Shown: piece after piece, positions 1 to 64,000 of the stretch | How the letters are laid out: each line of letters opens with the position of its first letter | How positions within the stretch are numbered: position 1 is the first letter of the stretch | NCBI GenBank assembly: GCA_026702745.1 | Contig: JAPPBT010000058.1 | Span: 72,408-136,407, forward strand | DNA: 64,000 bases | Source: Gemmatimonadota bacterium | GTDB taxonomy: Bacteria > JAAXHH01 | Direction: 5' to 3' | The notes under the pieces: generated by a model | The model's input: only the letters and a program-made list of their open reading frames with translations | Told to the model about the DNA's origin: nothing | Databases searched by the model: none | Made by a program: the position numbers and the translations under genes

Positions 1-68
1 TCCGGTCCATGATCGGCGGCGCACTGGCCGCCAACATGACCGCCACCGTGGCGGGCCTCCTGATGTAG
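1..68 (+). CDS. 3' end of an upstream CDS (partial; C-terminus ...RSMIGGALAANMTATVAGLLM*)
   Basis: Open frame runs off the window start; TAG stop at 66-68 overlaps the GTG start of hrpA by 1 nt. Confidence 0.3.
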   Translation, partial: RSMIGGALAANMTATVAGLLM

Positions 69-3000
69 TGGACGCCTCCAGGGACCATAGGCTGGCGGCC
101 GAGATCCGGGAACTGCTCCCCCGCTGCACGCTCAAGGACCGGCGGGACATTCAGCGTGGGCTGAAAAGGTCGCGCGGTGCACGCGGCGGGAGAGGGAGTG
201 GTGTGCGCAGCGAGAACGAGAGCGGCGACCGCAGTAGGAGCGGCGACCGCAGCGGGAGTGGCGGCGGTGCGCGCAGTGGGAGTGGGAACCACGGCCGGCT
301 TCGCAGGCTGAAGGAGCAGGCGGACGCCTCGGCAAGGCTTGTGGAGGCACGCCTTCGGTCGGCCCCCTCCGTCGACATCGACCCCCAGTTGCCCATTTCA
401 ACTCGAAAAGATGAAATCCTCGAAACCCTGCGTGGCCACCCGGTGGTTATTGTGACGGGAGAGACCGGATCGGGCAAGACGACGCAGCTGCCCCGGATCT
501 GTCTCGAAGCCGGCCGGGGTATATACGGCCGCATCGCGTGCACGCAGCCCCGGCGCGTCGCCGCCCTGTCGGTCTCGCGCCGCATCGCCGAGGAGCTCGG
601 CGCGACCTGGGGACGGGAAGTCGGGTGCAAGATCAGGTTCACGGACGAGACCGTGGCCGAGACCCGTATCAAGATGATGACCGACGGCATGCTGCTCGCC
701 GAGATACAGCACGATCCGGACCTGCTTGAATACGACACGATCATCATCGACGAGGCCCATGAACGCAGCCTGAACATCGACTTTCTGCTCGGTTACCTGC
801 GACTGCTGACCCGGCGCAGGAAGGACCTCAAGATCGTGGTCACCTCGGCGACAATCGATGCCGCCGCTTTCTCGAACGCCTTCGGCCAGGCGCCGGTCGT
901 CGAAGTATCTGGACGGCTGCATCCGGTGGAGATCCGATATCTGCCCCTCGAGGATACCCGGGGCGAAGCCGAAGTATATACCTATGTCGACGGCGCGGTG
1001 GACGCGGTAGACAGGATCATGGAAGAACCCGGCCGGGGCGACATCCTGGTGTTCCTCCCCACGGAGAAAGATATCCACGAGACCCGCAGGCGACTCGAAG
1101 GCCGGTCCTACCGCCATACCGACGTGCTTCCGCTCTTCGGTCGGCTGACCAACGCAGACCAGCAGCGGGTGTTTCGGCCGGGGAACAACCGGCGCATCGT
1201 CGTGGCCACGAACGTCGCCGAGACCTCGCTGACCATTCCGCGCATCAAGTACGTCGTAGATACCGGCCTCGCGCGGATCAGCCGGTACGCCGCGCGGACC
1301 CGCACCCAGCGACTGCCCATCGAACCCATTGCGAAAAGCAGCGCCCAGCAGCGGGCCGGACGGTGCGGTCGCGTAATGGGAGGGGTCTGTTTTCGGCTCT
1401 ACAGCGAGGCCGACCTGGCGGGCCGGCCGGAGTTCACCACGCCCGAGTTGCAACGCGCCAATCTCGCCGAAGTCATCCTGCGCATGCTGGCGCTGAAACT
1501 GGGCGACGTCCACGCCTTCCCCTTTCTCGACCCACCCACGCCCCAGGCGGTCAGGGACGGGTTCGGGCTGCTCGTCGAACTGGGGGCCATCGACCGGAAT
1601 CGGCGGTTGACCGGCCGGGGCAGGGAGATGGCTAGATTGCCGGTATCGCCCACGGTATCGCGCATGCTGCTGCAGGCCCGGCAGGAGGGTGCCTTGCAGG
1701 AGGTTCTCGTGATCGCGTCGGCCATCAGCATACAGGACCCCCGCGTGAGGCCGCTCGACCAGCAGGAACAGGCGGACGCCGAACACCGCAAATTCAGGAA
1801 CCGGACCTCGGACTTCCTGACCCTGCTCAATATCTGGGAGGCCTTTCACCGCACTTTCGAGCATCTGCAGACCCAGGGCGCCATGCGCAAATTCTGCCGG
1901 CAACACTACCTGTCCTACAACCGCATGCGCGAGTGGCGCGATATCTACGTGCAACTTCGCCGCGCGCTCCGGGAATCCGGCGGTTTCCGAGGAAGGGCGG
2001 GACGTACCGGAAAAGCACACTACGACGCGATCCACCGGTCGATCCTCAGCGGACTGCTCAGCCAGGTTGCGGAATTCCGGGAAGGCAACCTATATACCGG
2101 GGCCCGGAACCGCACCGCCATGATCTTCCCCGGTTCCGGTCTCTTTCGACGGAAATCGGTCGACCGACACTCGGAGAAACGACCTGCCGGTCGGGGGGAC
2201 GCGGAAACCGGGAGGGATGGTGCGGATGGACCACGGAACACGACCGGCGCCGCAACCTGGATCGTAGCCGCGGAGATGGTCGAGACCAACCGGCTTTATG
2301 CGCGCACGGTGGCCCGGATACAATCCGTTTGGGCCGCCGAACTGGGCCGCCACCTGTGCCGCGCTTCCTGCTCCAATCCGGGGTGGGACCGGTCCACCGG
2401 GCGGGTGACGGCCACGGAAACGCTGCACCTGTACGGCCTGATGGTCGCCCGCCGTACTGTCGACTACAAGAAGATCGATCCCGATGACGCGACGCGTATT
2501 TTTATCCGCGAGGCACTAGTCGGCCTGGACGGCCAGAGCGGCCTGGACGGCCAGAGCGGCCTGGTCGGCCCGGTCAGCCCGGTCAGCCCGGTCGGCCCGG
2601 ACGGCGAAGATCTGCGAGCCCGGCATGACTTCCTGGAGCATAACCGCAAGATACGGCGGGATGCCGAAACCTGGCTGCTGCAACACCGTAACGCCTACCG
2701 CGTCGATCTCGACGAGGCCGCCTTCCGTTTCTACGAAGAACGGATCTCCGGGGTATCTTCGGTGCACGATCTCAACCGGCTGATGAAGACTGCCGGCGAG
2801 GAGGACACTTCCTTCCTGCACATGGAAATCGGGGATCTCACGGGAACCGCGGAAGAAGAGGGTGGGGCGGGAGGCCAGGATGGACCGGGCGGACCAGGAG
2901 GGCCAGGCAGTCCGGACCGGCCAGGCCGACCAGAGGGCTTCCCGGAACATTTCAACCTGGAAGGCGATCTGCTTCCCCTGCAGTATGCCTGCCGCCCGGG

Positions 3001-4300
3001 CCGTGAAGAGGATGGGGTCACCCTTACGCTGCCGGCAGACCGCGTCCATCTGCTGGATACCGATACGCTGGAATGGCTCGTGCCCGGCCTACTATGCGAG
3101 AAGATCGAAGCCCTCCTCCGGGGGCTTCCCGGAAGGAAACGCAAGCAGCTCGTGCCCATTCCGGAAACGGCCCGGACGATTGTGGAGAGCCTGGATCCTT
3201 CCGCTTCCTCCCTGACCGATGCGCTTGCGGCATACATCACCAGGCGGCACGGGATCGAAATCGACTCGACGGACTGGTCGCCCGGTTCCGTTCCCGATCA
3301 TCTGAGCATGCGCGTCCTCGTGACTGCGGAGGACGGGAGCACCGTTCTTTCCACCCGCGATCCGGACCGCCTGCAAGCCGAAGTCACGGACCGCGTCGCC
3401 GCCGTCGAATCGGAAGGATGGCGGAAGGCGGCGGAAAGCTGGGAGCAGTTTGACCTGCGGGACTGGTCGATCGGAGACCTGCCGGAAAGGGTCGAAATCG
3501 GTTTATCGGGAACCGTGCCGCAATACGCCTATCCCGGACTACAGGCCGATGACGACCTGGTGGACCTGCGCCTGTTCCGGGACCGTCACGAAGCGCTGCG
3601 GGAAAGCCGAGGGGGACTGGTACGCCTTCTCGAACGCCGGATGGGCGATGAAATGGCCTGGCTGCGCCGGGACCTGGCGTTTCTGCAAGACCTACATGCC
3701 CTGGCGGACCATGCCGGCGGGTCCGAAGCGCTGCAGGATTCCGCTTACGACCACCTCCTGGCCGCCCTGTTCACCCGGGAACCGCTGTATCCGCTGACAG
3801 CCCAGCGCTTCGAAGAAGACGTGGAGACCGCGCGGGCGCTGTTAAAGCAGCTCCCCCGCTGGTTTCGGCAACAGATGGAGGCACTGGAAGGGTTTGTCGG
3901 GAAAGACCTCGGAACGGCCGGCGCTTACCCCGGCATGAAAGACGACCTCGACCGGTTGTTTCCACCCGATTTCCTGCGGAAAACACCCGCCGTCGAATTG
4001 CCCAACCTGGGCCGATACCTCAAGGCGGTGGAAATACGTTCCCGCCGGGCCCGGGAAGACCGATCGAAGGACCTGAAGAAGGCGGAGCGGGTCAAGCCCT
4101 TCGTCGAAGCACTCAATTCACTCGGAGCCCGGGACAACGTGGATACCACCAGGCTGGATGAATTCAGGTGGTTGCTTGAGGAATTCCGCGTGTCGGTGTT
4201 CGCCCAGGAACTCGGGACCGCACGGACCGTCTCGCCGAAGAGACTGGAGGAATTAATGGGTAGGATCGAAGCGGGCTTCCGCGACCCGGGCGCTTCATGA
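68..4300 (+). CDS. hrpA: ATP-dependent RNA helicase HrpA (DEAH-box), with N-terminal RS/RG-rich and internal low-complexity insertions
   Basis: Walker A TGETGSGKTTQLP, DEAH box IIIDEAHERS, HrpA-like N-terminus, ~1400 aa; GTG start at 68. Confidence 0.9.
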   Translation: MDASRDHRLAAEIRELLPRCTLKDRRDIQRGLKRSRGARGGRGSGVRSENESGDRSRSGDRSGSGGGARSGSGNHGRLRRLKEQADASARLVEARLRSAPSVDIDPQLPISTRKDEILETLRGHPVVIVTGETGSGKTTQLPRICLEAGRGIYGRIACTQPRRVAALSVSRRIAEELGATWGREVGCKIRFTDETVAETRIKMMTDGMLLAEIQHDPDLLEYDTIIIDEAHERSLNIDFLLGYLRLLTRRRKDLKIVVTSATIDAAAFSNAFGQAPVVEVSGRLHPVEIRYLPLEDTRGEAEVYTYVDGAVDAVDRIMEEPGRGDILVFLPTEKDIHETRRRLEGRSYRHTDVLPLFGRLTNADQQRVFRPGNNRRIVVATNVAETSLTIPRIKYVVDTGLARISRYAARTRTQRLPIEPIAKSSAQQRAGRCGRVMGGVCFRLYSEADLAGRPEFTTPELQRANLAEVILRMLALKLGDVHAFPFLDPPTPQAVRDGFGLLVELGAIDRNRRLTGRGREMARLPVSPTVSRMLLQARQEGALQEVLVIASAISIQDPRVRPLDQQEQADAEHRKFRNRTSDFLTLLNIWEAFHRTFEHLQTQGAMRKFCRQHYLSYNRMREWRDIYVQLRRALRESGGFRGRAGRTGKAHYDAIHRSILSGLLSQVAEFREGNLYTGARNRTAMIFPGSGLFRRKSVDRHSEKRPAGRGDAETGRDGADGPRNTTGAATWIVAAEMVETNRLYARTVARIQSVWAAELGRHLCRASCSNPGWDRSTGRVTATETLHLYGLMVARRTVDYKKIDPDDATRIFIREALVGLDGQSGLDGQSGLVGPVSPVSPVGPDGEDLRARHDFLEHNRKIRRDAETWLLQHRNAYRVDLDEAAFRFYEERISGVSSVHDLNRLMKTAGEEDTSFLHMEIGDLTGTAEEEGGAGGQDGPGGPGGPGSPDRPGRPEGFPEHFNLEGDLLPLQYACRPGREEDGVTLTLPADRVHLLDTDTLEWLVPGLLCEKIEALLRGLPGRKRKQLVPIPETARTIVESLDPSASSLTDALAAYITRRHGIEIDSTDWSPGSVPDHLSMRVLVTAEDGSTVLSTRDPDRLQAEVTDRVAAVESEGWRKAAESWEQFDLRDWSIGDLPERVEIGLSGTVPQYAYPGLQADDDLVDLRLFRDRHEALRESRGGLVRLLERRMGDEMAWLRRDLAFLQDLHALADHAGGSEALQDSAYDHLLAALFTREPLYPLTAQRFEEDVETARALLKQLPRWFRQQMEALEGFVGKDLGTAGAYPGMKDDLDRLFPPDFLRKTPAVELPNLGRYLKAVEIRSRRAREDRSKDLKKAERVKPFVEALNSLGARDNVDTTRLDEFRWLLEEFRVSVFAQELGTARTVSPKRLEELMGRIEAGFRDPGAS
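2522..2605 (+). repeat. In-frame tandem repeats inside hrpA (18-bp unit ggcctggacggccagagc x2, then 9-bp ccggtcagc-like units) encoding GLDGQSGLDGQSGLVGPVSPVSPVGPDG
   Basis: Direct repeats visible in the DNA; period is a multiple of 3. Confidence 0.8.
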
Positions 4301-4304
4301 GGCT

Positions 4305-4991
4305 TCAAGAGACGTATCGCGTCGGATCCTTGAAACCGGCTTCTTCGAATCCGTTCCGCCGGAGGATGCAGGCGTCGCATCGGCCGCATGCCGCCCCGTC
4401 TTTCGCCGGGTCGTAACAGCTGGTCGTGAGGGCGTAGTCCACCCCGAGCCGGACTCCGGTACGCAGGATATCGGCCTTGGACAATTCGATGAGCGGCGCA
4501 TGGATATTGAACCGGCCTTCGCCGCTCACCCCAGCGCGCGTGGCCAGGTTGGCCAGGTGCTCGTAGGCCGCGATATATTCGGGCCGGCAATCGGGATAGC
4601 CGCTGTAATCGATGGCGTTGGCGCCGATGTACAGGTCGAAGGCACCGAGCACCTCGGCCCAGCCCAGCGCGAAGGACAGAAAGATGGTGTTGCGGGCCGA
4701 GACGTAGGTGGACGGGATCTGCCCGGCCATGGTCTCCGGATCCTGATCCCTGGGCACAGGGATGTCATCCGTCAGCGCAGACCCGCCGATAGCCCGCAGG
4801 TCGAAGGGTATGGTCACGTGACGCCCCACCCCCATGGACTCGGCGACGCGCCTGGCCGCTTCGAGCTCGAAACGGTGGCGCTGGCCGTAATCGAAGGTGA
4901 TTGCGTGGCACGCGAATCCTTCGTGCCGGGCGATGGCGAGCGTGGTCGCCGAATCGACCCCGCCGCTGAGCAGGACGACGGCAGCCTTCAT
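4305..4991 (-). CDS. queC: 7-cyano-7-deazaguanine synthase QueC
   Basis: [16 protein letters not shown]-loop N-terminus, ~229 aa; start placed at the Met before the SGGxDS motif. Confidence 0.85.
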
Positions 4992-5167
4992 GGCGGTCCC
5001 ATCCATCAGGAAGTATAGAGCAGACTGGCGATGATGGATCCGGTGATCGGAATGCACCCTCGTCCCATGTATAGAACGCGGGAAGATTATACCACCGTTG
5101 CATAGATGCGATCGGGCGCAATATATTGAGTTAGTCGCAAAACCGCAATGCTTCTAGCCTGTAATCC

Positions 5168-5172
5168 GGAGG
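5168..5172 (+). promoter_or_regulatory. Shine-Dalgarno GGAGG, 6 nt upstream of the ATG at 5179
   Basis: ccGGAGGcaaaacATG. Confidence 0.5.
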
Positions 5173-5178
5173 CAAAAC

Positions 5179-6063
5179 ATGTTCAGAGACGTGCGTGTTG
5201 CGGCGATCTCGTTCAAACCGGTCAAGCTGGACCTGCAGGGAAACGCGGCCCGGCTGGAGGGGATGTTTCGCGAGGCCGCGGCCGGTGGGGCCGAACTCGC
5301 GGTCGCGCCGGAGGGCGTGCTGGAAGGCTACGTGGTCAACGAGATCATCGACGGCGATATCTCACCGGAGGAAATGAACCGCGTCTCGCTCACTATGCGC
5401 AGCCCGGTCATCGGGCGGTTCCGGGAACTCGCGAAATCGCTGGATATGTGCCTCGCCTTCGGTCTCGCCGAGCGGATCGGGGGCGAGGTATACAACTGCG
5501 CGGTATTCCTGGACCACCGGGGACGGCTGCGGGGCAAGTACCACAAGATGCAGCTGGCAGAGGGCCATCACCGGTCGTGGTGGTTCAACTGCCTCGGCAA
5601 GCGGAGCCGCGCCTTCGACACCCCCTTCGGCCGGGCCGGCATGGTCATCTGCAATGATCGGTGGAACCCGGATATTGCCCGCATTCCGGTGCTCGATGGT
5701 GCCCGGTACCTGCTCATTCCCTCCTTCGGATCGACGGCCCGCGCCCAGGACCTTGCGGTGCTCTCCCGGGCCCGGGAGAACGGCGTGCCCATCGTCGAAG
5801 CCAACGTCGGCGTCACACTGATCGTGAGCAAAGGTGAAATCGTCGTCCTGTCCCGCAAGCAGACCGTTATTACCCATGGGACCATCGCCGTTCCGGCGCC
5901 GCCGTCGCTTCGGAACCGGGACCGTCATGAACGGGGATTCCTCGCCTGGCGCAGCCGCGAAATGCCCCTGCGGTACCGGGACCGTATGCGCAGAAGCAGG
6001 CAGGGCCGGGACACCGTTGAGGTCGGCCATGACGCGAAGGGCCGGCTGATCGACAAGGACTGA
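5179..6063 (+). CDS. Carbon-nitrogen hydrolase family protein (nitrilase/amidase superfamily)
   Basis: CN-hydrolase-like sequence (LAVAPEGVLEGY ...; conserved C in VYNCAVFLD), 294 aa. Confidence 0.65.
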   Translation: MFRDVRVAAISFKPVKLDLQGNAARLEGMFREAAAGGAELAVAPEGVLEGYVVNEIIDGDISPEEMNRVSLTMRSPVIGRFRELAKSLDMCLAFGLAERIGGEVYNCAVFLDHRGRLRGKYHKMQLAEGHHRSWWFNCLGKRSRAFDTPFGRAGMVICNDRWNPDIARIPVLDGARYLLIPSFGSTARAQDLAVLSRARENGVPIVEANVGVTLIVSKGEIVVLSRKQTVITHGTIAVPAPPSLRNRDRHERGFLAWRSREMPLRYRDRMRRSRQGRDTVEVGHDAKGRLIDKD

Positions 6064-6147
6064 CGGCCTCAGAACCCATTGGTGCGCCTTAAAATGCGTC
6101 TTGCCTGTCCAATCGCTGTTCCCTTATCTTTTTCGTGATTGTCAGAC

Positions 6148-6218
6148 GGCCGGCGTGCGGTTCGGTTCGCCGGCGTTTGGTATGGGCCACCGGCGTGTGG
6201 TTCGGTCCGCCGGCCGGA
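6148..6218 (+). promoter_or_regulatory. Tandem pair of near-identical hairpins (ccggcgtgNggttcggtNcgccggc, 40 nt apart) in the nadE 5' leader; candidate cis-regulatory RNA
   Basis: Two direct copies, each a 6-7 bp GC stem with a 12-nt loop (UGCGGUUCGGUU / UGUGGUUCGGUC); located 40-110 nt upstream of the nadE start. Confidence 0.35.
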
Positions 6219-6258
6219 ATGCCGGATCGACCCGTTTCGCACGGATTCGTTGCGAGAT

Positions 6259-8310
6259 ATGGTGATTATGGACTCCAAGTTCACACCCGACCAGTTCCTC
6301 GACATCCGCAGTCACGGCTTCGTCCGCCTGGCCATTGCCGTACCCCGCATACGGGTGGGCGATCCCGCGGAGAACGTGGCCCATCACCTCGAACAGATCG
6401 AATCGGCCGGAAAACAAGGGGCTTCCTACGTCCTCTTCCCCGAACTGAGTCTCACCGGCTATACCTGCGCAGATCTCTTCCACTCCCAGGCACTGCTGGA
6501 AGGCGCCCTGGAGGGCCTGGAAGCGTTGCTCGACGGCACGGAGGATTTCGACCTGGCCTTCAGTTTCGGCATGCCGCTGCGGCTGGACCACGCGGTCTTC
6601 AACGTCGCGGTGACCTGCACACGCGGCAAGATCCTGACGGTAACGCCCAAGACCTATCTTCCCCAGTATCGCGAATTCTACGAGACGCGGTACTTCGCCC
6701 GGGCAGCCGAAGCGCAGACGGAGACCGTATCCCTCTGCGGCCGGGACGCGCCCTTCGGACCGGACGTGCTCCTGCGTACGGATGATCCCCGGGTGGTGAT
6801 CTACCCGACGATCTGTGAAGACGACTGGGTACCGGTCCCGCCGGCCAGCCGTGCGGCGCTGGCGGGGGCGACCATACTCGCAAATCTCTCCGCTTCGAAC
6901 ATCGTCATCGGCAAGGCGCAGTACCGCGCGGACCTCATCCTGGCCTCCTCGGGACGCAACGAAGCCGTACACCTGTACGCCGCGGCGGGCTTCGGGGAAT
7001 CGACCATGGACGTGGTATGGGACGGCCACGGGTTCATCGCCGAGCGTGGCTACATGCTGGCGAAAACGGAACGCTTTCAACTGGACGGGGCCTGCATCAC
7101 GGCGGACGTGGACGCAGAGGCGCTGGTGCTGGAGCGCGGCGTCCAGGGCTCGTTCCGGCAGAACGCCATGGACTACAAGTCATCCTGGCGGTCCGTCTCA
7201 TTGCCGGGCTTCCGACCCGGACAGGCCGGGGATGAGGATGCCGATGCCGCCGGAAGGGGTTGTGAAGCGACGCATCAAGCCTTCCATCGTGACATCCCGG
7301 CCCATCCCTTCGTACCGCAGAATCCGGCGGAACGCAGCCAGCGTTGCCGCGAGGTCTTCATGATCCAGGCCACGGGGCTGGCGACCAAGCTCAGATCGCT
7401 GCCCGAAGATAACCGGCGCGTTGTCATTGCGGTCTCCGGCGGCCAGGATTCGACCCACGCCCTGAACGTGGCGGTGCACACCATGGACCTGCTCGGTCTG
7501 CCCAGGTCCCGCATCGTGGCCCTGACCATGCCGGGACTGGGCACCACGGAGCGGACCTACACGAACGCCTGCGCCCTGATCCGGGCCGTCGGCGCTACGT
7601 TCCGGGAGATCGACATCAAACCCGCGGTGCGAAAGTTCTTCGCGGACATCGAGCATTCGGAAGACAAGAAAGACCTCGTCTACGAGAACACCCAGGCATG
7701 GACGCGGAAGCTGGAGGAGCTCGCCACGGCCGCCCAGGTCAGAGGCATCGTGCTCGGCACGGGAGACCTCTCGGAACTGGCGCTGGGATGGTGCACCATG
7801 TTCGGGGATCACGCCAGCCACTACGGGGTCAACGCCGGGATACCCAAGACCCTCATTTCCTACCTGATCAAGTGGACGGCCGACGTGGTCTTCGAGGAGG
7901 AACCGGAGGTCCGCGAGGTACTGCTGGACATCCTCGACACGCCCATTTCGCCGGAACTGCTGCCCCCGAGTGATCGCGAAATCGCACAGAAAACCGAAGA
8001 AGAGATCGGTCCGTACGAGCTGCACGACTTCTTCATCTACTACTTCCTGCGATTCGGCTTTTCGCCTTCGCGGATCGCCCGGATGGCGCTCCACGCCTTC
8101 GAGGGAAAGTACGGACTCCCCGAGATCAAGGCCTGGCTCCGCGTCTTCATCGTCCGGTTTTTCCAGAACCAGTTCAAACGGAACTGCCTGCCCGAAGGGC
8201 CCAAGGTCGGCATGACCTGCATCTCCCCGCGCGGCGACTGGCGGATGCCGTCAGATGCTTCGCCGGCAGCCTGGCTGGCGGACCTGGAACGCATCCCCGA
8301 TGCGCTATAG
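6259..8310 (+). CDS. nadE: Glutamine-dependent NAD+ synthetase (N-terminal CN-hydrolase domain plus C-terminal NAD synthetase)
   Basis: PP-loop [15 protein letters not shown]-terminal nitrilase-like domain, ~684 aa; start at ATG 6259 (or 6268). Confidence 0.85.
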
Positions 8311-9355
8311 ACCACCCGGCGAAGTGCCGCCCCACTACCGGCCCGAGTCCGTCGAGACCTGCTGGCGCGTTCCCTACGGAGAACGGGCGGCCGATGCCCG
8401 CGCGTGGGCGGCGGAACACGGCATCCGATCCTCGGCCTTAGATGAATGGCGCACCGCGCTGCTCCTGGTGGACTGCCAAAACACCTTCTGTCTTCCCGAG
8501 TTCGAACTCTTCGTAGCAGGCCGGAGCGGCCGGGGCGCAGTGGAAGACAACGCGCGGCTCTGCGCCTTTATCTACCGCAATCTACATTCCATCTCGGAAA
8601 TCATCCCGACGATGGACACCCACACGGCCCACCAGGTCTTCCATCCGGTGTTCTGGGTAGACCGGGACGGCGAACACCCCACCGGCGGCGAGACCGTCAT
8701 CACACCGGACGACGTGGAAGCGGGAACCTGGCGCGTCAACCCGGCCGTGGAGGCCGGATTCAGCAACCGGATCGATCTCTCCGCCTACGCATTGCATTAC
8801 GTCCGGCGCCTCACGCGGGACGGCAAGTATCCCCTCATGATCTGGCCTTACCACGCCATGCTCGGGGGTATCGGCCACGCCCTGGTGTCCGCTGTAGAGG
8901 AGGCGGTCTTCTTTCACAGCATCGCCCGGGTGCGGCAGACGCGTTTCGAGATCAAGGGGAACCATGCTCTCACGGAAAACTACTCGGCGTTGCGCCCTGA
9001 AGTGACGGAAGACGCCGAAGGCCGCCCGCTGGGCGTGAAGAACACGCCGCTGGGCGTGAAGAACACGCCGCTGGTCGACCACCTGATGACCTTTGACGCC
9101 GTCATCGTGGCCGGGCAGGCCAAGAGCCACTGCGTGGCGTGGACGGTGGAGGATCTAAAGTCGGAGTTCGCCGCGCACAAGCCGTCCATGACCGCGCGCG
9201 TCTGCCTGCTGGAGGACTGTACCTCGCCGGTCGTCGTGCCCGGTGTGATCGATTTCACCGAAGAGGCGGAGGAGGCCTTCGGCCGTTTCGCCGACGCGGG
9301 CATGCACCGGGTGCGTTCCACCGTGCCCATGGACCGTTGGGGGATTCCGGACTGA
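8300..9355 (+). CDS. Isochorismatase-family cysteine hydrolase (long form), possibly a nicotinamidase-like amidase
   Basis: [11 protein letters not shown] and [11 protein letters not shown] motifs of isochorismatase-like hydrolases; overlaps the nadE stop by 11 nt. Confidence 0.6.
9026..9074 (+). repeat. In-frame 21-bp tandem repeat (ccgctgggcgtgaagaacacg x2.3) encoding PLGVKNT repeats inside the isochorismatase-like CDS
   Basis: Perfect direct repeat in the DNA. Confidence 0.85.
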
Positions 9356-9380
9356 GGACGCCCGGCACGCGACCGCTTCT

Positions 9381-10538
9381 CTACCTGCCGGAAGGACAGC
9401 ATTCCGCCGGACATCGATCCGGCCAGGGACCCAGGACGCCTTCGGCCGGCCGGGGCGTCCCGGCCATCCTGGTCGTCCCGGCCGGTCCGGTCGCCGCCGG
9501 GGACAACCGTTCTTCGACGAGGTCCACGATCATGTCCACGAAGCGGGGATGGGTCCCCGCCGTCTCCGCCCGGACCATGCACACCCCGAGTTCATCGCAT
9601 AAAGCCCGCGTTTCCACGTCCAGGTCGTAGGCCACCTCCATGTGATCCGAGATGAAACCCACGGGGATCACCACGATATCGCAGCCCGCCTGGTCCGCCT
9701 GATCCGCCGAGTCCACCTTGTCCGCCGAGTCCACCTTGTCCGACGAGTCCACCTTGTTCGACGAGTCCACCTTGTCCACCTGGTCTGCCCGGGCCGTTCG
9801 GGCCGCGCCTGCTTCGTGGAACGACCGGATATAGTCGCAGACGTCGGGTTCCAGCCAGGGCTGGGCGGGCGGCCCGCTGCGGCTCTGAAAGGTCAGCGCC
9901 CAGGAGGACGCGCTGACGCGCTCGCTGATGAGCCGTGACGCTTCGCGGAGTTGCGCTTCATAGGCACAGCCGCCGGCCATGGCCAGGGGTATGCTGTGGG
10001 CGGTGTACACGAGGTGCGCCTGCGGACGGCGTTCCCCCGGCAGGCGATCCAAAGCAGCGCGAACGCGCGCCGTCATCGTTTCGATGAATCCCGGGTGATT
10101 GAAAAAGGGCCTGATCTTCTCGATCACCGGTGCGTCGGGCCCCGCGTCGCGCCGGGCCGCCTCGATGTTTTCCAGGTACTGCCTGCAGTTCGACCAGGAG
10201 CTGTACGGAGACGTGACAAAGGCCAGCGCCCGCTTAATCCCGTCCGCGGCCATGCGCCCGACCGTATCCGGAAGCAGGGGATGCCAGTTTCGGTTTCCCC
10301 AGTAGACCGGCAGGGAGAGGTCGCGGGTTTCCAACGCCGCTTCCAGGGCGGAGATCAAGGCGCGGTTCTGGCCGTTGATCGGGCTCACCCCGTCGAAATG
10401 ATGGTAGTGTTCCGCGACCTCCATCATCCGTTCCCGGGGGACGCGCCGGCCCTTGAGCACGCGCTCGAGGAAGGGGATGACTTCGTCTGCGCCTTCGGGG
10501 CCTCCGAAGGAAACCAGGAGCAGTGCGTCGTAGTTCAA
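9381..10538 (-). CDS. hemH: Ferrochelatase (likely coproporphyrin ferrochelatase CpfC/HemH) with an internal KVDSxD repeat insertion and a Cys-containing C-terminal tail
   Basis: MNYDALLLVSFGGPEG N-terminus, ferrochelatase-like ...PVGFISDHMEV...; C-terminus ...CPAECCPSGR. Confidence 0.85.
   Translation of the reverse strand: MNYDALLLVSFGGPEGADEVIPFLERVLKGRRVPRERMMEVAEHYHHFDGVSPINGQNRALISALEAALETRDLSLPVYWGNRNWHPLLPDTVGRMAADGIKRALAFVTSPYSSWSNCRQYLENIEAARRDAGPDAPVIEKIRPFFNHPGFIETMTARVRAALDRLPGERRPQAHLVYTAHSIPLAMAGGCAYEAQLREASRLISERVSASSWALTFQSRSGPPAQPWLEPDVCDYIRSFHEAGAARTARADQVDKVDSSNKVDSSDKVDSADKVDSADQADQAGCDIVVIPVGFISDHMEVAYDLDVETRALCDELGVCMVRAETAGTHPRFVDMIVDLVEERLSPAATGPAGTTRMAGTPRPAEGVLGPWPDRCPAECCPSGR
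9706..9777 (-). repeat. In-frame 18-bp tandem repeat (gVcgagtccaccttgtYc x4) inside hemH encoding (KVDSxD)n
   Basis: Four-plus direct copies; period 18 is 6 codons. Confidence 0.85.
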
Positions 10539-10668
10539 AAGCCTTCCTCTCCGCAGGGTGTGCCGACTCTGTATTTCCTTGCCATGCTACCGGTTCGACC
10601 CTAATTTACGCACGGCTGGACCATCGGAATTTGGCGTGGTATCTCAGAATAGGCAACAGGGAAGCGCA

Positions 10669-11442
10669 GTGAGCGAAGATACCGGAAAAATCCCCGACAT
10701 TCTAGAACACGGAGCGCCCGTCGACGGGCAACCCCAGACGGCTGAAACACGGCTGTACATGCAGCTCAATGTGTTCACCCTGTCCGGCACCGAATCCTGC
10801 GGTCAGCCTGATCAGCCTGGCCGGACTCGGCAGACCCGGACCATGGCAGACGATATCGCGTCCAGGCTCGGGAATTCCGGCCTGGACGCCGCGGTGTACC
10901 TCGACGTCAACGATCCCGTGGGCATCGGCGTGCTGTTTCTCGCCGAAGATCCCGACACCTTCGTATCCGATGTACGGAACCTGCTGACGGAACGGCCTTT
11001 CGATGTCCTGGACCGGCGCGGGTCCATGACGATGCTCGGCAGGACCTACTCCATGGGATTCGAGCCGGATCTGATGGAATCGCTCATTCACCGGCCGCGC
11101 AACACCGTGCTCAACCCCGACTGGCCCTGGGCCATCTGGTACCCGTTGCGGCGCAACGGCGCTTTCGCGCGACTGGAACACAAGGAACAGCGCCAGATCC
11201 TGATGGAGCACGCCCATATCGGACGGGCCTACGGCCGGGCCGACTTCGCCCACGATATCCGCCTGGCCTGTTACGGGCTGGACGAGGCCGACAACGACTT
11301 CGTCATCGGGCTGATCGGCAAGGAACTCTACCCCCTGTCCCGGGTCGTGCAGGACATGCGAAAGACCCAGCAGACCGCGTTGTACATCGATTCGCTAGGA
11401 CCGTTCTTCGTCGGCAAGAAGACCTGGTCGAGCGACCCGTAA
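10669..11442 (+). CDS. hemQ: Coproheme decarboxylase HemQ/ChdC (chlorite dismutase-like family)
   Basis: Chlorite-dismutase-like sequence, divergent from hemH; start tentatively at GTG 10669 with GGGA RBS (alternative ATG at 10759). Confidence 0.6.
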   Translation: MSEDTGKIPDILEHGAPVDGQPQTAETRLYMQLNVFTLSGTESCGQPDQPGRTRQTRTMADDIASRLGNSGLDAAVYLDVNDPVGIGVLFLAEDPDTFVSDVRNLLTERPFDVLDRRGSMTMLGRTYSMGFEPDLMESLIHRPRNTVLNPDWPWAIWYPLRRNGAFARLEHKEQRQILMEHAHIGRAYGRADFAHDIRLACYGLDEADNDFVIGLIGKELYPLSRVVQDMRKTQQTALYIDSLGPFFVGKKTWSSDP

Positions 11443-11452
11443 ATTCCCGGTG

Positions 11453-12004
11453 TCATCCTCCCGAATCGCCTCGCGTCCCTTCCATAATCTCCAGCGCCTT
11501 GAATCCCAGGACGGCGCAGGCGGACGCCACGTTCAGTGAATTCTTGTAGCCCCGCGTGGGGATCTCGACCAGGCCGTCGCAGCGCTCCAGCACGCCCCGG
11601 CTCACCCCGAGCGCTTCGTTACCGAGCACAATGGCCAGTTCGTCCGGGAACGCCGCGGCGTCGTACGATACCGAATCCGACGTGGTTTCGGCAGCCCACA
11701 CCTCGACATTGCGATCCTGCAGCCATTCGACCGCGTCGACGGCCGTTTCGAAGTAACGCCAGGGGACGTAATCGATGGTGCCCAGGGCGGTTTTCTCCAG
11801 TTTCGCGTGGGGCGGACAGGCCGTATATCCGCACAGGTAAAGGCCCTTCACCCGCAGGATATCGCAGGTCCGGAAGATGGAGCCCACGTTGAATGCGCTG
11901 CGCAGGTTGTCCAGGACGAAATAGAGGGGCAGCTTGGGCAGCCGGTCGTACGCTTCCTTCGTGATCTCCGCGTCGAAGCTTCGGACCTCGAAATTCGTCT
12001 CCAT
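11453..12004 (-). CDS. SpoU/TrmH-family RNA 2'-O-methyltransferase
   Basis: SPOUT-like sequence (VLDNLRSAFNVGSIFRTCD, LVLGNEALGVS, NSLNVASACAVLGF); ~183 aa from ATG 12004 with GGAGA RBS. Confidence 0.7.
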   Translation of the reverse strand: METNFEVRSFDAEITKEAYDRLPKLPLYFVLDNLRSAFNVGSIFRTCDILRVKGLYLCGYTACPPHAKLEKTALGTIDYVPWRYFETAVDAVEWLQDRNVEVWAAETTSDSVSYDAAAFPDELAIVLGNEALGVSRGVLERCDGLVEIPTRGYKNSLNVASACAVLGFKALEIMEGTRGDSGG

Positions 12005-12102
12005 GTCTCCGGTTTTCCTGGACTGCACGGGGCGTTCCTTCGCACGGAGCGTTCCTTCGCGCCCGGCGTTCACTGCGCGGGACGGTCCTTCGCGCGGGGC
12101 GT

Positions 12103-12915
12103 TCAGGGCAGCAGGTCGTTGATCTCTTCTCTGAGTCGAAGGGTGGCCGCCCGGGCGGACTCGGCGAAGTCACGGCCACCGGAGGAATAGAGGATGCTCC
12201 GGGAGGAATTGATGAGCAGGCCCCCGCCGCGCTCGTCGGCGCCTTCCTTAATGACCGTTTCAAGGTCGCCGCCCTGGGTGCCGATCCCGGGGATCAGCAG
12301 GGGCATGTCGGGGACGACGGCGCGGATGCCGGCCAGGGACTCCGCCTGCGTGGCCCCCACGACCAGGCCCGCGTTCCGGGCGGTGTTCCACGACCTGGCC
12401 GCGTTGGCCACCTCCAGGTACAGCGGGTGTCCGTTGACGGACAGGTACTGGAATTCGCGCGCGCTTTCGTTGGAAGTCAGGCAGAGGATGAAAACCCCCC
12501 GGTCGGTGTAGTCCAGGAAGGGCTGCACGGAATCCCGTCCCTGGTAGGGATTGACGGTCACCGCGTCGAAATCGAAATGCTCGAACAGCGCCTTCGCGTA
12601 CATGCGGGCACTGTTCCCCATGTCTCCCCGCTTGCAGTCACAGATGACCACGACCCCATCCGGTATGACCGTGAGCGTGCGCTCCAGCGCTTCGTAACCC
12701 CTCGAGCCCATGACCTCGAAAAACGCGATGTTCAGCTTGTAGGCCGAAACGAGGTCCGAAGTGTGCTCGATGATCGCCCGGTTGAACTCGAACAACGCGT
12801 CCGGTGCCGACCTTACGTGCTCCGGGAATCGATCCAGGTCCGGATCGAGTCCCACGCAGACCAGGCTGTCCGCCGCGGTCCGGGCGCGGTTCAATCTATC
12901 TACGAAGGGTGACAT
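12103..12915 (-). CDS. pyrF: Orotidine 5'-phosphate decarboxylase (type 2)
   Basis: LVCVGLDPDL, KLNIAFFE and DCKRGDMGNS motifs; ~270 aa. Confidence 0.8.
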   Translation of the reverse strand: MSPFVDRLNRARTAADSLVCVGLDPDLDRFPEHVRSAPDALFEFNRAIIEHTSDLVSAYKLNIAFFEVMGSRGYEALERTLTVIPDGVVVICDCKRGDMGNSARMYAKALFEHFDFDAVTVNPYQGRDSVQPFLDYTDRGVFILCLTSNESAREFQYLSVNGHPLYLEVANAARSWNTARNAGLVVGATQAESLAGIRAVVPDMPLLIPGIGTQGGDLETVIKEGADERGGGLLINSSRSILYSSGGRDFAESARAATLRLREEINDLLP

Positions 12916-13850
12916 GGTGCGTCCTCTGGTGAAGGGATTTGAATGCTTCCGATCAACGAGCGGACCGAATGCACGTCCGACGCGGCGCACCATTCGGCCA
13001 GCGTACGCGCGACAGACGGTCCGGCGCGGGGTTCGACGAAGGTGGCCGTGCCCACCTGGACGGCCGTGGCGCCCGCCACGAGGAACTCCACGGCGTCTTC
13101 TCCGCTCATGATGCCGCCGATGCCGATGACCGGGACGGCCACCTGGCGCGCGATCCGATAGACGGCCGCAACGGCCACGGGCTTGATGGCCGGACCGGAC
13201 AGCCCCCCCGTGACGGCACCGAGCATGGGACGGCGCGTATTGATGTCCACTGCCATGCCGCGCAGGGTGTTGATAGCCGATATGGCGTCGGCGCCGGCTT
13301 CCTCGACGCTGCGGGCGATCTCCCCGATGTCCGTAACGTTTGGCGTGAGTTTGGCGATGAGCGGCAGTTCGGTGATGCCCCGCAGCGTAGAAACCAGTTC
13401 CGCCGCGCGCCGGGGATCGGTGCTGAAGTCCATGCCGCCGGACACGTTCGGGCAGGACATGTTGATCTCCAGGGCATCGATGCCCTCGCAGTCCGACAGG
13501 CGTTCGGTCACGTAGACGAACTCCTCCACCGGGCCTCCGCCCACGTTGACGATCAAGGCGGTGTCCACGTTTCTCAAGTAAGGCATCTTGTCCCGGATGA
13601 AGGCCTCCACGCCCACGTTCTGCAGTCCGATGGAATTGAGCATGCCGGCGGCCGTCTCCGCGGCCCGGGGCGGGGGATTGCCCGGCCAGGGTTCGGGCGT
13701 GAGCGTTTTCGTGACGATGCCGCCGAAATCGGAGAGATCCACGAACCGTCCGTATTCCGATCCGTATCCGAAGGTGCCCGATGCGGCGAGCACGGGATTC
13801 CTCAGCTCAAGCGTGCCGATATTGACCGTCAGATCGGGTGATGCCGTCAC
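12900..13850 (-). CDS. pyrD: Dihydroorotate dehydrogenase, catalytic subunit (class 1B)
   Basis: LELRNPVLAASGTFGYG, SCPNV, GIGGI motifs; GTG start at 13850 overlaps the pyrK TGA (GTGA). Confidence 0.8.
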   Translation of the reverse strand: MTASPDLTVNIGTLELRNPVLAASGTFGYGSEYGRFVDLSDFGGIVTKTLTPEPWPGNPPPRAAETAAGMLNSIGLQNVGVEAFIRDKMPYLRNVDTALIVNVGGGPVEEFVYVTERLSDCEGIDALEINMSCPNVSGGMDFSTDPRRAAELVSTLRGITELPLIAKLTPNVTDIGEIARSVEEAGADAISAINTLRGMAVDINTRRPMLGAVTGGLSGPAIKPVAVAAVYRIARQVAVPVIGIGGIMSGEDAVEFLVAGATAVQVGTATFVEPRAGPSVARTLAEWCAASDVHSVRSLIGSIQIPSPEDAPCHPS

Positions 13851-14749
13851 AGCACGACCTCCTGCATGTCGAACACCGGGCCGGCGTCGCAGACCCGTTC
13901 GTAGCGTCGGGATGACGACCGAGCGACGGGGACCTTGCCGGGAGTGGCGCCGGGGTCGGGGTCGGTACCGGGGGCGTCGCAGGCCACGACACAGGCCATG
14001 CACACGCCCACGCCGCAGGGCATGATTCCCTCGAGGGAGACCTGTCCGTCGATACCGGCTTCACGGGCGATCTCCTGGCAACGGCGCATCATGGGTGTCG
14101 GTCCGCAGGCATAGAGATAGGCGCACCGCCGGGGTGAGGAGGCCAGTTCCCGTTCCAGCAGGTCCGTCACCAGGCCGTGGTGGCCCGTCGTACCATCGTC
14201 GGTCGCCAGCCTGACGTCGACCCCGTATTCGCCGAATTTCTCTTCCCCGCTCAAGAGGCCCGCCGTGGCCGCGCCGAAGAGCACCGTCATTTCGGCCGGC
14301 CGCGCCAGTCCATCCCTTGCCGTCTCCTGGGCCAGGGAGAGAAAGGGCGCTACGCCGACGCCACCGGCGACCATGATCACTGGCCGGCCGGTGCGCACCG
14401 GCTCGAACGTCCTTCCCAGGGGTCCGAGCACGTCGACCCGTTCTCCGCGGCGCCGCGTAGCCAGGATCTCGGTGCCGCCGCCGACAATCCGGTATATGAG
14501 CCCGAAGACACCGCGTTCCGGATCCCGTTCGGCAATGCTGAAGGGACGCCTGAGCAGCGGGGTGTGACGGAGCCAGGTCTGCCTGCTGCTGTCCTTCGAA
14601 ACATCGGAAGCGATGAGGTGTACGAAGTGACCGGGCAGGGCGTGTCGTGTGATTTCGGGTGCCAGCAGGTCGATCCAGTACAGGCCGGGACCGATTTCAC
14701 GGTTGGCGAGGATCTCGGCGTCATACTGGCAGATGGGGATGGTGGACAT
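13847..14749 (-). CDS. pyrK: Dihydroorotate dehydrogenase electron-transfer subunit (FAD/NAD-binding, 2Fe-2S)
   Basis: Ferredoxin-reductase-like fold; C-terminal Cys cluster CGVGVCMACVVAC. Confidence 0.8.
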   Translation of the reverse strand: MSTIPICQYDAEILANREIGPGLYWIDLLAPEITRHALPGHFVHLIASDVSKDSSRQTWLRHTPLLRRPFSIAERDPERGVFGLIYRIVGGGTEILATRRRGERVDVLGPLGRTFEPVRTGRPVIMVAGGVGVAPFLSLAQETARDGLARPAEMTVLFGAATAGLLSGEEKFGEYGVDVRLATDDGTTGHHGLVTDLLERELASSPRRCAYLYACGPTPMMRRCQEIAREAGIDGQVSLEGIMPCGVGVCMACVVACDAPGTDPDPGATPGKVPVARSSSRRYERVCDAGPVFDMQEVVL

Positions 14750-14790
14750 GCTCCACTACAATACAACCGACAGGACCGGATGTCAACGCA

Positions 14791-16611
14791 TCATTTGTCC
14801 GGGGCCGGGGACGCGGTTGGGGCCGGGGACGCGGTTGGGGCCGGGGACGCGGTTGGGGCCGGGGACGCAGCCGGGTCAGTAGCCGGTGCAGGGAGCAGTT
14901 CCTCCATTAAGCGAATCTTGTCGCGGACGGATCTTGCCTGCTCCGACCGGGGATGGCGGTCCATGATTTCGCGGTAGCGGTCGAGGGCGGTTTCGGGATC
15001 GTCGTAGTGCGTCTCGGCGAGCCAGCCCAGCGCGTAGAGCGCACGCGACGCGTATTCACCATCCGGATCCCGTTGGAGGACCAGCTCGTAGAGCCCGCGC
15101 GCGGAGTCCGGCCGGTCGGTTTCGAAAAGCAGCCTTTCCGCCTCGTGGAAAAGCCGGTCCGGGGGTAGTTCACCTACGATGGGCTTCGACTGCAGGATGG
15201 CTGCTTCCACGGCGTGCGCGGTCCCGGGATACTGGGTAGCGATGTAATCGAAGACCGAACGGGCGCTATCCGTGTCACTCAGCATCTCGTCGAGTACCCA
15301 GCCCCTTGCATAAGCGGCCTTGGCGGCAATGGAGGGATCATTCGAAGCTTCTTCGATAGCGCGGTACTGGCTCAGGGCTGCGTCGGCCATTTCCAATTGA
15401 AACAGGTACAGTTCCGCCAGTTGGAATCGCAGACCGACCGCGTCTTCCGTCAACTTCGCATAGTTCGACGTGGTATTCGATGTGGGATCGCCGGGGGATT
15501 TCAACGCTTCCATGGCGGCCAGCAGGTTTCCGAGGTTTCCGTCCAGACGCCGCAGTTCGCGTATGGCGCGATGCTTCCGGTCGGCCTCATCGCCGATCCA
15601 GAACGATCGCGGACTCTTGCGCCGCGCCTCGTCGTACCACTGTTCCGTCAGATCGAGATCTCCCTCGGTCCGGTACAGTTCCCCCAGTTCAAACATGGCC
15701 CGGGATACTTCTTCGGCGTAGCTCCGGTCGGACTCGAAACGGGTGATGAGCGTCTCGTACGTGGAGACGGCCGATTCCTTCAAGTCCAGTTCGGCCAGGC
15801 ATGCGGCTATTGCCAGCATGACCTCCGGGTGATATTCGCTGTAAGCGCGCTGATCGAGCAACGACTCGTATACGCCCAGCGCGGCCGACAGATCCCCTTC
15901 TCGCCGCAGGCTTTCGCCCAGCAAGAAAGCCGCATGAAACTTAAGCATCCGGGTCCGTGCCTGCTCGATGGCCTGGGCGAGTTGTTCACGGGCTTCGGCG
16001 AACCGATGCTCCTCCAGCCTGGCGCGTGCGATGTGGTACCTGGCCTCCGCCTCCCGTTCATCGCCGGGGCGCGAATCCAGCACTTCCTGGAACCGCACGA
16101 CGGCTTCCCCGTACCGGGCGCCGCCCAGGGCGATCTTTCCCCGAAGCATCAGGGCGTCCGGAATCCGGTCGCTGCCGGGAAACTCCCTGACGAAACGGTC
16201 CAGCTGTTCATCGGCCCGGGTGGAATCCCCCGCGTTGAGGAGGCTGTTGCCCAGGGAGAAAACGCAGTGGCCGGTAAATTCGCCGTTCGGGAACAGCCTC
16301 AGCACCTGCTCATACCGCTTGATGGCCTGTAGATGCTGTCCCTGGATCGCCCGGACGTCGCCGATCAGTACCAGCGCGTCGTCCACATAGGAACTTCCGG
16401 AGTGATCCCTCAGGACGAGACCCGCGTTTTCGACGGCGAGTTCGTAGGAGGTCAGGGCCAGGGGCGGTATGCCGCCATCGGGCGTCTGCTGGGTGAGACG
16501 TATCCGCTCCCCTTCCTTGAACGCTTTCCTGGCGTTGTAGAACGTATTGTAGTACGCGCAACCGAAAACCACGCACACCAGGGTGGACAGGATCAGGGAA
16601 GTTCTGCGCAT
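14791..16611 (-). CDS. TPR-repeat lipoprotein with C-terminal (PAPTAS)n tail
   Basis: Signal plus lipobox-like LVCVVFGC, multiple TPR-like helices, 606 aa. Confidence 0.65.
   Translation of the reverse strand: MRRTSLILSTLVCVVFGCAYYNTFYNARKAFKEGERIRLTQQTPDGGIPPLALTSYELAVENAGLVLRDHSGSSYVDDALVLIGDVRAIQGQHLQAIKRYEQVLRLFPNGEFTGHCVFSLGNSLLNAGDSTRADEQLDRFVREFPGSDRIPDALMLRGKIALGGARYGEAVVRFQEVLDSRPGDEREAEARYHIARARLEEHRFAEAREQLAQAIEQARTRMLKFHAAFLLGESLRREGDLSAALGVYESLLDQRAYSEYHPEVMLAIAACLAELDLKESAVSTYETLITRFESDRSYAEEVSRAMFELGELYRTEGDLDLTEQWYDEARRKSPRSFWIGDEADRKHRAIRELRRLDGNLGNLLAAMEALKSPGDPTSNTTSNYAKLTEDAVGLRFQLAELYLFQLEMADAALSQYRAIEEASNDPSIAAKAAYARGWVLDEMLSDTDSARSVFDYIATQYPGTAHAVEAAILQSKPIVGELPPDRLFHEAERLLFETDRPDSARGLYELVLQRDPDGEYASRALYALGWLAETHYDDPETALDRYREIMDRHPRSEQARSVRDKIRLMEELLPAPATDPAASPAPTASPAPTASPAPTASPAPDK
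14801..14872 (-). repeat. In-frame 18-bp tandem repeat (ggggccggggacgcggtt x4) encoding (PAPTAS)n at the 3' end of the TPR gene
   Basis: Perfect direct repeats in the DNA. Confidence 0.85.
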
Positions 16612-16612
16612 C

Positions 16613-17311
16613 TCAATCTCCGAACTTGTAGCCGACGCCCCGGACGGTCGTAATGATATGTACGCCGTGGCGTTCGATCTTCATGCGCAGCCGTCTAACG
16701 TGTACGTCCACCGTCCTCGTACCGCTGAAATAATCGTATCCCCAGACGGCGGTCAGCAGCTCGTCCCGCGTAAACACCCGTCCCCTGTGCCGGGCCAGGT
16801 GCTTGAGCAACTCGTACTCTTTGAGGGTCAGATCGATCGCCTTGCCCCGGATGGTGACTTCGTAGTTGCCCAGGTTGATCAGCAGGTCGCCCCAGGCGAT
16901 CATATCCTGGATCTGCACGCTGTGGCGCCGCCAGAGGACGTTCTTGATGCGAAGATCGAACTCGCGGACGTTGTATGGCGCGCAGATGAAATCGTCGATT
17001 CCCCGGGTGACGTCGAGGTCGCCGATAACGTCAGCGCCGGTCAGGACCATGACCGCGGGGGCGTGCCGGAACCCGCGCGACCGCAGTTCGTCCATCACGA
17101 AGGGAAGGACCGACCGGGGCCGGTCCGTCTGGATGAGCAAGAGGTCCGAATCGGGTATGCGAGCGTGGAGGTCTTCAACAACGGTGTAATGCAGTTCCGT
17201 TAAGGCGTAACCTGCGCCGCTCAACCACCTGATCAGCGGTTCGACGGGTTCCTGGCGGGCAAAAAGGATCGAAATTCGGGGAAGCCCGTTGCCGCTAAGT
17301 CTAACGGTCAT
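16613..17311 (-). CDS. OmpR-family winged-helix response regulator with an atypical, degenerate receiver domain
   Basis: C-terminal trans_reg_C wHTH (TRDELLTAVWGYDYFSGTRTVDVHVRRLRMKI); the receiver lacks the N-terminal DD pair and the conserved Lys. Confidence 0.65.
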   Translation of the reverse strand: MTVRLSGNGLPRISILFARQEPVEPLIRWLSGAGYALTELHYTVVEDLHARIPDSDLLLIQTDRPRSVLPFVMDELRSRGFRHAPAVMVLTGADVIGDLDVTRGIDDFICAPYNVREFDLRIKNVLWRRHSVQIQDMIAWGDLLINLGNYEVTIRGKAIDLTLKEYELLKHLARHRGRVFTRDELLTAVWGYDYFSGTRTVDVHVRRLRMKIERHGVHIITTVRGVGYKFGD

Positions 17312-17342
17312 GGGTTCTCATTGCAGGCCCACGTTGGAAGGA

Positions 17343-17354
17343 GCAACCGGTTGC
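17343..17354. promoter_or_regulatory. Perfect 12-bp palindrome GCAACCGGTTGC between ssb and the response-regulator gene
   Basis: Seen directly; ~40 nt upstream of the regulator start. Confidence 0.25.
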
Positions 17355-17381
17355 AGCGAACGGACTTTCCCTCGAACGGCG

Positions 17382-17819
17382 TCAGAACGGAAGATCGTCG
17401 TCGGAATCGGCCTCGGGCGAAGGAGGCGGCGCTTCCGTCGCCGTACTCCCGACTCCTCCGGACGCGTCCGATGCGAGCTCATTCTGCTGGCGGGCACTCA
17501 GCATCTGCATCTCGTTTGCCACGATCTCGGTCATGTACCGTTTCATCCCGTTCTGATCTTCCCAGGAACGGGTCTGCAGCCGTCCTTCGACATACACCGG
17601 TGCGCCTTTCTTGAGGTACTGGCCACAGATCTCCGCCAGTTTCGAAAAGGCCACGATCCGGTGCCATTCCGTTTCTTCCCGCCGTTCTCCGTCCTGCGTG
17701 TTCCACTGGCGCGTCGTGGCCATGCGGAAATTGACCACGGCCCGGCCGGCAGGCGTGTACCTCATCTCGGGATCCGCGCCGAGATTACCGATCAGAATGA
17801 CTTTATTCAAGCTGGCCAT
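17382..17819 (-). CDS. ssb: Single-stranded DNA-binding protein
   Basis: OB-fold N-terminus [14 protein letters not shown]..., acidic C-terminal tail DDDLPF. Confidence 0.9.
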
Positions 17820-17927
17820 TGGGGATGCTCCTTATATGAAAAAGAATGAAGTGAGTATAGCGCGATACACGGGGCAAGTCAAGCGAATTTCCCGCTGTCC
17901 CGGGACCGTCGCGCAGGAGAAAACGGC

Positions 17928-17957
17928 TTGCTTCTCCCCGGTATCGCGCCCTATATT
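17928..17957 (+). promoter_or_regulatory. Candidate sigma70-like promoter for lptF (TTGCTT-N18-TATATT) overlapping the 10-bp palindrome TATTCGAATA
   Basis: Hexamer match only. Confidence 0.2.
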
Positions 17958-18064
17958 CGAATAGTCGAGGGACCTTTTCAAAACATCGTAACTATTGTTG
18001 ACGGAACCCGACACCGGATGCGTCGGTATGCCCTCCCCTGGCCCGTTTTCCGCCTGATTGGCCC

Positions 18065-19291
18065 ATGATCCTCCCGGTTCACCTCTACCGATACGTGTTC
18101 AAGGCGCACGTCGGTCCCTTTCTGTTTTCCTTCGTGATCATCACGTTCATCCTCGTGATGGACATCATATTCCAGATCGCCGACCTCATCATCGGCAAGA
18201 ACCTCGACCTGTTCATCGTGCTCGAGGTGTTTTTCCTCAACCTGGCCTGGATTGTCGCCGTATCGATCCCCATGTCCGTGCTGGTCGCCAGCCTCATGGC
18301 ATTCGGCCGGCTTTCGGCCGACAACGAGGTTACCGCCCTCAAGGCTGGCGGCGTCAGTTTCTTCCAGATGGTCTCGCCGGTCCTGGTAGCGGGACTCCTC
18401 CTGGGGAGCGGCCACCTGTTCTTCATGGACGTCATTCTGCCCGAATCCAACTACCGGGCGCGCTCGCTCATGAACGACATCCACCGTGCGCGTCCCACGT
18501 TGCTTTTCACCGGGGGCATATTCATGAAGGACATACCGGGATACAGCATCCTGATCGACCGGGTCAATCCAAGAAACAACGAAATCTCCGGTATCACCAT
18601 CTACGAGACAGAGAACATGCGCTATCCGCGCCTCATGACGGCAAAGACCGGAGAATTCCACGTCAACGAGACGGGCAGCCGGCTCGATCTCATGCTGTAC
18701 GACGGAGAACTGCTTCAGCAGGACGAATCTTCGGGACGCTATCTAAAAGAGATCTTCGAGCGGCAGCGGTTCACGATCCGCACCGAGCCGGCCGGCGTCC
18801 AGCGGTCGGAGGCGGGAATCCGGAGCGACCGCGAGCTGAACATCGCGATGATGCGCGCCAGAATCGATGAATGGCAGACGGAGATCGACGCTGCACTGGC
18901 GATCATGGCACCCGGACCGGTTTCCCCGGAGGCGAAGGCGGATTCCCTCGAGGCAGCGAGGGACCGGGCGGAGCGGACGGTCTCGCTGAGGCAGCGGCAG
19001 AAGAACAGCTACATCGTGGAGATCCACAAGAAGTACGCCATTTCAGCGGCCTGTTTCGTCTTCGTGTTGATCGGCGCACCGCTGGGGGTTCGCATACGCC
19101 GCGGCAGCATCGGCGTCAGCGTGGGCGTCAGCCTGTGCTTCTTCCTGCTGTACTGGGCCTGCCTGCTCGGCGGTGAGGAATTGGCGGACCGCGACCTGAT
19201 CGACCCCGTCTGGGCGATGTGGGCGGCAAACATCGTCATCGGCGTTCCCGGCGCCGTCCTGGTCTGGGTCACCGGCAGGGACCGCATCTGA
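18065..19291 (+). CDS. lptF: LPS export ABC transporter permease LptF (YjgP/YjgQ family)
   Basis: Polytopic membrane protein with a periplasmic beta-jellyroll insert, paired with a paralog downstream. Confidence 0.75.
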   Translation: MILPVHLYRYVFKAHVGPFLFSFVIITFILVMDIIFQIADLIIGKNLDLFIVLEVFFLNLAWIVAVSIPMSVLVASLMAFGRLSADNEVTALKAGGVSFFQMVSPVLVAGLLLGSGHLFFMDVILPESNYRARSLMNDIHRARPTLLFTGGIFMKDIPGYSILIDRVNPRNNEISGITIYETENMRYPRLMTAKTGEFHVNETGSRLDLMLYDGELLQQDESSGRYLKEIFERQRFTIRTEPAGVQRSEAGIRSDRELNIAMMRARIDEWQTEIDAALAIMAPGPVSPEAKADSLEAARDRAERTVSLRQRQKNSYIVEIHKKYAISAACFVFVLIGAPLGVRIRRGSIGVSVGVSLCFFLLYWACLLGGEELADRDLIDPVWAMWAANIVIGVPGAVLVWVTGRDRI

Positions 19292-19355
19292 CGGTCAGCT
19301 TGGACTCGTTTTATCCGCTTCGATTCGTTCGATACCACCGGAGGAACGCCGTTTC

Positions 19356-20438
19356 ATGTCCCTGATCACCCGGTACGTGCTACGCTTGTTCATCACCGCT
19401 ATCGCCGTCAGCCTGATCGCCTTCGTCAGCATCTTCTTCGTGGTCGATCTCATTGAGCAGCTGGACCGGTTCCTGGACCGTGATGTGGCCCCGGTATACA
19501 TCGCGCTCTACTACGTCTACTACACGCCCTATATCTTCGTACTCACGATTCCCGTCAGCCTGCTGCTCGCCAGCCTGTATACCTTCGGCCAACTGACCAG
19601 GCTGGGCGAACTGACCGCCATGAAGGCATCGGGGCTCAGTGTGTACCGGTTGCTGAGGCCCCTGCTCCTGGTCAGCGCGGTGGCAAGCGGTGGCCTGTTC
19701 TGGGCCGGTGAATGGCTCGTTCCCCATACGAGCATGAAACGGGCGGAAATCCAGTCGGAGCACGTGGACCTGCGGGGCGGCGTGGGGCAGCACATACGAA
19801 ACGACGTGTATTTCAGGGGAGAGGGAGGGCGCCAGTTCTATATCCGCGTATTCGACGGTCTCGACGCGGAGGGCACGGGGGTTTTCGTCACCGAATTCCA
19901 GGACAGCCTCGTCTCCAGCGTGCTCGAGGCGGAAAGCGCCGTCTGGCAGGACGGGCGCTGGCTGCTTTCAAACGGGGTGGAACGACGGTTCCAGGCGGGA
20001 GGCGGACTGTCCGAATACAATACCTTCGTCGAACGGGAACCGGACGGATGGTCCGTAACGCCGGAGGATTTCATGCGGGGGCAGAAACGTCCCGAGGAGA
20101 TGAGCTACGGAGAACTCGACCAGTTTATTCAGAATGTCCGGCGCGGAGGCGGAGACGTGCAGGGCTACCTGGTAGACCTCAACCTGAAGATCGCCTTCCC
20201 CAGCGCGGGCCTGATTATCGTGCTTCTGGGCGGCGCGCTGGCCACTCACCTGAGACGGGGCGGTGTCGCGGTGGGATTTGCCCTGAGTATCGGTATCTGT
20301 TTCATCTACTGGGGGCTGCTCCGCTTTACCCAGGCCTTCGGACACGCCGGATTGCTTGACCCCATGTCGGCGGCCTGGGGCGCCAACGCGCTCTTCGGCC
20401 TCCTGGCCCTGGTACTGCTGGTCAGAGCGCCCAAATAA
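19356..20438 (+). CDS. lptG: LPS export ABC transporter permease LptG (YjgP/YjgQ family)
   Basis: Paralog of the upstream gene, same architecture. Confidence 0.75.
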   Translation: MSLITRYVLRLFITAIAVSLIAFVSIFFVVDLIEQLDRFLDRDVAPVYIALYYVYYTPYIFVLTIPVSLLLASLYTFGQLTRLGELTAMKASGLSVYRLLRPLLLVSAVASGGLFWAGEWLVPHTSMKRAEIQSEHVDLRGGVGQHIRNDVYFRGEGGRQFYIRVFDGLDAEGTGVFVTEFQDSLVSSVLEAESAVWQDGRWLLSNGVERRFQAGGGLSEYNTFVEREPDGWSVTPEDFMRGQKRPEEMSYGELDQFIQNVRRGGGDVQGYLVDLNLKIAFPSAGLIIVLLGGALATHLRRGGVAVGFALSIGICFIYWGLLRFTQAFGHAGLLDPMSAAWGANALFGLLALVLLVRAPK

Positions 20439-20575
20439 GACTCGCGTCGCGTAGCAACGCCCTGGTCGGAGCGCCCAAATAAGACTCGCGTCGCGTAGCA
20501 ACGCCCTGGTCGGAGCGCCCAAATAAGACTCGCGTCGCGTAGCAACGCCCTGGTCGGAGCGCCCAAATAAGACTC
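20425..20575. repeat. 44-bp tandem repeat x3.4 (gagcgcccaaataagactcgcgtcgcgtagcaacgccctggtcg) beginning inside the last codons of lptG
   Basis: Period of 44 bp measured from copy starts at 20425, 20469, 20513 and 20557; the first copy supplies the lptG stop codon. Confidence 0.9.
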
Positions 20576-20582
20576 TGGCGAC

Positions 20583-21725
20583 TCAGGCGTGGTTCCTGAG
20601 TTCCTCCGCCTTGTCGCAGTTCTCCCAGGTAAATCCCGCCTCGTTGCGGCCAAAGTGACCGTACGACGCCGTGGGGCGGTAGATCGGCCGGCGCAGGTCG
20701 AGGCTTTCGATGATGCCCTGGGGCGTCAGGTCGAAGTGCTTGCGGATCAGACGCGTGATCTCCAGGTCATCGGCCGCGCCGGTACCGAAGGAATTGACGT
20801 TGACGGAAACCGGTTCCGCTACGCCAATGACGTAGGCCAGCTGGATCTCGCATTTCTCGGCCAGTCCGGCCGCGACGACGTTCTTGGCCACGTAACGGGC
20901 CGCGTAGGAAGCTGAGCGGTCCACCTTGGTCGGGTCTTTGCCCGAATAGGCCCCGCCCCCGTGGCGGCAGTAACCGCCGTAGGTGTCCACGATGATCTTC
21001 CGGCCCGTCAGGCCGGCGTCTCCCTGGGGGCCGCCGGTGACGAACCGACCTGTCGCGTTGACATGGTACTTGATCCGGCCCGGGTCGATCAACGCTTCCG
21101 GCAACGCGGGGGCAATCACTTCGTTGACGATGTCCTCCCTGATCCGCTCGTTGGAGACGTCCGGGTCGTGCTGGGCGGCGATGACCACCGTGTCGATCCG
21201 GCGGGGCTGGCCATCGACGTATTCCACCGTGACCTGCGATTTGCCGTCGGGACGCAGGTACGGGGCCGCGCCATTCTTCCGGATCGCCGCGAGGTTCCGG
21301 GTCAGCCGGTGGGCGAGGGTGATGGGCAGGGGCATCATCTCGGGGGTCTCGTTGGTCGCGTAGCCGAACATCATGCCCTGGTCGCCCGCGCCCTGCCGGT
21401 CCACCCCCATGGCGATGTCGGCCGACTGCTGGTCGAGGGATACGACCACGCCGCAGGACTCCCAGTCCAGCCCGAACCCGGAATCCGTATACCCGATGGA
21501 TTTGACGGTCTCGCGGGCCACGCTTTGCGCGTCCACGTGGCCGTCCGTCGTGATCTCCCCGCCAACGACCACCAGGCCCGTGGTGACGAAGGTTTCACAG
21601 GCCACGCGGGCGTAGGGATCCTGTTCGATGACGGCGTCAAGCACCGCGTCGGAGATCTGGTCGGCGACCTTGTCGGGATGGCCTTCGGTAACGGATTCGG
21701 AAGTGAAGAGGTAACCAGGTGTCAT
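20583..21725 (-). CDS. metK: S-adenosylmethionine synthetase
   Basis: [21 protein letters not shown] and GGGAFSGKD motifs. Confidence 0.9.
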
Positions 21726-21790
21726 GCGTCATGCTCCTGATGATCGACCCGTGGATCGGGAACGATCGGTTTCGTGGTTTCGGTAATCAG

Positions 21791-22840
21791 TCAGACGAAA
21801 ACTTCGCAGTTTGTGCCTTCCGGACTGTGTGGGCCGTCGGGGCCGCCCAGACCTCCCAGGTCGACCGGGCCGCCCAGGTTGCCCAGGCCGATCGGAACAC
21901 GCCTTACCGTGTCGGCCAGGACGGCGTGGGGGGTAACGATGGCACCCCGGAGGTCGCAGTTCTCAATACGGGCGTGGGATCCGATGGTGGCGTCGCGGAC
22001 GACGGAACGCGCGACGGAAGCCCGGGACGAGATGGCGACGTGGGGGCCGATGACCGACCGGTGGACCCGGGCGTCGTCCGCGATGTCTACCGGTGGAATG
22101 ATCACGCTGCCGGGAATGTCGCAACGCCCTCCGTTCAGGTCGAGCAGCCGCCTGTTGGCCTCCAGCAGACGCTCCGGCGTGCCGCAATCGTACAAGTCGT
22201 CGACTTCAAAGGGGACCAGGTGTTCGCCCTGTTCCACCATCCATTGCAGCGCGTCCGTCAGCTGATACTCGTTCCGGGTCCTTCGGCCGGAACGTACCAG
22301 GGTTTCCAGTCCTTCCATGAGCGGCCGGGGATTGGAGAAACCGTAGATCCCGGCGATCGCGAGATTCGAAACGGGGTGGTCGGGTTTCTCCACCAGCCGG
22401 GTGATCCGCCTGTCCTCGACCTCGACCAGTCCGTACCGGCTAAGGTCACCGGCGACCCGCTTGACGCCGATGGCGTTACCGGGCGGTTCGTCGGCGAGGA
22501 AAGCAAAATCAGACAGATAGATGACGTCACCCAGCAGGACCAGGAGCGGCTCGTCATCCACGAGGTCCGCGCACAGGTGCACGGCGTGTCCGATCCCGAG
22601 CGGCTCTTGTTGCAAGACGTACCGGGCTTCGAGGTCATCCCGCCGGTCGACGTACCGGCGGATGGCGTCACCCGACGGCGAGATTACCAACACAACGTCG
22701 CGGATGCCCATGGCGGTTACCTGGTCGAGCAGGTATTCCAGCACCGGCTTGCCGGCGACGGGGACCAAGGCCTTGGGAGTCTCAAGCGTGACGGGGTGCA
22801 ATCGGCTGCCGCTGCCGGCGACGGGAATGATGGCTTTCAT
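21791..22840 (-). CDS. Sugar-1-phosphate nucleotidyltransferase with a C-terminal left-handed beta-helix domain
   Basis: MKAIIPVAGSGSRLHP... NTP-transferase N-terminus; hexapeptide-like C-terminus; degenerate GLGxLGGP repeats at the extreme C-terminus. Confidence 0.75.
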   Translation of the reverse strand: MKAIIPVAGSGSRLHPVTLETPKALVPVAGKPVLEYLLDQVTAMGIRDVVLVISPSGDAIRRYVDRRDDLEARYVLQQEPLGIGHAVHLCADLVDDEPLLVLLGDVIYLSDFAFLADEPPGNAIGVKRVAGDLSRYGLVEVEDRRITRLVEKPDHPVSNLAIAGIYGFSNPRPLMEGLETLVRSGRRTRNEYQLTDALQWMVEQGEHLVPFEVDDLYDCGTPERLLEANRRLLDLNGGRCDIPGSVIIPPVDIADDARVHRSVIGPHVAISSRASVARSVVRDATIGSHARIENCDLRGAIVTPHAVLADTVRRVPIGLGNLGGPVDLGGLGGPDGPHSPEGTNCEVFV

Positions 22841-23043
22841 GGAGATTCCTTGCGCGTGCGCACCCTCTCCCGGCGGAACGCGCCGGGACCGAAAAGAACG
22901 GTTCAGTAAGTAACAACGGACCAGGGCCGCGCGCAACAGAAATCATCGTCGCCGGAAGCTGCCAACCACGGTCTACTCGCCGGCGGATCCCCGTCTTCGC
23001 GGCTGCGGGATCCGGTCTCTTCGGCTGCATGCTGTCCCGGGAT

Positions 23044-23718
23044 TCAGAAGATCGAACCGAGCCAGGCACCGAGGGCTTCCATCCGGCCGGTCAGCAGGGA
23101 GATGCGCGCCATGACCGTGTAGCCGAAGGCCGCGCCGAAGGTCACCATCAGCACCCAGATACCCGCGCGGGACACGTGTCCCAGCACGCCCTTGTGCTCG
23201 ACAGAGAAGAAGAAGTATACCAGGCCGCAGATCACGCCCAGGACGAGTACGACGTGGGAGAAACTGGCGCCCCAGAGCAGGTTGCCCGAAGCATCGAGCA
23301 CCACGAGGGGAATCATGGTACTCTGGACCTGGATGATGAAGTCCGAATCGAGGAAACGGGGCAGGTTGAATCCCGCCGCACCGCCGACGATGAAGGCCAG
23401 GGCCCAGCGGCTGAGCCAGGCCCAGCGTTCGATCAGGCGGGTGAGCAGCAGCAGGCCGAAGACGGCGGGGATAAGGTAGTAGTAGTCCGGCGACCGGCCC
23501 ACGGCGCCGGGCACGACGCCTGACATGAGCGAAGGGAACAGCTTGCCGAGCAGGTTCGGCACCAGGTGGTCCCAGAACCCGACGGCCATCAGGTAAGCGG
23601 CCGAAACGCCGACGAACAGGTGTTCGGCGAACTTGTAGAAGGGATTGTCCCGGTAAAGGAAACTGAGGATCATCAGCGTGAGGGCCGCGTCGATCCAGAG
23701 CATCAGCGTTACATCCAT
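23044..23718 (-). CDS. Integral membrane protein (~6 TM), unknown family; last gene of the candidate novel operon
   Basis: Hydrophobic profile; follows the upstream gene after a 64-nt gap. Confidence 0.5.
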   Translation of the reverse strand: MDVTLMLWIDAALTLMILSFLYRDNPFYKFAEHLFVGVSAAYLMAVGFWDHLVPNLLGKLFPSLMSGVVPGAVGRSPDYYYLIPAVFGLLLLTRLIERWAWLSRWALAFIVGGAAGFNLPRFLDSDFIIQVQSTMIPLVVLDASGNLLWGASFSHVVLVLGVICGLVYFFFSVEHKGVLGHVSRAGIWVLMVTFGAAFGYTVMARISLLTGRMEALGAWLGSIF

Positions 23719-23782
23719 AAATAGTCCTCTATGGCCGGTGTCAGACCCGGTCCCTCTGGCATGTCCGGTCTGTCCGGCCGGC

Positions 23783-24670
23783 CTAGCCTGCCCGGTTACC
23801 CTGGCCCGTTCTGCCCGCCCGGTCCGCCCGGCCGAAGAAATAGGCCAGGTTGCCCAACAGGACCAGCAGTACGATCAGCACGTGGGTCACGACCTGGGGA
23901 CCCATGCGCATGGTGGCCTCCATGGTGGCGTTCCGGTAGGCCGGATACCGGTCCACCAGGGCGGACTCGTACTCGGAAGCCCCTTTGAGGCCGCCCATCA
24001 GGCCGACCAGTTGCTGGGGATAATAGGGATAGAGTTCCGGCGCCACCACGGCCGTGCCGCCTCCCATGACGGGAATCCCCGCGATGTCGCCCGCGAACTG
24101 GATCCACTCCTTCAGTCCCGGGTCCCCTGCGGTCAGGCTCAGGATGATGACGTAGTCCACCATCTCGTCCACGTCCGCGGTTATGGGAAGGTCGTCGAGG
24201 GGCGTGCCCTCCGCGTCGGCGTTGACCAGGGTCCTGAAGTTGACCACCATGGTGTTGATCGCGCCGCCCAGGCCGGCCTTGTACCCCAGGTTCACGAAGT
24301 CCCGGCCGTACGCCTTGTCCGGAAACTCCTCGGGCAGCAGGTTGTCCGTAATCTTCTTGATCTGTCCCACCCCCTCGGGGAACAGGGTGAAGAAGGACAC
24401 CTCGTGGCCGCGGATCATCGTATGCCGCACGAGGGCCTTCGCCATGGGATCCAGCTCGGGAGCGGTGTCCGGACCGTAGTCGAAGGAAAGGAACACCCGC
24501 GACCCGGCCGGAAGTCGTTCCACGGTGTCGAAGATCGACTGGACGATAGGCGTGGGGCTGTCCTGGAAACGGGGTTTCAGGAGCAGTGGAATGCAGACCG
24601 CCGCCCCGATGAGAAGGAAGATGATCCGGCGGTCGATCTGCAGGATGAAATCGGGAATCCGCATGCTCAC
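23783..24670 (-). CDS. Membrane-anchored protein (N- and C-terminal TM helices flanking a ~200-aa non-cytoplasmic domain), unknown family
   Basis: ATGA overlap with the upstream gene. Confidence 0.5.
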   Translation of the reverse strand: MSMRIPDFILQIDRRIIFLLIGAAVCIPLLLKPRFQDSPTPIVQSIFDTVERLPAGSRVFLSFDYGPDTAPELDPMAKALVRHTMIRGHEVSFFTLFPEGVGQIKKITDNLLPEEFPDKAYGRDFVNLGYKAGLGGAINTMVVNFRTLVNADAEGTPLDDLPITADVDEMVDYVIILSLTAGDPGLKEWIQFAGDIAGIPVMGGGTAVVAPELYPYYPQQLVGLMGGLKGASEYESALVDRYPAYRNATMEATMRMGPQVVTHVLIVLLVLLGNLAYFFGRADRAGRTGQGNRAG

Positions 24671-25347
24671 TCTCCCCGTCCCAGGTAGTTGCGTTCGATC
24701 CCCAGGATGATGCGCAGAGAAGTCGCGATGACCCCCAGGGCGATGCCGATCATGATGGCCCGCTGGCCGGCCGTATTGGGCCAGGCCATAATCCAGTTGG
24801 CCAGGTTCGGCAGTTCGAGGAAGGCCAGGCTTTCCGGCATCCAGGCTGTCAGCCAGGCCCCTACGGGCGTCCTACCCAGCAGGATGACCATCGCGGCCGA
24901 CAGGAGGATGGTCGCCTCTTTCGTGCGCGCCCGGAAGGCACGGTAGGACGCCGACGCGACGAAGAAGGCCAGCAGGGAGAACATGGTGGCCGACAGCGGG
25001 TTGTAGACCCCGTCGAACATGAACCGCAGCCAGGAACCCGAGGCCAGGATCTCCCCACCCATCCCGCCGGGGTTGCCCACCTTGAACAGGCCGATCACGA
25101 GGGTGACGAGAAACGCCACCAGGGTCACCACGCTGTAGGGCCAGTCCGCAGCGCGGCTGGAAACGCGTTTCAGGTGAATCTTGAGCAGGCTCCCGCCGCC
25201 GAGGATGAACGCAAAGACGGTGATGATGGCGAAGTAATCCGAGAAACTCTCGTAGAGCGTATTGAAGGGACCCCGCGTCACGAAGTAGCCCGTGATCAGG
25301 ACCACGCCGATGATAAAGGTGATGATGAGGGGTATTCTACGGCGCAT
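24667..25347 (-). CDS. Integral membrane protein (~6 TM), unknown family
   Basis: Hydrophobic profile; starts 5 nt after the upstream TAG stop. Confidence 0.5.
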   Translation of the reverse strand: MRRRIPLIITFIIGVVLITGYFVTRGPFNTLYESFSDYFAIITVFAFILGGGSLLKIHLKRVSSRAADWPYSVVTLVAFLVTLVIGLFKVGNPGGMGGEILASGSWLRFMFDGVYNPLSATMFSLLAFFVASASYRAFRARTKEATILLSAAMVILLGRTPVGAWLTAWMPESLAFLELPNLANWIMAWPNTAGQRAIMIGIALGVIATSLRIILGIERNYLGRGE

Positions 25348-25352
25348 GGGAC

Positions 25353-26330
25353 CTACCTGAAGAGCCAGAGCACGATTTCGGAGACTTCGCGGACGGTTTC
25401 ACTTCCGGTAATGGATTCCAGGGTGGCCAGCGCGCTGCCGGCCAGGATGAATACGATGGCGATGCCCTTGCCGGCGTCCTGTCCCTTCAGGCTGCCCAGC
25501 ATGCGTGGTTCCTTGGACAGGTACGCGCTGGCAGCGAACAGTTCCTCTCCGATCAGCGTATAGTCGCAGGCCGCCACGAAGAAGGGCAACTGGGGAGGCC
25601 TGGCCGTCCCCGCGATCTGTATGGCGCCGATGGAGTTGCCCGTTTCCGCCAGGATAAGCGATTCGGCGTAGAACCCGCCCAGGTAGAAGCAGGCGGCCGG
25701 CTTTTCCCGCACGATGATGCCGTCTACGGCCGCCGCGTAGGCGAACTGCGCATCGGAGACGTAGTGTATGTCGTCTTCCTGGTAGGCGTCGGGGCGGCCC
25801 GCGGTCAGGTAGGATTGCTGCACGGTTTCCCGGGCCACGCTCATGACGAGGGACTTGCGCACGGGCACGTGCAATCTGGAATCGTAGCCCGCGATGATGG
25901 TGGCGAGATGACCCAGCAGGTTCATGGACGCGATGGTCTGCACCTCGTCCATGTCGTTCAGGCCGGGGACGTAGAGGATGGGCTTGCCCATCTCCGTCGC
26001 CCGTCCCACGGCTTCCTCCACCGTCTCCAGGCCGGCGATCTTGCGTATGAAAAGCGGCCGGCCCGCGGAGGCCAGCACCACGTAAAGCAGGATAGCGCCC
26101 GTCAGGACGATCCCCAGGACCAGGGCCTGGGTCCGGTCCGCGTTGAACCAGCCGGATTCGGTGCCGGCCTGGGCCAGTACGGGATCCGGCTGCAGCACGG
26201 AGAAGATTGCCGTGAGGGCGAGGATCGCCCGCGACAAGGAGAAGTCCGCCGCGAAGGCAAGGACCGCCTGCGACAGGCCGGTCGCGGTGGTTAAGTTCTG
26301 CGGTATGCGGGTCGTTGGGCGGAAATGCAT
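25353..26330 (-). CDS. Membrane protein (N-terminal TM pair, soluble middle domain, C-terminal TM), unknown family
   Basis: Start ATG overlaps the upstream TGA (TGATG). Confidence 0.5.
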   Translation of the reverse strand: MHFRPTTRIPQNLTTATGLSQAVLAFAADFSLSRAILALTAIFSVLQPDPVLAQAGTESGWFNADRTQALVLGIVLTGAILLYVVLASAGRPLFIRKIAGLETVEEAVGRATEMGKPILYVPGLNDMDEVQTIASMNLLGHLATIIAGYDSRLHVPVRKSLVMSVARETVQQSYLTAGRPDAYQEDDIHYVSDAQFAYAAAVDGIIVREKPAACFYLGGFYAESLILAETGNSIGAIQIAGTARPPQLPFFVAACDYTLIGEELFAASAYLSKEPRMLGSLKGQDAGKGIAIVFILAGSALATLESITGSETVREVSEIVLWLFR

Positions 26331-27469
26331 CAGGTCTCCACGATCTCCACGTTCGCCCGGGGCACCGTCACGAGCGCTCCGTTCGTCCGGCGCGCTTCCA
26401 GCACCCGTGCGAAGGCGCCCGTGGGAAGCCGCACGGGCTGTTCGGGCAGCGACGCCACCGTAGCGAGTTCACCGAACCAGGGTTCGCGGATCAGGCGTAC
26501 GAGCGAACCGGCTTCAAGGCCGCGGCCGGCCGGGGCCGCCCGATCCGAGGAGGCCTGATCAGCAGACGCCTCGTCGCCGTCGGACCTGATGATGATCTCG
26601 GGACGGATCACACCGGCCCGGATCTGCGTGGCGCCGCTCAGGGAAGCTTCGCGGTCCTGCATGGAACGGAGCAGTTCGAAGGTGCGTTCTGCCATGGGCA
26701 GCCATCCGAAGCCTTCGGTGACGATCATGGTCAGTCCGATGTCTTCCCCGCCAGTCACCGCGACGCCGATCTGGTATCCCAGGAGGTCGCCGATATCGTG
26801 GTAACGCATGCCGCCCACGACAACGCCGGACGCGCCAACCTCTATCAACTTACGCAACGCGTCAAGGGTGATCATGGATCCGCAGCATACGATCCGGCCC
26901 CGCAGACGGTCATCGATCATTTTGCCGGTGACCTCTTCCTCGGGCGATTGGACGATCTGGCTTATGGGCGCGTGCGTTTCGCCCCCCACGCCGAAGATCC
27001 CCTGAATGCAGGCGCCGGCCGTTTCCACCACGACGCCCTCCCCCGGCAGTGTTTCGGTGACCGTGCCGTCGAGGTAGGCGTTGATCCGCACCGGGGTCGA
27101 CGGTTCCCGGATGAGCACCTGGCCGGTCACTTCCGAGACCATTTCGATGGTGCCGCTTTCGGGACCCCGGACGCTGGATTTGAACAATCCGAAGATCCCC
27201 TTCGATTCGGCGATCAGTTCGCCTTTCGCCACCGGTTCGTCCCGCTGCTTGAGCATGCAGCCCGGCACTTCTTCCGGTGCGATGGCCAGGGCATTGGCCA
27301 CATTGACGTTGTGCACCGGTCCGGGCAGGTAGGTCTCGGCGACTACCGTGTCAGGCCGTACCCGGTCGCCGACCTCCACCAGCACCTGGCCGCTCAGCGG
27401 AAGGCGACGCGTCCTGGCGACGACGGTCCGGGGCGATACGCGCAGGCCTGATGTATAGGCGTGGGCCAT
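26330..27469 (-). CDS. Soluble protein whose N-terminus resembles the NqrA/RnfC barrel-sandwich hybrid domain; unknown function
   Basis: LPLSGQVLVEVGDRVRPDTVV...KGELIAESKGIF...SGTIEMVSEVTGQVL pattern; start ATG overlaps the upstream TGA (TGATG). Confidence 0.55.
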   Translation of the reverse strand: MAHAYTSGLRVSPRTVVARTRRLPLSGQVLVEVGDRVRPDTVVAETYLPGPVHNVNVANALAIAPEEVPGCMLKQRDEPVAKGELIAESKGIFGLFKSSVRGPESGTIEMVSEVTGQVLIREPSTPVRINAYLDGTVTETLPGEGVVVETAGACIQGIFGVGGETHAPISQIVQSPEEEVTGKMIDDRLRGRIVCCGSMITLDALRKLIEVGASGVVVGGMRYHDIGDLLGYQIGVAVTGGEDIGLTMIVTEGFGWLPMAERTFELLRSMQDREASLSGATQIRAGVIRPEIIIRSDGDEASADQASSDRAAPAGRGLEAGSLVRLIREPWFGELATVASLPEQPVRLPTGAFARVLEARRTNGALVTVPRANVEIVET

Positions 27470-29271
27470 CAGTCTGGCTCCGGATAGAGGTCGAGTGCGC
27501 GGCAATCCCTTTGCAGCCTTTCCACCCGTTCGGCCGCGTCCGCCGGCCAATGAAGCGGTCTGCCGCGGGTGTCGACGATCACGCCCAGGGGACCGTTCCG
27601 CACGGTACGGGCGACCGTCACGCCCCGTCCGGCGCCGGCGTCGAAACTACGGACGGGCACGACCTCCAGGGCGACCTCCTCCGCCTCCCCGGCCGGAATC
27701 GCGGCCAGTTCGCCCACGGCCGCCTCGTGCGTCCATTCCCCGTCGTCCGTCCTCGCCCTGACGGTCGCGCACGGGGTGCCGCGCGCTCCGGTACCCACGG
27801 GCGCCACGCACGGACCGAGATGGACAAGGCAATCCCGGTCGAAAACCTCCAGTGCCGCGGTTTCATGCACGGTCGACAGCACGCCCAGGTGGGGCATCAT
27901 GAAGATGCTGTCCACCGCCAGGTTCGTGATGCCCTCGGGCTGGAAGGCGTCCACCATCATCAGCGCGGCCTGCGCCCGGCTCGGTGCGTGGGAGAGCACG
28001 CCCCCGCTGCCGATGACCAGGTCCAGGTTCATCAGATCGACCAGGGTCCGGCCGCCCGTCTGCTGGTCGAAGGTGTCCGATATGGTTCGAAGCTGTTGCA
28101 CGCCCTTCAACTCGACGGCGAAGTTCCGGTGCTGCTCGAAGGCCAGCCGCAGGGCCTCGCGGGCCACGGCCTGCTCGATGATCAGCTCCTCCAGGGTCTG
28201 GGGGATGCTGGTGGGCCGGATCATCTTGTTGCCCATGCGGTCTTTCAGGTCGGCGTCGGTCATTTCAAAGGGCAGCCACCGGGCGATGTTATCCAGCCCC
28301 GCCTCCGTCAGCACGTTGGAAATACTGTAGCTCATGCCGAGATTGGCGCTGACGGTCCGGTTGAACGCGCCGCCGAAGACCGAAAACACGTCGGTGGTCG
28401 CACCGCCGATATCCACACCCAGCACGTCGATGCCACTTCGTTCCGCGACGACCCGAACCATCCGTCCCACGGCGCCGGGTGTAGGCATGATCGGCACGTG
28501 GGTCCACGCCATCAGGTCGCTGTACCCGGGCGCCTGGGCCATCACGTGTTCCATGAACAGGGTGTGGATCTGTTCCCGGGCGGGGCCCAGGTTCTCCGCT
28601 TCGAGCACGGGCCGCAGGTTATCCACCCGGCTGAGTTCCGTCCGTTCGGCCAGAATTCGTCCGACGTCTTCGCGGGCGTCGGCGTTCCCGGCGTAGATGA
28701 CCGGCAGATCGTAGCCGCTGCCCAGCCGGGGTCTCGGGTCCGCCGCGGCGATCAGTTCGGCCATCTCGACCACGTGGGACTTCGTGCCGCCGTCCACGCC
28801 GCCGGACAGCAGGATCATGTCCGGCCGGAGCTGACGTATGCGTTCGATGCGCTCGTGGGGCAGGCGCCCGTCGTTTGACGCCAGGGTTTCCATGACGATG
28901 GCGCCCGCGCCCAGGGCCGCCCGTTCGGCACTCTCGGCGGTCATGCTCTTGACCACGCCGGCCACCATCATCTGGAGCCCTCCGCCGGCGCTGCTCGTCG
29001 AGACGTAGAGGTCCACCCCGCGGTCACCCTCGGCGGGCGACACGATCCGTTCTCCGTCGAGGATCTCGCGGCCGGACTGCTCCTCCACCTCGCGCACCGC
29101 GTTGAGGACGCCCCGCGTGACGTCCTCGAAGGGCGCTTCCACGGTCGTTGGCGCCTCACCGCGAACGACGAGACGGTAGGCGTCGGCGCGTCGCTTGATC
29201 AGGATGGCCTTGGTGGTGGTGCTGCCGCAGTCCGTGGCCAGGATGACGCTGGTTTCTGGTGGAAGGGACAT
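27469..29271 (-). CDS. GlmL/MutL-like ASKHA-superfamily ATPase (actin/Hsp70 fold) with a C-terminal ~130-aa extension
   Basis: Phosphate-1 ILATDCGSTTTKAIL, phosphate-2 VLGVDIGGATTDVFSV and adenosine VIGSGGVLSH motifs; 600 aa. Confidence 0.7.
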   Translation of the reverse strand: MSLPPETSVILATDCGSTTTKAILIKRRADAYRLVVRGEAPTTVEAPFEDVTRGVLNAVREVEEQSGREILDGERIVSPAEGDRGVDLYVSTSSAGGGLQMMVAGVVKSMTAESAERAALGAGAIVMETLASNDGRLPHERIERIRQLRPDMILLSGGVDGGTKSHVVEMAELIAAADPRPRLGSGYDLPVIYAGNADAREDVGRILAERTELSRVDNLRPVLEAENLGPAREQIHTLFMEHVMAQAPGYSDLMAWTHVPIMPTPGAVGRMVRVVAERSGIDVLGVDIGGATTDVFSVFGGAFNRTVSANLGMSYSISNVLTEAGLDNIARWLPFEMTDADLKDRMGNKMIRPTSIPQTLEELIIEQAVAREALRLAFEQHRNFAVELKGVQQLRTISDTFDQQTGGRTLVDLMNLDLVIGSGGVLSHAPSRAQAALMMVDAFQPEGITNLAVDSIFMMPHLGVLSTVHETAALEVFDRDCLVHLGPCVAPVGTGARGTPCATVRARTDDGEWTHEAAVGELAAIPAGEAEEVALEVVPVRSFDAGAGRGVTVARTVRNGPLGVIVDTRGRPLHWPADAAERVERLQRDCRALDLYPEPD

Positions 29272-29275
29272 GGAG

Positions 29276-29665
29276 TCAGTTTACCGTGTCATCCGCCCCG
29301 GAGGCGTGATGCTCAATGCGCTGGATCAGGAACTCCACGTTCTCCCGGCGCTCGATGGCCTCGGCGATCCGGTCGTAGTCCGACGCGTCCACCACCATGT
29401 GAATGAAGGGGCTCAGGAAAGCCATGAACTGGCCGCCCAGAAACGAGAGGGGTTTCATGGATTCCAGGAAGAGGACCGCGGGCGCGGTGAGCTCGCGCGC
29501 GGCTATGGCCTCGGCGATCCGGTCAAGCAGGGCCTGCTGTTCCGCCACGGTCTCTGATGAATCACTCATGCCGGTCCGCCTGGTGCACTTGATCGGCCTG
29601 GTCGTCCTGGTCGGCCTGGTCGGCCTGGTCGGTCCGACCGGTCCTCTAACAGGCTGTCGGAGCAT
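29276..29665 (-). CDS. Small soluble protein of unknown function; N-terminal (PTR)n region may be coding (alternative start at ATG 29569)
   Basis: ORF starts 9 nt after the PhyH stop; conserved-looking core MSDSSETVAEQQALLDRIAEAIA... Confidence 0.4.
   Translation of the reverse strand: MLRQPVRGPVGPTRPTRPTRTTRPIKCTRRTGMSDSSETVAEQQALLDRIAEAIAARELTAPAVLFLESMKPLSFLGGQFMAFLSPFIHMVVDASDYDRIAEAIERRENVEFLIQRIEHHASGADDTVN
29595..29639 (-). repeat. 9-bp tandem repeat (ggcctggtc x5) in the 5' region of the small ORF, encoding (PTR)n if translated
   Basis: Direct repeats in the DNA. Confidence 0.8.
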
Positions 29666-29674
29666 CTCACGGCC

Positions 29675-30526
29675 TCAGCTAATTACAGATTCCGGACCCG
29701 CGTGTCGGCCGATCCATTCCCGCAAGGGTATGTCTTCGGGCAGGGGCGAGGTATAGCCATGACCGCCCGAAGGTCCTGCGCCCAGGAGCTGCCTGCGGAT
29801 GGGGTCGCTGCGGTCCATGTAGTGATCCACGGTCATGTTGTCCCGGGGACGCAGCCAGCGGTAACTGTAGCCGTAGAACAACACCTTGCGGGTGATATCG
29901 GAGTAGTTGATCCCGGATGCGTGCCAGAGACGGCGATCGAAAAACACGGCGTCGCCGGCCGCCGCCCGTATGGGAATGGCACCTTCCGGATCCTGATCGG
30001 CCTCATCTGGAAACTCAATCGCTTCGAGACGGTGGCTGCCCGGAATGGCGTGGAAGTTGCCCCGGTCGGTCGCCGTGCAGTCGCTCAGGAAGAAGGCCAC
30101 TTTCAGCGACACCCGCGGTCGGGGCGTGGTCTCCAGATCGATATTGAGCCTGCCGCTGTCCTGATGCCAGCCCAGACGCCGCTTTTTGGGCTTCTGATCC
30201 GCCGGCGACGGCGGCGACACGATCAAATGTGAATGGTACAGCTGGATGTGCCAGCCGAGAATGCCCCAGACCTTGGGGAAGGTCTTCGGCCAGTCGAGCA
30301 GTTCCAGCAGCAGATCGTCCTGTCCGATGATGTCGAAATGATTCTTGATACTGTAGGGGCTGCCTCCCATGTTGGGACGGCGTTCAACATCGATGCGTTC
30401 CGCGATCCGGTCCAGCGCTTCCACCATATCGCCAGGCAGCACGTTCTCCACGATGAAAAAACCCTGTTCATCGAAGAGGCGCCGCTCTTCGTCCGTCAGG
30501 CAGTAGGCAAGACAGGAAGGGTCCAA
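29675..30526 (-). CDS. Phytanoyl-CoA dioxygenase (PhyH) family Fe(II)/2-oxoglutarate oxygenase; first gene of the operon
   Basis: PhyH-like HxD...H pattern (WHQDSG ... HAIPGSH), 283 aa. Confidence 0.7.
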   Translation of the reverse strand: MDPSCLAYCLTDEERRLFDEQGFFIVENVLPGDMVEALDRIAERIDVERRPNMGGSPYSIKNHFDIIGQDDLLLELLDWPKTFPKVWGILGWHIQLYHSHLIVSPPSPADQKPKKRRLGWHQDSGRLNIDLETTPRPRVSLKVAFFLSDCTATDRGNFHAIPGSHRLEAIEFPDEADQDPEGAIPIRAAAGDAVFFDRRLWHASGINYSDITRKVLFYGYSYRWLRPRDNMTVDHYMDRSDPIRRQLLGAGPSGGHGYTSPLPEDIPLREWIGRHAGPESVIS

Positions 30527-30592
30527 GGCGGAGCTCCGGGTTCGGAACGCCAGATCGTCACAAAACGTAAATGTCGCAATTCGTACCCGTAT

Positions 30593-30621
30593 TTTTTAAC
30601 GACTCGACACACCGTGGTCAA
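30593..30621 (-). promoter_or_regulatory. Candidate sigma70-like promoter (TTGACC-N17-TAAAAA) in a locally AT-rich tract ~60 nt upstream of the PhyH start
   Basis: Hexamer match; unusual AT-rich patch in GC-rich DNA. Confidence 0.3.
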
Positions 30622-30650
30622 CCACTTTGAAGACCGGGCCGACGCGCAGG

Positions 30651-32285
30651 TCACGATTCCCGAACCACGAATTTCGCCCTGATCTCCGGACTTTCCCCGT
30701 ATCCAATCCGGATCGCCCGCGCCTTTATCTGATACTCGCCGGCATCAAGGCGCAGCGGTCCGGTATACAACAACCAGTGGGGGTCATCTCCCGTCTGAAG
30801 CGTGTAAGCGATGGATGCGCCTTGCGTGGCGCAGTGAAGCTGCAGCAGTATCGGCCCTTCATACGAGCCGCCCTCCAGGGCCGGCTCGATCCCGGGACTG
30901 TCAGCGCATATGGGCACGCAGACCACGGGGGCGGTCTCGGGCTGACGGCCCTCCGGATACCAGTTCCGGACCATCTCGCTTTCAGGGACCCGGCCCATGT
31001 CCCCGGTCTCTTCGAGCCAGGCGTCGAGCGCCGTTCGCATCCGCTCCAGGTCGGTACGGATCCGGGGATCGTCGGCCAGGTTGCGTACTTCATGGGGATC
31101 GGCCGCCGTGTCGTAAAACTCCTCGACGGGCCTTGGGTACCGGAACAGGGCCGACTGCGCCTCGTCAAGGCCGCCCTCCAGGCGCAGCCGCCAGATTTCC
31201 TGCATGATCGGATGGCGGTTTCGATAGGGGATCCAGGAAAGGTAAGGCAGGTCCGGCCGGTAATTGCGAATGTACTTGTACCGACCGTCCCGAACGGCCC
31301 GTACCATGTCGTAGGATACGTCGTGGCGGTCCCGGCTGGCGAAGACGAACTCGCGCGGCGGTCGAGCCTGTCTCCCGAGAAAGGCGCGGCCCTGGATATG
31401 GTGCGGGATTTCGACGCTGGCCAGGGAAAGCATCGTGGGTCCCAGGTCGATCGTGCTGACCAGGTCTTCGCATACCCGCCCGCCTTCCAGGTCCGGCCCC
31501 CTCGCGATGAGCGGAACATGAATACCCGCGTCATAGGGCCAGCGCTTGCCCCGGGGCAAGGGACCATGGTCGCTCCAGTTGAAGACGTACGTATTCCCGG
31601 CAAGGCCATCTTCGTCCAGCTGGTCCAGGAGCGTGCCGAATTCCCGGTCGTTGTGGGCTATATGGGTGTACATGCGGGCAAGGGCCTCCCGCACCACCGG
31701 CGTGTCGGGCAGGTGGGGCGGCGGCTCGATGGCATTGGGATCGAACGCTGGCGAAGGACACTTTTCCGGCCACATCCCGCTCTCGTGGCTGCGCATGAGG
31801 TTGAAGACCGCGAAGAAAGGTTGTTCCGGATCGGGCCGGTTGCGCCAGTGGGCATCCTTTCCCAGGTCGTCCCACGCCGTCAGCGGCGGTTCGAACTGGT
31901 AGTCGGTTTTGAAGTTGTTCGTACAGTAGTATCCCGCCGCCCGCAGGTATTCGGTGAAGCACTTGACGAAGTGGGGCGGAACCGCGGAATAGGGCGTGGG
32001 TAACTCAGGTACAGCGGGATCGGCGTGGGTGGTCCGCATGTGGTGCGTGCCGATGGAGGTGGCGTACATCCCGGTAATGATCGCGGAGCGGGCCGGTGCG
32101 CACACGCCGGACGTGGAGAAACAGTTCGTCCACCGGCATCCCTGCGCAGCGAAGCGGTCCACGTTCGGTGTGCGGGCCACCGGGTCGCCGTAGCAACCGT
32201 AATAGGGGCCGGTGTCCTCGAAGGAGATCCACAGGATGTTTGGTCTGGACGGGGAATGCAAGCGCACTCTCTTCTTTTCGGTCAT
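30651..32285 (-). CDS. Sulfatase (formylglycine-dependent type) lacking an obvious signal peptide, with a C-terminal extra domain
   Basis: CAPARSAIITGMY sulfatase signature; 544 aa. Confidence 0.8.
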   Translation of the reverse strand: MTEKKRVRLHSPSRPNILWISFEDTGPYYGCYGDPVARTPNVDRFAAQGCRWTNCFSTSGVCAPARSAIITGMYATSIGTHHMRTTHADPAVPELPTPYSAVPPHFVKCFTEYLRAAGYYCTNNFKTDYQFEPPLTAWDDLGKDAHWRNRPDPEQPFFAVFNLMRSHESGMWPEKCPSPAFDPNAIEPPPHLPDTPVVREALARMYTHIAHNDREFGTLLDQLDEDGLAGNTYVFNWSDHGPLPRGKRWPYDAGIHVPLIARGPDLEGGRVCEDLVSTIDLGPTMLSLASVEIPHHIQGRAFLGRQARPPREFVFASRDRHDVSYDMVRAVRDGRYKYIRNYRPDLPYLSWIPYRNRHPIMQEIWRLRLEGGLDEAQSALFRYPRPVEEFYDTAADPHEVRNLADDPRIRTDLERMRTALDAWLEETGDMGRVPESEMVRNWYPEGRQPETAPVVCVPICADSPGIEPALEGGSYEGPILLQLHCATQGASIAYTLQTGDDPHWLLYTGPLRLDAGEYQIKARAIRIGYGESPEIRAKFVVRES

Positions 32286-32295
32286 TTCGATACTA

Positions 32296-33399
32296 TCACA
32301 AACCCGCGATCGTCTCCCCGGCGAGCTGGTCGACGACCGCTTTCAGATCACCGGTTTCATCATAGGTCTTGAGCTGCCGGTCCGCGCTGCTGCCCTGCTC
32401 GAGCATGACCCGGATGTACTCGATCTCCTCCCGGACGCCGAGAGGGTCCACCACGTCGTCCACGATTTCCAGCAATTCCTCGATGAGATATCGCAGGGGT
32501 ACTTCCTCTTCCTTGCCGAAGTCGACCAGTTTCCCGTCCAGCCCGTCCTTGATGGCGCGCCACTTGTTCTCGGCCACCAGGTCGCGCCGGTAGTACCGCC
32601 AGGACTGGTTCTCACGGCGCAGCCGGATCAACTTGGCCGCCACCGCCCTGACCAGGGCCACGATGGCCACCACTTCGTCGATTTTGGTGATGCAGTCGCA
32701 GATCCGGAGCTCCAGCGTGGGAAAACGGGGATGGGGACGCACATCCCACCAGATCTTCGTGGGCTCGTCCATGCAGCCGGTCTTGATCATCGTCTGGATG
32801 AAATGGTCGTACTCGACGGCCGAGTCGAACCGATCGGGTATACCGGTCCGGGGCAACTCGGAGAACACGATGCTCCTGTAGGATTTAAGCCCCGTGTTGT
32901 CTCCCATCCAGAAGGGGGATGAAGACGAAAGGGCCAGGACGTGGGGCAGGAAATAGCCGATCTGGTTCATGGTGTCGATGCGCAATTCCCGGTCGGGTAT
33001 GCCGACGTGAATGTGCATGCCGAAGATAAGCAGGCGGCGGGCGACGTACTGCAGGTCGGCAACCAGGCTGCGGTACCGGTCTTTCTCGGTGATTTCCTGC
33101 TCCTGCCAGCGGGAAAAGGGATGGGTGCCGGCCGCCACGATCCGGTGGCCGCTCTTTTCGGCGATTTCGGACACCATGCTCCGAAGCCGGGCGATCTCCT
33201 TGCGGACTTCCTTGATGTCCTTGCAGACCTCGGTACCCATTTCCACCTGGGACTGAAGGAATTCCGGCTTGACCTGGTCGCGAAAAACCCGCTTCCCCTT
33301 TTCGAGAAACTCGGAGATGTAGGAAGTCAGTTCCCGCGACTCGGGGTCGATGATCTGGTATTCCTCTTCGACGCCAAGCGTCATTTCTTCTAAGGTCAT
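32296..33399 (-). CDS. Carboxylate-amine ligase, glutamate-cysteine ligase family 2 (YbdK-like)
   Basis: N-terminal TLGVEEEYQIID and overall GCS2-like sequence; 367 aa. Confidence 0.75.
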   Translation of the reverse strand: MTLEEMTLGVEEEYQIIDPESRELTSYISEFLEKGKRVFRDQVKPEFLQSQVEMGTEVCKDIKEVRKEIARLRSMVSEIAEKSGHRIVAAGTHPFSRWQEQEITEKDRYRSLVADLQYVARRLLIFGMHIHVGIPDRELRIDTMNQIGYFLPHVLALSSSSPFWMGDNTGLKSYRSIVFSELPRTGIPDRFDSAVEYDHFIQTMIKTGCMDEPTKIWWDVRPHPRFPTLELRICDCITKIDEVVAIVALVRAVAAKLIRLRRENQSWRYYRRDLVAENKWRAIKDGLDGKLVDFGKEEEVPLRYLIEELLEIVDDVVDPLGVREEIEYIRVMLEQGSSADRQLKTYDETGDLKAVVDQLAGETIAGL

Positions 33400-33486
33400 G
33401 GTGTGAACTGCTCCAGGTATCCTGGACCGGTTTATGGACCGTTGGTTATCCTGCCGCCGGTGATCCTGTTGACTGCTGCAGATTGT

Positions 33487-33592
33487 ATGCTACGCGCGCG
33501 ACGACTACGCACGCGACGACTTGACGACCCGTCGTATGCTACGCGCACGACGACTTGACGACCCGTCGTATGCTACGCGCGCGATTTACGCG
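33487..33592. repeat. Tandem ~34-bp repeat x3 (atgctacgcgcGCgacgacttgacgacccgtcgt; first copy has a 15-bp insertion)
   Basis: Direct repeats between the GCS2 gene start and the 3' end of the upstream ORF. Confidence 0.8.
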
Positions 33593-34004
33593 ATCCGAAC
33601 CAGACGCCCACGGCCCCGACCAGCGGGTTGAGCCAGTTGAACCACGCGGGATGAACGGCCCCCGCGGTCGCCTCCATCATCGACACATCGTCGGGACGCG
33701 GTTCTGCCGGCATCTCCACCGGCATCAGCGCCCTCACCACACCGAACACGATCACGAGTCCTATCAGTAGGGTGGCGGCCCTGGCATCGTGCCCCACCCT
33801 GACGCAGACCAGACCGGCGATGTACGCCCCTACGAACCCCAGCACGAGCGAACCGAGCGCCCAGCCGACGGGTACTTCCCACGAACCCGGTTGGAAGGCA
33901 CCCGTGGGCCCTACCGCCACCCACAGCAGCGAGAAGAGTACGAAGAGTACGGCAGCCATGGCAACGTAACCGACTATGGCCGCGAGGATGTTCCTGAGCA
34001 TCAT
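33573..34004 (-). CDS. Small integral membrane protein (4 TM), unknown function
   Basis: Hydrophobic ORF; start uncertain. Confidence 0.4.
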   Translation of the reverse strand: MMLRNILAAIVGYVAMAAVLFVLFSLLWVAVGPTGAFQPGSWEVPVGWALGSLVLGFVGAYIAGLVCVRVGHDARAATLLIGLVIVFGVVRALMPVEMPAEPRPDDVSMMEATAGAVHPAWFNWLNPLVGAVGVWFGSRKSRA

Positions 34005-34067
34005 GTTCCTCCTAACAATATCATCATGCCCGTTGACCACAGGATGGTCGACAGGGCAATGCGATCG

Positions 34068-34463
34068 TCACGATTGCTCCTTCTCCGCCATAATCTGAAT
34101 CAAGTTGCCGCAGGTATCGTCGAAGGCGGCAACAACGACTGTCCCGGCATCCGTAGGCGGCTGTACGAATCGCACACCCTTTGCCACGAGACGCTCGTGT
34201 TCGGCTGCGACGTCGTCGACCGTGAAGGCGGTCCACGGGATACCGTCGTCCACAAGGGCCTTCTTGAACGGACGCATCGGGGGATAGGCGTCAGGTTCGA
34301 GCACCAGCTCCGTTCCATCCGGATCCTCCTTGGATACCAGGGTGATCCAGGCATGTTCTCCCAGGGGTATGTTGTGCTTCAACTGGAAGCCCAGTGTTTC
34401 GGTGTAAAAGCGAAGCGCTTTCTGCTGGTCATCTACCGTGACACTGGTGTGTGTGATTCTCAT
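34068..34463 (-). CDS. VOC/glyoxalase-bleomycin-resistance family protein
   Basis: MRITHTSVTVDDQQKALRFYTETLGF... VOC-like; ~131 aa. Confidence 0.65.
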   Translation of the reverse strand: MRITHTSVTVDDQQKALRFYTETLGFQLKHNIPLGEHAWITLVSKEDPDGTELVLEPDAYPPMRPFKKALVDDGIPWTAFTVDDVAAEHERLVAKGVRFVQPPTDAGTVVVAAFDDTCGNLIQIMAEKEQS

Positions 34464-34509
34464 TGCTCGATGCCCTCCTCGGTAGGGTGTGAAATACAAG
34501 CCCGGGAAA

Positions 34510-35523
34510 CTAACCGGGATTCATAACAACGGGTTGTCTCGCGTCAATGGACGCGTGCACGGCGTCGATGACCCGCATGTTGCCCAGGCTGTTCTCCGGC
34601 GGAATCCGGTGCGGCCGGCCGAATTCGAGACAGTCGCACAGGTGCCGCAACTGTTCGGTGAATTGAAAGACCGGGGCGAACCGGATGGTCCTTTCTTCCC
34701 CGTCGTTTTTTCTGATTTCCAGCGCGACCGGGCGATCTTCGTTGTTCCATGCCATGTCCATCCGCATGTAGCCGTCCGTACCGAACACCTCGAACTCCTG
34801 GGAACTATGGAACCGAAAGGAAAAGGCGCACTGCGCGCTGATCTCATCGGGGAACTCGATTTGCGCCAGGACGGACTCGGGCACCCCGGACCGCTGGCCG
34901 TAGTGGCCACGCGCAAGGACCCTTTCCGGTTCGGTGCCCGTGATGAACCGGGCGTGGTGTATGCAGTAGCAGCCCAGGTCGTAGGTGGCGCCGCCGCGCT
35001 TGTCCTTGTTGAACCGCCAGTTGTAATCCGGTCTGAGGTTACCGGGATCCACCGCGGCCGTAAAGTTGCTGCGGATCAATTTAACCCGACCGATCTCGCC
35101 GGCGTCGATGAGCTCCTTCGTCCTGATGTGGCACGGGTGGTGGCGGAACTTGAAAGCCTCGGCGAGCAGGACGCCGTGGTCCCGCGCGGATTCGATCATG
35201 GCTTCGCACTCGGCCGCCGTCGAACTGATGGGTTTTTCGCAGAGGATCGCCTTGACCCGGCCGGTCCGCGCGGCCCGGACGGCTATGTCGGCGTGGGAAT
35301 CGCCCCAGGTACAGATGGAGAGAATGTCGATTTCCTCTTCCAGCAGCATGCGCTCCAGATCCGTGTAGCGGCGGGAGACCCCGAAGGTCTCGCCGAAACG
35401 GTCCATCGCCTCCTCCGAGACGTCGCAGATCGCGGCGAGTTCCGCTTCGGGCGCTTCCCGGGCCGCCCTGCCGTGGCAGTGCGCGATGCCGCCCGCGCCG
35501 ACGATGCCTACCCTGAGGGCCAT
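34510..35523 (-). CDS. Gfo/Idh/MocA-family NAD(P)-dependent oxidoreductase
   Basis: MALRVGIVGAGGIAHCHG Rossmann N-terminus, EKP motif; AAGGGAGA RBS; upstream part of the long ORF is a frame artefact. Confidence 0.75.
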   Translation of the reverse strand: MALRVGIVGAGGIAHCHGRAAREAPEAELAAICDVSEEAMDRFGETFGVSRRYTDLERMLLEEEIDILSICTWGDSHADIAVRAARTGRVKAILCEKPISSTAAECEAMIESARDHGVLLAEAFKFRHHPCHIRTKELIDAGEIGRVKLIRSNFTAAVDPGNLRPDYNWRFNKDKRGGATYDLGCYCIHHARFITGTEPERVLARGHYGQRSGVPESVLAQIEFPDEISAQCAFSFRFHSSQEFEVFGTDGYMRMDMAWNNEDRPVALEIRKNDGEERTIRFAPVFQFTEQLRHLCDCLEFGRPHRIPPENSLGNMRVIDAVHASIDARQPVVMNPG

Positions 35524-35540
35524 GTTGATCTCCCTTTCGG

Positions 35541-36389
35541 TCAGGCCGAACGTTTCAAATCCAATGCCTTCGCCGCCGGTCCCACCAGGAACAGCGCGTA
35601 CAGCGGAGCGTTCACGATTTCGTAAAGTCGCAGTACCATTTCCGCCAGCGCCACGAGAAAAGCCACCCCGATGCGGCCGTTGCGCGAGGAGACGGACGTA
35701 GCGGGGTCCGTGACCATGAAGAAGGCCATGAGCTGGTACATGGGGCCGGTGATGGGCGCGACTTCGGACAGAAACGGGGTTCCGGTCATTAAGGACCGCA
35801 CGTAGGCGAGCGCGACGAAGGACACGGCGTAGGTGAAGGTAACGTGAAAACGCTTCGCCCGCCAGAGGATGACCGAACCCAGCACCCAGATCACGGCCAT
35901 GGCCCAGAGGTCGTTGCCCCACTGCTCGCTCAAGGCGGCCACGGTCCCGGGCGCCGCGAAGAGCACCACGCAGATGCCCAGGTTGGATGGATTCCACAGG
36001 TGCCGGCCCCTGAAGCGGAGGACGTATTTCGACAGGATGGAAAGCAGGCTGGCGATGGCGTAGGGCCACAGGGCAAGCGACCTCAGCAGGATCCCGCAGC
36101 TGATCCCGGTGATGTACGCGCTGGCGGGGTTGAGCCACCGGCCCGTCAGCAGGCGACCCAGGGCCAGCTCCGCCGCCAGTGCCACGGCGATCGCCGTGAA
36201 CAGTTGCGACAGGTCGTGGAGGAATCCCACGTAAAGCTGGCCGAAGACCAGGATCATGGTGATCAGGCCGGAGGACAGGTACCGCGGATCGATCTGCCAT
36301 CCCGCTCCATTCGGCGGTCCCGGCGGCGGACCGGGCGTCCCGGCGCTTCCTGTCGAACCGGCCGCTGCGGCCTTTGTTGCGCCCATCAT
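35541..36389 (-). CDS. Polytopic membrane protein (~7 TM), unknown family
   Basis: ATGA overlap with the upstream FG-GAP gene. Confidence 0.5.
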   Translation of the reverse strand: MMGATKAAAAGSTGSAGTPGPPPGPPNGAGWQIDPRYLSSGLITMILVFGQLYVGFLHDLSQLFTAIAVALAAELALGRLLTGRWLNPASAYITGISCGILLRSLALWPYAIASLLSILSKYVLRFRGRHLWNPSNLGICVVLFAAPGTVAALSEQWGNDLWAMAVIWVLGSVILWRAKRFHVTFTYAVSFVALAYVRSLMTGTPFLSEVAPITGPMYQLMAFFMVTDPATSVSSRNGRIGVAFLVALAEMVLRLYEIVNAPLYALFLVGPAAKALDLKRSA

Positions 36390-38200
36390 CCCTCCGGTTC
36401 AGTTACGGTGTGCAGCCGGTTGATATCGGGACGTTCCAGCGTCTGTACTGTCCCGCCCGGCCAGCGTACCTCGACCCGTTCGACCTCGGTGGCGACCCCC
36501 AGGCCGAAATGCCGTCTCCGCTGGCTCTGGGCTGCGAAACTCGCGCTTGCCGTCACGACCTGGAGCTGTTGCCGGCCGTCCCGGAAAACCCGGACCTCCG
36601 CGCCGATGGCGCTCGCGTTGCTGCTTCTGCCCTTCAGCTCGAAGGCAATCCAAGCGTTCTCACCGTCGACCTCGTTCCTGTACAGTACCAGGGGACCGTC
36701 CTGGTTGGCCACCACCACGTCGAGCACGCCCCGGTTGAAGAGGTCTGCGAGGGCGACTCCCCTGCCGTCGTACCGGTCGGTCACGCCGACGGATTCCGCC
36801 ACGTCGTAGAAACGCCCGGTGCCGTCGTTCAGGTACAGCCTGGACCGCTCGTATCCCGACAGGCTTTGATCGCCCATAGGCGCCCAGTTCCGCACGTCCT
36901 GGAAGATGTTGTTGTTACCCATGGCGACCCGCGACATCTCGTACCAGTAGTCCTCCTCCGGATCGGCCGAGACAAAGCCGTTGGTGACGAACAGGTCCAC
37001 GAAACCGTCGTTGTTCAGGTCCCCGAACTGCGCGCCCCAGGCCCAGCCCGCGTCGGCGATCTCGCCCTCGGCGATGTTGATCATCCGGCCGTTTTCCGCG
37101 ATCAGGTTGCGGCGGAGATTGTTCCCCTGGAACAGGTAGCCCCGCTTCGAGATATTCGTCACGTACACGTCCGCGCGTCCGTCGTTGTACAGGTCGCCGA
37201 AGGCCACGTTCATACCGCTCTTGGACGTCTCTTCCAGCGAGGTCCCGGTGGCCTGCTCGAAACGCTTCCCCTCGACATTAAGGAGGAGCACCTCGGGACC
37301 GTAATCGTTGGCCAGGTACAGATCGGGCCAGCCGTCGCCGTTCAGGTCCGCCGCGCCGACGGACATGGTCCACCGCGTGCAGTCCGCCCCGTACGATTCC
37401 GTCACGTCCTCGAAACGGCCGTTACCCCGGTTCATGAAGAGATAGTTGTGGCCGCCGTTGTTCGCGTATTCGAAACTCTCCTGCATGATGCGCGTCGTCG
37501 TAACCTGCCACAGGTCATGGATTTCCGAGAAATACCCGCCCACGTAGAGATCGATCAGGCCGTCCCGGTCGACGTCCGTCCACACGGCGCTGTTGGCGTT
37601 CATCCACCGGTCGAACCCCGCCTCGGAGGTCGCGTCCTCAAAGCTTCCGTCGCCCAGGTTCCGGTACAGGCGCTGGCGCCCCCACATGTAGATGAAGACA
37701 TCCTCGAATCCGTCGTTATCGTAATCCCCCCACGCCGAGCCCATGGACACGCCGCCGTCCCCGTTCACATCGGCCAGGCCGGCCTCCCCGGCAACCTCCG
37801 AAAAACTTCCGTCGCCCAGGTTCCGGTACAGGGCGTTCGGCGTGCCCTTCCGACTGCTGGTCACGTAAAGGTCCTGCCACCCGTCGTTGTCGAAATCCAC
37901 GACCGAGACGGATGCCCCGAGGGCCGAGATATGGGGCATGATCGGGTCGAGCTGCGGATCGAGCTGCGGTTTTGCGTGGACGAAGGCAATGCCGGCCGCC
38001 GCCGTCACATCGGTCAACAGGAATCCATACCGGCCCGCGATTGCCGTGTCTGTCTCGCGCCCGTCTGCCTGGCGTACGTCTGTCTCACGTACGTCTACGT
38101 CTCGGGACAGCCACCGGTCGAAGAAAAAGGGCGAAATGATCAGTATGATGAACAGCGCGGTCGCCGATGTCCGTATTGTACTGGAGGAGGCTGGTGACAT
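36386..38200 (-). CDS. Secreted FG-GAP/VCBS-repeat protein with a C-terminal ASPIC/UnbV-like domain (CRTAC1-like)
   Basis: Repeated DxDGDGxxD-like motifs (DFDNDGWQDLYV, DYDNDGFEDVF, DLNGDGWPDLY, DLNNDGFVDLF), signal peptide, 604 aa from ATG 38200. Confidence 0.7.
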   Translation of the reverse strand: MSPASSSTIRTSATALFIILIISPFFFDRWLSRDVDVRETDVRQADGRETDTAIAGRYGFLLTDVTAAAGIAFVHAKPQLDPQLDPIMPHISALGASVSVVDFDNDGWQDLYVTSSRKGTPNALYRNLGDGSFSEVAGEAGLADVNGDGGVSMGSAWGDYDNDGFEDVFIYMWGRQRLYRNLGDGSFEDATSEAGFDRWMNANSAVWTDVDRDGLIDLYVGGYFSEIHDLWQVTTTRIMQESFEYANNGGHNYLFMNRGNGRFEDVTESYGADCTRWTMSVGAADLNGDGWPDLYLANDYGPEVLLLNVEGKRFEQATGTSLEETSKSGMNVAFGDLYNDGRADVYVTNISKRGYLFQGNNLRRNLIAENGRMINIAEGEIADAGWAWGAQFGDLNNDGFVDLFVTNGFVSADPEEDYWYEMSRVAMGNNNIFQDVRNWAPMGDQSLSGYERSRLYLNDGTGRFYDVAESVGVTDRYDGRGVALADLFNRGVLDVVVANQDGPLVLYRNEVDGENAWIAFELKGRSSNASAIGAEVRVFRDGRQQLQVVTASASFAAQSQRRRHFGLGVATEVERVEVRWPGGTVQTLERPDINRLHTVTEPEG

Positions 38201-38411
38201 GGCCTGAAGGGGCAAGAAATCCAGCGGGTGGACAGACGGGAATGCCACGTGTATTACGAATGGTCCGGGTGCCGTTTCAAGGTAGAAACCCGGCACTGGC
38301 CTGTCAAGATGCATTGACACGCCGGACCGGAAGCACTATAAACTCACCGACAGCCCGATCCGCAGATCGATCGAAGTTCACGCAGCGAATCATACTCTAC
38401 CGGAGTGATCA

Positions 38412-39209
38412 ATGAGTACTTACCCTGTGCGCGCCATCCCATCGCTTCTTCTGCTTGCCTGCCTGTGTGCCGTTACTGTGCACACCCATGCCCAGACCTC
38501 CCTGCTGGACCGGATCCAGGAACGGGGCGAGATCCGAATCGGGACCACCGGCGACTACAAGCCTTTCACCTATCTGAATCCGGAGACCGCAACCTACGAG
38601 GGCATGGACATCGAAGCGGCGCATCTGCTGGGTGAAGCCCTCGGCGTCAGCGTACGATTCGTCCCCACGACCTGGAGCAACCTGTCCGAAGATACCCTGA
38701 ACGACCGGTTCGACCTGGCCATGGGCGGGATTACGCGGACGCTGACACGTCAGAAAGTCCTGGCACTTACCGACCCCTATGTCACCATCGGTAAATCGGC
38801 GCTCATCAGAAAGTCCGACCGCAACCGTTTCAGGGGCCTGCAGGACATGGACCGGCCCTGGGTACGGATCGGAGTAAACCACGGCGGTACCAACGAAGCC
38901 TTCGTGCGGGCCAACATCCGGCAGGCCACGATCGTCATGTTCGAAAACAACCTGGACGTCCAGCCGGCCGTGGCGGAGGGGGACGTGGACGTGATGTTCA
39001 CGGACAACGTGGAAGCGGTGATCTACGCGAGACAGAATCCCCTGCTTTACGCCCTCGACCCGGACAAGCCGTTGACCCGTGAGGACCTGGGCTACATGAC
39101 CGTCCGCGGCGACCAGCCCTTCATCAACTTCCTGAACCTGTGGCTGTACCAGATGAGTCAGAAGGGTACGCTGGACGAGCTGAGGAGCAAATGGATCGGG
39201 GAGTACTGA
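38412..39209 (+). CDS. Periplasmic solute-binding protein, family 3 (amino-acid ABC-type binding protein fold)
   Basis: Signal peptide, RIGTTGDYKPFTY...; 265 aa. Confidence 0.7.
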   Translation: MSTYPVRAIPSLLLLACLCAVTVHTHAQTSLLDRIQERGEIRIGTTGDYKPFTYLNPETATYEGMDIEAAHLLGEALGVSVRFVPTTWSNLSEDTLNDRFDLAMGGITRTLTRQKVLALTDPYVTIGKSALIRKSDRNRFRGLQDMDRPWVRIGVNHGGTNEAFVRANIRQATIVMFENNLDVQPAVAEGDVDVMFTDNVEAVIYARQNPLLYALDPDKPLTREDLGYMTVRGDQPFINFLNLWLYQMSQKGTLDELRSKWIGEY

Positions 39210-39297
39210 TAGAGGATTTCTGATATAATTATATTGCGATTTCGCCTTTCCCGCCCTATCTTAGGTGCGGCCTTATTCAAATCCCAAAATCCTGAAC

Positions 39298-39303
39298 AAG
39301 GAG
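39298..39303 (+). promoter_or_regulatory. Shine-Dalgarno AAGGAG, 7 nt upstream of the TTG start of pyrG
   Basis: AAGGAGcgagtctTTG. Confidence 0.5.
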
Positions 39304-39310
39304 CGAGTCT

Positions 39311-41095
39311 TTGGCCGGTGCCCCGGACTATAGCGACGATGTGTTTTTTGATGAAGTCGACCTGGACGCCCACAGCGCCAGGACCGTAGAGTCCGAGGCC
39401 ATCGAATTCTTCCCCACCGACTACCGCATCGGCCGGACCAAGTACATCTTCGTCACCGGCGGCGTCATGTCCGGCGTGGGCAAGGGCGTCTTCAGCGCCT
39501 CCCTCGGACACCTGCTCAAGCATTACGGATTCACGGTCTCCCAGATCAAGATCGACGGCTACCTGAACCAGGACGCCGGCACCATCAACCCCTATCGCCA
39601 CGGGGAAGTGTTCGTGCTCGAGGACGGCACTGAATGCGACATGGACCTGGGCACCTACGAACGCTTCCTCGACGATAACCTGAACCGGAACAACTACATC
39701 ACATCGGGCCGGGTGTACCGGATCATCCTCGACAAGGAACGGCGGGGCGAGTACCTCGGCCGTGACGTGCAGGTCGTGCCCCACGTGACGGGTGAGATCA
39801 AGAACCTGATCCGGACCAAGGCCCACGAGGGACCCTACGACATCCTGGTCGTCGAGATCGGCGGCACCGTCGGGGATATCGAGAACATCCATTTCATCGA
39901 GGCCGCCCGCGAGATGCTTTACGACGAGGGACGGGACAACGTCATGTCGGTCCACGTCACGCAGGTGCCCTACAACGCGTCCGCCGGGGAACTGAAGACC
40001 AAGCCCACGCAACACAGCGTCAAGGCGCTGCTGCAGCTGGGCATCCAGCCCGATATCGTGGTGTGCCGCTCGGCCATACCCCTGAACAAGAGCGTCCGCC
40101 AGAAGATCAGCCTCTTCTGCAACATCGCCGAGGACCGCGTGGTCAGCAGTCCGGACACGGATTCCATCTACCGGGTGCCGGCCCTGCTCGACCGCCAGGA
40201 GACGGTGCAGATCGTCGCCGACAAGCTCAACGTCAACCTCCCGCAGCGTACCGACCAGCGTCCCGAGATGTTTGACATTTACCTGAAGTACCTTTCGGGA
40301 AGCCATCCTGAAATACGGATCGCCATCACCGGAAAGTACACGGCCCTGCACGATTCCTACGTGAGCATCCTGAACGCCCTGGACCACAGCAAGGTCGCCG
40401 TGGGCGCTGAGATCGCCACCGAGTGGATAGACACGACCGATTTCTCGAGTGATCAGGCGCTGGACGAGGGCATGCTGGACGGGATTTCAGGGATCATCGT
40501 GCCCGGCGGCTTCGGAGAGCGGGGCGCCGAGGGCAAGATACGGTTCATTCAGTACGCCAGGGAGAACGGGTTGCCGTTCCTGGGCCTGTGCTACGGCTTC
40601 CAGCTGGCCGTGGTGGAGTTCGCGCGCAACGCGTGCGGCATGCTGGAAGCCGCCCACGCGGAATTCGACGCGGAGACGGAAACGCCGGTCATCTACCTGT
40701 TGCCCGACCAGCGGAAACTGACCGGCATGGGGGCAACGATGCGGCTCGGAGGACACGAAGTGAAAGTGAAGGCCGGCACGGAAGCCCACCGCTGCTACGG
40801 ATCGGAAGCGGCCGTCGAACGGTTCCGCCACCGGTACGAGTTCAACAACCAGTACCGGGAACTTATCGAGCACAAGGGCATGGTGTTCTCGGGCATGACG
40901 CCCGACGAGGAGATCATGCAGATCCTGGAAATCCCCACGCACCCCTTCTTCGTAGGAACCCAGTTCCACCCCGAGTTGACCAGCCGTCCCTACAGACCCC
41001 ACCCCTTGTTCAGAGGCCTGGTGCAGGCCGCATTGACATACGCGGAATCAGCGGAAGACCGGCAGGTGGCCATGGAGGCCGGGCAAGCGGAATAG
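39311..41095 (+). CDS. pyrG: CTP synthase, with a ~40-aa N-terminal extension and apparent TTG start
   Basis: KYIFVTGGVMSGVGKG, glutaminase GLCYGFQ; no in-frame ATG/GTG near the canonical N-terminus. Confidence 0.9.
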   Translation: MAGAPDYSDDVFFDEVDLDAHSARTVESEAIEFFPTDYRIGRTKYIFVTGGVMSGVGKGVFSASLGHLLKHYGFTVSQIKIDGYLNQDAGTINPYRHGEVFVLEDGTECDMDLGTYERFLDDNLNRNNYITSGRVYRIILDKERRGEYLGRDVQVVPHVTGEIKNLIRTKAHEGPYDILVVEIGGTVGDIENIHFIEAAREMLYDEGRDNVMSVHVTQVPYNASAGELKTKPTQHSVKALLQLGIQPDIVVCRSAIPLNKSVRQKISLFCNIAEDRVVSSPDTDSIYRVPALLDRQETVQIVADKLNVNLPQRTDQRPEMFDIYLKYLSGSHPEIRIAITGKYTALHDSYVSILNALDHSKVAVGAEIATEWIDTTDFSSDQALDEGMLDGISGIIVPGGFGERGAEGKIRFIQYARENGLPFLGLCYGFQLAVVEFARNACGMLEAAHAEFDAETETPVIYLLPDQRKLTGMGATMRLGGHEVKVKAGTEAHRCYGSEAAVERFRHRYEFNNQYRELIEHKGMVFSGMTPDEEIMQILEIPTHPFFVGTQFHPELTSRPYRPHPLFRGLVQAALTYAESAEDRQVAMEAGQAE

Positions 41096-41163
41096 CGGGA
41101 AGTTGGTCAGTTGGACGTGCGTTCGGTCAGGTCTGGCAGGTACCCGAAAAACAGACTACAGGT

Positions 41164-41409
41164 TCAGTTGGCCTGTTTCGTCAGCCTGGACTTGATGCGG
41201 GCGGCGGTCCGCCGGTGCATCACGCCGCGCTTGACGGCTTTGTCCAGCTTGGAATAGGCCTGTCCGAGCAGCCCGGGCGCCGCTTTGGCGTCCGTGTTAG
41301 CGCGCAGGCGCTTGATGGCGGTTCGGAGGGCGGACTTGACCGTGGCGTTGCGCCGCTGACGAACGCTTTCCTGGCGCAAACGCTTTTTGGATGAAACGAG
41401 GGTAGGCAA
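41164..41409 (-). CDS. rpsT: 30S ribosomal protein S20
   Basis: Basic 81-aa helical protein, S20-like. Confidence 0.9.
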   Translation of the reverse strand: MPTLVSSKKRLRQESVRQRRNATVKSALRTAIKRLRANTDAKAAPGLLGQAYSKLDKAVKRGVMHRRTAARIKSRLTKQAN

Positions 41410-41641
41410 CTTTTACTCCCTTAAATACGCTGAATCGTCAATGCACCGCCCGGCGTTCCGACCGAAGCGGCCTGTCGTGATACGGTCCGTTGTGTTGCGG
41501 CCGGTTGTTTTGCAGCCGGTCTTCGGCTCGCAAGGTCCTGTAGAAATCAGCATCAAATTAGCTGGCGAGCCGCCGGAAGTCAAGGTTAAATTGAATCCCG
41601 GCGCCAGACCTCTCGAATCCACGTAACGGACGACCCTTAAC

Positions 41642-43477
41642 ATGGCTGTCGAACCGACGGAAATCGAAAAGAAGCTCAAGTCGCTCCCCGGCAAACCGGG
41701 CGTGTACCTGATGAAAGACGCCCGGTCGCGCATCATCTACGTGGGCAAGACCCGTGCGCTGCGGCAGCGGATCCGCTCTTATTTCCAGAAGACCCGTCTC
41801 ACGGCGCCCAAGGCCGTCGCCCTGGCCAGCCGGATCCGTGACTTCGACTACGTGGCCACCGAGTCGGAGGTCGACGCGCTGCTCCTGGAAGACCATCTCA
41901 TCAAGGAGCACAAGCCGAAATACAACGTGATGCTGCGCGACGACAAGTCCTTTCCCTTCATCATGGTGACCAACGAGGCCTTTCCGCGGGTCGTGGTAAC
42001 GCGCAATGTCCGGCAGGACGGGGCCCGGTACTTCGGCCCCTACACCAACGTGAAGGCCATGCGAAGGACGATCGACCTGGTCCGGAAGGTCTTCCCGCTT
42101 CGCACCTGTCCCAGCGCGAAGGCGTGGCCGTCCATGGACCGGCCCTGCCTCGATTACTACATCGACCGCTGTCCCGGTCCGTGCAAGGGACACATCGGCG
42201 AGGAAGGATACGGCGAGATCATCGAGCAGGTTTGCCAGTTTCTCACGGGCAGGACGAAGGACCTGCTGAAACAGTTAAAGGTACGGATGGCGCAGGCATC
42301 AGAGCAGTTGCAGTTCGAACTGGCGGGACGCATTCGCGACCAGATCGTCGCCATCGAGAAGACGACGATCCGCCAACGGGCTTTTTCAAGCAGGGAATTG
42401 GACCGGGACATCATCGGACTCGCCAGGAACGGGACCGACGTGTGCGGAGCGGTCCTGCAGGTCAGGGAGGGCAAACTGCTGGGCAAGGAGCACTTCTTCC
42501 TGACCGCGCCGGAGGAGTCCACGGAACCGGAGACACTGGGCGCCTTCCTGACCCAGTACTACCTCGCCGCGCAGCTCTGGCCCGACGAGATCCTCCTGAG
42601 CGGCGAACCGGACGGCTTGGAGACCTTCCGGGAATGGATGGCCCGGCAGCGTGGATCCAAAGTCGAAATCGCCGTGCCCCGCCGGGGCGACAAGGCCGCC
42701 ATGGTCCGGCTTGCCGTGCAGAACGCCGAACTGCAGCTGAACACCCACGCCTTGAAACGGGCCGAAGCCCGGGTTCGCCGCAGCATGCCGGCCTCGGTGG
42801 GATCCCTGCAGGAAATCCTCGGACTCGAGACGCCCCCACGGCGCGTGGAGACCTTCGACATCTCCAATATCCAGGGTTCGGACCCGGTGGCCTCCATGGT
42901 CTGCTTCGTGGACGGCCGGCCCCGCAAGTCGGACTACCGGAAATTCAAGGTCAGGGACGTGATCGGCCCCAATGACTTCGCCATGATGCAGGAGGTGGTC
43001 GGCCGGCGGTACCGGCGGCTGATCGACGAGAACAAGCCCCTGCCGGACCTCATACTCATCGACGGCGGCAAGGGACAGCTTTCCAGCGTACGGCAGGTCC
43101 TGAACGAACTGGGCCTGGTCGACCTGCCGGTCATCGGCCTGGCGAAGCGCCTGGAGGAAGTCTTCCGTCCGGGCCAGTCCGAACCGATCCTCGTCCCCCG
43201 GTCCTCCCCGGCCCTGAAGATGCTCATGCAGGCCCGGGACGAAGCCCACCGTTTCGCCGTGACCTTTCACCGGCAGCAACGGGGAAGGCGCATGATCCGT
43301 TCGGAACTGGACAACATACCGGGGGTGGGGCCGAAACGGAAACAGCAGTTGATCCTGGCCCTCGGTTCCGTGGAGAACATCCGGAAATGCACCGAGGAGG
43401 AACTCAGGACGGTCCAGGGCGTGGGCAAGGACGCGGCGCGGAAGGTGTTCCGGTATTTCCATCCGGAGGTATCTTGA
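41642..43477 (+). CDS. uvrC: Excinuclease ABC subunit C
   Basis: GIY-YIG N-terminus (PGVYLMKDARSRIIYVGKTRALRQR), UvrBC motif, C-terminal HhH. Confidence 0.9.
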   Translation: MAVEPTEIEKKLKSLPGKPGVYLMKDARSRIIYVGKTRALRQRIRSYFQKTRLTAPKAVALASRIRDFDYVATESEVDALLLEDHLIKEHKPKYNVMLRDDKSFPFIMVTNEAFPRVVVTRNVRQDGARYFGPYTNVKAMRRTIDLVRKVFPLRTCPSAKAWPSMDRPCLDYYIDRCPGPCKGHIGEEGYGEIIEQVCQFLTGRTKDLLKQLKVRMAQASEQLQFELAGRIRDQIVAIEKTTIRQRAFSSRELDRDIIGLARNGTDVCGAVLQVREGKLLGKEHFFLTAPEESTEPETLGAFLTQYYLAAQLWPDEILLSGEPDGLETFREWMARQRGSKVEIAVPRRGDKAAMVRLAVQNAELQLNTHALKRAEARVRRSMPASVGSLQEILGLETPPRRVETFDISNIQGSDPVASMVCFVDGRPRKSDYRKFKVRDVIGPNDFAMMQEVVGRRYRRLIDENKPLPDLILIDGGKGQLSSVRQVLNELGLVDLPVIGLAKRLEEVFRPGQSEPILVPRSSPALKMLMQARDEAHRFAVTFHRQQRGRRMIRSELDNIPGVGPKRKQQLILALGSVENIRKCTEEELRTVQGVGKDAARKVFRYFHPEVS

Positions 43478-43767
43478 ATGGTACGTAACGGGCAGGCGGC
43501 TGCGGCTCGATACGGCGCGGAATCAGATTGCGTGGGAGGAAGGAACGGCTTAGTATGTCTGTAACGGCGTCCGGGTTTAAGTTTGAATACTTTCGGCGCG
43601 GTTTTTGAATACTCCAATGGATTCGGATGGACCGGATGGCCGCCGGATCGCAGCCGGATCGATTAAAACACAATGACAGCAATATGACGCCATCGCATCG
43701 GCGTCGGGTTCCGGAGGATACATACGTGGGCAAGGTTCTAAGGTCATACGAGTTGCTGGAAGAACGC

Positions 43768-44079
43768 ATGAAGGAAATCTACTTCGATTTCTACCGGGAG
43801 ACCTACCGGGAGGGCACGGCACTCGACAACAAGACCAAGGAACTGATCGCCATCGCCGCGTCGCTGAGCGCCGGATGCCAGAACTGCCTGGAAGGCCATC
43901 TCAAGAAGGCCATGAAGTACGGCGCCGACGGCGCTGAGATCCGGGAAGCCGTGGCCATCGCCGTGGGGGTGGCGGCCGCCACGATCGTGGACCGCAGCGA
44001 CCTGGCGAATTTCGAGATGAATTTCAATGAACTGCTCAAGAAAGCGACCGGGGCCGAGAAGGCAGGCAGCAAGACCTGA
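43768..44079 (+). CDS. Carboxymuconolactone decarboxylase / AhpD-like family protein
   Basis: CxxC-containing AhpD-like core (SLSAGCQNCLEGHLKKA); start uncertain (ORF extends back to 43627). Confidence 0.55.
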   Translation: MKEIYFDFYRETYREGTALDNKTKELIAIAASLSAGCQNCLEGHLKKAMKYGADGAEIREAVAIAVGVAAATIVDRSDLANFEMNFNELLKKATGAEKAGSKT

Positions 44080-44215
44080 GTTCCCAAGGCTGGGTCGGGC
44101 GCCGGGGTCGGATCGGGACGGGTTCGCGTCCCGGGTACCTGTCTTATGATATTCGAGGGTTCAAGATATCAGGTACGGTCGGTATAGAAAACGATCGACT
44201 GAATGGGAGGAAAGC

Positions 44216-44941
44216 GTGAAGAGAATGTTCTCAATGTTTTTATGCACAATGTTTGCCGCGGCCTTCGTATTTTCCAACGTACAGGCGCAGACCGCGGACC
44301 AGGGCCAGGAGCCCCTGACCGACGACGAGAAGAAGATCGTCGCCTACATCATGAAGCAGGTCTCCGAATCCAAGGCCGGCAAGCCGAACTTCGGTCCGGA
44401 AACGGCCATGGCCGTTTACAGTGAACTGGGAATCCAGGTCACCCCTAACATGGTTCCCCGCGTACGGGCGGCCGTCGTGGCCGAGTTGAAGGCCATCGAG
44501 GCCCGTCTCATGCTGAAGGAAGGCAGCGCCGCGCCCGATTTCAACCTGCCGGTCCTGGGCGGCGGTGAGGCCAGTCTATCCGCGTTGAAGGGGAAGGTGG
44601 TCGTGGTGAACTTCTGGGCCACCTGGTGCCCGCCCTGTCTCGTGGAGATGCCGATGCTGAGCGAACTCTACGAGACCTACCGGGACCAGGGGTTGGAGGT
44701 GCTCGGACTTTCCCTCGACGAAGAGGGGCTTCCCATTACGAAACCTTTCGTCGAAAAGCTGAACGTATCCTATCCCATCGTGGAAGCGGACCGGAAGACC
44801 TACCAGGCCTACGGCAACGTGCTGACCATACCCCACACCTTCGTGATCGATCGTGAAGGCACTGTCACGAAGCGGTTCGTCAACAACCAGACGAAAGACG
44901 CATTCGAAGCCGCGATCAAGGCCGCGCTCGCGAAGAAGTAG
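44216..44941 (+). CDS. TlpA/ResA-like thiol-disulfide oxidoreductase (thioredoxin fold), secreted
   Basis: Signal peptide, WATWCPPC active site. Confidence 0.75.
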   Translation: MKRMFSMFLCTMFAAAFVFSNVQAQTADQGQEPLTDDEKKIVAYIMKQVSESKAGKPNFGPETAMAVYSELGIQVTPNMVPRVRAAVVAELKAIEARLMLKEGSAAPDFNLPVLGGGEASLSALKGKVVVVNFWATWCPPCLVEMPMLSELYETYRDQGLEVLGLSLDEEGLPITKPFVEKLNVSYPIVEADRKTYQAYGNVLTIPHTFVIDREGTVTKRFVNNQTKDAFEAAIKAALAKK

Positions 44942-45022
44942 ACGGGCTGGAGTCCCGGGGCTGACAGGCCAGCGTCCCGGGGCATGCCACGGGACCGTCT
45001 ATCGGTCCGCCGTTCCGTTCGC

Positions 45023-46117
45023 CTATCGGTCCGCCCTGTGTTTTTCAATCGCATCCATGTTCAGCGCCACGCCTAGCCCTGCCCGGTCGGATATACGGAT
45101 CCGTCCGCCTTCGATCATTTCCGCCGGTTCGATGAGTTCGTGTCTCCACGGTACCTCTCCCCAGGCGTATTCCAGGATCTGAAACCCGGGATGGGCGGCC
45201 ATGGCCTGCACGCCCGCCGCGATGGTCAGCGGTCCGAAGGGTCCGTGCGGCGCGGTGGGAATCCCCCGGCCCTCCGCCATGGCGGCGACCTTCTTCAGTT
45301 CCGATAGCCCACCTACGATCGTTACGTCCGGCATGATCACGTCCATCATTTCCTGGTCCAGGATGGGCCAGAACCCTTCCCTGTACATCAGGCTCTCGCC
45401 TCCGGCCAGCGGAACGTCGATGTGGTCCCTAATGGTCCGGTAGCCTTCGTGGTCTTCATCGGGCACGGGTTCCTCGTACCAGTACAGGTCCAGGTCCTTC
45501 AGCGCGTCGAAGACCTCGCACCCGCCCCGGGCGGTGAAGTGGCTGTGGCAGTCGATGAGCAGGGACACGTCCGGACCGATGGCGGCGCGCACCGCTTCCA
45601 TGCAGGCGATGCCCTCCCGGGCGTCCGAAGCCCGATCGATACCGGCAGGCATCCCGTCGAAGGGTGCGAGCTTCACGGCGTCGAATCCGTCCGCGACCGC
45701 GGCGGCTGCGTTCCGGGCGAATCCCGCGGGTGTCCGGTCGGTGGTGGCCCGGTTGAAGTTGGCGTACAGGAGGATTTCATCGCGGCAGCGTCCTCCGATG
45801 AGGTCGGCCACAGGTACGCCCAGGACCTTGCCCTTGATGTCCCACAGGGCCTGGTCGAGGGCGCTCAACGCCATCACTTTCGGCCGGTCGACAGGCGAAG
45901 GGAGGAGTTCGGCCAGGATGCGTTCGATGGCGCCGGGATCGCGTCCGGCCAGCACAGGTTCGGCCTGTTGCAGGAACTCCACGCTACCGGACCTTGCCCC
46001 GCCGGGATTTACCTCGCCGTAACCGGTGATCCCTTCGTCGGTGTGCACCGCCAGGAACGTCCAGTCTCCCCGGTGGTTCACGTGGACAGCGTGGGTCTTC
46101 AGGGCGGTTATCTTCAT
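45023..46117 (-). CDS. Enolase-superfamily enzyme (mandelate racemase/muconate lactonizing enzyme-like, possible acid-sugar dehydratase)
   Basis: MR/MLE-like N-terminal capping domain and a TIM-barrel region with metal-ligand acidic residues. Confidence 0.7.
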   Translation of the reverse strand: MKITALKTHAVHVNHRGDWTFLAVHTDEGITGYGEVNPGGARSGSVEFLQQAEPVLAGRDPGAIERILAELLPSPVDRPKVMALSALDQALWDIKGKVLGVPVADLIGGRCRDEILLYANFNRATTDRTPAGFARNAAAAVADGFDAVKLAPFDGMPAGIDRASDAREGIACMEAVRAAIGPDVSLLIDCHSHFTARGGCEVFDALKDLDLYWYEEPVPDEDHEGYRTIRDHIDVPLAGGESLMYREGFWPILDQEMMDVIMPDVTIVGGLSELKKVAAMAEGRGIPTAPHGPFGPLTIAAGVQAMAAHPGFQILEYAWGEVPWRHELIEPAEMIEGGRIRISDRAGLGVALNMDAIEKHRADR

Positions 46118-46170
46118 GATCTAACGCTATATTCTGTCATTGATTACGGCAACGCATTTGTTTATATAAC

Positions 46171-46240
46171 GCCTTGGCCGGGGCGTTCGGCTATGCCTTG
46201 GCCGGGGCGTTCGGCTATGCCTTGGCCGGGGCGGTGGCAG
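46171..46240. repeat. 24-bp tandem repeat x2.9 (gccttggccggggcgttcggctat) in the divergent promoter region between the enolase-family gene and the SDR gene
   Basis: Period of 24 bp measured from copy starts at 46171, 46195 and 46219. Confidence 0.85.
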
Positions 46241-46341
46241 TTGGTAACTTGTGACTCCGGCAATGTATCCACGAAACAGGAGAACATTTACGGACAGGGA
46301 TCCGACAGCGGACAGGGAATCGATTCGACGAAGGGAGTGGC

Positions 46342-47046
46342 ATGAGTACGCAACGCGCAGCGGTCATTACGGGAGCGGGACGCGGCATGGGAGCGGCCAT
46401 CGCGAGGAACCTGGCCGGCCAGGGGTGGGCTGTCTCGCTGCTTTCCCCCTCCGGTGCGGCGGAATCGCTCGCCGGCGAACTGGGCGGCATCGGCGTGACG
46501 GGATCCGTCACGGACCAGGCCGACCTGAAGAAACTGGTGGACCAGACCATGGACGCCCACGGCCGCATCGACGGCGTCGTCAACAGCACCGGGCATCCGC
46601 CCAAGGGCAGTCTCCTGGACATACCGGACGAAGACTGGCACGAGGGACTGGACATCGTGTTTCTCAACGTGGTCCGCATGGCGCGCCTCGTCACGCCGAT
46701 CATGGTTGAACAGGGCGGTGGATCCATCGTGAACATCTCGACCTACGCCGCTTTCGAACCGGAGCATTACTTTCCCGTATCGACTGCTTTCCGGGCAGCC
46801 CTGGCGAGTTATACGAAGATCTACGCCGACAACCACGCCGGGGACAACATCCGGATGAACAACATCCTGCCGGGGTTCATCAACAGCCTCCCGGAATCGG
46901 AGGCCTTCAGGTCGCGCATACCCATGGGACGCTACGGCACCGTGGAAGAGATCGCGGAAACGGCCGCTTTCCTGCTGTCGCCCGGATCCGGCTATATCAC
47001 CGGCCAGAACCTGCGCGTCGACGGAGGCATCACGCGGTCGGTCTGA
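46342..47046 (+). CDS. Short-chain dehydrogenase/reductase (SDR)
   Basis: TGAGRGMG cofactor motif; YxxxK region degenerate. Confidence 0.75.
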   Translation: MSTQRAAVITGAGRGMGAAIARNLAGQGWAVSLLSPSGAAESLAGELGGIGVTGSVTDQADLKKLVDQTMDAHGRIDGVVNSTGHPPKGSLLDIPDEDWHEGLDIVFLNVVRMARLVTPIMVEQGGGSIVNISTYAAFEPEHYFPVSTAFRAALASYTKIYADNHAGDNIRMNNILPGFINSLPESEAFRSRIPMGRYGTVEEIAETAAFLLSPGSGYITGQNLRVDGGITRSV

Positions 47047-47067
47047 GCGATCCGAACAGGGGAGATC

Positions 47068-47808
47068 ATGGAACAGGCCGACCTGGCGTTTTTTCGTCAG
47101 AACGGATTCATAAACCTCGGGAAGGTCCTGGGCGACGAGGAGGTGGATCGTTTTCTGAATTTCTTCGACGAGGACCGCCGCAAATACCCCTATTTCTGGC
47201 ATCCCTACGGCCACCACCAGGAGGCCAACTACGACGCCCTCGTCACCACGCCGGCCTTCGACGGACTGATCCGCCATCCCGCTGTCTACGGCACCATCGA
47301 GGAACTGATGGGCGGTCCGCTCTGTTTCGGAGAAATCGGGCTGCGATCTATGGGACCGTACAAGGGCGAATTCCACCAGCGCTGGCACCGCGACAAGGCC
47401 CACTGGCTCGACCATCCCCTCCGCATGGACTACATCCAGCTCATGGTCTATTTCACCGACGTGGATGAAGATACCCACTGCTTCTCCATCTCGCCCGAAG
47501 GGATCGATCAGCCTGTTCTGAAGGAGAGCAGCGCGCAGCTGGAGCGGGGCGTCTACGACCTCCATGGACCCGCGGGCACCTGCGCGTTGTTCAACGTATC
47601 GGTGCTCCATACGGCCACCACGCGTCCCACGCGGGCCGTGCGGAAGACCGCCCAGATCTACTACGGCCACCGGGACCGGGATCCGCTGGCCAATGATTCG
47701 GGGATTCCCGCCGCCCTCTGGCGGGACAGCGACGACCCGGAGACCCGGGCCTTCTACGGCGTCCTGAACGAACGCACCAGGCTTTACATGGCGGCTTTTG
47801 GAAGGTAG
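47068..47808 (+). CDS. Phytanoyl-CoA dioxygenase (PhyH) family oxygenase
   Basis: PhyH-like sequence, 246 aa. Confidence 0.65.
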   Translation: MEQADLAFFRQNGFINLGKVLGDEEVDRFLNFFDEDRRKYPYFWHPYGHHQEANYDALVTTPAFDGLIRHPAVYGTIEELMGGPLCFGEIGLRSMGPYKGEFHQRWHRDKAHWLDHPLRMDYIQLMVYFTDVDEDTHCFSISPEGIDQPVLKESSAQLERGVYDLHGPAGTCALFNVSVLHTATTRPTRAVRKTAQIYYGHRDRDPLANDSGIPAALWRDSDDPETRAFYGVLNERTRLYMAAFGR

Positions 47809-47826
47809 GCGGGGAACGCTTCATAT

Positions 47827-48267
47827 TTACTTAGCGGTCCTGCCCTCGAGCCATACCTCGATGTGATGCGCGAAAGTTTCGAATTCGCTCAGACGCGTGC
47901 CCAGAATCTGCTCTATCACGTCGAGATCAACATCCAGATAACCATGCACGAGCACGTTGCGGAATCCCGCCACATTGCGAAAAACCGACGTAAAACCGGC
48001 AGGCAGGACGCCCAACTCCGCCAACCGGTCAATAGCCGTGGCATAGTCCGGCGCGTCAAGACCGGCTGACGACGATAGATGAGTCGCCACGTCGATCGCG
48101 TTCTGCGTACACAGTTGAAGGCCTCTTTCGACCATCCAGCGTAGGTCGGAATCCGCGCGCAACCGTGTGGCAGACACATCCGAATGTTGTTGCAGATTGG
48201 CCACTGCGCGTCTCAGCTCGGCCAGGTGCCGACGCACGACGACCAAATCAAGGCGCCCTCCGGTCAC
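47827..48267 (-). CDS. hepT: HepT-like (DUF86) RNase toxin of a HepT/MntA toxin-antitoxin pair
   Basis: Rx4HxY motif FRNVLVHGY; GTG start overlaps the mntA TGA (GTGA). Confidence 0.6.
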   Translation of the reverse strand: MTGGRLDLVVVRRHLAELRRAVANLQQHSDVSATRLRADSDLRWMVERGLQLCTQNAIDVATHLSSSAGLDAPDYATAIDRLAELGVLPAGFTSVFRNVAGFRNVLVHGYLDVDLDVIEQILGTRLSEFETFAHHIEVWLEGRTAK

Positions 48268-48716
48268 GATCCACTCCGGGCGGCAGAAGACCGCGCCGCT
48301 TCCATTTTCGCAAGCTGGGGAACGAAGTCGCAATACCGGGAGACCGCCTGTCCCTCGCGCGTCGTCGTCGCGGCCAGGTCTCGCGAAAGAACGCGTAATC
48401 CGTCGCGAAGCACGTGATAGTACAGCACCGGAGGCGCGTGGTTGAGGATCAGGAGATCGACGCCGTTGTCCCGAAGGCCTTCTATGAGCACGGTCGAGAG
48501 TTCTGCCCGCAGGCCGAAGCCGCTCCGGTCTTCGTGTGCCTCGTCAATGTAGACGGCTACGTCGATATCGCTGTGAAGTTGCGCCCCGCCCCGCGCGTGA
48601 GAACCGAACAGGTAGGCCTCGAGTACTTCCTGTCGGGATTCCAGCAAGCCCGCAATGCGCGGGCCCAGGGATCCATTATCGACATCCATGTTGTCAACAC
48701 CCTGATTATCATGCAT
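48264..48716 (-). CDS. mntA: MntA-like minimal nucleotidyltransferase antitoxin
   Basis: GSxxxG...SDIDV motif (LFGSHARGGAQLHSDIDVAVY). Confidence 0.6.
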   Translation of the reverse strand: MHDNQGVDNMDVDNGSLGPRIAGLLESRQEVLEAYLFGSHARGGAQLHSDIDVAVYIDEAHEDRSGFGLRAELSTVLIEGLRDNGVDLLILNHAPPVLYYHVLRDGLRVLSRDLAATTTREGQAVSRYCDFVPQLAKMEAARSSAARSGS

Positions 48717-48870
48717 CGCCTTTGCCTTCCCATTCGTTAGCAACTAGCCAGACTCGGATGAGCACCAAAGCTAGAATCGTCTGACGAACAGACCGGACAA
48801 TCGAACAAATCCTTGCGTTAATATACGACCGTTCCAACCACCGGGCAATGTATCAGATCCACCGATTCCG

Positions 48871-49293
48871 TCAGACGAACTCCAGGTCGCCGGCGTCATT
48901 GATCCGCCGATAGTAGCAACCGATCCGGTACTGGCCATCGCTGTCCTTCGTGTGACAGGCTCCGCCGCCCTGGGGGGTCACGAGATAGACCACGGAATTC
49001 TGCTCGCAGTTAATGCGGACTTCATCGATTCCCAGCGCGTTTCCAGACGTGGCGCCCTTGACCCACAGCTCGTTCCGCGAAGTACTCCAGAACGTGGCGA
49101 TCCCGGTCTTCAGGGATTCGTCCAGGGCCAGGCGATTGATGTAGGCCAGGATCAACACTTCCTTCGTGGTCGAATCCTGCACGACTACCGGCAGCACGTC
49201 CTCCTCGATGCCCGCGATCTGCCTGAGTTTCGAGAAATCGAGCGTCTCCTTCGAACCCTCTTCCAGGTGATCGGATCCTGATGATGTCGTCAT
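48871..49293 (-). CDS. hisI: Phosphoribosyl-AMP cyclohydrolase
   Basis: HisI-like sequence with Cys ligands; 140 aa. Confidence 0.8.
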   Translation of the reverse strand: MTTSSGSDHLEEGSKETLDFSKLRQIAGIEEDVLPVVVQDSTTKEVLILAYINRLALDESLKTGIATFWSTSRNELWVKGATSGNALGIDEVRINCEQNSVVYLVTPQGGGACHTKDSDGQYRIGCYYRRINDAGDLEFV

Positions 49294-49387
49294 TTTTTCT
49301 CCAAGTGTCTACAAAGTATCTACAAGAGTGCAATCGTGAGAGGACGGCGCAGGGATTGGAGGCCAGATCAGATGCGCCAGTGATCAT

Positions 49388-50137
49388 CTACAGAAGATGG
49401 TCGTCTGCCGCATGACGTGCGCCGACGCCCTTCTGCATGCGCATTAGCTGCTTCTGCCGGGGTGACAGCCCTTCGAACCACTCGTCCCGGAAACCGTCGT
49501 GGGGATCGAGTTGGAAGAGGAGCATGGACTTGCGGTAATGCCCGAACAGGGCGTGCCGGTTGCGGTCGGTGGTATTCGCTCCGCCGCCGTGCCAGCACTG
49601 TCCGTTGAAGATCAGCACGCTGCCCGCGGAAGCCTCGGGCTGGTAGACGTGCGGCACCTCCATGCCCTCCGGCGGACCGGCCCACCCGCTTTTGTGCGAA
49701 CCGGGAACGATCCGCGTACCGCCGATCTCCGCATCGAAATCGTCCAGCATCCAGATGGTGTTCATCATCACGGGAGAAACCGGGTTCAGCATGTGCTGAG
49801 GGATGTCGCTGTGGAAATCCTGGTAACCGTCCCCCGGCCGCACGATGCGGGAGCTCAGGCTGCCCAGCACGAGGGTCTTGTCCAGCACCCGTTCCAGGAC
49901 GGGCAGGATGACAGGATGATCGATGACCTGGAGGAACACCGGATTCAGGGTGGGCAGGTTCCGCACCAGCAGCGACGTGCCTCCGCGGTTCTCGTAACCG
50001 GCCTCGCCGTGTGCCGCGGCGACGCGGAGCAACGCCTCGCGAAACGTGTGTACCTGGGACGCCGTCAGCACGTCGGGCAACAGCGTGAAGCCGAAGGTGT
50101 CGATTTCGGCGAGGGCCTGTTCGAATGCATCCATCAA
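49388..50137 (-). CDS. Phytanoyl-CoA dioxygenase (PhyH) family oxygenase
   Basis: PhyH-like; HSD...H pattern (FHSDIPQH ... WHGGGAN). Confidence 0.65.
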   Translation of the reverse strand: MMDAFEQALAEIDTFGFTLLPDVLTASQVHTFREALLRVAAAHGEAGYENRGGTSLLVRNLPTLNPVFLQVIDHPVILPVLERVLDKTLVLGSLSSRIVRPGDGYQDFHSDIPQHMLNPVSPVMMNTIWMLDDFDAEIGGTRIVPGSHKSGWAGPPEGMEVPHVYQPEASAGSVLIFNGQCWHGGGANTTDRNRHALFGHYRKSMLLFQLDPHDGFRDEWFEGLSPRQKQLMRMQKGVGARHAADDHLL

Positions 50138-50955
50138 TCGCTACCAATGGTGCGCTTGAGATAGGCCTTCAGCCGCTCCCAGGCGTCCAGCGCGGGTTCT
50201 TCGTTCTTCGGATCGCGCTCCACGTACAGCCAGAACCCGTGGTTGACGTCGTCGTAGATGTGCACGTCGTTCTCCACGCCGGCCTGGCGAAGCGCGGCGA
50301 CGAAGCTCTCCACCTGTTCGGGCGAGGGACCGCGGTCGAGTCCGGCGAAGGTCCCGTATATCTCGTGGTGAATGGCGCTGAGTCTTTCGGGATCGTCGAG
50401 CAGGCGTCCGTAGAAGATGGCGGTGGCGTCATGGTTCTCGCCGCCCAGGGCGTAGCTCAGGGCGACTCCGCCGCCGTAGCACCAGCCCATGGCACCGATC
50501 TTGCCGTTCACGTCCGGCCGCGATCTCAGGTAGGCCGCCGCCGCGTCCAGGTTGCGGATGATCTTGTCCATGTCGTCCAGCGTTTCCCGCACGAGCGCCA
50601 TGTTCTCGTCGCGGTTGCTTCCCGTTCGGCCCGAATACAGGTCGGCCGCCAGGGCGACGTAGCCCTCCGCGGCCAGCGCGTCGGCCACCTGCCTGACGCG
50701 GTCCACGAGGCCGTTCCATTCGTGGATCAGTATGACGGCGCCCCGGGGACCCGGCCCTTCCGGTTCCGCGAGATAACCCCTGGTCGCCTGGTCTTCATCG
50801 AAATAAGCCAGGTCGCCGCCGCGGGGTGCGCCGGCCTTGCCGAGAATGGCTTCGGGGATCTCGCTTTCGGACGTCGGCGCGTACGGTATCTGCTGCCCGT
50901 GGATCGCCAGCGCCGCAACGGCAAGTATGATGCACGCAACGTACGCAACGGGCAT
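50134..50955 (-). CDS. Dienelactone hydrolase family protein, secreted
   Basis: Signal peptide from MPVAYVACIIL..., DLH-like GWCYGG nucleophile elbow; ATGA overlap with the downstream PhyH gene. Confidence 0.7.
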   Translation of the reverse strand: MPVAYVACIILAVAALAIHGQQIPYAPTSESEIPEAILGKAGAPRGGDLAYFDEDQATRGYLAEPEGPGPRGAVILIHEWNGLVDRVRQVADALAAEGYVALAADLYSGRTGSNRDENMALVRETLDDMDKIIRNLDAAAAYLRSRPDVNGKIGAMGWCYGGGVALSYALGGENHDATAIFYGRLLDDPERLSAIHHEIYGTFAGLDRGPSPEQVESFVAALRQAGVENDVHIYDDVNHGFWLYVERDPKNEEPALDAWERLKAYLKRTIGSD

Positions 50956-51183
50956 CGAATATCGCCTGCTGGATGTTATTCCTGCCATGATGTTTACCTC
51001 TCATTCAAACGGGGAGGCCCTGCTCCGAAAGCACGGATTGGAAGCCTCGCGGGTATTTACTGTTTTCCATGAACAACGGGTTTCAATATACTTATCGAGA
51101 CATTGCGAATCAATCGTGAAATGCTACGTGTAATCTTTGTGTCGGCCACCCTCTAAATCGCGAGATGCCCTGCGGGAGAACCC

Positions 51184-51939
51184 ATGAAAAACAAGCTGAA
51201 AGAGAAGCTGCGCAACGGTGAAGTGACCTACGGCATATCTGTCGGCACCCCCAGTAACGACATCGTGGAGCTGGCGTCGAACCTGGCCTTCGACTGGATC
51301 TGGTTCGACGGAGAACACGGTCCGTTGAATGCCGAGATCCTTCATCCCATGATCCAGGCGACCCGGGGCCGGGACGTCACTCCGCTCGTCCGCGTGCCGT
51401 GGAACGACATGGTGCATATCAAGAAGGCGCTGGACATCGGGGCGGAAGGCCTGATCATTCCCTGGGTCAACAACCGGGAGCAGGCGGAGTACGCCGTCCG
51501 CGCGGCCAAGTATCCGCCCATGGGCATCCGCGGAATGGGCGCCCGGTTCCTGAATACCGCGGGACTGGATCTGGCCGAATACCTCCGCACCGCCAACGAA
51601 GAAACCTTCATCATGGTCCAGATCGAAACCGTCGAAGCCGTGGACAACCTGGACGAAATTCTCACCACGCCCGGCGTCGATGCATTCCTGGTCGGGCCGA
51701 ACGACCTCGCGGCCTCCCATGGATACGTGGGCCAGCCGACGCACCCGGAGATGGAGAAAGTCGTCAAGGGGATCATGGACCGGGGAAAGGAACTCGGCGT
51801 GCCCGGCGGATACGCGTTCATCTCGATGGACGCCAACCGGAAGCGGATAGAAGAGGGCTTCCAGTGGATCACCCTCGGAAGCGATATGGGGTTCCTGGCC
51901 CAGGCGGCCCGGGCGGCACTCGCGGAGGTCGGCAGGTAG
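51184..51939 (+). CDS. HpcH/HpaI-family 2-keto-3-deoxy-acid aldolase
   Basis: HpcH-like sequence (VRVPWNDMVHIKKALDIGAEGLIIPWV..., ETVEAVDNLDEIL). Confidence 0.75.
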   Translation: MKNKLKEKLRNGEVTYGISVGTPSNDIVELASNLAFDWIWFDGEHGPLNAEILHPMIQATRGRDVTPLVRVPWNDMVHIKKALDIGAEGLIIPWVNNREQAEYAVRAAKYPPMGIRGMGARFLNTAGLDLAEYLRTANEETFIMVQIETVEAVDNLDEILTTPGVDAFLVGPNDLAASHGYVGQPTHPEMEKVVKGIMDRGKELGVPGGYAFISMDANRKRIEEGFQWITLGSDMGFLAQAARAALAEVGR

Positions 51940-51948
51940 CTTTTCGGA

Positions 51949-53292
51949 TCAGTCCTCGTTCCGGTCTTTCGAAAGCCGCCGTCGAATGGCCATGGCGTGG
52001 GCGGACAGGCCTTCGGCATCCGCGAGCCGGATCGCGGACGGTCCCAATCGTTTCTCGGCCCGTTCGTTGACCGCGAACAGGCTGGTGATCTTCAGGAAGT
52101 CCCGGACGCTCAAGGGCGAGTGGAACCGGGCGCTGCCCCCGGTGGGCATGATGTGGCTGGGGCCGGTAACGTAGTCGCCCAGGGCCTCGGAGGAATGTTC
52201 TCCCACGAAGATCCCCCCGGCGTTTTGAATCCCGTCCACCAGCGGCCAGGGATACGCCACCAGCAGGCACAGGTGCTCTGGCGCGTAGGCATTGGCCAGT
52301 TCGGCCGCCTCTTCCAGACTCGATACAAGCACGATCCCTCCGTGCTGCACCAGGGAAGAACGGATGGTGTCCGCTCGGTCCAGTTCGGTCAGTTGCTCCT
52401 CCACGGCCTGTTGCACCGCCAGGGCCAGCGTGGACGACGGCGTGATCAATAGGGCGCTCGCCATCGTATCGTGCTCGGCCTGCGCCAGCAGGTCGGCCGC
52501 CGCGAGGTCCGGGCTGGCCGTCTCGTCGGCGATGAGCAGGGTCTCGGTGGGGCCGGCGAGCTGGTCGATATCCACGATCCCGTACACCAGGCGCTTGGCC
52601 ACGGTCACGTACACGTTTCCCGGACCCACGATCTTGTCGACGCGTGGAACCGTCGCGGTGCCGTGGGCCATCGCCGCGATCGCCTGGGCGCCGCCGATGC
52701 GGTAGACCGCGTCCACACCCGCTACGGAGGCCGCGGCCAGCACGACGGGCGGAACCGCGCCGTCTCTTCCGGGAGGCGTGGCCACGACCACATTCCGTAC
52801 ACCCGCTACCCGGGCGGGGATCACGGCCATCAGCAGCGAGGAAGGATAGGCCGCGCCTCCGCCGGGCACGTAGACGCCCACCCGATCCAGCGGCCGGACG
52901 ATCTGGCCGGTGCCGCCCTCTTCATCCCAGTGCGTCCAGGACCCGGCCGGCTGGCGCGCTTGAAATGACCGAATGCGCTCAGCCGCGGTTTCCAGGGCAT
53001 CGCGCAAATCGGAAGGCAGCGATTCGGCCGCCTCGTCGATTTCGGACCGGGGGACCTCGAAGGCGTCAGGAGCGCTTCCGTCCAGCAGCCGGGCGTACCG
53101 CCTGATCGCATCATCCCCGCTGTTTCTGACGTCGTCGATGATGCGGGCTACCGCCTTTTCCGCCGTCAGTGGCTCGCCGAACAGTTTCCTGTTCCGTGCT
53201 TCGATTTCCGGTGCGTGCATGGCCTCGTTCAGCGGACGCCTCCGCAGGATACTCGACTTGGCCTCTTCGGCGGACATTATCCGGATGTTCAT
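51949..53292 (-). CDS. hisD: Histidinol dehydrogenase
   Basis: HisD-like throughout (e.g. IGGAQAIAAMAHGT); 447 aa. Confidence 0.85.
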   Translation of the reverse strand: MNIRIMSAEEAKSSILRRRPLNEAMHAPEIEARNRKLFGEPLTAEKAVARIIDDVRNSGDDAIRRYARLLDGSAPDAFEVPRSEIDEAAESLPSDLRDALETAAERIRSFQARQPAGSWTHWDEEGGTGQIVRPLDRVGVYVPGGGAAYPSSLLMAVIPARVAGVRNVVVATPPGRDGAVPPVVLAAASVAGVDAVYRIGGAQAIAAMAHGTATVPRVDKIVGPGNVYVTVAKRLVYGIVDIDQLAGPTETLLIADETASPDLAAADLLAQAEHDTMASALLITPSSTLALAVQQAVEEQLTELDRADTIRSSLVQHGGIVLVSSLEEAAELANAYAPEHLCLLVAYPWPLVDGIQNAGGIFVGEHSSEALGDYVTGPSHIMPTGGSARFHSPLSVRDFLKITSLFAVNERAEKRLGPSAIRLADAEGLSAHAMAIRRRLSKDRNED

Positions 53293-53311
53293 CTTCCCCT
53301 CGCTGGTCTGG

Positions 53312-54364
53312 TCATGGGGTATTCCCCTTCGCGGGCCTCAGCGGCGCCAGCGCCTCGAGAATGGGACCGCAACCGAATTTCACGCAGTCCGTCGCCGGGA
53401 GCCCGGTCTCCCTGCTGACCTGGTCCACCTCCCGCCTGGCATCGTCCTGGGACAAGCCGATGCAGTTAAGTGATACGGCCACCACCCGGCAGGGGAACAG
53501 GGGCCGGGCAATGGTCTCGTGGGCTGTGATCATCTCCGCGTAGGACGGCACGGCCACGGGGAGGTTGCGCATCACGTCCCTCCCTGGCTGGTGGCACAGT
53601 ACCAGGGCCTGTGGCGCGACCCCGTGGAGCAGACCGAGCGATACGCCCGAATAGGAAGGATGCAGAATCGTGCCCTGCCCTTCGATGACCAGCAGTTCAC
53701 GGTGCTTGCGTTCCAGCACGAGTCTCTCCGCCGCGCCCGATATGTAGTCCGCCGCCACCGTATCCACCGCGATGCCCGAACCCGCGATCATGATGCCGGT
53801 CTGCCCGGTGGCCACGAACTCGGCGTCCCAGCCCGCCTCGCGGGCCGCGCGGTCGATTTCGATCGCGGCGATCTTCTTGCCGATGCTGGAATCGGCGCCG
53901 ACGGTCAGTACGCGCAGGTTGGGGAGGCCGTGGACCTGGTGCCGCCCCACGTCCAGGTCTCCGGGCGGCTGCCGTACGTCCCACAGCCGCACGCCTTTCT
54001 GCCCGGCATGCCGGGCGAAGGCCTCGTCTTCGTTGAGAAAAGTATGCAGCCCGTTCACCACCTCTAGCCCGTGCTCGATAGCCTCGTGGATGACTTCCCT
54101 CCAGGCATTGGGCAGAACGCCCCCCGGCGTCGCGATGCCGATGACCAGCGAGGTCGGTTCGAAGGCCATCGCTTCCTGAAGCGTCGCCACGATCGGGATG
54201 CCCGTACCCACCTCGAGCACGTCTTCCAGCCGCTTGCCGGCGTACGCACTGTCGAGCACCGCCACGGTCTCGTCGGCCTTATAGCGGACCAGTGACGCGG
54301 CCGTCTTGGAGGAGAACGTGCCCAGTTGGCCCTCGGTGAGAATTACCATTCGCCTGGGTTGCAT
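53312..54364 (-). CDS. DUF1611-family protein (Rossmann-like, uncharacterized)
   Basis: MVILTEGQLGTFSSKTAASLVRY...AVLDSAYAGK N-terminus typical of DUF1611. Confidence 0.55.
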   Translation of the reverse strand: MQPRRMVILTEGQLGTFSSKTAASLVRYKADETVAVLDSAYAGKRLEDVLEVGTGIPIVATLQEAMAFEPTSLVIGIATPGGVLPNAWREVIHEAIEHGLEVVNGLHTFLNEDEAFARHAGQKGVRLWDVRQPPGDLDVGRHQVHGLPNLRVLTVGADSSIGKKIAAIEIDRAAREAGWDAEFVATGQTGIMIAGSGIAVDTVAADYISGAAERLVLERKHRELLVIEGQGTILHPSYSGVSLGLLHGVAPQALVLCHQPGRDVMRNLPVAVPSYAEMITAHETIARPLFPCRVVAVSLNCIGLSQDDARREVDQVSRETGLPATDCVKFGCGPILEALAPLRPAKGNTP

Positions 54365-54378
54365 ATACCCTTCGATCC

Positions 54379-55431
54379 TCAACTCATCGAAACAACGCGG
54401 CCGGTTTCCAGGGATTCCGTGGCAGCGTCCAGTACCTTCATGAGCTCCAGCATCTCGCGAGGCTGGACGGCCAGTTCGGCGCCTTCCGTCAGTACTGCCG
54501 CGATGTTCCGGTAGTAGTCCACCCAACTGCCTTTCACCGGATCCAGGATCATCTCCTCAACCGCTCCGTCCCGCTCCGTGGCCACCCGTACACGGTCTTC
54601 GGGTGCCTCCACCGCGTCCTCGATCCTGCCCTTCTTCATCCAGTCCTCCTGGGGATCGAGCCCCGTCTTTACCAGGGATCCCCGGGTACCCAGCACGTAC
54701 CAGTGGGGCTTGGAAATATGCGAAAGATTGCTGATTTCCATCCGGTACTCGGCACCCGTTTCGAAATACAGCGTGCAGGTGACATGATCTTCAATGTCCC
54801 CTTCCCACAGGCGTTTGTGGCCTTTGCAGTGGATCGCCTCGGGACGGCCGGCCAGCAGCTGCAGCCCCTGGTCGACCAGGTGCGCGCCCCAGTCGAAAAG
54901 CAGGCCGCCGCTTTCCGCCCGGCTCGTTCGCCAGCCCCGGGATGCCCGGAACCGGTGCACCGCCCTTTCGACCAGAAAAGGTTCACCAAGCAGGCCATCC
55001 TCCACCGCCTTGCGCACGGTCAGATAGCCCCAGTCCCAGCGGCGGTTGTGGAAGACGCTCAGCATGACCCCGCGCCGCCGGCTGACCGCGATCATTTCCC
55101 CGGCTTCGGCGGCCGACATGCACATGACCTTGTCGACGACCAGGTGTCTCCCGGCCTCCATGGCCTCGATGGCCAGGGACGCGTGGGTATGGTGAGGCGT
55201 GGCCAGGATGATCAACTGGATGCCGTCGTCCGCCAGGAGATCGGTCAGGGTCATGTAGGTATCCACGGACCCGTCCCGATGCGCCTGCGCCCGGCGTTCC
55301 GGGTCCCGGCTGGCCACAGCGGCGAGTTTCAACCCCTCGGTCCGCGAAACCAGGTAGGCATGGAAAAGCCGTCCCGCCAGTCCGTAGCCTACGATGCCCG
55401 TTCGTATCACGGTAATGCCCCGCGCCCGCAT
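54379..55431 (-). CDS. Gfo/Idh/MocA-family NAD(P)-dependent oxidoreductase
   Basis: MRARGITVIRTGIVGYG Rossmann N-terminus; 350 aa. Confidence 0.7.
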   Translation of the reverse strand: MRARGITVIRTGIVGYGLAGRLFHAYLVSRTEGLKLAAVASRDPERRAQAHRDGSVDTYMTLTDLLADDGIQLIILATPHHTHASLAIEAMEAGRHLVVDKVMCMSAAEAGEMIAVSRRRGVMLSVFHNRRWDWGYLTVRKAVEDGLLGEPFLVERAVHRFRASRGWRTSRAESGGLLFDWGAHLVDQGLQLLAGRPEAIHCKGHKRLWEGDIEDHVTCTLYFETGAEYRMEISNLSHISKPHWYVLGTRGSLVKTGLDPQEDWMKKGRIEDAVEAPEDRVRVATERDGAVEEMILDPVKGSWVDYYRNIAAVLTEGAELAVQPREMLELMKVLDAATESLETGRVVSMS

Positions 55432-55660
55432 CCATACCGCGCCCGCATCCATGCCATGCGGGCTCATTTCCCGTTGTCTTCCGGCAACCCGACGCAATCT
55501 ACCCGCGTCCTCCGCCCCGCCGGCTATGCGGGGGACAATATACGGGATGGGCCGGATGCATGGCAAACGCGAATTGGGTGGACTATAATGTCCGTGACAT
55601 TCCACCGGCGACGCGCTAATTTCCCGATTCAACCGTCTTTAATCCGCACTTTCCGATCTC

Positions 55661-57205
55661 ATGCCGGATAACCAGCCGATCACAGGGCCATCCATGGCAT
55701 CATCGCGACCGAACGTGCTCTGCATCCTCACCGACGACCAGGGCGTCTGGGCGGCGGGCTGTTACGGCAACGGGGAAATCCGTACGCCGCACATCGACCG
55801 GATCGCGGAGACCGGGGTGCGCTTCGACCGTTTCTTCGTGGCCACGCCTGTCTGCTCCCCCAGCCGCGCGACCCTGCTGACCGGCCGGATCCCCTCCCAG
55901 CATGGCGTGCACGACTGGATCAAGGGAGGCAATGTGGGCGAGGGCGCGGCCTCCTATCTCGATGGAGAAACGACGTATACCGATGTGCTCGCGGGCCACG
56001 GCTGGCGATGCGGCCTCAGCGGCAAGTGGCACCTGGGCAACAGCACCCTGCCCCAGCACGGGTTTTCCCACTGGTTCACCCACCAGTTCGGCGGCGGTCC
56101 CTACAATGATGCACCTATGGTCCGGAACGGCCTCCCGGTCACCGAACCGGGTTACGTTACGAACGTCATTACCGACGATGCGCTGGCCTTCATAGACCGG
56201 CACGCCAACCAGGATGATCCGTTCTACCTGAGTGTCCACTATACCGCGCCGCACAGTCCGTGGACGGGACATCCGCAGGATATTGTCGATTCCTACGATG
56301 ACTGCCCATTCGACTCCTGCCCCCAGGAGCCTGTCCACCCCTGGGCGGGCGGCCTGACCCGCGAATGCATGGGTGACCGGGAGAGCCTGAAGGGCTACTT
56401 CGCGGCCGTCACGGCCATGGACCTCGACGTCGGCCGGTTGCTGGACCGGCTCGATCATCACGGCATCCGGGAAGACACCCTGGTGGTCTTCCTGAGCGAC
56501 AACGGATTCAGCCTGGGACACCACGGGTTCTGGGGCAAGGGCAACGGGACCAGCCCGCTGAATATGTACGAGAACTCCATCCTGGTTCCTGCGCTCGTCA
56601 GCCAGCCCGGACGCCTGCCCGAAGGCGCCGTGCAGCCGGCGATGATCAGCGCCTACGATTTCATGCCCACACTCCTGTCCTACCTGGATCTGCCAGTGCC
56701 CTGGGACCGCAATCTGCCCGGGCGAAACGCAGTGGACGCCTGGATGTTCGGGGTGGCCCGGGGCGACCAGCCAGCGCGGTCCGCTCGGTCCGACCAGCCC
56801 GGAGGGGCAGCCCGGGACGTATCGTCCGACGCCGACCGGGACGAACAGGCGGCATCGACCGAGGCGTCCGACGCCGGCCGGGACCACGTCGTGGTATTCG
56901 ACGAATACGGTGGCACGCGCATGATCCGCACCGAATCCTGGAAGTACGTGCACCGGTATCCCGACGGACCCAACGAACTGTACAACCTGGCGAACGATCC
57001 GGACGAACGGGCGAATCTCGCGGACGACGCCGGTTACGCCGGCAGGCGCCGGTCGCTGCACGGAGAATTGGAGGACTGGTTCGAACGCTATGCCGACCCG
57101 GACCGGGACGGCTGGTCCTGGCCGGTCTCCGGCGCCGGCCAGCTAAGGCCCGTCGGCGGCGCACGGGATGACGACTCGCCGGCTTTCGAACAACTGACAT
57201 CGTGA
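55661..57205 (+). CDS. Sulfatase (formylglycine type) lacking an obvious signal peptide
   Basis: CSPSRATLLTGR signature; alternative start at ATG 55694. Confidence 0.8.
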   Translation: MPDNQPITGPSMASSRPNVLCILTDDQGVWAAGCYGNGEIRTPHIDRIAETGVRFDRFFVATPVCSPSRATLLTGRIPSQHGVHDWIKGGNVGEGAASYLDGETTYTDVLAGHGWRCGLSGKWHLGNSTLPQHGFSHWFTHQFGGGPYNDAPMVRNGLPVTEPGYVTNVITDDALAFIDRHANQDDPFYLSVHYTAPHSPWTGHPQDIVDSYDDCPFDSCPQEPVHPWAGGLTRECMGDRESLKGYFAAVTAMDLDVGRLLDRLDHHGIREDTLVVFLSDNGFSLGHHGFWGKGNGTSPLNMYENSILVPALVSQPGRLPEGAVQPAMISAYDFMPTLLSYLDLPVPWDRNLPGRNAVDAWMFGVARGDQPARSARSDQPGGAARDVSSDADRDEQAASTEASDAGRDHVVVFDEYGGTRMIRTESWKYVHRYPDGPNELYNLANDPDERANLADDAGYAGRRRSLHGELEDWFERYADPDRDGWSWPVSGAGQLRPVGGARDDDSPAFEQLTS

Positions 57206-57210
57206 AGGAG
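57205..57210 (+). promoter_or_regulatory. Shine-Dalgarno AAGGAG, 6 nt upstream of the ATG at 57217
   Basis: gtgAAGGAGaactcgATG; overlaps the sulfatase stop. Confidence 0.5.
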
Positions 57211-57216
57211 AACTCG

Positions 57217-57978
57217 ATGGCTGCAAGCAAAATCGCCGTTACGCTCTATACGTTGCGCGACTTCGTGCAGACGCCGGCCGACATTTCGGCCACCCTGAAG
57301 AAAGTCAAGTCCATCGGCTATGACCATATACAACTTTCGGCCCTCGGTCCCGTCGATCCCGCAGAACTCGGCAACATGATCCGGGACGCCGGCCTGCACG
57401 TCTGTGCCACGCACGTGCCCTTCGAACGGCTGCAGGATGAACCGAACAAAGTCATCGAAGAACACCGCCTCTGGGGGTGCGAGCATATCGCCGTCGGTTC
57501 CATGCCGCGGTCCTACTGGGACGATCCGGACGGGTTCTCCCGGTTCGCGGCGGACGCGTCGGTCGTGGCGCTCAGGCTGAAGAAAGCCGGCATGTCCTTC
57601 AGCTACCACAATCACCATACGGAACTCGTGCGCGTGGGTGGACGGACGGGACTGGCCATCCTGGTGGAGGACAGCGACCCCGCCCTGTGTTTCGAGATCG
57701 ACACCTACTGGATCCAGTACGGCGGGGGCGATCCGATCCACTGGATCGAACGGGTAAGCAACCGGTGCCCGGTCATCCACTTCAAGGACCTGGGCGTGTC
57801 GGGCAGGGATCAGGTGATGGCCGAGATCGGCGAGGGGAACATGAACTGGCCCGGTATCGTCGCCGCCTGCGAGACCGCCGGGGCCCAGTGGTACGTGGTC
57901 GAGCAGGATACCTGCGCAGGCGATCCCTTCGACAGTATCGCCGTCAGCTACCGCAACATGACCGCCATGGGACTATGA
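57217..57978 (+). CDS. Sugar phosphate isomerase/epimerase (xylose-isomerase-like TIM barrel)
   Basis: AP-endonuclease-2/TIM-barrel-like sequence; ~253 aa. Confidence 0.7.
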   Translation: MAASKIAVTLYTLRDFVQTPADISATLKKVKSIGYDHIQLSALGPVDPAELGNMIRDAGLHVCATHVPFERLQDEPNKVIEEHRLWGCEHIAVGSMPRSYWDDPDGFSRFAADASVVALRLKKAGMSFSYHNHHTELVRVGGRTGLAILVEDSDPALCFEIDTYWIQYGGGDPIHWIERVSNRCPVIHFKDLGVSGRDQVMAEIGEGNMNWPGIVAACETAGAQWYVVEQDTCAGDPFDSIAVSYRNMTAMGL

Positions 57979-58041
57979 CCCATCGGGCGTACAGGACGCG
58001 CGACCAGCAAAAACGCAGACCGTGCATGAAAAGAGGAACAA

Positions 58042-58821
58042 ATGATCGATCTTTCCGGCAAGACAGCGCTGATCAGCGGTTCCTCCCGCGGGATCGGCAA
58101 AGGCATCGCACTGGAGATGGCCCGCGCCGGGGCGGACGTTGCCGTCAACTACTTCCGCCACCGGCAGGACGGCGAGGCCGTAGCGGAGGAAATCCGGGCC
58201 ATGGGGCGGCGGGCGGTTGTCATCGGCGCGGACGCGTCGGACCGGTCCGCCGTTGACGAGATGGTGGACCGGACCGCCAAGGATCTCGGCGGGCCTGATA
58301 TCGTCGTGGCCAATGCCTACTATTCCACGCGGGAGCCCTTTCTCGAGATGGACGTGGATGAACTTCGGAAAACCTACGATGTCAGCCTCTTCGGCGCCTT
58401 CCACGTGGCCCAGGCCGGCGCCCGGACGATGGCGGCCGGCGGGAAGGGGGGCAGCATCCTCTTCATCAGTTCAGTCATGTCCTTCCTCCCCTTCCCCACA
58501 TCGCTCGCCTACTCTTCGGCCAAGGCCGGCATGAACCACATGGCGGCCATTATCGCCCTCGAGCTGCTGGAGCACCGAATCCGCGTGAACGTGATCGAAC
58601 CCGGGTGGACCGACACGCCCGGCGAGCGGCAGTATTCCACGGAACAGGAACTCGAGGAGGGCGGCAAGCGGCTTCCCTGGGGCCGGATGGGCACGATCGA
58701 GGACCTGGGCAAGGCCGCCACTTTTCTTTGTTCCGACGCCGCGGACTACATCACCGGAGAAGTCTTGCGCGTAGACGGTGGCTTCTGGCTCAAGCGCGGC
58801 ACGGCCTCCATCAAGGAGTGA
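58042..58821 (+). CDS. Short-chain dehydrogenase/reductase (SDR, FabG-like)
   Basis: GSSRGIGKG cofactor motif; YSSAK catalytic motif. Confidence 0.8.
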   Translation: MIDLSGKTALISGSSRGIGKGIALEMARAGADVAVNYFRHRQDGEAVAEEIRAMGRRAVVIGADASDRSAVDEMVDRTAKDLGGPDIVVANAYYSTREPFLEMDVDELRKTYDVSLFGAFHVAQAGARTMAAGGKGGSILFISSVMSFLPFPTSLAYSSAKAGMNHMAAIIALELLEHRIRVNVIEPGWTDTPGERQYSTEQELEEGGKRLPWGRMGTIEDLGKAATFLCSDAADYITGEVLRVDGGFWLKRGTASIKE

Positions 58822-58849
58822 CTTCCGGCACGGGCGGGCTTGACCAGGT

Positions 58850-60799
58850 ATGACCAAGCTGACCACGAAACCCACTTCCCTCAAAACCGCCGCCCTGGGT
58901 TTGGCCTTCGCCTGTTTCGTCGCCTTCTGGGGCCAACACGCTTCGGCGCAGCTGAACTACAACTATCTGACCTTCCCCCAGATGCCGCTGTGTCTGGTCA
59001 TTCCCTACCTCTTCCTGGTCCTGCTTCCGAACGTACTGATCCGCGCCATAAACCGGGACGCCGCGCTTACGAGGCCGGAGCTCCTGGTCATCTTCGCCAT
59101 GGGGCTGATCGCGGCCATGGTGCCCGACTGGGGCATGGTCCGCTATCTCATCAGCGTCATCACCGCGCCGCACTACTTCGCCAGCCCGGAGAACCAGTGG
59201 GAGGCGCACTTCTTCGCCTACCTGCCGGAATGGGCGGTCATCCCCAATGACAAGGGGCAGGTATCGGATTTCTTCGCGGGACGGCCTTCCGGTCTGCCGA
59301 TTCCCTGGCAGGACTGGGTCATCCCCCTCTTCTGGTGGATGTCGGCCCTGGGCGCGCTGCTCTTCATCGGCGCCTGCCTCGTCGTGATCTTCCGGAAGCA
59401 GTGGGTGGAACACGAACGGCTACAGTTTCCCATGGGCGAGGTGGTGCTCCGCCTTCTCGAGACCGATCAGGGTGCATCCGGGCCGTCCGGGAGGTGGCCG
59501 GCCCTCTTCGGCAACCGGCTGTTCCAGGTCGGTTTCGCGGCCAGCCTGGCCGTCATGTCCTGGAACATCATCGGCTTCTGGGGCGTGCTGCCCCACATCC
59601 CCCTTCCCGGTCCGGTATTCAACGTGGTCATCGACCCGGCCTACCCGCCCATCGCCATTCGGCTCGTGCCCTATGTCCTGTGTTTCGCCTTTTTCGTCAA
59701 CGTCGAGATCCTCTTCAGCGTCTGGTTCTTCCAGGTGCTGGGCATATTGGAAACCGGGATGCTCAACCGTTTCGGCGTGGTTTCGCCTGCAGAAACGATC
59801 GTGCCCCGCGGCCTGGTGTCCATCCAGTTCTGCGGCGGACTGATCATGTTCGCCCTGATCAGCGTCTGGATGGCCCGGAAACATATACGGAACGTCCTTC
59901 GAAAGTCCCTCGGCAGGGAAAGCGACCTGCGCGACGAGAACGAAATGTTCTCCTACCGCACGGCGGTCATCGGCCTGGTACTGGGCGTGCTCTTCATGAC
60001 CGCCTGGCTGCACGCCATCGGATTCTCTATCCCGATCGCCCTGCTCTTCCTGTTCCTCCTGCTGGTGTTCTATTTCGGGATCGCGCGCATCCTTGCCGAA
60101 GCGGGCCTGATCAACCTCGATCTGCCGATCAACGCCCACGCCTTCACGGTGGGGATGGTGGGCTCGGCCAACCTGTCGGGGTCGACGCTGACCGGTCTCG
60201 GACTTACCAACGTCTTCGCGCGGAACTGGCGGACCTTCACCATGGTGGGGCTATCGCACGTCGCCTTCTGGCGGAACTATCTCGGGGAGAACCGCGGACG
60301 GCTGTTCCTGCTCGTGATGCTCGCATTTATCTGCGGGACGGCGATCTCGACGGGATACGTCGTCTACTCGGGTTACACGGAGGGGGCGGACAACCTGCAT
60401 ATCAACCTGAGGAACACGGGGAACCTGTTCTTCGACCTGGTGGTGAAGTGGATGAAGAACGCCACGCAGATCACCACTCTCGAAATCCTGTTTCTCACAG
60501 TCGGCATGGCCGTAAGCAGCCTGCTTGCCCTGGGCAGGTATCTCTTTTACTGGTGGCCGCTCAATCCCATCGGGTTCGCCATCGGCGCCTCGGGGCCCAT
60601 ACGGGGGCTCACCTTCACCCTCTTCGTCGCATGGCTCGTGCAGGTCATCCTGCTCCGCATCGGCGGCGTCCGGCTCTACCGGAAAGTGCAACCGCTTTTT
60701 CTGGGAATCCTCGTCGGTTACGTGGTCGGGGTCCTGGCCGCCTACATCGTCGATACGGTTTATTTCCCGGACATGCCGCACATCACCGAGATCTTTTAG
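58850..60799 (+). CDS. Large polytopic membrane protein (~649 aa, at least 12 TM), unknown family; paralog of the convergent downstream gene
   Basis: Hydrophobic profile; shared motifs with the 60827-62785 gene (ENQWEAHFFAYLPEW / ENRWADTFFPHLPGW; RKQWVEHERLQFP / RRQWVEHERLSFP). Confidence 0.6.
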   Translation: MTKLTTKPTSLKTAALGLAFACFVAFWGQHASAQLNYNYLTFPQMPLCLVIPYLFLVLLPNVLIRAINRDAALTRPELLVIFAMGLIAAMVPDWGMVRYLISVITAPHYFASPENQWEAHFFAYLPEWAVIPNDKGQVSDFFAGRPSGLPIPWQDWVIPLFWWMSALGALLFIGACLVVIFRKQWVEHERLQFPMGEVVLRLLETDQGASGPSGRWPALFGNRLFQVGFAASLAVMSWNIIGFWGVLPHIPLPGPVFNVVIDPAYPPIAIRLVPYVLCFAFFVNVEILFSVWFFQVLGILETGMLNRFGVVSPAETIVPRGLVSIQFCGGLIMFALISVWMARKHIRNVLRKSLGRESDLRDENEMFSYRTAVIGLVLGVLFMTAWLHAIGFSIPIALLFLFLLLVFYFGIARILAEAGLINLDLPINAHAFTVGMVGSANLSGSTLTGLGLTNVFARNWRTFTMVGLSHVAFWRNYLGENRGRLFLLVMLAFICGTAISTGYVVYSGYTEGADNLHINLRNTGNLFFDLVVKWMKNATQITTLEILFLTVGMAVSSLLALGRYLFYWWPLNPIGFAIGASGPIRGLTFTLFVAWLVQVILLRIGGVRLYRKVQPLFLGILVGYVVGVLAAYIVDTVYFPDMPHITEIF

Positions 60800-60826
60800 T
60801 CCGCCGTGGACAGGCGCGCGGCAGAC

Positions 60827-62785
60827 CTACCAGTTGTGCACGTTGTGTCCCTGGCCCGGGAACCAGATGACATCGACGACCAGGGAGAGGGTCACGCCCG
60901 CCGCGTAGCCCAGCAGCACGCCGATCACGGCCGGCTGCATCCTACGGTACATTTCGAAGCCCCCCAGACGCAGCAGCAGCACCTTGATCAGCCAGATCGT
61001 GAAGATTGACGTGATCTCGAAGTTGATGATGTCCGCGAAGGCGACGACGTATCCGATGGGATGGAGAGGCCATCCCGGGAAGCGGTACTGCATAAACACG
61101 AGACCCGTGGTGATCCCGGCGCCCAGGAAAAGGAAATAGATCTCCTCGTAGGACAGGGTATAGGGATTGTTGAACCACGTGGCCAGCTGGTCGTAGAACC
61201 CTTCGGCCCGGAGCGGCGCGAAATCATGGGCGCCCGTCCCGGAAGCCCCGGCGTAGATCGTGTAACCGTTCGTGACGATAAAGGTCAAAACCAGCACCGC
61301 GCCCACCGCAGCGAAGAGGCCCTTCCTGGACCGGGTAAACCCTTCGGAGACCTTCAGGCCGTGTATCAGGGAAGAAAGACCGATTCCCCGGTGGTTGTGG
61401 GAGATGGCGTGGGTGAGTCCCAGGGCCGTGAGATTCGGGGGCGAGAGGTTGGTCGATCCGATGACGCCCACCGTCATTTCGTTCGAATTGACCAGAAGGT
61501 CGAGGAAGACCAGCCCGGTCTCGGCGACGATGCGTGTGACGCCTATGTACAGCGCCAGGGTGATCGCGAGGAAGAGTACCGCCACGTCAACCGACATGCC
61601 CATGCGGTTCAACCAGAACAGCAGGTAGCACAGCCCACCTGCCAGTCCCAGCAGTGCCGTGCGATAGGACAGCAGTTCCCTGGAATCGTCGAGTTCCGGC
61701 GCCCGGCCCAGGGCCTTGCGCCACACGGCCTTCAGGTGATGTCTCCCTATCCAAAGGCCCCAGAGTACGAATACCCAGAACCCGCCGAAGTGCTGGGTCT
61801 TTACGATAAACTGGGACCCGCCCGCCATACCGGACGCCGATACGCCCAGCTGGTTGAGCAGGCTGATCTCCAGCAACGCGAGGAGGTGGAAGAACCATAT
61901 GCTGAAGAGCACCTTGAGGTCGGCGAAGTAGGCGAAGCACATCATGAAGATATTGAACTGCACCTGGGTCTCTGGAACGGACTGCGCCAGCTGGATCTGC
62001 GTTCGGAAGGGCGCGCCGACGGGAATGGCCGGTACGTATCCGAAGTAGGCCAGGCTGTTCCAGGCCAGCAGGGCGAAGGTGAGCGCGAAACCCACCTGGA
62101 AGTACCGGTTTGTCATGAACGCCGGCACCAGGCCGCCCCGGGTCGTCCCCTCGATCAGCATTGAAGGTATCTGTACCACCGGGAAGGACAGCCGCTCGTG
62201 CTCGACCCACTGCCGGCGGAAAACCACCGCAATGCAGGCCATGACCAGGAACAGCGCCGCCAGCATGCACATCCACCAGAAAAGGGGAACGATCCAGTCG
62301 ACCCACAGCAAGACGCTCTGGCCAGCTCCTTCGTAGAACCCCGTCGCGGCCCCGAGGTCGTCCCGGACGACCAGCCAGCCCGGCAGATGGGGGAAGAAGG
62401 TGTCCGCCCAACGGTTCTCCGGCGTGGCGTAGTAGAACGGCGACGCCAGGATGCCGACGAAGTAGTCCACGAAGGCCTTGCCGGGTATCGTCGACGAGAC
62501 CAGGCAGAAGACGAAGAGCACGGCCAGTTCACCCGCCGTGAACGCCCGTTCGGGCCACCACCTGCGCAGGGGGATCTGCATGCAGAAGATCACGATGAGG
62601 AAAGAAACCAGCGCCGCGACCGGGAGATGGCTCAGGGTGAGCCTCGGGCCGTGCATGACGTAATTGGTATGGGGCGTCCAGATCGCGATAAATACGGCGA
62701 GCACGCTGCCCAGGACGAGCACCCTGGGGGTCAGGCCTTTCGCGGTTTGGGTGGAGGGTGAAACCTGGTTTGAATCGGTCGACAT
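60827..62785 (-). CDS. Large polytopic membrane protein (~652 aa), paralog of the 58850-60799 gene, convergent and 27 bp apart
   Basis: As for the upstream paralog; start at ATG 62785. Confidence 0.6.
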   Translation of the reverse strand: MSTDSNQVSPSTQTAKGLTPRVLVLGSVLAVFIAIWTPHTNYVMHGPRLTLSHLPVAALVSFLIVIFCMQIPLRRWWPERAFTAGELAVLFVFCLVSSTIPGKAFVDYFVGILASPFYYATPENRWADTFFPHLPGWLVVRDDLGAATGFYEGAGQSVLLWVDWIVPLFWWMCMLAALFLVMACIAVVFRRQWVEHERLSFPVVQIPSMLIEGTTRGGLVPAFMTNRYFQVGFALTFALLAWNSLAYFGYVPAIPVGAPFRTQIQLAQSVPETQVQFNIFMMCFAYFADLKVLFSIWFFHLLALLEISLLNQLGVSASGMAGGSQFIVKTQHFGGFWVFVLWGLWIGRHHLKAVWRKALGRAPELDDSRELLSYRTALLGLAGGLCYLLFWLNRMGMSVDVAVLFLAITLALYIGVTRIVAETGLVFLDLLVNSNEMTVGVIGSTNLSPPNLTALGLTHAISHNHRGIGLSSLIHGLKVSEGFTRSRKGLFAAVGAVLVLTFIVTNGYTIYAGASGTGAHDFAPLRAEGFYDQLATWFNNPYTLSYEEIYFLFLGAGITTGLVFMQYRFPGWPLHPIGYVVAFADIINFEITSIFTIWLIKVLLLRLGGFEMYRRMQPAVIGVLLGYAAGVTLSLVVDVIWFPGQGHNVHNW

Positions 62786-63052
62786 CTGGGGACGTTGATT
62801 CCAATCTGCGGAGTGAATCGGTACGCATGGCCTGCTGGCGCGGCGTCGCGAATACGGGCTTTCAATATATCCCCGCACCGCCGGTCTCGGCTATTGTTTT
62901 ATGCGGAAATATGCGGGCGAAAACCGCCTGGATGCGTCTCGCGGCCATGACATGCAGACCCGTTTTTTTCTATTGCATTGCGGCCGCTCAACATCTAATT
63001 TGCGCTAATGTGTTTTGTCTGTGAAAATCGGCCGAATCACTATCTGGTTTCA

Positions 63053-63058
63053 AGAGGA
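63053..63058 (+). promoter_or_regulatory. Shine-Dalgarno AGAGGA, 6 nt upstream of the sdhC ATG
   Basis: caAGAGGAtaacctATG. Confidence 0.45.
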
Positions 63059-63064
63059 TAACCT

Positions 63065-63868
63065 ATGTCGACAACCGGTGTTTCACTGAAGGCCAGCGGT
63101 TTCGGCCAGACGCGCCGCAGAGACGCCTGGTGGGTGCAGCAGTTGGTAACATTGGGCGTGTTCTCGGCCTTCGTCGTCTACTCCACGTGGGCGGCTTTTC
63201 AGGGCGAATTCTACGCCTGGGGCCCTTATCTCTCGCCCTTCTATTCGCCCGAAATCTTCGGCAGTTCATCCCATGCGCTTTTCGGACCCAGGCCGGAGTG
63301 GTGGCCGGCCATGCTCCCGTTCTCACCGGCCTTCCTGATCCTCTGGGCGCCGGCCGGATTCCGCATCACCTGCTATTACTACCGGGGCGCCTACTACAAG
63401 GCCTTCTGGGCCGACCCGCCATCCTGCAGCGTTTCCGAACCGAGGAAGAAGTACCGGGGAGAACAGTCCTTTCCGCTCATTCTCCAGAACGTTCACCGGT
63501 ACTTTCTCTACCTGGTGTTCATCATCTGGATCTTCCTGGCTCACGACGCCTGGAAGGCCCTGTGGTTCACGGACGCGGCCACCGGTGAGACGACCTTCGG
63601 CATCGGGATCGGCACCCTGGTGTTGACCCTGAACGTTGTCCTCCTGGGCGGCTACCAGTTCGGCTGCCACTCCCTGCGCCACCTGATCGGCGGCAACCTG
63701 GACCTCCTTTCGAAAGCGCCCGTGCGGCATGCGGGTTATAACTGCGTTTCGTGCCTGAACCGAGGACACATGAACTGGGCTTGGCTCAGCCTGATCTGGG
63801 TCGCTTTCGCGGATGTATATGTGCGCCTGGTGGCCATGGGCGTCTGGACGGACTGGAGAATCCTCTAA
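63065..63868 (+). CDS. sdhC: Succinate dehydrogenase/fumarate reductase cytochrome b subunit (b558 family)
   Basis: ~5-TM cytochrome b with conserved His residues, immediately followed by sdhA with TAATG overlap. Confidence 0.7.
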   Translation: MSTTGVSLKASGFGQTRRRDAWWVQQLVTLGVFSAFVVYSTWAAFQGEFYAWGPYLSPFYSPEIFGSSSHALFGPRPEWWPAMLPFSPAFLILWAPAGFRITCYYYRGAYYKAFWADPPSCSVSEPRKKYRGEQSFPLILQNVHRYFLYLVFIIWIFLAHDAWKALWFTDAATGETTFGIGIGTLVLTLNVVLLGGYQFGCHSLRHLIGGNLDLLSKAPVRHAGYNCVSCLNRGHMNWAWLSLIWVAFADVYVRLVAMGVWTDWRIL

Positions 63869-64000
63869 TGGCGGAATATCAGAGCCACGAACATGACGTG
63901 CTCGTGATCGGAGCCGGCGGCGCAGGACTCCGGGCTGCCATCGAAGCCTCGGCCGCAGGGGTATCGGTGGGGCTCGTCTGCAAATCCCTGCTGGGCAAGG
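63868..64000 (+). CDS. sdhA: Succinate dehydrogenase/fumarate reductase flavoprotein subunit (5' partial)
   Basis: HDVLVIGAGGAGLRAAIEAS FAD-binding N-terminus; runs off the window. Confidence 0.8.
   Translation, partial: MAEYQSHEHDVLVIGAGGAGLRAAIEASAAGVSVGLVCKSLLGK

What the first reader, a model, noticed from the sequence alone, without database searches (positions are those of the whole stretch)
23044..30526. Eight-gene translationally coupled operon: PhyH oxygenase, ASKHA ATPase, barrel-sandwich protein and four unknown membrane proteins
Eight co-directional minus-strand genes abut or overlap: TGATG at 27469 and at 26330, ATGA at 24670, and gaps of only 4-9 nt elsewhere. Only the final membrane protein sits after a 64-nt gap. 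The set combines a PhyH-type Fe/2OG oxygenase, a ~100-130 aa helical protein, a 600-aa GlmL/MutL-like actin-fold ATPase, a protein with an NqrA/RnfC-like N-terminal barrel-sandwich domain, and four integral membrane proteins (two ~225-aa 6-TM proteins, one bitopic protein with a large extracytoplasmic domain, one with terminal TM helices). I recognise none of the membrane components as Rnf/Nqr, ABC, Sec or pilus families. This pattern of overlaps between genes with no recognisable family suggests a stoichiometric, membrane-associated complex driven by an actin-fold ATPase. I cannot match it to a described system.
Basis: partly seen in the sequence, partly recalled or inferred. Interest (0 to 1): 0.85.

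Follow-up and report, generated by a model that had tools for sequence, protein, structure and literature searches.

The report
Uncharacterised seven-gene ATPase-plus-membrane machine
This is a real, tightly packed gene cluster of seven genes (not eight) that encodes a cytoplasmic actin-fold ATPase unit and a four-protein inner-membrane unit; it is conserved in gene order across more than ten bacterial phyla, and I could find no described function for it.

Summary
The cluster exists as described, with small corrections. Comparing 79 genome loci plus 5 metagenome or MAG loci shows the conserved unit is seven genes, g2-g8 (window 23044-29569, minus strand).

**Parts**
- ATPase module: a 97-aa helical protein, a 600-aa MutL/GlmL-family (PF13941) ASKHA ATPase, and a 379-aa protein with barrel-sandwich, alpha/beta and KOW-like parts.
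- Membrane module: DUF6754, a roughly 6-TM protein, a bitopic protein with a periplasmic Rossmann-like domain, and a second polytopic protein.

**Main findings**
- The PhyH oxygenase is a neighbour only in close relatives. It was found in 0 of 79 loci.
- The order g5-g6-g7-g8 holds in about 65 of 79 loci, with unrelated flanks.
- In Zixibacteria and Ignavibacteria the membrane module occurs two to four times. Where the ATPase genes lie within the stretch held, there is a single g3-g4 pair next to them. The copies are ancient paralogues kept in a fixed order.
- Natural g3-g4 fusions exist.
- Five of the seven proteins match no Pfam or NCBIfam family. None has a solved relative, and DUF6754 appears in no paper searched.

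**Interpretation**
I read it as an undescribed ATP-driven envelope machine. A shared energising module would serve interchangeable membrane modules. The substrate is unknown. Homology to Rnf/Nqr, ABC transporters and the glutamate-mutase chaperone role was tested and not supported.

The parts
29276..29569 (-). g2: small (97 aa) acidic helical protein, first gene of the conserved unit. No TM segment by hydropathy.
   Evidence: The start at ATG 29569 is supported by the alignment of 16 homologues and by the 97-aa gene call in L080. It lies directly upstream of g3 in 17 of 79 loci. It has no Pfam, NCBIfam or PADLOC hit. The conserved motif is R..LT.PA..FLE...PL...Q...F.P...E.R...IE.
27469..29271 (-). 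g3: 600-aa ASKHA (actin-fold) ATPase of the MutL/GlmL Pfam family, with a C-terminal extension of about 120 aa.
   Evidence: PF13941 E 2.7e-130 over residues 10-481. It scores below the NCBIfam GlmL cut-offs: 238.8 bits against 475, and TIGR01319 184.5 against 204. It is 58-67% identical across phyla. The nucleotide-binding motifs ATDCGSTTTK, STSSAGGGLQ and GVDIGGATTD are invariant. No PDB relative was found.
26330..27469 (-). g4: 379-aa cytoplasmic protein. It has an N-terminal barrel-sandwich hybrid domain, a central alpha/beta region (QGIFGxGGE, VVVGG, TEGFG, GATQIRAGVIRPE) and a C-terminal KOW/SH3-like domain.
   Evidence: Of 61 relatives, 53 match RnfC_N (best E 1.6e-6), 42 match Biotin_lipoyl, 31 match NQRA_N and 18 match KOW. 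The lysine position used for biotin or lipoate attachment is not conserved. No PDB relative was found. There are 431 clusters (at 50% identity) with E <= 1e-30. Fusions to g3 occur in P0382 and P0499. It overlaps both g3 and g5 as TGATG.
25353..26330 (-). g5: DUF6754 membrane protein. It has a signal-like N-terminus, a TM helix, a conserved region of about 200 aa predicted to face the cytoplasm, and a C-terminal TM helix.
   Evidence: PF20539 E 1.4e-118. It is 51-57% identical to homologues from other phyla, with about 80 invariant positions, many of them charged or polar. Many homologues carry an N-terminal FN3 domain after a signal peptide, which places the conserved region on the cytoplasmic side. 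The AF2 model was poor (pLDDT 57).
24667..25347 (-). g6: 226-aa polytopic membrane protein. Hydropathy at the threshold used gives 5 TM segments, and a less hydrophobic sixth carries the conserved LAFFVASASYRAFRA motif.
   Evidence: No consistent Pfam family was found in 42 members, and no PDB relative. In the third modules of L002 and L005 the homologue carries an FG-GAP/VCBS propeller insert.
23783..24664 (-). g7: bitopic protein. It has an N-terminal TM helix, a domain of about 225 aa predicted to be periplasmic, and a C-terminal TM helix.
23044..23718 (-). g8: 224-aa polytopic membrane protein with conserved SFLYxDNPxYK, YFFFSxEHxG and FGAxFGxTVMxRxSLL motifs.
   Evidence: The AveC_like hit (E 5.9e-4) appears in only 1 of 42 members, so I take it as chance. 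No PDB relative was found.
29675..30526 (-). PhyH-type Fe(II)/2-oxoglutarate oxygenase. It is an upstream neighbour specific to this lineage, not part of the conserved system.
   Evidence: PF05721 E 5.7e-22. It has no homologue in any of the 79 loci. It is present only in close relatives with the same flanks (L080 and L083) and absent from L084, which has g2-g8 in other flanks.
29593..29632 (.). 9-nt tandem repeat (4.4 copies) in the PhyH-g2 spacer. It produces the spurious N-terminal 'PTRPTRPTR' extension of the longest g2 ORF.
   Evidence: (TRF). It is absent from the 96%-identical relative L080.

Best explanation
g2-g8 encode one conserved, self-contained inner-membrane machine built from two modules.

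Module A is cytoplasmic. It comprises the MutL/GlmL-family ASKHA ATPase g3, its partner g4 (barrel-sandwich, alpha/beta and KOW-like parts) and the small helical protein g2.

Module B is a four-protein membrane unit:
- g5 (DUF6754), whose nearly invariant domain faces the cytoplasm;
- g6 and g8, both polytopic;
- g7, whose Rossmann-like domain faces the periplasm.

Proposed mechanism (inferred, not shown): g4 docks the ATPase onto the invariant cytoplasmic face of g5. ATP binding and hydrolysis by g3 drive conformational changes through the TM bundle (about 14-16 helices) to the periplasmic side. There g7, and in some lineages FN3 and FG-GAP accessory domains, act on or move an envelope substrate.

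One module A can serve several module Bs. This resembles the logic of ECF transporters, but with a different ATPase superfamily. PhyH is an unrelated neighbour.

What is shown: the gene unit and its boundaries, the modular architecture, the conservation, the intact ATPase motifs, the g3-g4 fusions and the fold of g7. What is inferred: the topology, the docking, the energy coupling and the transport or mechanotransmission function.
For: - Synteny: g5-g6-g7-g8 occur in the same order in about 65 of 79 loci from Zixibacteria, Ignavibacteria, Gemmatimonadota, Eisenbacteria, Planctomycetota/Phycisphaerae, Acidobacteriota, Marinimicrobia, Aegiribacteria, Coatesbacteria and others. g2-g3-g4 lie directly upstream in many of them.
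- Unit boundaries: flanks differ completely between lineages, while g2-g8 stay together.
- Modularity: there are 2-4 tandem copies of g5-g8. Where the ATPase genes lie within the ~20 kb held, there is a single g3-g4 pair, directly upstream (e.g. L002, L005, L013, L078) or adjacent and divergently oriented (L016, L035, L064, L065). The copies cluster by position (m1, m2, m3) across genomes, so they are ancient specialised paralogues.
- Coupling of g3 and g4: TGATG overlap in the window and natural fusion proteins P0382 and P0499.
- Coupling of g4 and g5: TGATG overlap, and the pair stays adjacent in Planctomicrobium where the other genes were not detected within about 10 kb.
- ATPase competence: the phosphate-binding motifs are invariant, and g3 is 58-67% identical across phyla.
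- Topology: signal peptide and FN3 lie before the g5 TM helix. Positive residues lie on the domain side of g5 and on the terminal sides of g7.
- g7 structure: two TM helices flank an alpha/beta domain, pLDDT 91.
- Extracytoplasmic accessory domains: FN3 on g5 and an FG-GAP propeller in g6.
- Close spacing of genes across loci.
Against: - No component has a characterised homologue that performs transport.
- The only characterised relatives of g3 (GlmL/MutL) are described as enzyme-reactivating chaperones, not motors (PMC4682846).
- The g7 domain has a generic nucleotide-binding-type fold, which is unexpected in the periplasm. Its predicted location rests only on the positive-inside rule.
- The g5 model failed (pLDDT 57), so the central subunit is structurally unread.
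- In many loci (for example L001, L014, L019) no ATPase module lies within 10 kb. In WOR-3 and Hydrothermia, g4 stands alone. Obligate co-occurrence at the genome level was not tested.
- No substrate, outer-membrane partner or regulator is conserved nearby, and no riboswitch was found.
Confidence: 0.45

Rival explanations
1. A membrane-anchored enzyme with its own ATP-dependent chaperone. In this reading the extremely conserved DUF6754 domain of g5 is a catalytic, possibly cofactor-dependent, enzyme. g3/g4/g2 act like GlmL, DdrAB or EutA reactivases, using ATP to exchange a damaged cofactor or reset the enzyme. g6-g8 would scaffold the enzyme or channel its substrate.
For: g3 belongs to PF13941, whose named members are described as chaperones for reactivation of glutamate mutase. 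g5 has about 80 invariant positions, rich in D, E, R, K, Q, T and one Cys, as is typical of active sites. One reactivase serving several paralogous enzymes fits the architecture of one module A with many module Bs.
Against: No B12-dependent mutase or other cofactor-enzyme family lies in any of the 79 loci. g3 scores far below the GlmL equivalog cut-off and carries an extra 120-aa C-terminal domain. No cobalamin or other riboswitch was found. A reactivase model does not explain the fixed set of three further membrane proteins or the periplasmic FN3 and FG-GAP domains.
Confidence: 0.2
2. An ion-coupled unit. The membrane module would conduct H+ or Na+ through conserved acidic and polar residues in moderately hydrophobic helices of g5 (E223, E229, N232, D256, E262, E263). 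With g3, the system would then be a novel primary ion pump, or an ion-motive-force-assisted motor.
For: Invariant acidic residues lie within two segments of g5 (about 216-240 and 246-272). By my own hand estimate their mean hydropathy is about 0.9-1.1; the run did not flag them as TM segments. AF2 predicts them as helices, at low confidence. High conservation of this kind is typical of ion-translocating cores.
Against: The membrane embedding of these segments is not established, because the model confidence is low. Three paralogous modules per ATPase would be unusual for an ion pump. The periplasmic FN3 and FG-GAP domains suggest macromolecular ligands.
Confidence: 0.12
3. A membrane-attached cytoskeletal or membrane-shaping system. 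g3 would polymerise like other actin-fold proteins (MreB, FtsA, MamK, ParM), and g4-g8 would anchor the filaments to the inner membrane.
For: g3 has the ASKHA fold and is very highly conserved. It is associated with bitopic and polytopic membrane proteins, as PilM and FtsA are with their partners.
Against: PF13941 lies on the hydantoinase/oxoprolinase branch of the ASKHA superfamily (weak Hydantoinase_A hits). To my knowledge no filament-forming members are known on that branch. No similarity to the MreB, FtsA or PilM families was found. Tandem specialised membrane modules are not a feature of known cytoskeletal anchors.
Confidence: 0.08
4. One reading: an eight-gene operon in which the PhyH oxygenase is a functional subunit or modifies the machine's substrate.
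For: PhyH is co-directional and directly upstream in the window and in relatives L080 and L083. There its gap to g2 is 17-28 nt, so co-transcription is plausible in this lineage.
Against: PhyH has no homologue in any of the 79 loci. It is absent from L084, which keeps g2-g8. In the window it is separated from the conserved g2 start by 105 nt containing a tandem repeat.
Confidence: 0.05
5. A divergent Rnf/Nqr-type redox-driven ion pump, with g4 as NqrA/RnfC, g6 and g8 as NqrD/E or RnfA/E, and g7 as NqrC/RnfG.
For: g4 has an RnfC_N/NQRA_N-like barrel-sandwich N-domain. There are two polytopic proteins of about 225 aa and one bitopic protein with a periplasmic domain, which superficially parallels the Nqr subunit list.
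Against: No member of the g6 or g8 families matches the Rnf-Nqr Pfam family, and none matches Nqr or Rnf chains in the PDB. g4 lacks the NADH/FMN, SLBB and Fe-S domains. No conserved cysteines occur in g4 or g6-g8. g7 has a Rossmann-like fold with no FMN_bind match. The energising subunit is an ATPase.
Confidence: 0.03

Closest known systems
GlmL/MutL, the accessory protein of coenzyme-B12-dependent glutamate (methylaspartate) mutase (Pfam PF13941, NCBIfam NF040745/TIGR01319)
   Same: g3 matches PF13941 end to end (E 2.7e-130) and has the ASKHA nucleotide-binding motifs.
   Different: It scores about half the GlmL equivalog cut-off. It carries an extra conserved C-terminal domain of about 120 aa. 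It is never next to glutamate mutase genes. Instead it is linked, and sometimes fused, to g4 and to four membrane proteins.
Rnf / Na+-NQR complexes (RnfC/NqrA, RnfA/E-NqrD/E, RnfG/NqrC)
   Same: It has a peripheral cytoplasmic subunit with an N-terminal barrel-sandwich hybrid domain, two small polytopic subunits and one bitopic subunit with a periplasmic domain. The genes are encoded in one operon.
   Different: Beyond the barrel-sandwich domain no homology is detectable. It has no flavin, Fe-S or NADH modules and no conserved cysteines, and it is driven by an ATPase.
ECF-type ABC importers (a shared EcfAA'T energising module with exchangeable S components)
   Same: The logic is similar: one energising module is encoded once and serves several paralogous membrane modules.
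   Different: There is no ABC ATPase and no EcfT or S-component homology. Each membrane module here has four proteins. This is an analogy only.
ASKHA reactivases of radical enzymes (DdrAB/PduGH, EutA)
   Same: An ASKHA ATPase is paired with a smaller alpha/beta partner protein. The role proposed for GlmL is of this type.
   Different: No sequence match to these families was found. No client B12 enzyme is present in the loci. The partners here are membrane proteins.
Actin-fold proteins docked to bitopic membrane partners (PilM-PilN-PilO, GspL, FtsA)
   Same: A cytoplasmic actin-fold protein is genetically coupled to bitopic inner-membrane proteins of an envelope machine.
   Different: No family match was found. 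g3 is on the hydantoinase/MutL branch. There are no secretin, pilin or AAA+ ATPase genes nearby.

Membership tests
GlmL/MutL glutamate mutase accessory protein | Full-length match to Pfam PF13941 (MutL) | tested here: met
   435.6 bits against a cut-off of 27, covering residues 10-481 of 600.
GlmL/MutL glutamate mutase accessory protein | Score at or above the NCBIfam equivalog or subfamily cut-offs (NF040745 475 bits; NF040744 600 bits; TIGR01319 204 bits) | tested here: not met
   238.8, 225.8 and 184.5 bits respectively.
GlmL/MutL glutamate mutase accessory protein | Encoded between or next to the glutamate mutase subunits glmS and glmE (or another B12 aminomutase) | tested here: not met
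   No such family occurs among the neighbours in the window, L080, L083, L084 or the 79 loci. The only recurrent neighbours are g2 and g4-g8.
Rnf/Nqr ion-translocating oxidoreductases | RnfC/NqrA-type barrel-sandwich hybrid N-terminal domain | tested here: inconclusive
   The window g4 scores 18.4 bits, below the 25.6 cut-off. 53 of 61 relatives match at E<1 (best 1.6e-6), and P0486 scores 37 bits. The fold class is likely, but it is shared with biotinyl/lipoyl, HlyD and other 'hybrid' domains.
Rnf/Nqr ion-translocating oxidoreductases | NADH/FMN-binding, SLBB and 4Fe-4S domains (RnfC), or the NqrA middle and SLBB domains | tested here: not met
   No such Pfam hits in g4 or in 61 relatives.
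Rnf/Nqr ion-translocating oxidoreductases | Six-TM subunits of the Rnf-Nqr family (RnfA/E, NqrD/E) with conserved Cys | tested here: not met
   No Rnf-Nqr hits in 42 g6 and 42 g8 family members. Profile searches against the PDB, which holds Nqr and Rnf chains, were empty. No conserved Cys was found.
Rnf/Nqr ion-translocating oxidoreductases | Periplasmic FMN-binding subunit (RnfG/NqrC) | tested here: not met
   The g7 domain is a doubly wound alpha/beta fold. There is no FMN_bind match.
ABC / ECF transporters | ABC-type nucleotide-binding domain (Walker A/B and signature motif) | tested here: not met
   The only ATPase is ASKHA-type (PF13941). No ABC_tran hit was found in any of the eight proteins.
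DUF6754 (Pfam PF20539) | Match above the gathering threshold | tested here: met
   g5 scores 395.1 bits against a cut-off of 27.
PhyH Fe(II)/2-oxoglutarate oxygenases | Match to PF05721 above threshold | tested here: met
   g1 scores 79.5 bits against a cut-off of 22. However, the gene is not part of the conserved unit.
Known or candidate anti-phage defence systems (PADLOC-DB) | Any component matching a PADLOC model | tested here: not met
   No hits for all eight proteins.
The conserved g2-g8 system itself (no name) | Physical complex between module A and module B; ATP-dependent activity | not testable with these tools
   Only genetic evidence is available: overlaps, fusions and conserved adjacency. 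Multimer structure prediction and biochemistry could not be done here.

The most novel reading that the evidence does not exclude
g2-g8 define a previously unrecognised class of bacterial envelope machine. It would be a primary-active transporter or mechanotransducer energised by a MutL/GlmL-type ASKHA ATPase instead of an ABC, P-type, AAA+ or rotary ATPase. Its four-protein membrane modules would be exchangeable. The three ancient paralogous modules of Zixibacteria and Ignavibacteria might form a hetero-oligomer, where single-module phyla form a homo-oligomer. It would serve a housekeeping envelope function in the FCB-group phyla, Planctomycetota and Acidobacteriota, among others.
Probability: 0.4. 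Interest if true: 0.9.

Novelty: categorically new. Interest (0 to 1): 0.8.

Why it matters
- **Scale.** The genes are spread over more than ten phyla. The ATPase is 58-67% identical and DUF6754 51-57% identical between phyla. Conservation at this level usually marks core machinery.
- **Gap in knowledge.** Five of the seven proteins match no Pfam or NCBIfam family. None has a solved structure, and no paper in the searched library mentions DUF6754 or PF13941.
- **Possible consequences.** If the ATPase does energise the membrane modules, this would add a new energy-coupling principle, ASKHA-driven, to bacterial membrane biology. It would also give a second and probably larger role to a family now annotated only as 'glutamate mutase accessory protein'. 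That label may be misleading metabolic reconstructions of MAGs.
- **Tractability.** Cultured carriers such as Planctomicrobium make the question experimentally accessible.

Tried and rejected
1. **g5/g7 and g6/g8 as ancient paralogue pairs (a duplicated two-gene unit).** This was suggested by motifs that look similar by eye. hhalign probabilities were <6%, so it is rejected.
2. **Internal inverted repeats in g6 or g8.** None detectable.
3. **AveC_like hit of g8.** Present in 1 of 42 members, so chance. The TMD0_ABC hits of g6 (15 of 42, best 1.2e-4) are weak and look compositional.
5. **Fold of g7.** The model is good, but the matches are generic Rossmann/flavodoxin-like and give no functional lead. 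The AFDB library was unavailable.
6. **PDB sequence and profile searches for g3-g8.** Nothing significant.
7. **Conserved extra neighbours.** Only two turned up. One is a small family in 9 loci, most of them placing it just upstream of g2; one member has weak bPH and TM-like hits. The other is a small basic protein after the last module in 14 loci. PPDK, GcvP, peptidases and similar genes are lineage-specific.
8. **Riboswitches and leaders.** None in the window or in seven loci.
9. **Promoter and terminator scan.** No more matches than in shuffled sequence, so uninformative.
10. **Defence-system libraries.** No hits.
11. **Literature.** 0 papers for DUF6754 and 0 for PF13941. Broader term searches found nothing relevant. 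The only GlmL statement found is the chaperone annotation in PMC4682846.

Full report
**Observation**

ORF listing and junction inspection confirm eight co-directional minus-strand genes between 23044 and 30526.
- g3 stop and g4 start overlap as TGATG at 27469. g4 stop and g5 start overlap as TGATG at 26330.
- The g2-g3 gap is 4 nt, the g5-g6 gap is 5 nt and the g7-g8 gap is 64 nt.

Two details need correction.
- The g6/g7 junction is GTGA (GTG at 24670), or an ATG two nt after the stop. It is not ATGA.
- The 9-nt PhyH-g2 gap applies only to the longest ORF. Sixteen homologues, and the gene call in a relative whose g4 is 96% identical, show that g2 is a 97-aa protein starting at ATG 29569.
- The extra 96 nt of the long ORF contain a 9-nt tandem repeat of 4.4 copies (29593-29632). 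The relative lacks this repeat. The real PhyH-g2 spacer is therefore 105 nt.

**Family assignments**

| Gene | Result |
|---|---|
| g1 | PhyH, E 5.7e-22 |
| g3 | Pfam MutL PF13941, E 2.7e-130; well below the NCBIfam GlmL cut-offs |
| g4 | Sub-threshold RnfC_N hit in the window protein; among 61 relatives, RnfC_N in 53, Biotin_lipoyl in 42, NQRA_N in 31, KOW in 18 |
| g5 | DUF6754, E 1.4e-118 |
| g2, g6, g7, g8 | No Pfam, NCBIfam or PADLOC match, even when 42-44 family members were scanned one by one |

g4 therefore has a barrel-sandwich hybrid N-domain and a KOW/SH3-like C-domain around an unassigned alpha/beta core. The lysine used for biotin or lipoate attachment is not conserved. No protein of the set has a relative among PDB sequences, by single-sequence or profile search.

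**What the conserved unit is**

They are 51-57% identical to the window protein across phyla. A genome scan returned 79 loci with 10-kb flanks. They come from Zixibacteria, Ignavibacteria, Gemmatimonadota, Eisenbacteria, Coatesbacteria, Aegiribacteria, Planctomycetota (including cultured Planctomicrobium), Phycisphaerae, Acidobacteriota, Cloacimonadota, Marinimicrobia and others.

tblastn of all window proteins against these loci gave the following.
- g5-g6-g7-g8 occur in the same order in about 65 of 79 loci.
- g2-g3-g4 lie directly upstream in the Planctomycetota, Acidobacteriota, Aegiribacteria and several other loci.
- PhyH, the sulfatase, YbdK, the nucleotidyltransferase and MetK are found in none.

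Three further loci show how far the PhyH link extends.
- Close relatives L080 and L083 share the PhyH neighbour and the same flanks.
- L084, whose g5 is about 70% identical (68-72%), carries g2-g8 in entirely different surroundings without PhyH.

The unit is therefore seven genes, g2-g8. Median intergenic gaps across loci are 13-21 nt for g5-g6, g6-g7 and g7-g8.

**Modular architecture**

- In Zixibacteria and Ignavibacteria the four-gene membrane module is repeated two to four times. Where the ATPase genes lie within the stretch held, there is a single g3-g4 pair, either directly upstream (e.g. L002, L005, L013, L078) or adjacent and divergently oriented (L016, L035, L064, L065).
- A neighbour-joining tree of 87 concatenated modules groups them by position (first, second, third) across genomes rather than by genome. 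These are three ancient, specialised paralogous module types kept in a fixed order.
- The window's single module groups with single-module Gemmatimonadota and Eisenbacteria loci, next to the 'second-position' type.
- An exhaustive search with g4 found 431 clusters (at 50% identity) with E<=1e-30. It also found two natural fusion proteins, MutL domain followed by g4 (P0382 and P0499).
- In Planctomicrobium, g4 and g5 remain adjacent. The other genes were not detected within about 10 kb on either side.
- In WOR-3 and Hydrothermia, g4 stands alone.
- Together with the TGATG overlaps, this links g3 to g4 and g4 to g5.

**Anatomy of the proteins**

- **g3** keeps invariant ASKHA phosphate-binding motifs and is 58-67% identical across phyla. 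It has a conserved C-terminal extension of about 120 aa that lies beyond the MutL domain match.
- **g5** has a signal-like N-terminus, which in many phyla is followed by periplasmic FN3 domains. Then come a TM helix, a region of about 200 residues with about 80 invariant positions, and a final TM helix. The FN3 position and the flanking basic residues place the conserved region in the cytoplasm. Its AF2 model was poor (pLDDT 57), so its fold is unknown.
- **g6 and g8** are polytopic, with strong family-specific motifs and no conserved cysteines. In some third-position modules g6 carries an FG-GAP propeller insert.
- g5 and g7, and g6 and g8, are not detectably homologous. g6 and g8 have no internal repeats.

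**Mechanism**

The best-supported reading is a two-module machine.
- A cytoplasmic energising module (g3 ATPase, g4 adaptor, g2) docks through g4 onto the invariant cytoplasmic face of g5.
- It drives conformational changes through the g5-g8 membrane bundle to the periplasmic side.
- There the g7 domain and the lineage-specific FN3 and FG-GAP domains engage an envelope substrate.
- One energising module serves one to four membrane modules. This resembles ECF transporters in logic only.

The steps shown are the gene unit, the modularity, the genetic coupling, the intact ATPase motifs and the g7 fold. The docking, the energy coupling and the transport or mechanotransmission function are inferred. 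I put this at about 0.45.

The main rival (0.2) takes the GlmL precedent literally. GlmL is described as a chaperone for reactivation of glutamate mutase (PMC4682846). Under this rival g3/g4 would be a reactivase for a membrane enzyme formed by DUF6754.

Other rivals are an ion-coupled or ion-pumping unit (0.12), a cytoskeletal anchor (0.08), a functional role for PhyH (0.05) and a divergent Rnf/Nqr complex (0.03). The Rnf/Nqr feature tests failed apart from the barrel-sandwich domain, which was inconclusive.

**Comparison with what is known, and novelty**

- g3 belongs to the Pfam MutL family. It fails the GlmL equivalog score, the gene-context criterion and the length criterion.
- g4 shares only a widespread domain class with RnfC and NqrA.
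- The membrane proteins belong to no described transporter family.
- Searches of 8 million full texts for DUF6754 and PF13941 returned nothing.
- No riboswitch, defence-system match or conserved outer-membrane or regulatory partner was found.

I therefore rate it as lying outside known kinds of system. Two caveats apply: the function is unknown, and the literature library is incomplete.

**Verdict**

The finding is real and interesting. New here are the modular structure (one energising unit with several ancient paralogous membrane units), the g3-g4 fusions and the fold of g7.

Noticed in passing
window 29593-29632: A 9-nt tandem repeat (consensus TCGGCCTGG on the + strand, 4.4 copies) sits in the PhyH-g2 spacer. 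It is absent from relative L080, whose g4 is 96% identical. There the spacer is only 17 nt. The repeat creates a spurious 32-codon N-terminal extension of the longest g2 ORF.
   Followed up: yes
window 36386-38320 (minus strand): A 644-aa FG-GAP/VCBS-repeat protein with a C-terminal ASPIC/UnbV domain. The same repeat type is inserted into g6 homologues of third-position modules in Zixibacteria loci L002 and L005. I did not examine whether this is more than coincidence.
   Followed up: partly
L005 49-372, L049 5538-5978, L057 5193-5705, L071 5709-6182, L076 5752-6105, L078 2603-3055 and three further loci: A small protein family (about 110-170 aa) recurs in 9 loci, most of them placing it just upstream of g2. 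One member has weak bacterial-PH and TM-like hits. It may be an eighth, optional component. No homologue lies next to the window cluster.
   Followed up: partly
L002 18467-18784, L005 18202-18519, L010 17246-17578, L028 17435-17791 and 10 further loci: A small, very basic protein (about 105-118 aa, no Pfam hit) follows the last membrane module in 14 Zixibacteria or Ignavibacteria loci. In five of these it is followed by pyruvate phosphate dikinase.
   Followed up: no
L037 5384-9085 (Planctomicrobium sp. SH661): In this cultured planctomycete only g4 and g5 are adjacent. They lie directly downstream of ftsY, the SRP receptor gene. g3 and g6-g8 were not detected within about 10 kb on either side.
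   Followed up: partly
L081 and L082, 7163-12342 (WOR-3 / Hydrothermia): Here g4 homologues (about 51% identical) are stand-alone genes. They lie between a TMEM260-like TPR protein (a putative protein O-mannosyltransferase family) and an aminotransferase, and the arrangement is conserved in both genomes.
   Followed up: no
window 17000-20438 (LptF/LptG pair, by analogy with L080 16888-19306) and 20583-22936: The cluster is flanked downstream by a nucleotidyltransferase, MetK and a divergent LptF/LptG pair. Upstream lie a sulfatase and a YbdK-type carboxylate-amine ligase. These flanks are conserved only in close relatives (L080, L083).
   Followed up: partly
L084 569-2395: A 608-aa protein with DUF6785 and the neighbouring-numbered Pfam family PF20580 lies upstream of the cluster in a more distant relative. 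It is another uncharacterised family from the same Pfam batch. I did not check whether it is linked.
   Followed up: no

What the first reader, a model, noticed from the sequence alone, without database searches (positions are those of the whole stretch)
23044..26330. Four consecutive integral membrane proteins of unrecognised families
The 325-, 226-, 295- and 224-aa proteins all have clear TM segments, and the 226- and 224-aa proteins look like a distant paralogous 6-TM pair. I could not assign any of them to a known transporter, respiratory or secretion family by eye. Their tight coupling to the ATPase argues that they are the membrane part of that machine.
Basis: inference. Interest (0 to 1): 0.6.

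Follow-up and report, generated by a model that had tools for sequence, protein, structure and literature searches.

The report
Uncharacterised four-protein membrane module with ATPase
Four adjacent membrane-protein genes form a strictly conserved cassette found across at least a dozen bacterial phyla, often encoded next to an actin/Hsp70-fold ATPase, and match no characterised transporter, respiratory or secretion family, so they probably belong to a widespread membrane machine that nobody has studied.

Summary
The four minus-strand ORFs are real genes for integral membrane proteins: g325, g226, g295 and g224 (window 23044-26330). In related loci, 104 of 111 and 23 of 24 DUF6754 genes are followed by the other three in the same order. 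The phyla include Gemmatimonadota, Zixibacteria, Ignavibacteria, Planctomycetota, Acidobacteriota and others.

g325 does belong to a named family, Pfam DUF6754, whose function is unknown. The other three match no Pfam, NCBIfam, PADLOC or PDB entry. The proposed paralogy of g226 and g224 is not supported (BLASTP E>1; hhalign probability 0.3%), and they appear to have opposite orientations.

The cassette lies in a translationally coupled operon: g129, g600 (a GlmL/MutL-family ASKHA ATPase), g406 (barrel-sandwich-hybrid protein), then the cassette. This order recurs in many phyla. Natural g600-g406 fusions exist. One g600-g406 pair can precede two to four paralogous cassettes. In a g406-centred sample, however, only about a quarter of g406 genes lie directly next to a cassette.

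Conservation is highest on the predicted cytoplasmic face. The periplasmic face varies and has gained FN3, β-propeller and peptidase domains.

Best reading (confidence about 0.45): a modular, ATP-driven trans-membrane machine of a new kind, with unknown substrate. No paper mentions it.

The parts
25353..26330 (-). g325, a DUF6754 protein. Predicted layout: N-terminal signal-like segment (periplasmic N-terminus; homologues carry FN3 or a β-propeller there), TM1 (about 65-88), a cytoplasmic α/β half (about 89-216), an extremely conserved region of short helices (217-286), TM2 (about 287-308), and a periplasmic tail.
   Evidence: Pfam PF20539 E=1.4e-118. 110 invariant columns across phyla in the 20-sequence alignment A1. 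AF2 pLDDT is 65: the α/β half is confident and the 217-286 region is low. Identity among paralogous cassettes is 75% in 217-286 against 28% in the TMs. Foldseek against PDB gives no match (E>0.1).
24667..25347 (-). g226, a 6-TM protein predicted N-in/C-in. Conservation is highest in TM4, the following cytoplasmic loop (ASASYRAFRA) and the TM6/C-terminal tail.
   Evidence: Hydropathy and K+R bias over 117 homologues. A FG-GAP insertion of about 390 aa sits in the TM3-TM4 loop in three loci, which marks that loop as periplasmic. No consistent Pfam, NCBIfam or PDB hit. 6847 homologue clusters; all named hits are 'hypothetical' apart from one JGI label, 'cytochrome bd-type quinol oxidase subunit 2'.
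23783..24670 (-). g295, a bitopic-like protein. Predicted layout: cytoplasmic N-terminus with an invariant DRR motif, TM1, a periplasmic six-stranded parallel α/β (Rossmann-like) domain of about 225 aa, TM2, and a basic cytoplasmic tail.
   Evidence: AF2 pLDDT 89, pTM 0.84. K+R bias is 2.7 at the N-terminus and 4.2 at the C-terminus. Foldseek against PDB gives only generic Rossmann/GT-B/SDR matches (best E=3e-4, TM about 0.3). No Pfam family in 46 members.
23044..23718 (-). g224, a 6-TM protein provisionally N-out/C-out, the opposite of g226. Conservation is highest in the loops YKDNPFYKFAEH and FFFSKEHKG and in TM6.
   Evidence: Many homologues have a seventh TM followed by a Lys-rich tail, and planctomycete homologues have an N-terminal signal-anchor extension. 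No consistent Pfam family in 46 members and no PDB hit at all. 1863 representatives at 50% identity.
26330..27469 (-). g406 (true length 379 aa, starting at M28), a soluble protein with an N-terminal RnfC/NqrA-type barrel-sandwich-hybrid domain, a Gly-rich central domain and a KOW/SH3-like C-terminus. It is the probable adaptor between the ATPase and DUF6754.
   Evidence: RnfC_N hits in 18/29 members, Biotin_lipoyl in 16/29, NQRA_N in 8/29, KOW in 6/29. The start is confirmed by homologues and the NCBI model. TGATG overlaps with both neighbours. In Planctomicrobium, g406-DUF6754 stay adjacent and overlap by 4 nt even without the rest of the operon. Fused to g600 in L147, L067 and L068.
27469..29271 (-). 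g600, a GlmL/MutL-family ASKHA (actin/Hsp70/hydantoinase-fold) ATPase with a β-rich C-terminal extension of about 120 aa.
   Evidence: PF13941 E=2.7e-130. It scores below the NCBIfam GlmL equivalog cut-off (239 against 475 bits). The nucleotide-binding motifs DCGSTTTKA, GVDIGGATTD and GSGGVLSHAP are conserved in 28 homologues.
29276..29569 (-). g129 (probable true length 97 aa, starting at ATG 29569), a small conserved protein with the hydrophobic motif LTxPAxxFLExxxPLNxxGSQxMxFFxP. It is the first gene of the operon.
   Evidence: Alignment of 19 homologues. It is found upstream of g600, or between g406 and DUF6754, in many loci. A 4-nt spacer separates it from g600.

Best explanation
The four proteins are the subunits of one conserved inner-membrane module. 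It consists of DUF6754, a 6-TM protein, a protein with a periplasmic α/β domain, and a second 6-TM protein.

This module works with a soluble cytoplasmic module made of the small protein g129, the GlmL-like ASKHA ATPase g600 and the barrel-sandwich-hybrid adaptor g406.

Proposed mechanism (inferred, not shown): g406 docks onto the cytoplasmic face of the membrane module. That face is formed by the near-invariant DUF6754 helical region 217-286 and the conserved cytoplasmic loops of the two 6-TM subunits. ATP binding and hydrolysis by g600 drives conformational changes that cross the membrane to the periplasmic side. There the g295 α/β domain, together with lineage-specific FN3, β-propeller, FG-GAP or S49-peptidase domains, handles a periplasmic or envelope substrate.

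On this reading it is a modular primary transporter or mechanotransducer. One motor can serve several substrate-specific cassettes, much as a shared ATPase serves several ECF or ABC membrane modules. The substrate and direction are unknown. An envelope-related substrate is a weak guess.
For: Shown:
- The cassette order is near-invariant: 104/111 and 23/24.
- The operon order g129-g600-g406-cassette recurs in Planctomycetota, Phycisphaerae, Acidobacteriota, Aegiribacteria, Zixibacteria and the window.
- Stop/start overlaps link g600/g406 and g406/g325.
- g600-g406 fusion proteins occur in three loci.
- The g406-DUF6754 pair stays together in Planctomicrobium.
- A single g600-g406 pair sits next to 2-4 tandem paralogous cassettes.
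- The ASKHA nucleotide-binding motifs are intact.
- Among paralogous cassettes, the DUF6754 helical region keeps 75% identity against 28-53% for the rest of that protein and 36-44% for the other subunits. The predicted periplasmic loops are the least conserved.
- Extracytoplasmic domains were gained at positions predicted to be periplasmic.
- AF2 models g295 confidently but gives low confidence to the most conserved part of DUF6754. This is expected if that part folds only against partner subunits.

Inferred: docking, energy coupling and the transport function.
Against: - No physical interaction was shown.
- About half of the cassette loci have no ATPase within 10 kb.
- In the g406-centred sample only 17/67 g406 genes are directly followed by DUF6754. 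Some g406 genes stand alone, and some (g129)-g600-g406 units are duplicated with no cassette nearby.
- Genome-level co-occurrence was not tested.
- To my knowledge (not tested here) no ASKHA ATPase is known to power a transporter, and GlmL-type proteins are thought to be chaperone-like reactivases.
- The topology of g224 rests on weak charge bias (5.3 against 3.9 K+R). One in-frame g295-g224 fusion (L029) contradicts it.
- The DUF6754 model is of low confidence, and no multimer prediction could be run.
Confidence: 0.45

Rival explanations
1. The membrane cassette is an autonomous complex, for example an ion-gradient-driven transporter or a membrane enzyme whose catalytic centre is the near-invariant DUF6754 cytoplasmic domain. 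On this reading g600/g406 is not its motor. It is an assembly, repair or regulatory chaperone, analogous to the role proposed for GlmL, EutA and DdrA with their partner enzymes.
For: - The cassette is often encoded without the ATPase nearby, and the ATPase pair without the cassette.
- DUF6754 has many invariant charged residues (R110, E113, D126, D128, R167, E168, R179, D193, E223, E229, D256, E262, E263, K282), as an active site would.
- g600 belongs to the GlmL/MutL family, whose characterised context is chaperone-like (role from general knowledge).
Against: - One ATPase pair in front of several cassettes, the codon overlaps and the persistent g406-DUF6754 pairing all fit a stoichiometric partner at least as well.
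- No invariant acidic residue lies in the TM helices of g226 or g224 that would suggest H+/Na+ coupling.
- The DUF6754 domain has no detectable similarity to any enzyme.
Confidence: 0.25
2. The system is a scaffold rather than a transporter. g600 acts as an actin-like or Hsp70-like ASKHA protein tethered to the membrane through g406 and the cassette. It would organise or power an envelope process, in the way PilM-PilNO, FtsA or MreB-RodZ/MreCD do, and may cooperate with Tol-Pal.
For: - g600 has the ASKHA fold.
- g295 has an invariant cytoplasmic N-terminal DRR motif followed by a TM and a periplasmic domain, which recalls how PilN presents a motif to PilM (the analogy is from general knowledge).
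- g600-X-g406 lies directly upstream of, and co-directional with, tolQ-tolR-tolA-tolB-pal in 9 loci.
- The window's operon lies near lptF/lptG.
Against: - The GlmL/hydantoinase branch is not known to polymerise.
- The tol-pal linkage is confined to one type of locus and may be inherited synteny.
- Two polytopic 6-TM subunits per cassette and multiple cassettes per ATPase are not features of the known ASKHA tethering systems.
Confidence: 0.12
3. It is a degenerate or divergent relative of the Rnf/Nqr ion-translocating complexes. g406 would correspond to RnfC/NqrA, g226 and g224 to the antiparallel 6-TM pair RnfA/E or NqrD/E, and g295 to the bitopic periplasmic subunit RnfG/NqrC.
For: - The N-terminal domain of g406 hits RnfC_N (18/29 members) and NQRA_N (8/29).
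- There are two 6-TM proteins of about 225 aa with apparently opposite orientation, plus a subunit with a periplasmic domain.
Against: - No hit to the Rnf-Nqr, FMN_bind, NQR2_RnfD_RnfE or any redox-cofactor family in 46 members of each family.
- No invariant cysteine in g226 or g224.
- The partner is an ATPase, not an NADH- or ferredoxin-binding subunit.
- The barrel-sandwich-hybrid domain is a widespread module found in many families.
Confidence: 0.04
4. The four proteins are divergent subunits of an already characterised secondary or binding-protein-dependent transporter, such as TctABC, TRAP or ABC.
For: Only the general resemblance: small polytopic membrane proteins encoded in a row.
Against: No Pfam, NCBIfam or PDB profile hit to any transporter family for the window proteins or for 46 homologues of each. 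There is no P-loop ATPase and no recognisable solute-binding protein in the operon.
Confidence: 0.03

Closest known systems
Pfam DUF6754 (PF20539)
   Same: g325 is a full-length member: E=1.4e-118 over 251 of 257 profile positions.
   Different: The family is only a sequence definition with no known function. No paper in the searched library mentions it. Its obligatory three-gene retinue and its link to the ATPase are not part of the family description, as far as I could find.
GlmL/MutL, the methylaspartate (glutamate) mutase accessory protein family (PF13941; NCBIfam NF040745)
   Same: g600 matches PF13941 end to end and keeps the ASKHA nucleotide-binding motifs. NCBI names it 'glutamate mutase L'.
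   Different: It scores far below the GlmL and Or-4 equivalog cut-offs (239 against 475 and 226 against 600 bits). It has an extra C-terminal domain of about 120 aa. It sits next to g406 and membrane proteins, not next to B12 mutase subunits. The database name is almost certainly a misannotation of function.
Shared-ATPase modular transporters (ECF transporters; ABC importers sharing one ATPase)
   Same: One cytoplasmic ATPase module is encoded with several paralogous membrane modules. The cytoplasmic docking face is the most conserved part, and the outward-facing part varies.
   Different: The ATPase has the ASKHA fold, not a P-loop/ABC fold. No subunit is homologous to EcfT, S-components or ABC TMDs. 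Transport itself is unproven.
Rnf / Na+-NQR complexes
   Same: A peripheral subunit carries an RnfC/NqrA-type barrel-sandwich-hybrid N-domain. There are two 6-TM subunits of about 200-230 aa with apparently opposite orientation, and a subunit with a periplasmic domain.
   Different: There is no sequence homology in the membrane subunits, no cofactor motifs and no conserved Cys. The system pairs with an ATPase instead of a redox input module.
ASKHA proteins tethered to bitopic membrane partners (PilM-PilN/O, FtsA, MreB-RodZ)
   Same: An ASKHA-fold cytoplasmic protein is genetically coupled to membrane proteins that expose periplasmic domains. g295 has an invariant short cytoplasmic N-terminal motif.
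   Different: It belongs to a different ASKHA branch (hydantoinase/GlmL). An intermediary adaptor (g406) is present, along with two polytopic subunits. There is no homology to PilN/O, RodZ or MreC/D.

Membership tests
Pfam DUF6754 (PF20539) | Score above the gathering threshold of the family HMM over most of its length | tested here: met
   g325: 395.1 bits against a cut-off of 27, E=1.4e-118, profile positions 2-252 of 257. All 120 listed homologues carry PF20539.
GlmL (methylaspartate mutase accessory protein, NCBIfam NF040745 equivalog) | Score above the curated equivalog cut-off | tested here: not met
   g600 scores 238.8 bits against a cut-off of 475. For Or-4 it scores 225.8 against 600, and for TIGR01319 184.5 against 204. 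It does pass the broader Pfam MutL model (435.6 bits).
GlmL (methylaspartate mutase accessory protein) | Genomic association with B12-dependent mutase subunits (GlmS/GlmE or OraS/OraE) | tested here: not met
   The operon neighbours are g129, g406 and four membrane proteins, none with a B12-binding or mutase domain. The same holds in the related loci analysed.
   No such hit at E<=1 for the window proteins or at E<=0.01 in 46 homologues each of g226 and g224.
Rnf/Nqr complex | 6-TM subunits matching the Rnf-Nqr family (RnfA/E, NqrD/E), with conserved cysteines in the membrane | tested here: not met
   No Rnf-Nqr hit in 46 members each of g226 and g224. There is no invariant Cys in either family.
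Rnf/Nqr complex | Peripheral subunit with an RnfC/NqrA-type barrel-sandwich-hybrid N-terminal domain | tested here: met
   RnfC_N in 18/29 and NQRA_N in 8/29 g406 homologues, best E=2.5e-6. The match is at domain level only. The rest of g406 matches neither RnfC nor NqrA.
Rnf/Nqr complex | Flavin-binding periplasmic subunit (FMN_bind domain; RnfG/NqrC) | tested here: not met
   No FMN_bind hit in 46 g295 homologues. The AF2 model is a six-stranded parallel α/β domain with only generic Rossmann-like matches.
ABC / ECF transporters | P-loop ABC ATPase with Walker A/B and signature motifs | tested here: not met
   The only ATPase in the operon is ASKHA-fold (PF13941). No ABC_tran hit was found in any operon protein.
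   BLASTP best E=1.3. hhalign of the family alignments gives probability 0.3%.
Anti-phage defence systems (PADLOC) | Match to any defence-system protein model | tested here: not met
   No hit at E<=1 for any of the seven operon proteins.

The most novel reading that the evidence does not exclude
This is a previously unrecognised class of primary active membrane machine: a transporter or a trans-envelope mechanotransducer. Its motor is an actin/Hsp70-fold (ASKHA, GlmL-like) ATPase rather than a P-loop, P-type or rotary ATPase. The motor docks through a barrel-sandwich-hybrid adaptor onto interchangeable four-subunit membrane cassettes. The system is conserved across at least a dozen mostly uncultured diderm phyla, including Gemmatimonadota, Zixibacteria, Ignavibacteria, Planctomycetota, Acidobacteriota, Eisenbacteria, Calditrichaeota, Marinimicrobia, Cloacimonadota and WOR-3.
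Probability: 0.35. Interest if true: 0.9.

Novelty: categorically new. Interest (0 to 1): 0.7.

Why it matters
The system is broadly distributed. The families have thousands of members across at least a dozen phyla, and DUF6754 keeps 55-66% identity between phyla. The signature protein is conserved about as strongly as core cell machinery.

Yet three of the four membrane proteins have no family name, and none has a structural relative or a literature record. The partner ATPase carries a misleading enzyme-accessory name.

If the ATPase really drives the membrane module, it would be a new way of coupling ATP to membrane work. It would also give an entry point into the envelope biology of phyla that dominate soils, sediments and sponge symbionts and have few genetic systems.

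Even if the coupling is only regulatory, the four-gene cassette is a well-defined, testable unit, and an isolate that carries part of the system is available (Planctomicrobium sp. SH661).

Tried and rejected
**Database searches**
- Pfam, NCBIfam, PHROGs and PADLOC on all operon proteins gave only DUF6754, MutL and a weak RnfC_N hit.
- Pfam on 46 homologues each of g226, g295 and g224 gave only scattered single hits, such as TMD0_ABC in 3/46 and AveC_like in 1/46. I treated these as chance.
- PDB profile searches for g406, g325, g226, g295, g224 and g600 gave nothing significant. The best results were FN3/titin for the accessory FN3 domain and the RNAP β' hybrid domain for g406.

**Paralogy**
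- BLASTP and all-against-all hhalign were negative for g226~g224. For g325~g295 only the TM helices matched, at probability 4%.

**Structure**
- AF2 gave a good model for g295 and a mediocre one for g325.
- Foldseek against PDB returned generic Rossmann/GT-B/SDR hits for g295, including transhydrogenase dIII at TM 0.5. I did not over-read these. It returned nothing for g325.

**Literature**
- Searches for DUF6754, PF20539/PF13941, GlmL and related phrases, and ASKHA plus phylum names found nothing relevant.

**Context leads judged lineage-specific or single cases**
- ftsY upstream of g406: Planctomicrobium only, 2 loci.
- S49 peptidase fusion: 1 locus.
- tol-pal downstream of g406: 9 loci of one locus type.
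- The g381 nucleotidyltransferase downstream in the window is not conserved elsewhere.

**Other**
- The promoter/terminator scan gave only intragenic consensus matches and no informative signal.
- A biotin/lipoyl-lysine or EIIA-type histidine in the g406 hybrid domain was considered and rejected, because no invariant K or H is present there.


Full report
**What is there**

Window positions 23044-29665 carry a seven-gene operon on the minus strand:
- g129 (29276-29665; probable true start ATG 29569)
- g600 (27469-29271)
- g406 (26330-27550; true start ATG 27469, giving 379 aa)
- g325 (25353-26330)
- g226 (24667-25347)
- g295 (23783-24670)
- g224 (23044-23718)

The junctions show translational coupling. 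g600/g406 and g406/g325 share TGATG stop/start overlaps. g325 and g226 are 5 nt apart. g226 and g295 overlap (GTGA). g295 and g224 are 64 nt apart.

The exact protein sequences are in public collections, from a Gemmatimonadota metagenome-assembled genome. g325, g226, g224 and the 379-aa g406 are labelled 'hypothetical protein', and g600 'glutamate mutase L'. The 295-aa reading of g295 was not found as an exact sequence. Its nearest cluster (97% identity) is also 'hypothetical'. The flanks are ordinary chromosomal genes: SSB, LptF/LptG, MetK, a sugar-1-phosphate nucleotidyltransferase, PhyH and a sulfatase.

**Checking the observation**

All four proteins of the finding are membrane proteins.
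- g226 and g224 have about six TM helices each.
- g325 has a signal-like N-terminal segment and two TM helices around a region of about 200 aa.
- g295 has two TM helices around a region of about 225 aa.

They are clearly genes. g325 has at least 8000 homologue clusters, g226 has 6847, g295 has 1208, and g224 has 1863 representatives at 50% identity.

The 'unrecognised families' claim is right for three of the four. g325 is Pfam DUF6754 (E=1.4e-118), a family with no known function and no mention in the searchable literature. g226, g295 and g224 have no Pfam or NCBIfam family. This holds both for the window proteins and for 46 homologues of each. None of the proteins has a relative among solved structures by profile search.

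The suggested paralogy of g226 and g224 is not supported (BLASTP E>1; hhalign probability 0.3%).

**The cassette is a unit**

I fetched 79 loci around DUF6754 genes from species-representative genomes and 80 loci around g406 genes from metagenomes. I then searched all their ORFs with the window proteins (phmmer, genome set) or with family HMMs built from them (metagenome set).

Among DUF6754 genes with enough downstream sequence, 104 of 111 (genome set) and 23 of 24 (metagenome set) are followed by g226, g295 and g224 homologues in exactly that order.

The carriers are labelled Zixibacteria, Ignavibacteria, Gemmatimonadota, Eisenbacteria, Coatesbacteria, Planctomycetota and Phycisphaerae (including the isolate Planctomicrobium sp. 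SH661), Acidobacteriota, Cloacimonadota, Marinimicrobia, Aegiribacteria, WOR-3 and others. Calditrichaeota and Fermentibacteria appear among the protein hits.

Zixibacteria- and Ignavibacteria-type loci carry two to four tandem paralogous cassettes. The window's single cassette is closest to the second type in those arrays.

**Link to the ATPase**

The full order g129-g600-g406-cassette seen in the window recurs in Planctomycetota, Phycisphaerae, Acidobacteriota, Aegiribacteria and in many metagenome contigs.

g600 is a MutL/GlmL-family ASKHA protein (PF13941, E=2.7e-130) that falls well below the curated GlmL cut-offs. It keeps the three nucleotide-binding motifs. It is never next to mutase genes in the loci examined here.

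The g406 family has an RnfC/NqrA-type barrel-sandwich-hybrid N-domain and a KOW-like C-terminus.

g600 and g406 are fused into one polypeptide in three loci. In Planctomicrobium, g406 and DUF6754 stay adjacent and overlapping even when the rest of the operon is elsewhere. One g600-g406 pair accompanies several cassettes. A bacterial-PH-domain membrane protein precedes g129 in eight genome loci, and its relatives form the largest neighbour cluster (12 loci) in the metagenome set.

The linkage is not obligatory.
- About half of the cassette loci show no ATPase within 10 kb.
- From the g406 side, only 17 of 67 g406 genes are directly followed by DUF6754, and 37 of 56 are preceded by g600.
- Solitary g406 genes exist, as do duplicated g600-g406 units with no cassette nearby.

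**Anatomy and topology (partly inferred)**

Family-averaged K+R counts give these predictions:
- g226: N-in/C-in.
- g295: N-in, periplasmic domain, C-in.
- g325: N-out, cytoplasmic domain, C-out.
- g224: N-out/C-out, with only a weak margin.

Independent support comes from domain gains at positions predicted to be periplasmic:
- FN3, or a BamB-like β-propeller, at the DUF6754 N-terminus.
- An S49 peptidase at the DUF6754 C-terminus.
- A FG-GAP insertion of about 390 aa in the TM3-TM4 loop of g226, seen in three loci.

For g224, a frequent seventh TM followed by a Lys-rich tail, and a signal-anchor extension in planctomycete homologues, fit N-out. One in-frame g295-g224 fusion (L029) contradicts this and remains unexplained.

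AF2 gives a confident model of g295 (pLDDT 89). It shows a six-stranded parallel α/β domain between two TM helices. Foldseek finds only generic Rossmann-like resemblances for it.

DUF6754 is modelled with low overall confidence (pLDDT 65). An α/β half is confident. The most conserved stretch, residues 217-286, appears as four short helices of low confidence and has no PDB match.

**Conservation pattern**

Among paralogous cassettes within the same locus, DUF6754 residues 217-286 keep 75% identity. Its TM helices keep 28% and its α/β half 53%. g226, g295 and g224 keep 43%, 36% and 44%. The best-conserved parts of g226 and g224 are loops predicted to be cytoplasmic, and the predicted periplasmic loops are the least conserved.

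The cassettes therefore share a constrained cytoplasmic face and differ on the periplasmic side.

**Interpretation**

The most economical reading is a modular machine with three parts:
- a cytoplasmic motor made of g600, g406 and g129;
- a conserved docking face built from DUF6754 and the cytoplasmic loops of the two 6-TM subunits;
- variable periplasm-facing elements that set specificity.

I commit to an ATP-driven transporter or mechanotransducer (confidence about 0.45). The docking, the energy coupling and the transport itself are inferred, not shown.

The main rival (about 0.25) is that the cassette works on its own and g600/g406 is a chaperone-like or regulatory accessory, as GlmL-type proteins are thought to be for their enzymes. 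A scaffold role linked to the envelope is possible (about 0.12). Nine loci place g600-X-g406 directly upstream of a complete tolQRAB-pal cluster. An Rnf/Nqr-like origin is suggested only by architecture and the g406 N-domain, and it fails every sequence test. The TctB/TRAP-type explanation is excluded at the level tested.

**Novelty**

No membership test places the membrane module in any characterised system. No paper was found. The ATPase's database name is misleading. I rate it categorically new as a system. The component sequences have long been present in databases as hypothetical proteins and one DUF, and the function remains unknown.

Noticed in passing
window 29593-29632: A 9-nt tandem repeat (TCGGCCTGG on the + strand, 4.4 copies, 93% matches) lies just upstream of the probable true start of g129 (ATG 29569). 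If the long ORF start at 29665 were used, it would encode PTRPTRPTR. It could be a leader or regulatory element, or a variable tract.
   Followed up: partly
L098:1-11100 (also L095, L114, L133, L090, L018, L024, L035, L064): In one locus type the soluble module g600-X-g406 lies directly upstream of, and on the same strand as, tolQ-tolR. The full tolQ-tolR-tolA-tolB-pal cluster was confirmed in L098. X is a secreted protein of about 250-280 aa with no Pfam family. In the genome loci of this type (L018, L024, L035, L064) the cassette array is transcribed divergently from it.
   Followed up: partly
L028:9482-11869 and L075:8309-10771: Two DUF6754 fusion proteins. One has a C-terminal Peptidase_S49 (SppA-like) domain (E=1e-43) and no g226/g295/g224 downstream. 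The other has an N-terminal PQQ_2/BamB-like β-propeller.
   Followed up: no
L029:15337-17052: A single in-frame fusion of g295 and g224 (571 aa, linker RRARKRAAGGGRST). It is incompatible with the predicted topologies: g295 C-terminus inside, g224 N-terminus outside. Either it is a stop-codon loss or assembly error, or the g224 topology is wrong.
   Followed up: partly
L037:5384-6328 and L046:7247-8194: In Planctomicrobium the SRP receptor gene ftsY sits immediately upstream of the g406-DUF6754 pair. The other cassette genes and g600 are not within the fetched flanks of about 7-10 kb.
   Followed up: no
L062:5647-6108 (also L057, L049, L071, L042, L066, L072, L077; a similar cluster of about 150 aa in 12 metagenome loci, e.g. 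L108:6373-6828): A membrane protein of about 150 aa precedes g129 in many full operons and may be an eighth component. The L062 member has a bacterial PH domain (bPH_6, E=1e-6). The metagenome example L108 gave no Pfam hit. The window has no copy of it.
   Followed up: partly
L116, L123, L129, L155, L117: Tandem duplicates of the soluble module (g600-g406-g129-g600-g406) with no membrane cassette on the same contig stretch.
   Followed up: no
window 18065-20438 (+) and 21791-22936 (-): An LptF/LptG permease pair lies about 2.6 kb beyond the 3' end of the operon, on the opposite strand. A sugar-1-phosphate nucleotidyltransferase with a hexapeptide C-terminus lies 107 nt downstream of g224 on the same strand. 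Neither neighbour is conserved in related loci.
   Followed up: partly
P0550 (homologue of g224): Some g224 homologues carry insertions of 200-250 aa in the loop after residue 140. One of them contains an EF-hand-like calcium-binding motif, and the others have no Pfam family.
   Followed up: no

What the first reader, a model, noticed from the sequence alone, without database searches (positions are those of the whole stretch)
26330..27469. Protein with an NqrA/RnfC-like barrel-sandwich N-terminus but no Rnf/Nqr partners
The N-terminal ~110 aa follow the pattern of the barrel-sandwich hybrid domains found at the N-termini of NqrA and RnfC: VxVGDxV ... hydrophobic strand ... SGTI/V. The remainder (~270 aa, with a CC pair and GG-rich segments) has no obvious family. 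It is translationally coupled by 1-nt overlaps to the ATPase upstream and a membrane protein downstream. None of the neighbouring membrane proteins carries RnfA/E- or NqrB-like signatures.
Basis: inference. Interest (0 to 1): 0.6.

Follow-up and report, generated by a model that had tools for sequence, protein, structure and literature searches.

The report
Unknown ATPase-linked membrane system subunit
This gene is real and its N-terminus does look like that of RnfC/NqrA, but it is not an Rnf/Nqr protein: it is a soluble subunit of a widespread, strongly conserved seven-gene system (an actin-fold ATPase plus four membrane proteins) whose function nobody has described.

Summary
Window 26330-27469 (minus strand) encodes a 379-aa protein (T). 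One-base TGATG overlaps join it to a 600-aa MutL/GlmL-family ASKHA ATPase (M) upstream and to a DUF6754 membrane protein (D) downstream.

T has four parts:
- an N-terminal barrel-sandwich hybrid (BSH) domain;
- a 180-aa middle domain with no sequence family or significant structural match, possibly a 'swivelling beta/beta/alpha' fold;
- a variable linker;

The RnfC/NqrA resemblance stops at the BSH hairpin. There is no NADH/FMN domain and no Fe-S motif, no cysteine is conserved, and there are no Rnf/Nqr partners.

T belongs to a very large family, about 50% identical across some 25 lineage labels, two of them archaeal. The recurring gene order is S-M-T-D-a-P-b. M lies within 3 kb upstream of T in 47 of 71 loci. 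M-T fusion proteins exist, some genomes carry two or three tandem D-a-P-b modules, and Bacillota carry a second paralogous M'T' pair.

Five of the seven proteins match no Pfam family, none has a solved relative, and no paper was found. My best reading (about 0.45) is that T couples the ATPase to a transporter-like membrane module. The function is unproven.

The parts
26330..27469 (-). T: the 379-aa target protein (BSH, middle domain, linker, KOW); the stop codon is 26330-26332
   Evidence: ORF. Homologues run full length at 46-96% identity. AF2 model has mean pLDDT 86 and pTM 0.70. No transmembrane segment.
27107..27448 (-). T residues 8-121: invariant N-terminal strand (AYTPGL) and the barrel-sandwich hybrid domain, interrupted by a short helical insert at residues 57-71
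   Evidence: Pfam RnfC_N, Biotin_lipoyl and NQRA_N matches across homologues. Strand pattern in the model. Weak Foldseek matches to NqrA, BesA and RNA polymerase SBHM domains.
26570..27106 (-). T residues 122-300: middle domain, an antiparallel beta layer followed by a parallel beta/alpha layer; carries the invariant motifs QGIFGxGGE, GVAxTGxE, TEGFG and GATQIRAGVIRPE
   Evidence: Domain model has pLDDT 88.5 and pTM 0.84. No PDB match at E < 1e-3. The weak top hits are 1r61, the TRiC apical domain, the TfR/PSMA PA domain and PTS enzyme I. No Pfam family in 20 homologues.
26510..26569 (-). T residues 301-320: variable, low-confidence acidic linker
   Evidence: pLDDT below 50 at residues 304-315. 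These columns are gapped and variable in the alignment.
26333..26509 (-). T residues 321-379: KOW / SH3-like barrel ending in the invariant PRANVExxE
   Evidence: Foldseek matches to Spt5/NusG KOW domains with probability 1.00 and local TM up to 0.81. Pfam KOW passes its cut-off in paralogue P0232. UniRef names homologues 'KOW domain-containing protein'.
27469..29271 (-). M: 600-aa MutL/GlmL-family ASKHA ATPase with a roughly 120-aa C-terminal extension beyond the Pfam domain
   Evidence: Pfam MutL E 2.7e-130 over residues 10-481. NCBIfam GlmL models match but all below their cut-offs. 57-68% identical across phyla. Fused to T in P0140 and P0220.
29279..29569 (-). S: small soluble or peripheral protein, about 97 aa from the internal Met. 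The longest ORF reaches 29665, but that stretch is not conserved.
   Evidence: tblastn conservation starts near residue 32 of the long ORF. Found just upstream of M in most loci. No Pfam family.
25353..26330 (-). D: DUF6754 protein with a signal-like segment, a transmembrane helix, a 200-aa soluble domain (inferred cytoplasmic) and a C-terminal transmembrane helix
   Evidence: Pfam DUF6754 E 1.4e-118. Hydropathy. Many homologues carry an N-terminal FN3 domain, which places the N-terminus outside the cell.
24667..25347 (-). a: polytopic membrane protein, 226 aa, at least 5 transmembrane helices
   Evidence: Conserved in order after D. No Pfam or PDB relative.
23783..24670 (-). P: 295-aa protein with a transmembrane helix at each end and a 226-aa domain between them (inferred extracytoplasmic); its start overlaps the stop of gene a by 4 bases
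   Evidence: Alignment A3. No PDB or Pfam relative.
23044..23718 (-). b: polytopic membrane protein, 224 aa
   Evidence: Conserved as the last gene of the module. No PDB relative. Not homologous to gene a by hhalign.

Best explanation
T is the soluble partner of a MutL/GlmL-family actin-fold (ASKHA) ATPase. Together they belong to a conserved, uncharacterised, membrane-associated system made of two modules.

- **Soluble module S-M-T.** M binds and hydrolyses ATP. Its phosphate-1 and phosphate-2 motifs, DCGSTTTK and DIGGATTD, are intact.
- **Membrane module D-a-P-b.** It contains two different polytopic membrane proteins (a and b). P has a domain facing outward and D has a domain facing the cytoplasm.

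In this model T binds M and passes the nucleotide-dependent movement to the membrane module, probably through the cytoplasmic DUF6754 domain of D. T's mobile-looking middle domain, BSH domain and KOW domain would serve as contact surfaces.

The layout resembles a transporter or envelope-processing machine that uses an actin-fold ATPase where an ABC ATPase would normally sit.

Shown here: the gene linkage, the M-T fusions, the domain composition and the predicted topology. Inferred: physical contact between the parts, the direction of coupling, and transport as the output.
For: - **Translational coupling.** T is coupled to M and to D by one-base overlaps.
- **Linkage to M.** M lies within 3 kb upstream on the same strand in 47 of 71 loci with enough flank, and within 150 nt in 36 of them.
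- **Recurring gene order.** S-M-T-D-a-P-b recurs in loci labelled Zixibacteria, Eisenbacteria, Latescibacteria, Nitrospirae, Armatimonadota, Dormibacterota, Bacillota, Synergistia, Lentisphaeria, Fidelibacterota and Bathyarchaeota.
- **Natural fusions.** M-T fusion proteins exist: P0140 (995 aa) and P0220 (1003 aa), with Pfam MutL at the N-terminus and T at the C-terminus.
- **Modularity.** One S-M-T can be followed by two or three tandem D-a-P-b modules (L012, L046, L063). D-a-P-b can also sit upstream of S-M-T (L049, L076, L077).
- **Multiple systems per genome.** Bacillota carry a second paralogous M'T' pair. One locus labelled archaeal holds two M-T pairs and two D-a-P(-b) modules (the second runs off the locus end before b).
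- **Topology.** T, M and S have no transmembrane segment, whereas D, a, P and b do. FN3 domains on the N-terminus of D in other genomes put that end outside the cell.
- **Strong constraint.** T has more than 70 invariant positions across phyla, including both termini. This fits a hub with several interfaces.
Against: - No experiment and no complex prediction supports contact between T and M or between T and D.
- In Poribacteria, WOR-3, Stahlbacteria and a Planctomycetota locus, T stands alone among housekeeping genes with no M or D-a-P-b within 10 kb. I could not check whether those genomes encode M elsewhere.
- The many invariant polar residues and glycine-rich loops of the middle domain could equally mark an enzyme active site or a small-ligand site.
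- Nothing identifies a substrate.
- No component resembles a known transporter family.
- The swivelling-fold assignment rests on non-significant matches (best E 0.06, TM 0.39) and got no profile support.
Confidence: 0.45

Rival explanations
1. T is an NqrA/RnfC-type peripheral subunit of a divergent redox-driven ion pump. The membrane proteins a, b, P and D would then stand in for RnfA/E/G/D.
For: - RnfC_N is the most frequent Pfam match of the family (29 of 36 homologues) and NQRA_N matches 12 of 36.
- Foldseek lists NqrA chains weakly: 8acy_A at E 5e-3 and 8a1y_A at E 0.047.
- The system has a similar number of subunits. Genes a and b (226 and 224 aa, polytopic) are about the size I recall for RnfA/E (own knowledge).
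Against: - hhalign against E. coli RsxC aligns only the 38-column BSH hairpin, at 5% probability.
- There is no Complex1_51K, SLBB or Fer4 match.
- T has four cysteines and none is conserved.
- Genes a and b match no Rnf-Nqr family and are not homologous to each other, unlike RnfA/RnfE, which I recall as homologous (own knowledge).
- The conserved partner is an ATPase, not a flavoprotein or Fe-S protein.
- Foldseek TM-score to NqrA is 0.12.
Confidence: 0.03
2. M and T together form a GlmL/EutA/DdrA-like ATP-dependent reactivating chaperone. T supplies in trans a swivelling domain like the one built into the diol dehydratase reactivase alpha subunit, and the pair pries open or repairs a client protein. 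The client could be the DUF6754 domain or an enzyme encoded elsewhere.
For: - M belongs to the MutL/GlmL Pfam family.
- The weak structural neighbours of T's middle domain all carry the swivelling beta/beta/alpha fold as I recall the SCOP classification: 1r61, the TRiC apical domain, PA domains and PTS enzyme I, plus RraA by profile search.
- That fold class also includes the swivelling domain of dehydratase reactivase (own knowledge).
- M-T fusions exist.
- T also occurs apart from the membrane module.
Against: - No B12-dependent mutase or other candidate client is conserved next to the genes in about 80 loci.
- M falls below every NCBIfam GlmL cut-off.
- All fold matches are non-significant, and dehydratase reactivase itself is not among them.
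- The tight and repeated linkage to four membrane proteins is not expected of a soluble-enzyme reactivase.
Confidence: 0.15
3. T is itself an enzyme or small-ligand-binding protein. Its glycine-rich loops would bind a phosphorylated metabolite, and it would be linked to amino-acid or glycine metabolism.
For: - The middle domain holds many invariant polar residues (Q156, E164, T239, E242, T251, E252, T281, Q282, R284, R289, E291) and four glycine-rich loops.
- Weak local matches fall on phosphate-binding (beta/alpha) barrels: GGGP synthase at E 0.035, HisA and ThiE.
- Glycine-cleavage genes gcvT and gcvP lie directly upstream of the cluster in 13 loci.
Against: - No match reaches significance.
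- The gcv linkage is confined to related FCB-group lineages and is absent from the window.
- No conserved Cys or His is available as a catalytic residue. H3 is lost in the fusion proteins.
- The BSH and KOW domains are typical interaction modules.
Confidence: 0.12
4. M is a polymerising actin-like protein, and T with S tethers its filaments to the D-a-P-b membrane anchors, forming a cytoskeletal or positioning system.
For: - M has the actin fold.
- Its sequence conservation is very high, 57-68% across phyla, as seen for cytoskeletal proteins.
- Paralogous M/M' pairs exist.
Against: - M is nearest to the hydantoinase/GlmL enzyme branch, which is not known to polymerise (own knowledge).
- Nothing in the sequence data bears on polymerisation.
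Confidence: 0.07

Closest known systems
RnfC / NqrA (cytoplasmic subunits of the Rnf and Na+-NQR complexes)
   Same: Both have an N-terminal barrel-sandwich hybrid domain with the VxVGDxV ... SGTI/V pattern. Both are soluble subunits encoded next to several membrane proteins.
   Different: T has no NADH/FMN-binding domain, no SLBB domain, no Fe-S motifs and no Rnf/Nqr partner genes. Its similarity to RsxC is confined to 38 columns. T continues into a different middle domain and a KOW domain.
Biotinyl/lipoyl carrier domains (Pfam Biotin_lipoyl)
   Same: Same BSH fold. 19 of 36 homologues match the Pfam model, several above its cut-off.
   Different: The hairpin lysine that would be modified (K90 here) is replaced by R, S, G or A in homologues, so the domain cannot be a universal cofactor carrier.
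GlmL/MutL, EutA and diol dehydratase reactivase (DdrAB): ASKHA-fold accessory ATPases of B12 enzymes
   Same: The partner M is in the MutL/GlmL Pfam family. T's middle domain may share the swivelling beta/beta/alpha fold that DdrA carries internally. That is a lead from weak matches and from my recollection of SCOP.
   Different: No B12 enzyme is linked. M is 140 aa longer than GlmL and scores below the NCBIfam GlmL cut-offs. The linkage to four membrane proteins has no counterpart in those systems.
NusG/Spt5 and ribosomal KOW proteins
   Same: The C-terminal about 60 residues fold as a KOW / SH3-like barrel.
   Different: There is no NGN domain and no link to transcription or translation genes within the system.
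ABC-type and ECF-type transport systems (architecture only)
   Same: A soluble ATPase module sits beside two unlike polytopic membrane proteins and a membrane-anchored domain inferred to face outward. Membrane modules are duplicated next to a single ATPase module.
   Different: The ATPase is actin-fold, not ABC. No component shows sequence similarity to any transporter family.

Membership tests
RnfC (Rnf complex subunit C) | N-terminal barrel-sandwich hybrid domain (Pfam RnfC_N) | tested here: inconclusive
   The window protein scores 18.4 bits against a cut-off of 25.6. 29 of 36 homologues match at E <= 0.01, and a few pass the cut-off: P0108 at 28.5 bits and P0232 at 37 bits. Biotin_lipoyl matches equally well, so the similarity is to the general fold.
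RnfC (Rnf complex subunit C) | NADH/FMN-binding Complex1_51K-like domain and SLBB domain after the BSH | tested here: not met
   No Pfam match in 36 homologues. hhalign against E. coli RsxC residues 1-450 aligns only T 72-113.
RnfC (Rnf complex subunit C) | Two 4Fe-4S ferredoxin-type cysteine motifs | tested here: not met
   T has four cysteines (71, 153, 194, 195). None is among the invariant or nearly invariant columns.
RnfC (Rnf complex subunit C) | Encoded with rnfA/B/D/E/G | tested here: not met
   No Rnf or Nqr family among the seven neighbouring proteins in Pfam or NCBIfam.
NqrA (Na+-NQR subunit A) | NQRA_N BSH domain followed by the NqrA Rossmann-like and C-terminal domains | tested here: not met
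   NQRA_N matches 12 of 36 homologues, with no score seen above the cut-off of 25 (best shown 19.8 bits). Foldseek to NqrA gives E 5e-3 with TM 0.12 and rmsd 21 A. No other NqrA domain was found.
NqrA (Na+-NQR subunit A) | Encoded with nqrB-F | tested here: not met
Biotinyl/lipoyl carrier proteins | Conserved modified lysine at the tip of the BSH hairpin | tested here: not met
   Position 90 is K in most homologues, but R in P0043 and P0079, S in P0109, G in P0115 and A in P0117.
NusG/Spt5 family | NGN domain preceding the KOW domain | tested here: not met
   The KOW fold is matched. No NGN match in Pfam.
Membrane fusion proteins (HlyD/AcrA type) | Periplasmic location (signal peptide or membrane anchor), with an alpha-hairpin inserted in the lipoyl-like domain | tested here: not met
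   T has no hydrophobic N-terminus. It is fused to a cytoplasmic ATPase in P0140 and P0220. Only a 15-residue helical insert is present. The BesA match is weak, E about 1e-2 with TM 0.12.
Swivelling beta/beta/alpha domain fold (middle domain) | Three-layer beta/beta/alpha arrangement with significant structural similarity to a member | tested here: inconclusive
GlmL / MutL accessory protein of glutamate mutase (for the partner M) | Passes the NCBIfam GlmL models and is encoded between the glutamate mutase subunits | tested here: not met
   Pfam MutL matches at 2.7e-130. NCBIfam scores are 238.8 against a cut-off of 475 for accessory_GlmL, 225.8 against 600 for Or-4, and 184.5 against 204 for TIGR01319. 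No mutase genes are conserved nearby.

The most novel reading that the evidence does not exclude
S-M-T plus D-a-P-b is a previously unrecognised class of ATP-driven membrane machine. An actin-fold (GlmL-like) ATPase would energise a four-protein membrane module through the BSH-swivel-KOW subunit T. The system appears ancient or widely transferred: it occurs in at least several hundred species under roughly 25 bacterial lineage labels and two archaeal ones.
Probability: 0.4. Interest if true: 0.85.

Novelty: categorically new. Interest (0 to 1): 0.68.

Why it matters
Known primary membrane machines in prokaryotes are energised by ABC, P-type, rotary or AAA+-type ATPases, or by redox chemistry (own knowledge). 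A conserved system that pairs an actin-fold ATPase with four unknown membrane proteins would be a new way of coupling ATP to the membrane.

It would also give a first functional setting for three groups of proteins:
- the poorly understood MutL/GlmL family;
- DUF6754;
- several families that have no annotation at all.

The strong sequence conservation (T about 50% and M about 60% identical between bacterial phyla and archaeon-labelled loci), together with multiple copies per genome, implies an important and selectable function. Most carriers are uncultured lineages such as Zixibacteria, Eisenbacteria, Poribacteria, WOR-3 and sponge-associated Gemmatimonadota.

The naturally fused M-T proteins give a direct route to biochemistry and structure.

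Tried and rejected
**Searches that found nothing**
- Sequence and profile searches of the PDB for T, M, D, a, P and b gave no significant relative, apart from FN3 domains on the N-terminus of D homologues.
- The full-length T model searched with Foldseek against the PDB matched only the KOW domain, plus weak BSH-containing hits. No global match was found.
- The middle domain, modelled alone to get a clean fold search, matched nothing at E < 1e-3.
- PADLOC gave no match, so this is not a known defence system.
- Rfam found no riboswitch in the window or four loci. The promoter and terminator scan was uninformative.
- Literature searches for DUF6754, PF13941, GlmL, ASKHA, glutamate mutase and reactivase found nothing on this system.

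**Ideas tested and dropped**
- PEP-utilising phosphohistidine domain. TEGFG...M looks by eye like TExGGxTSH, but Pfam and hhalign to E. coli enzyme I give no support, and the His position is an invariant Met.
- RraA-like or EIIA-like homology. hhalign probability is below 2%.
- The invariant N-terminal peptide as a phospho-acceptor for M. H3 and T6 are not kept in the M-T fusions.
- Covalent flavin site at (S/N)GAT. The preceding residue varies and no flavin-transferase gene was found among the conserved neighbours. I leave this as an untested curiosity.
- Internal duplication of the membrane module (a like b, D like P). hhalign finds no homology.
Full report
**What is in the window.** On the minus strand, seven genes are packed head to tail:
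- S (about 29279-29569; the longest ORF reaches 29665);
- M (27469-29271, 600 aa);
- T, the finding (26330-27469, 379 aa);
- D (25353-26330, 325 aa);
- a (24667-25347, 226 aa);
- P (23783-24670, 295 aa);
- b (23044-23718, 224 aa).

The M/T and T/D junctions are both TGATG, a one-base overlap of stop and start codons. The start of P overlaps the stop of gene a by four bases.

**Is the gene real?** Yes. The first homologue search hit its ceiling, with 7999 of 8000 scored candidates at E <= 0.001. Full-length matches of 374-377 aa fall from 96% to about 50% identity. An exhaustive profile search found 3576 clusters at 50% identity, 1143 of them at E <= 1e-30. The best 80 carry about 25 lineage labels, among them Zixibacteria, Eisenbacteria, Poribacteria, WOR-3, Latescibacteria, Nitrospirae, Armatimonadota, Dormibacterota, Bacillota, Synergistia, Planctomycetota, Bathyarchaeota and Culexarchaeia. 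In an alignment of 36 diverse members, mean column identity is 66% and more than 70 positions are invariant. These include the first residues (AYTPGL) and the last (PRANVExxE). The closest named relative comes from a Gemmatimonadetes metagenome-assembled genome.

**Anatomy of T.** An AlphaFold2 model built on that alignment is confident (mean pLDDT 86, pTM 0.70). It shows four parts.
- Residues about 8-121 form a barrel-sandwich hybrid (BSH) domain with a short helical insert. Over the 36 homologues, RnfC_N matches 29, Biotin_lipoyl 19 and NQRA_N 12 at E <= 0.01. The window protein reaches only 18.4 bits against RnfC_N, whose cut-off is 25.6.
- Residues 122-300 form a beta-rich layer followed by beta/alpha units. 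This part carries the motifs QGIFGxGGE, GVAxTGxE, TEGFG and GATQIRAGVIRPE.
- Residues 301-320 are a variable, low-confidence linker.
- Residues 321-379 form a KOW / SH3-like barrel. It matches Spt5 and NusG KOW domains with probability 1.00 and local TM-score up to 0.81. Pfam KOW passes its cut-off in a paralogue.

T has no hydrophobic segment.

**Is it an RnfC or NqrA relative?** Only in the sense that all three start with a BSH domain.
- A profile comparison of the family with the first 450 residues of E. coli RsxC aligned just 38 columns, T 72-113 against RsxC 57-94, at 5% probability.
- There is no flavin or NADH domain, no SLBB domain and no ferredoxin motif.
- None of T's four cysteines is conserved.
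- No neighbour matches an Rnf or Nqr family.
- The Foldseek match to NqrA has a TM-score of 0.12.

T is not a biotin or lipoate carrier either, because the hairpin lysine (K90) is replaced in several homologues. Membership of these families therefore fails on tested features.

**The partner ATPase.** M matches Pfam MutL (the GlmL/MutL family of the hydantoinase branch of the actin fold) at E 2.7e-130 over residues 10-481. It then continues for about 120 more residues. It scores below the cut-offs of all three NCBIfam GlmL models and has no solved relative by sequence. Its nucleotide-binding motifs, DCGSTTTK and DIGGATTD, are intact.

**The system.** I searched about 80 loci from other genomes with the seven window proteins.
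- M lies within 3 kb upstream of T on the same strand in 47 of 71 loci with enough flank, and within 150 nt in 36.
- D is present in 20 of 44 loci with long flanks on both sides.
- The order S-M-T-D-a-P-b recurs across phyla.
- The system is modular. D-a-P-b may precede S-M-T (L049, L076, L077). It may be repeated two or three times after a single S-M-T (L012, L046, L063). It may also be absent locally (L032, L059, L052).
- Bacillota loci read D-a-P-b-M'-T'-S-M-T. T' is a paralogue of about 450 aa with two BSH domains.
- A locus labelled Bathyarchaeota holds two M-T pairs and two D-a-P(-b) modules; the second D-a-P run reaches the end of the locus before b.
- Fusion proteins joining M to T exist: P0140 at 995 aa and P0220 at 1003 aa.
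- Identity to the window proteins across phyla is 57-68% for M, 46-52% for T, 44-65% for D and 28-55% for a, P and b.

**The membrane module.** Hydropathy gives the following picture.
- D has a signal-like segment, a transmembrane helix, a 200-aa soluble domain and a final transmembrane helix.
- P has a helix at each end of a 226-aa domain.
- Gene a has at least five helices and b at least three.
- Many D homologues start with an FN3 domain. The profile matches titin FN3 at E 1e-17 and Pfam fn3 hits three members. This puts the N-terminus outside the cell and, by inference, the DUF6754 domain inside.
- The conserved DRR just before the first helix of P suggests its N-terminus faces inward and its large domain faces outward (inference).
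- Genes a and b are not homologous to each other, and neither are D and P.
- Apart from DUF6754, none of these proteins, nor S, matches any Pfam or NCBIfam family at a meaningful level, and none has a solved structural relative.
- PADLOC finds nothing, Rfam finds no riboswitch, and the held literature does not mention DUF6754 or PF13941.

**Most likely mechanism.** The data show that T is genetically, and sometimes covalently, tied to M. They also show that this soluble pair is tied to a four-protein membrane module that can be multiplied. From this I infer a model, which is not demonstrated. M hydrolyses ATP. T binds M and carries the resulting movement to the membrane module, probably by docking on the cytoplasmic DUF6754 domain. 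The module then acts on something at or beyond the membrane.

The overall layout most resembles a transporter or envelope-processing machine with an actin-fold ATPase in place of an ABC ATPase. The features that point that way are a soluble ATPase module, two unlike polytopic proteins, a domain inferred to face outward, duplicated membrane modules and several paralogous sets per genome. I put this at about 0.45.

**Rivals.**
- A GlmL/DdrA-like reactivating chaperone, with T supplying a swivelling domain (0.15). It is attractive because of the fold lead, but no client enzyme is linked.
- T as an enzyme or ligand binder (0.12). The many invariant polar residues and glycine loops, weak local matches to phosphate-binding barrels and gcvT/gcvP genes upstream in 13 loci point that way. 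None of these is significant or general.
- A membrane-tethered actin-like filament (0.07).
- The Rnf/Nqr reading (0.03), which fails on tested features.

**Caveats.**
- In Poribacteria, WOR-3, Stahlbacteria and one Planctomycetota locus, T sits alone among housekeeping genes (accA, era, topA, gyrA, a TMEM260-like gene), with no M or D-a-P-b within 10 kb.
- T keeps all its invariant residues in those lineages, which suggests its partners are encoded elsewhere. I could not check this.
- The 80 loci are the best-scoring of at least 584 and may not be representative.
- Many carry metagenome bin labels, so some taxonomic labels may be wrong.

**Verdict.** The finding is real. Its Rnf/Nqr framing is only superficially right. 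The window's copy is an ordinary member of that system. The novelty lies in the system, and no function has yet been shown for it.

Noticed in passing
window 29675-30526 (minus strand); L006, L010, L018, L022, L023, L041, L050, L053, L062: A PhyH (phytanoyl-CoA dioxygenase family) gene lies directly upstream of S in the window (Pfam E 5.7e-22). A PhyH-like gene also sits beside the lone T gene in nine Poribacteria loci. This could be coincidence, since both host groups may carry many PhyH genes, or it could be a weak functional link.
   Followed up: partly
L012, L046, L063 (gene-order strings): Two or three tandem, paralogous D-a-P-b membrane modules follow a single S-M-T module. The pattern is reminiscent of one energising module serving several membrane modules.
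   Followed up: partly
L051 4251-7509, L079 4273-7498, L068 3370-6622, L044 4496-7837: Bacillota-type loci carry a second, divergent ATPase/partner pair. M' is about 54% identical to M. T' is about 36-39% identical to T and about 450-470 aa long, and T'-type paralogues (P0170, P0232) carry two BSH domains. The pair sits between D-a-P-b and S-M-T, which suggests hetero-oligomeric M/M' and T/T' assemblies.
   Followed up: partly
e.g. L012 6948-7403, L027 7382-7840, L037 7268-7750 (17 loci): An eighth conserved gene (U) lies directly upstream of S. It is about 150 aa, with two hydrophobic helices followed by a soluble domain carrying the motif LSPFEKPSRLExFRG. It has no Pfam family and is absent from the window.
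   Followed up: partly
L015 3082-7422, L037 2906-7310, L057 3087-7318, L063 2921-5874 and others (13 loci): Glycine-cleavage genes (gcvT and the two gcvP subunits) lie immediately upstream of the cluster on the same strand in Eisenbacteria, Fermentibacteria, one WOR-3 locus and unclassified loci. They are not there in the window.
   Followed up: no
D homologues, e.g. L049 3558-4871, L055 9732-11108, L058 2616-4031: Many DUF6754 proteins have an N-terminal FN3 domain of about 100 aa before the first transmembrane helix. The window copy lacks it and has only a short signal-like segment.
   Followed up: partly
C195 replaces a glycine conserved in at least 90% of homologues (the GGS motif).
   Followed up: yes
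window 29570-29665 (minus strand): The longest ORF for S begins with a PTRPTRPTRTTRP-like repeat that is not conserved in homologues. The true start is probably the Met at 29569.
   Followed up: partly
L007 2124-2816, L008 9142-9978, L011 2657-3454, L043 6030-6836, L072 3094-3966: In Zixibacteria and Ignavibacteria loci, an extra gene is inserted between M and T. In four of the five loci (L008, L011, L043, L072) it encodes a protein of about 265-290 aa with a signal peptide and a C-terminal membrane anchor; the L007 insert (230 aa) looks different.
   Followed up: no
L020 7757-8587, L029 2171-3115, L047 11131-11964, L067 8309-9190: In WOR-3 and Stahlbacteria, the lone T gene is followed within a few bases by a protein of about 280 aa that looks like an outer-membrane beta-barrel but has no Pfam family. 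Next come accA and era.
   Followed up: partly
window 18065-22936 and 30651-33399: The flanking genes are ordinary: lptF and lptG (18065-20438), metK (20583-21725), a sugar-nucleotidyltransferase (21791-22936), a sulfatase (30651-32285) and a GCS2-type carboxylate-amine ligase (32296-33399).
   Followed up: yes
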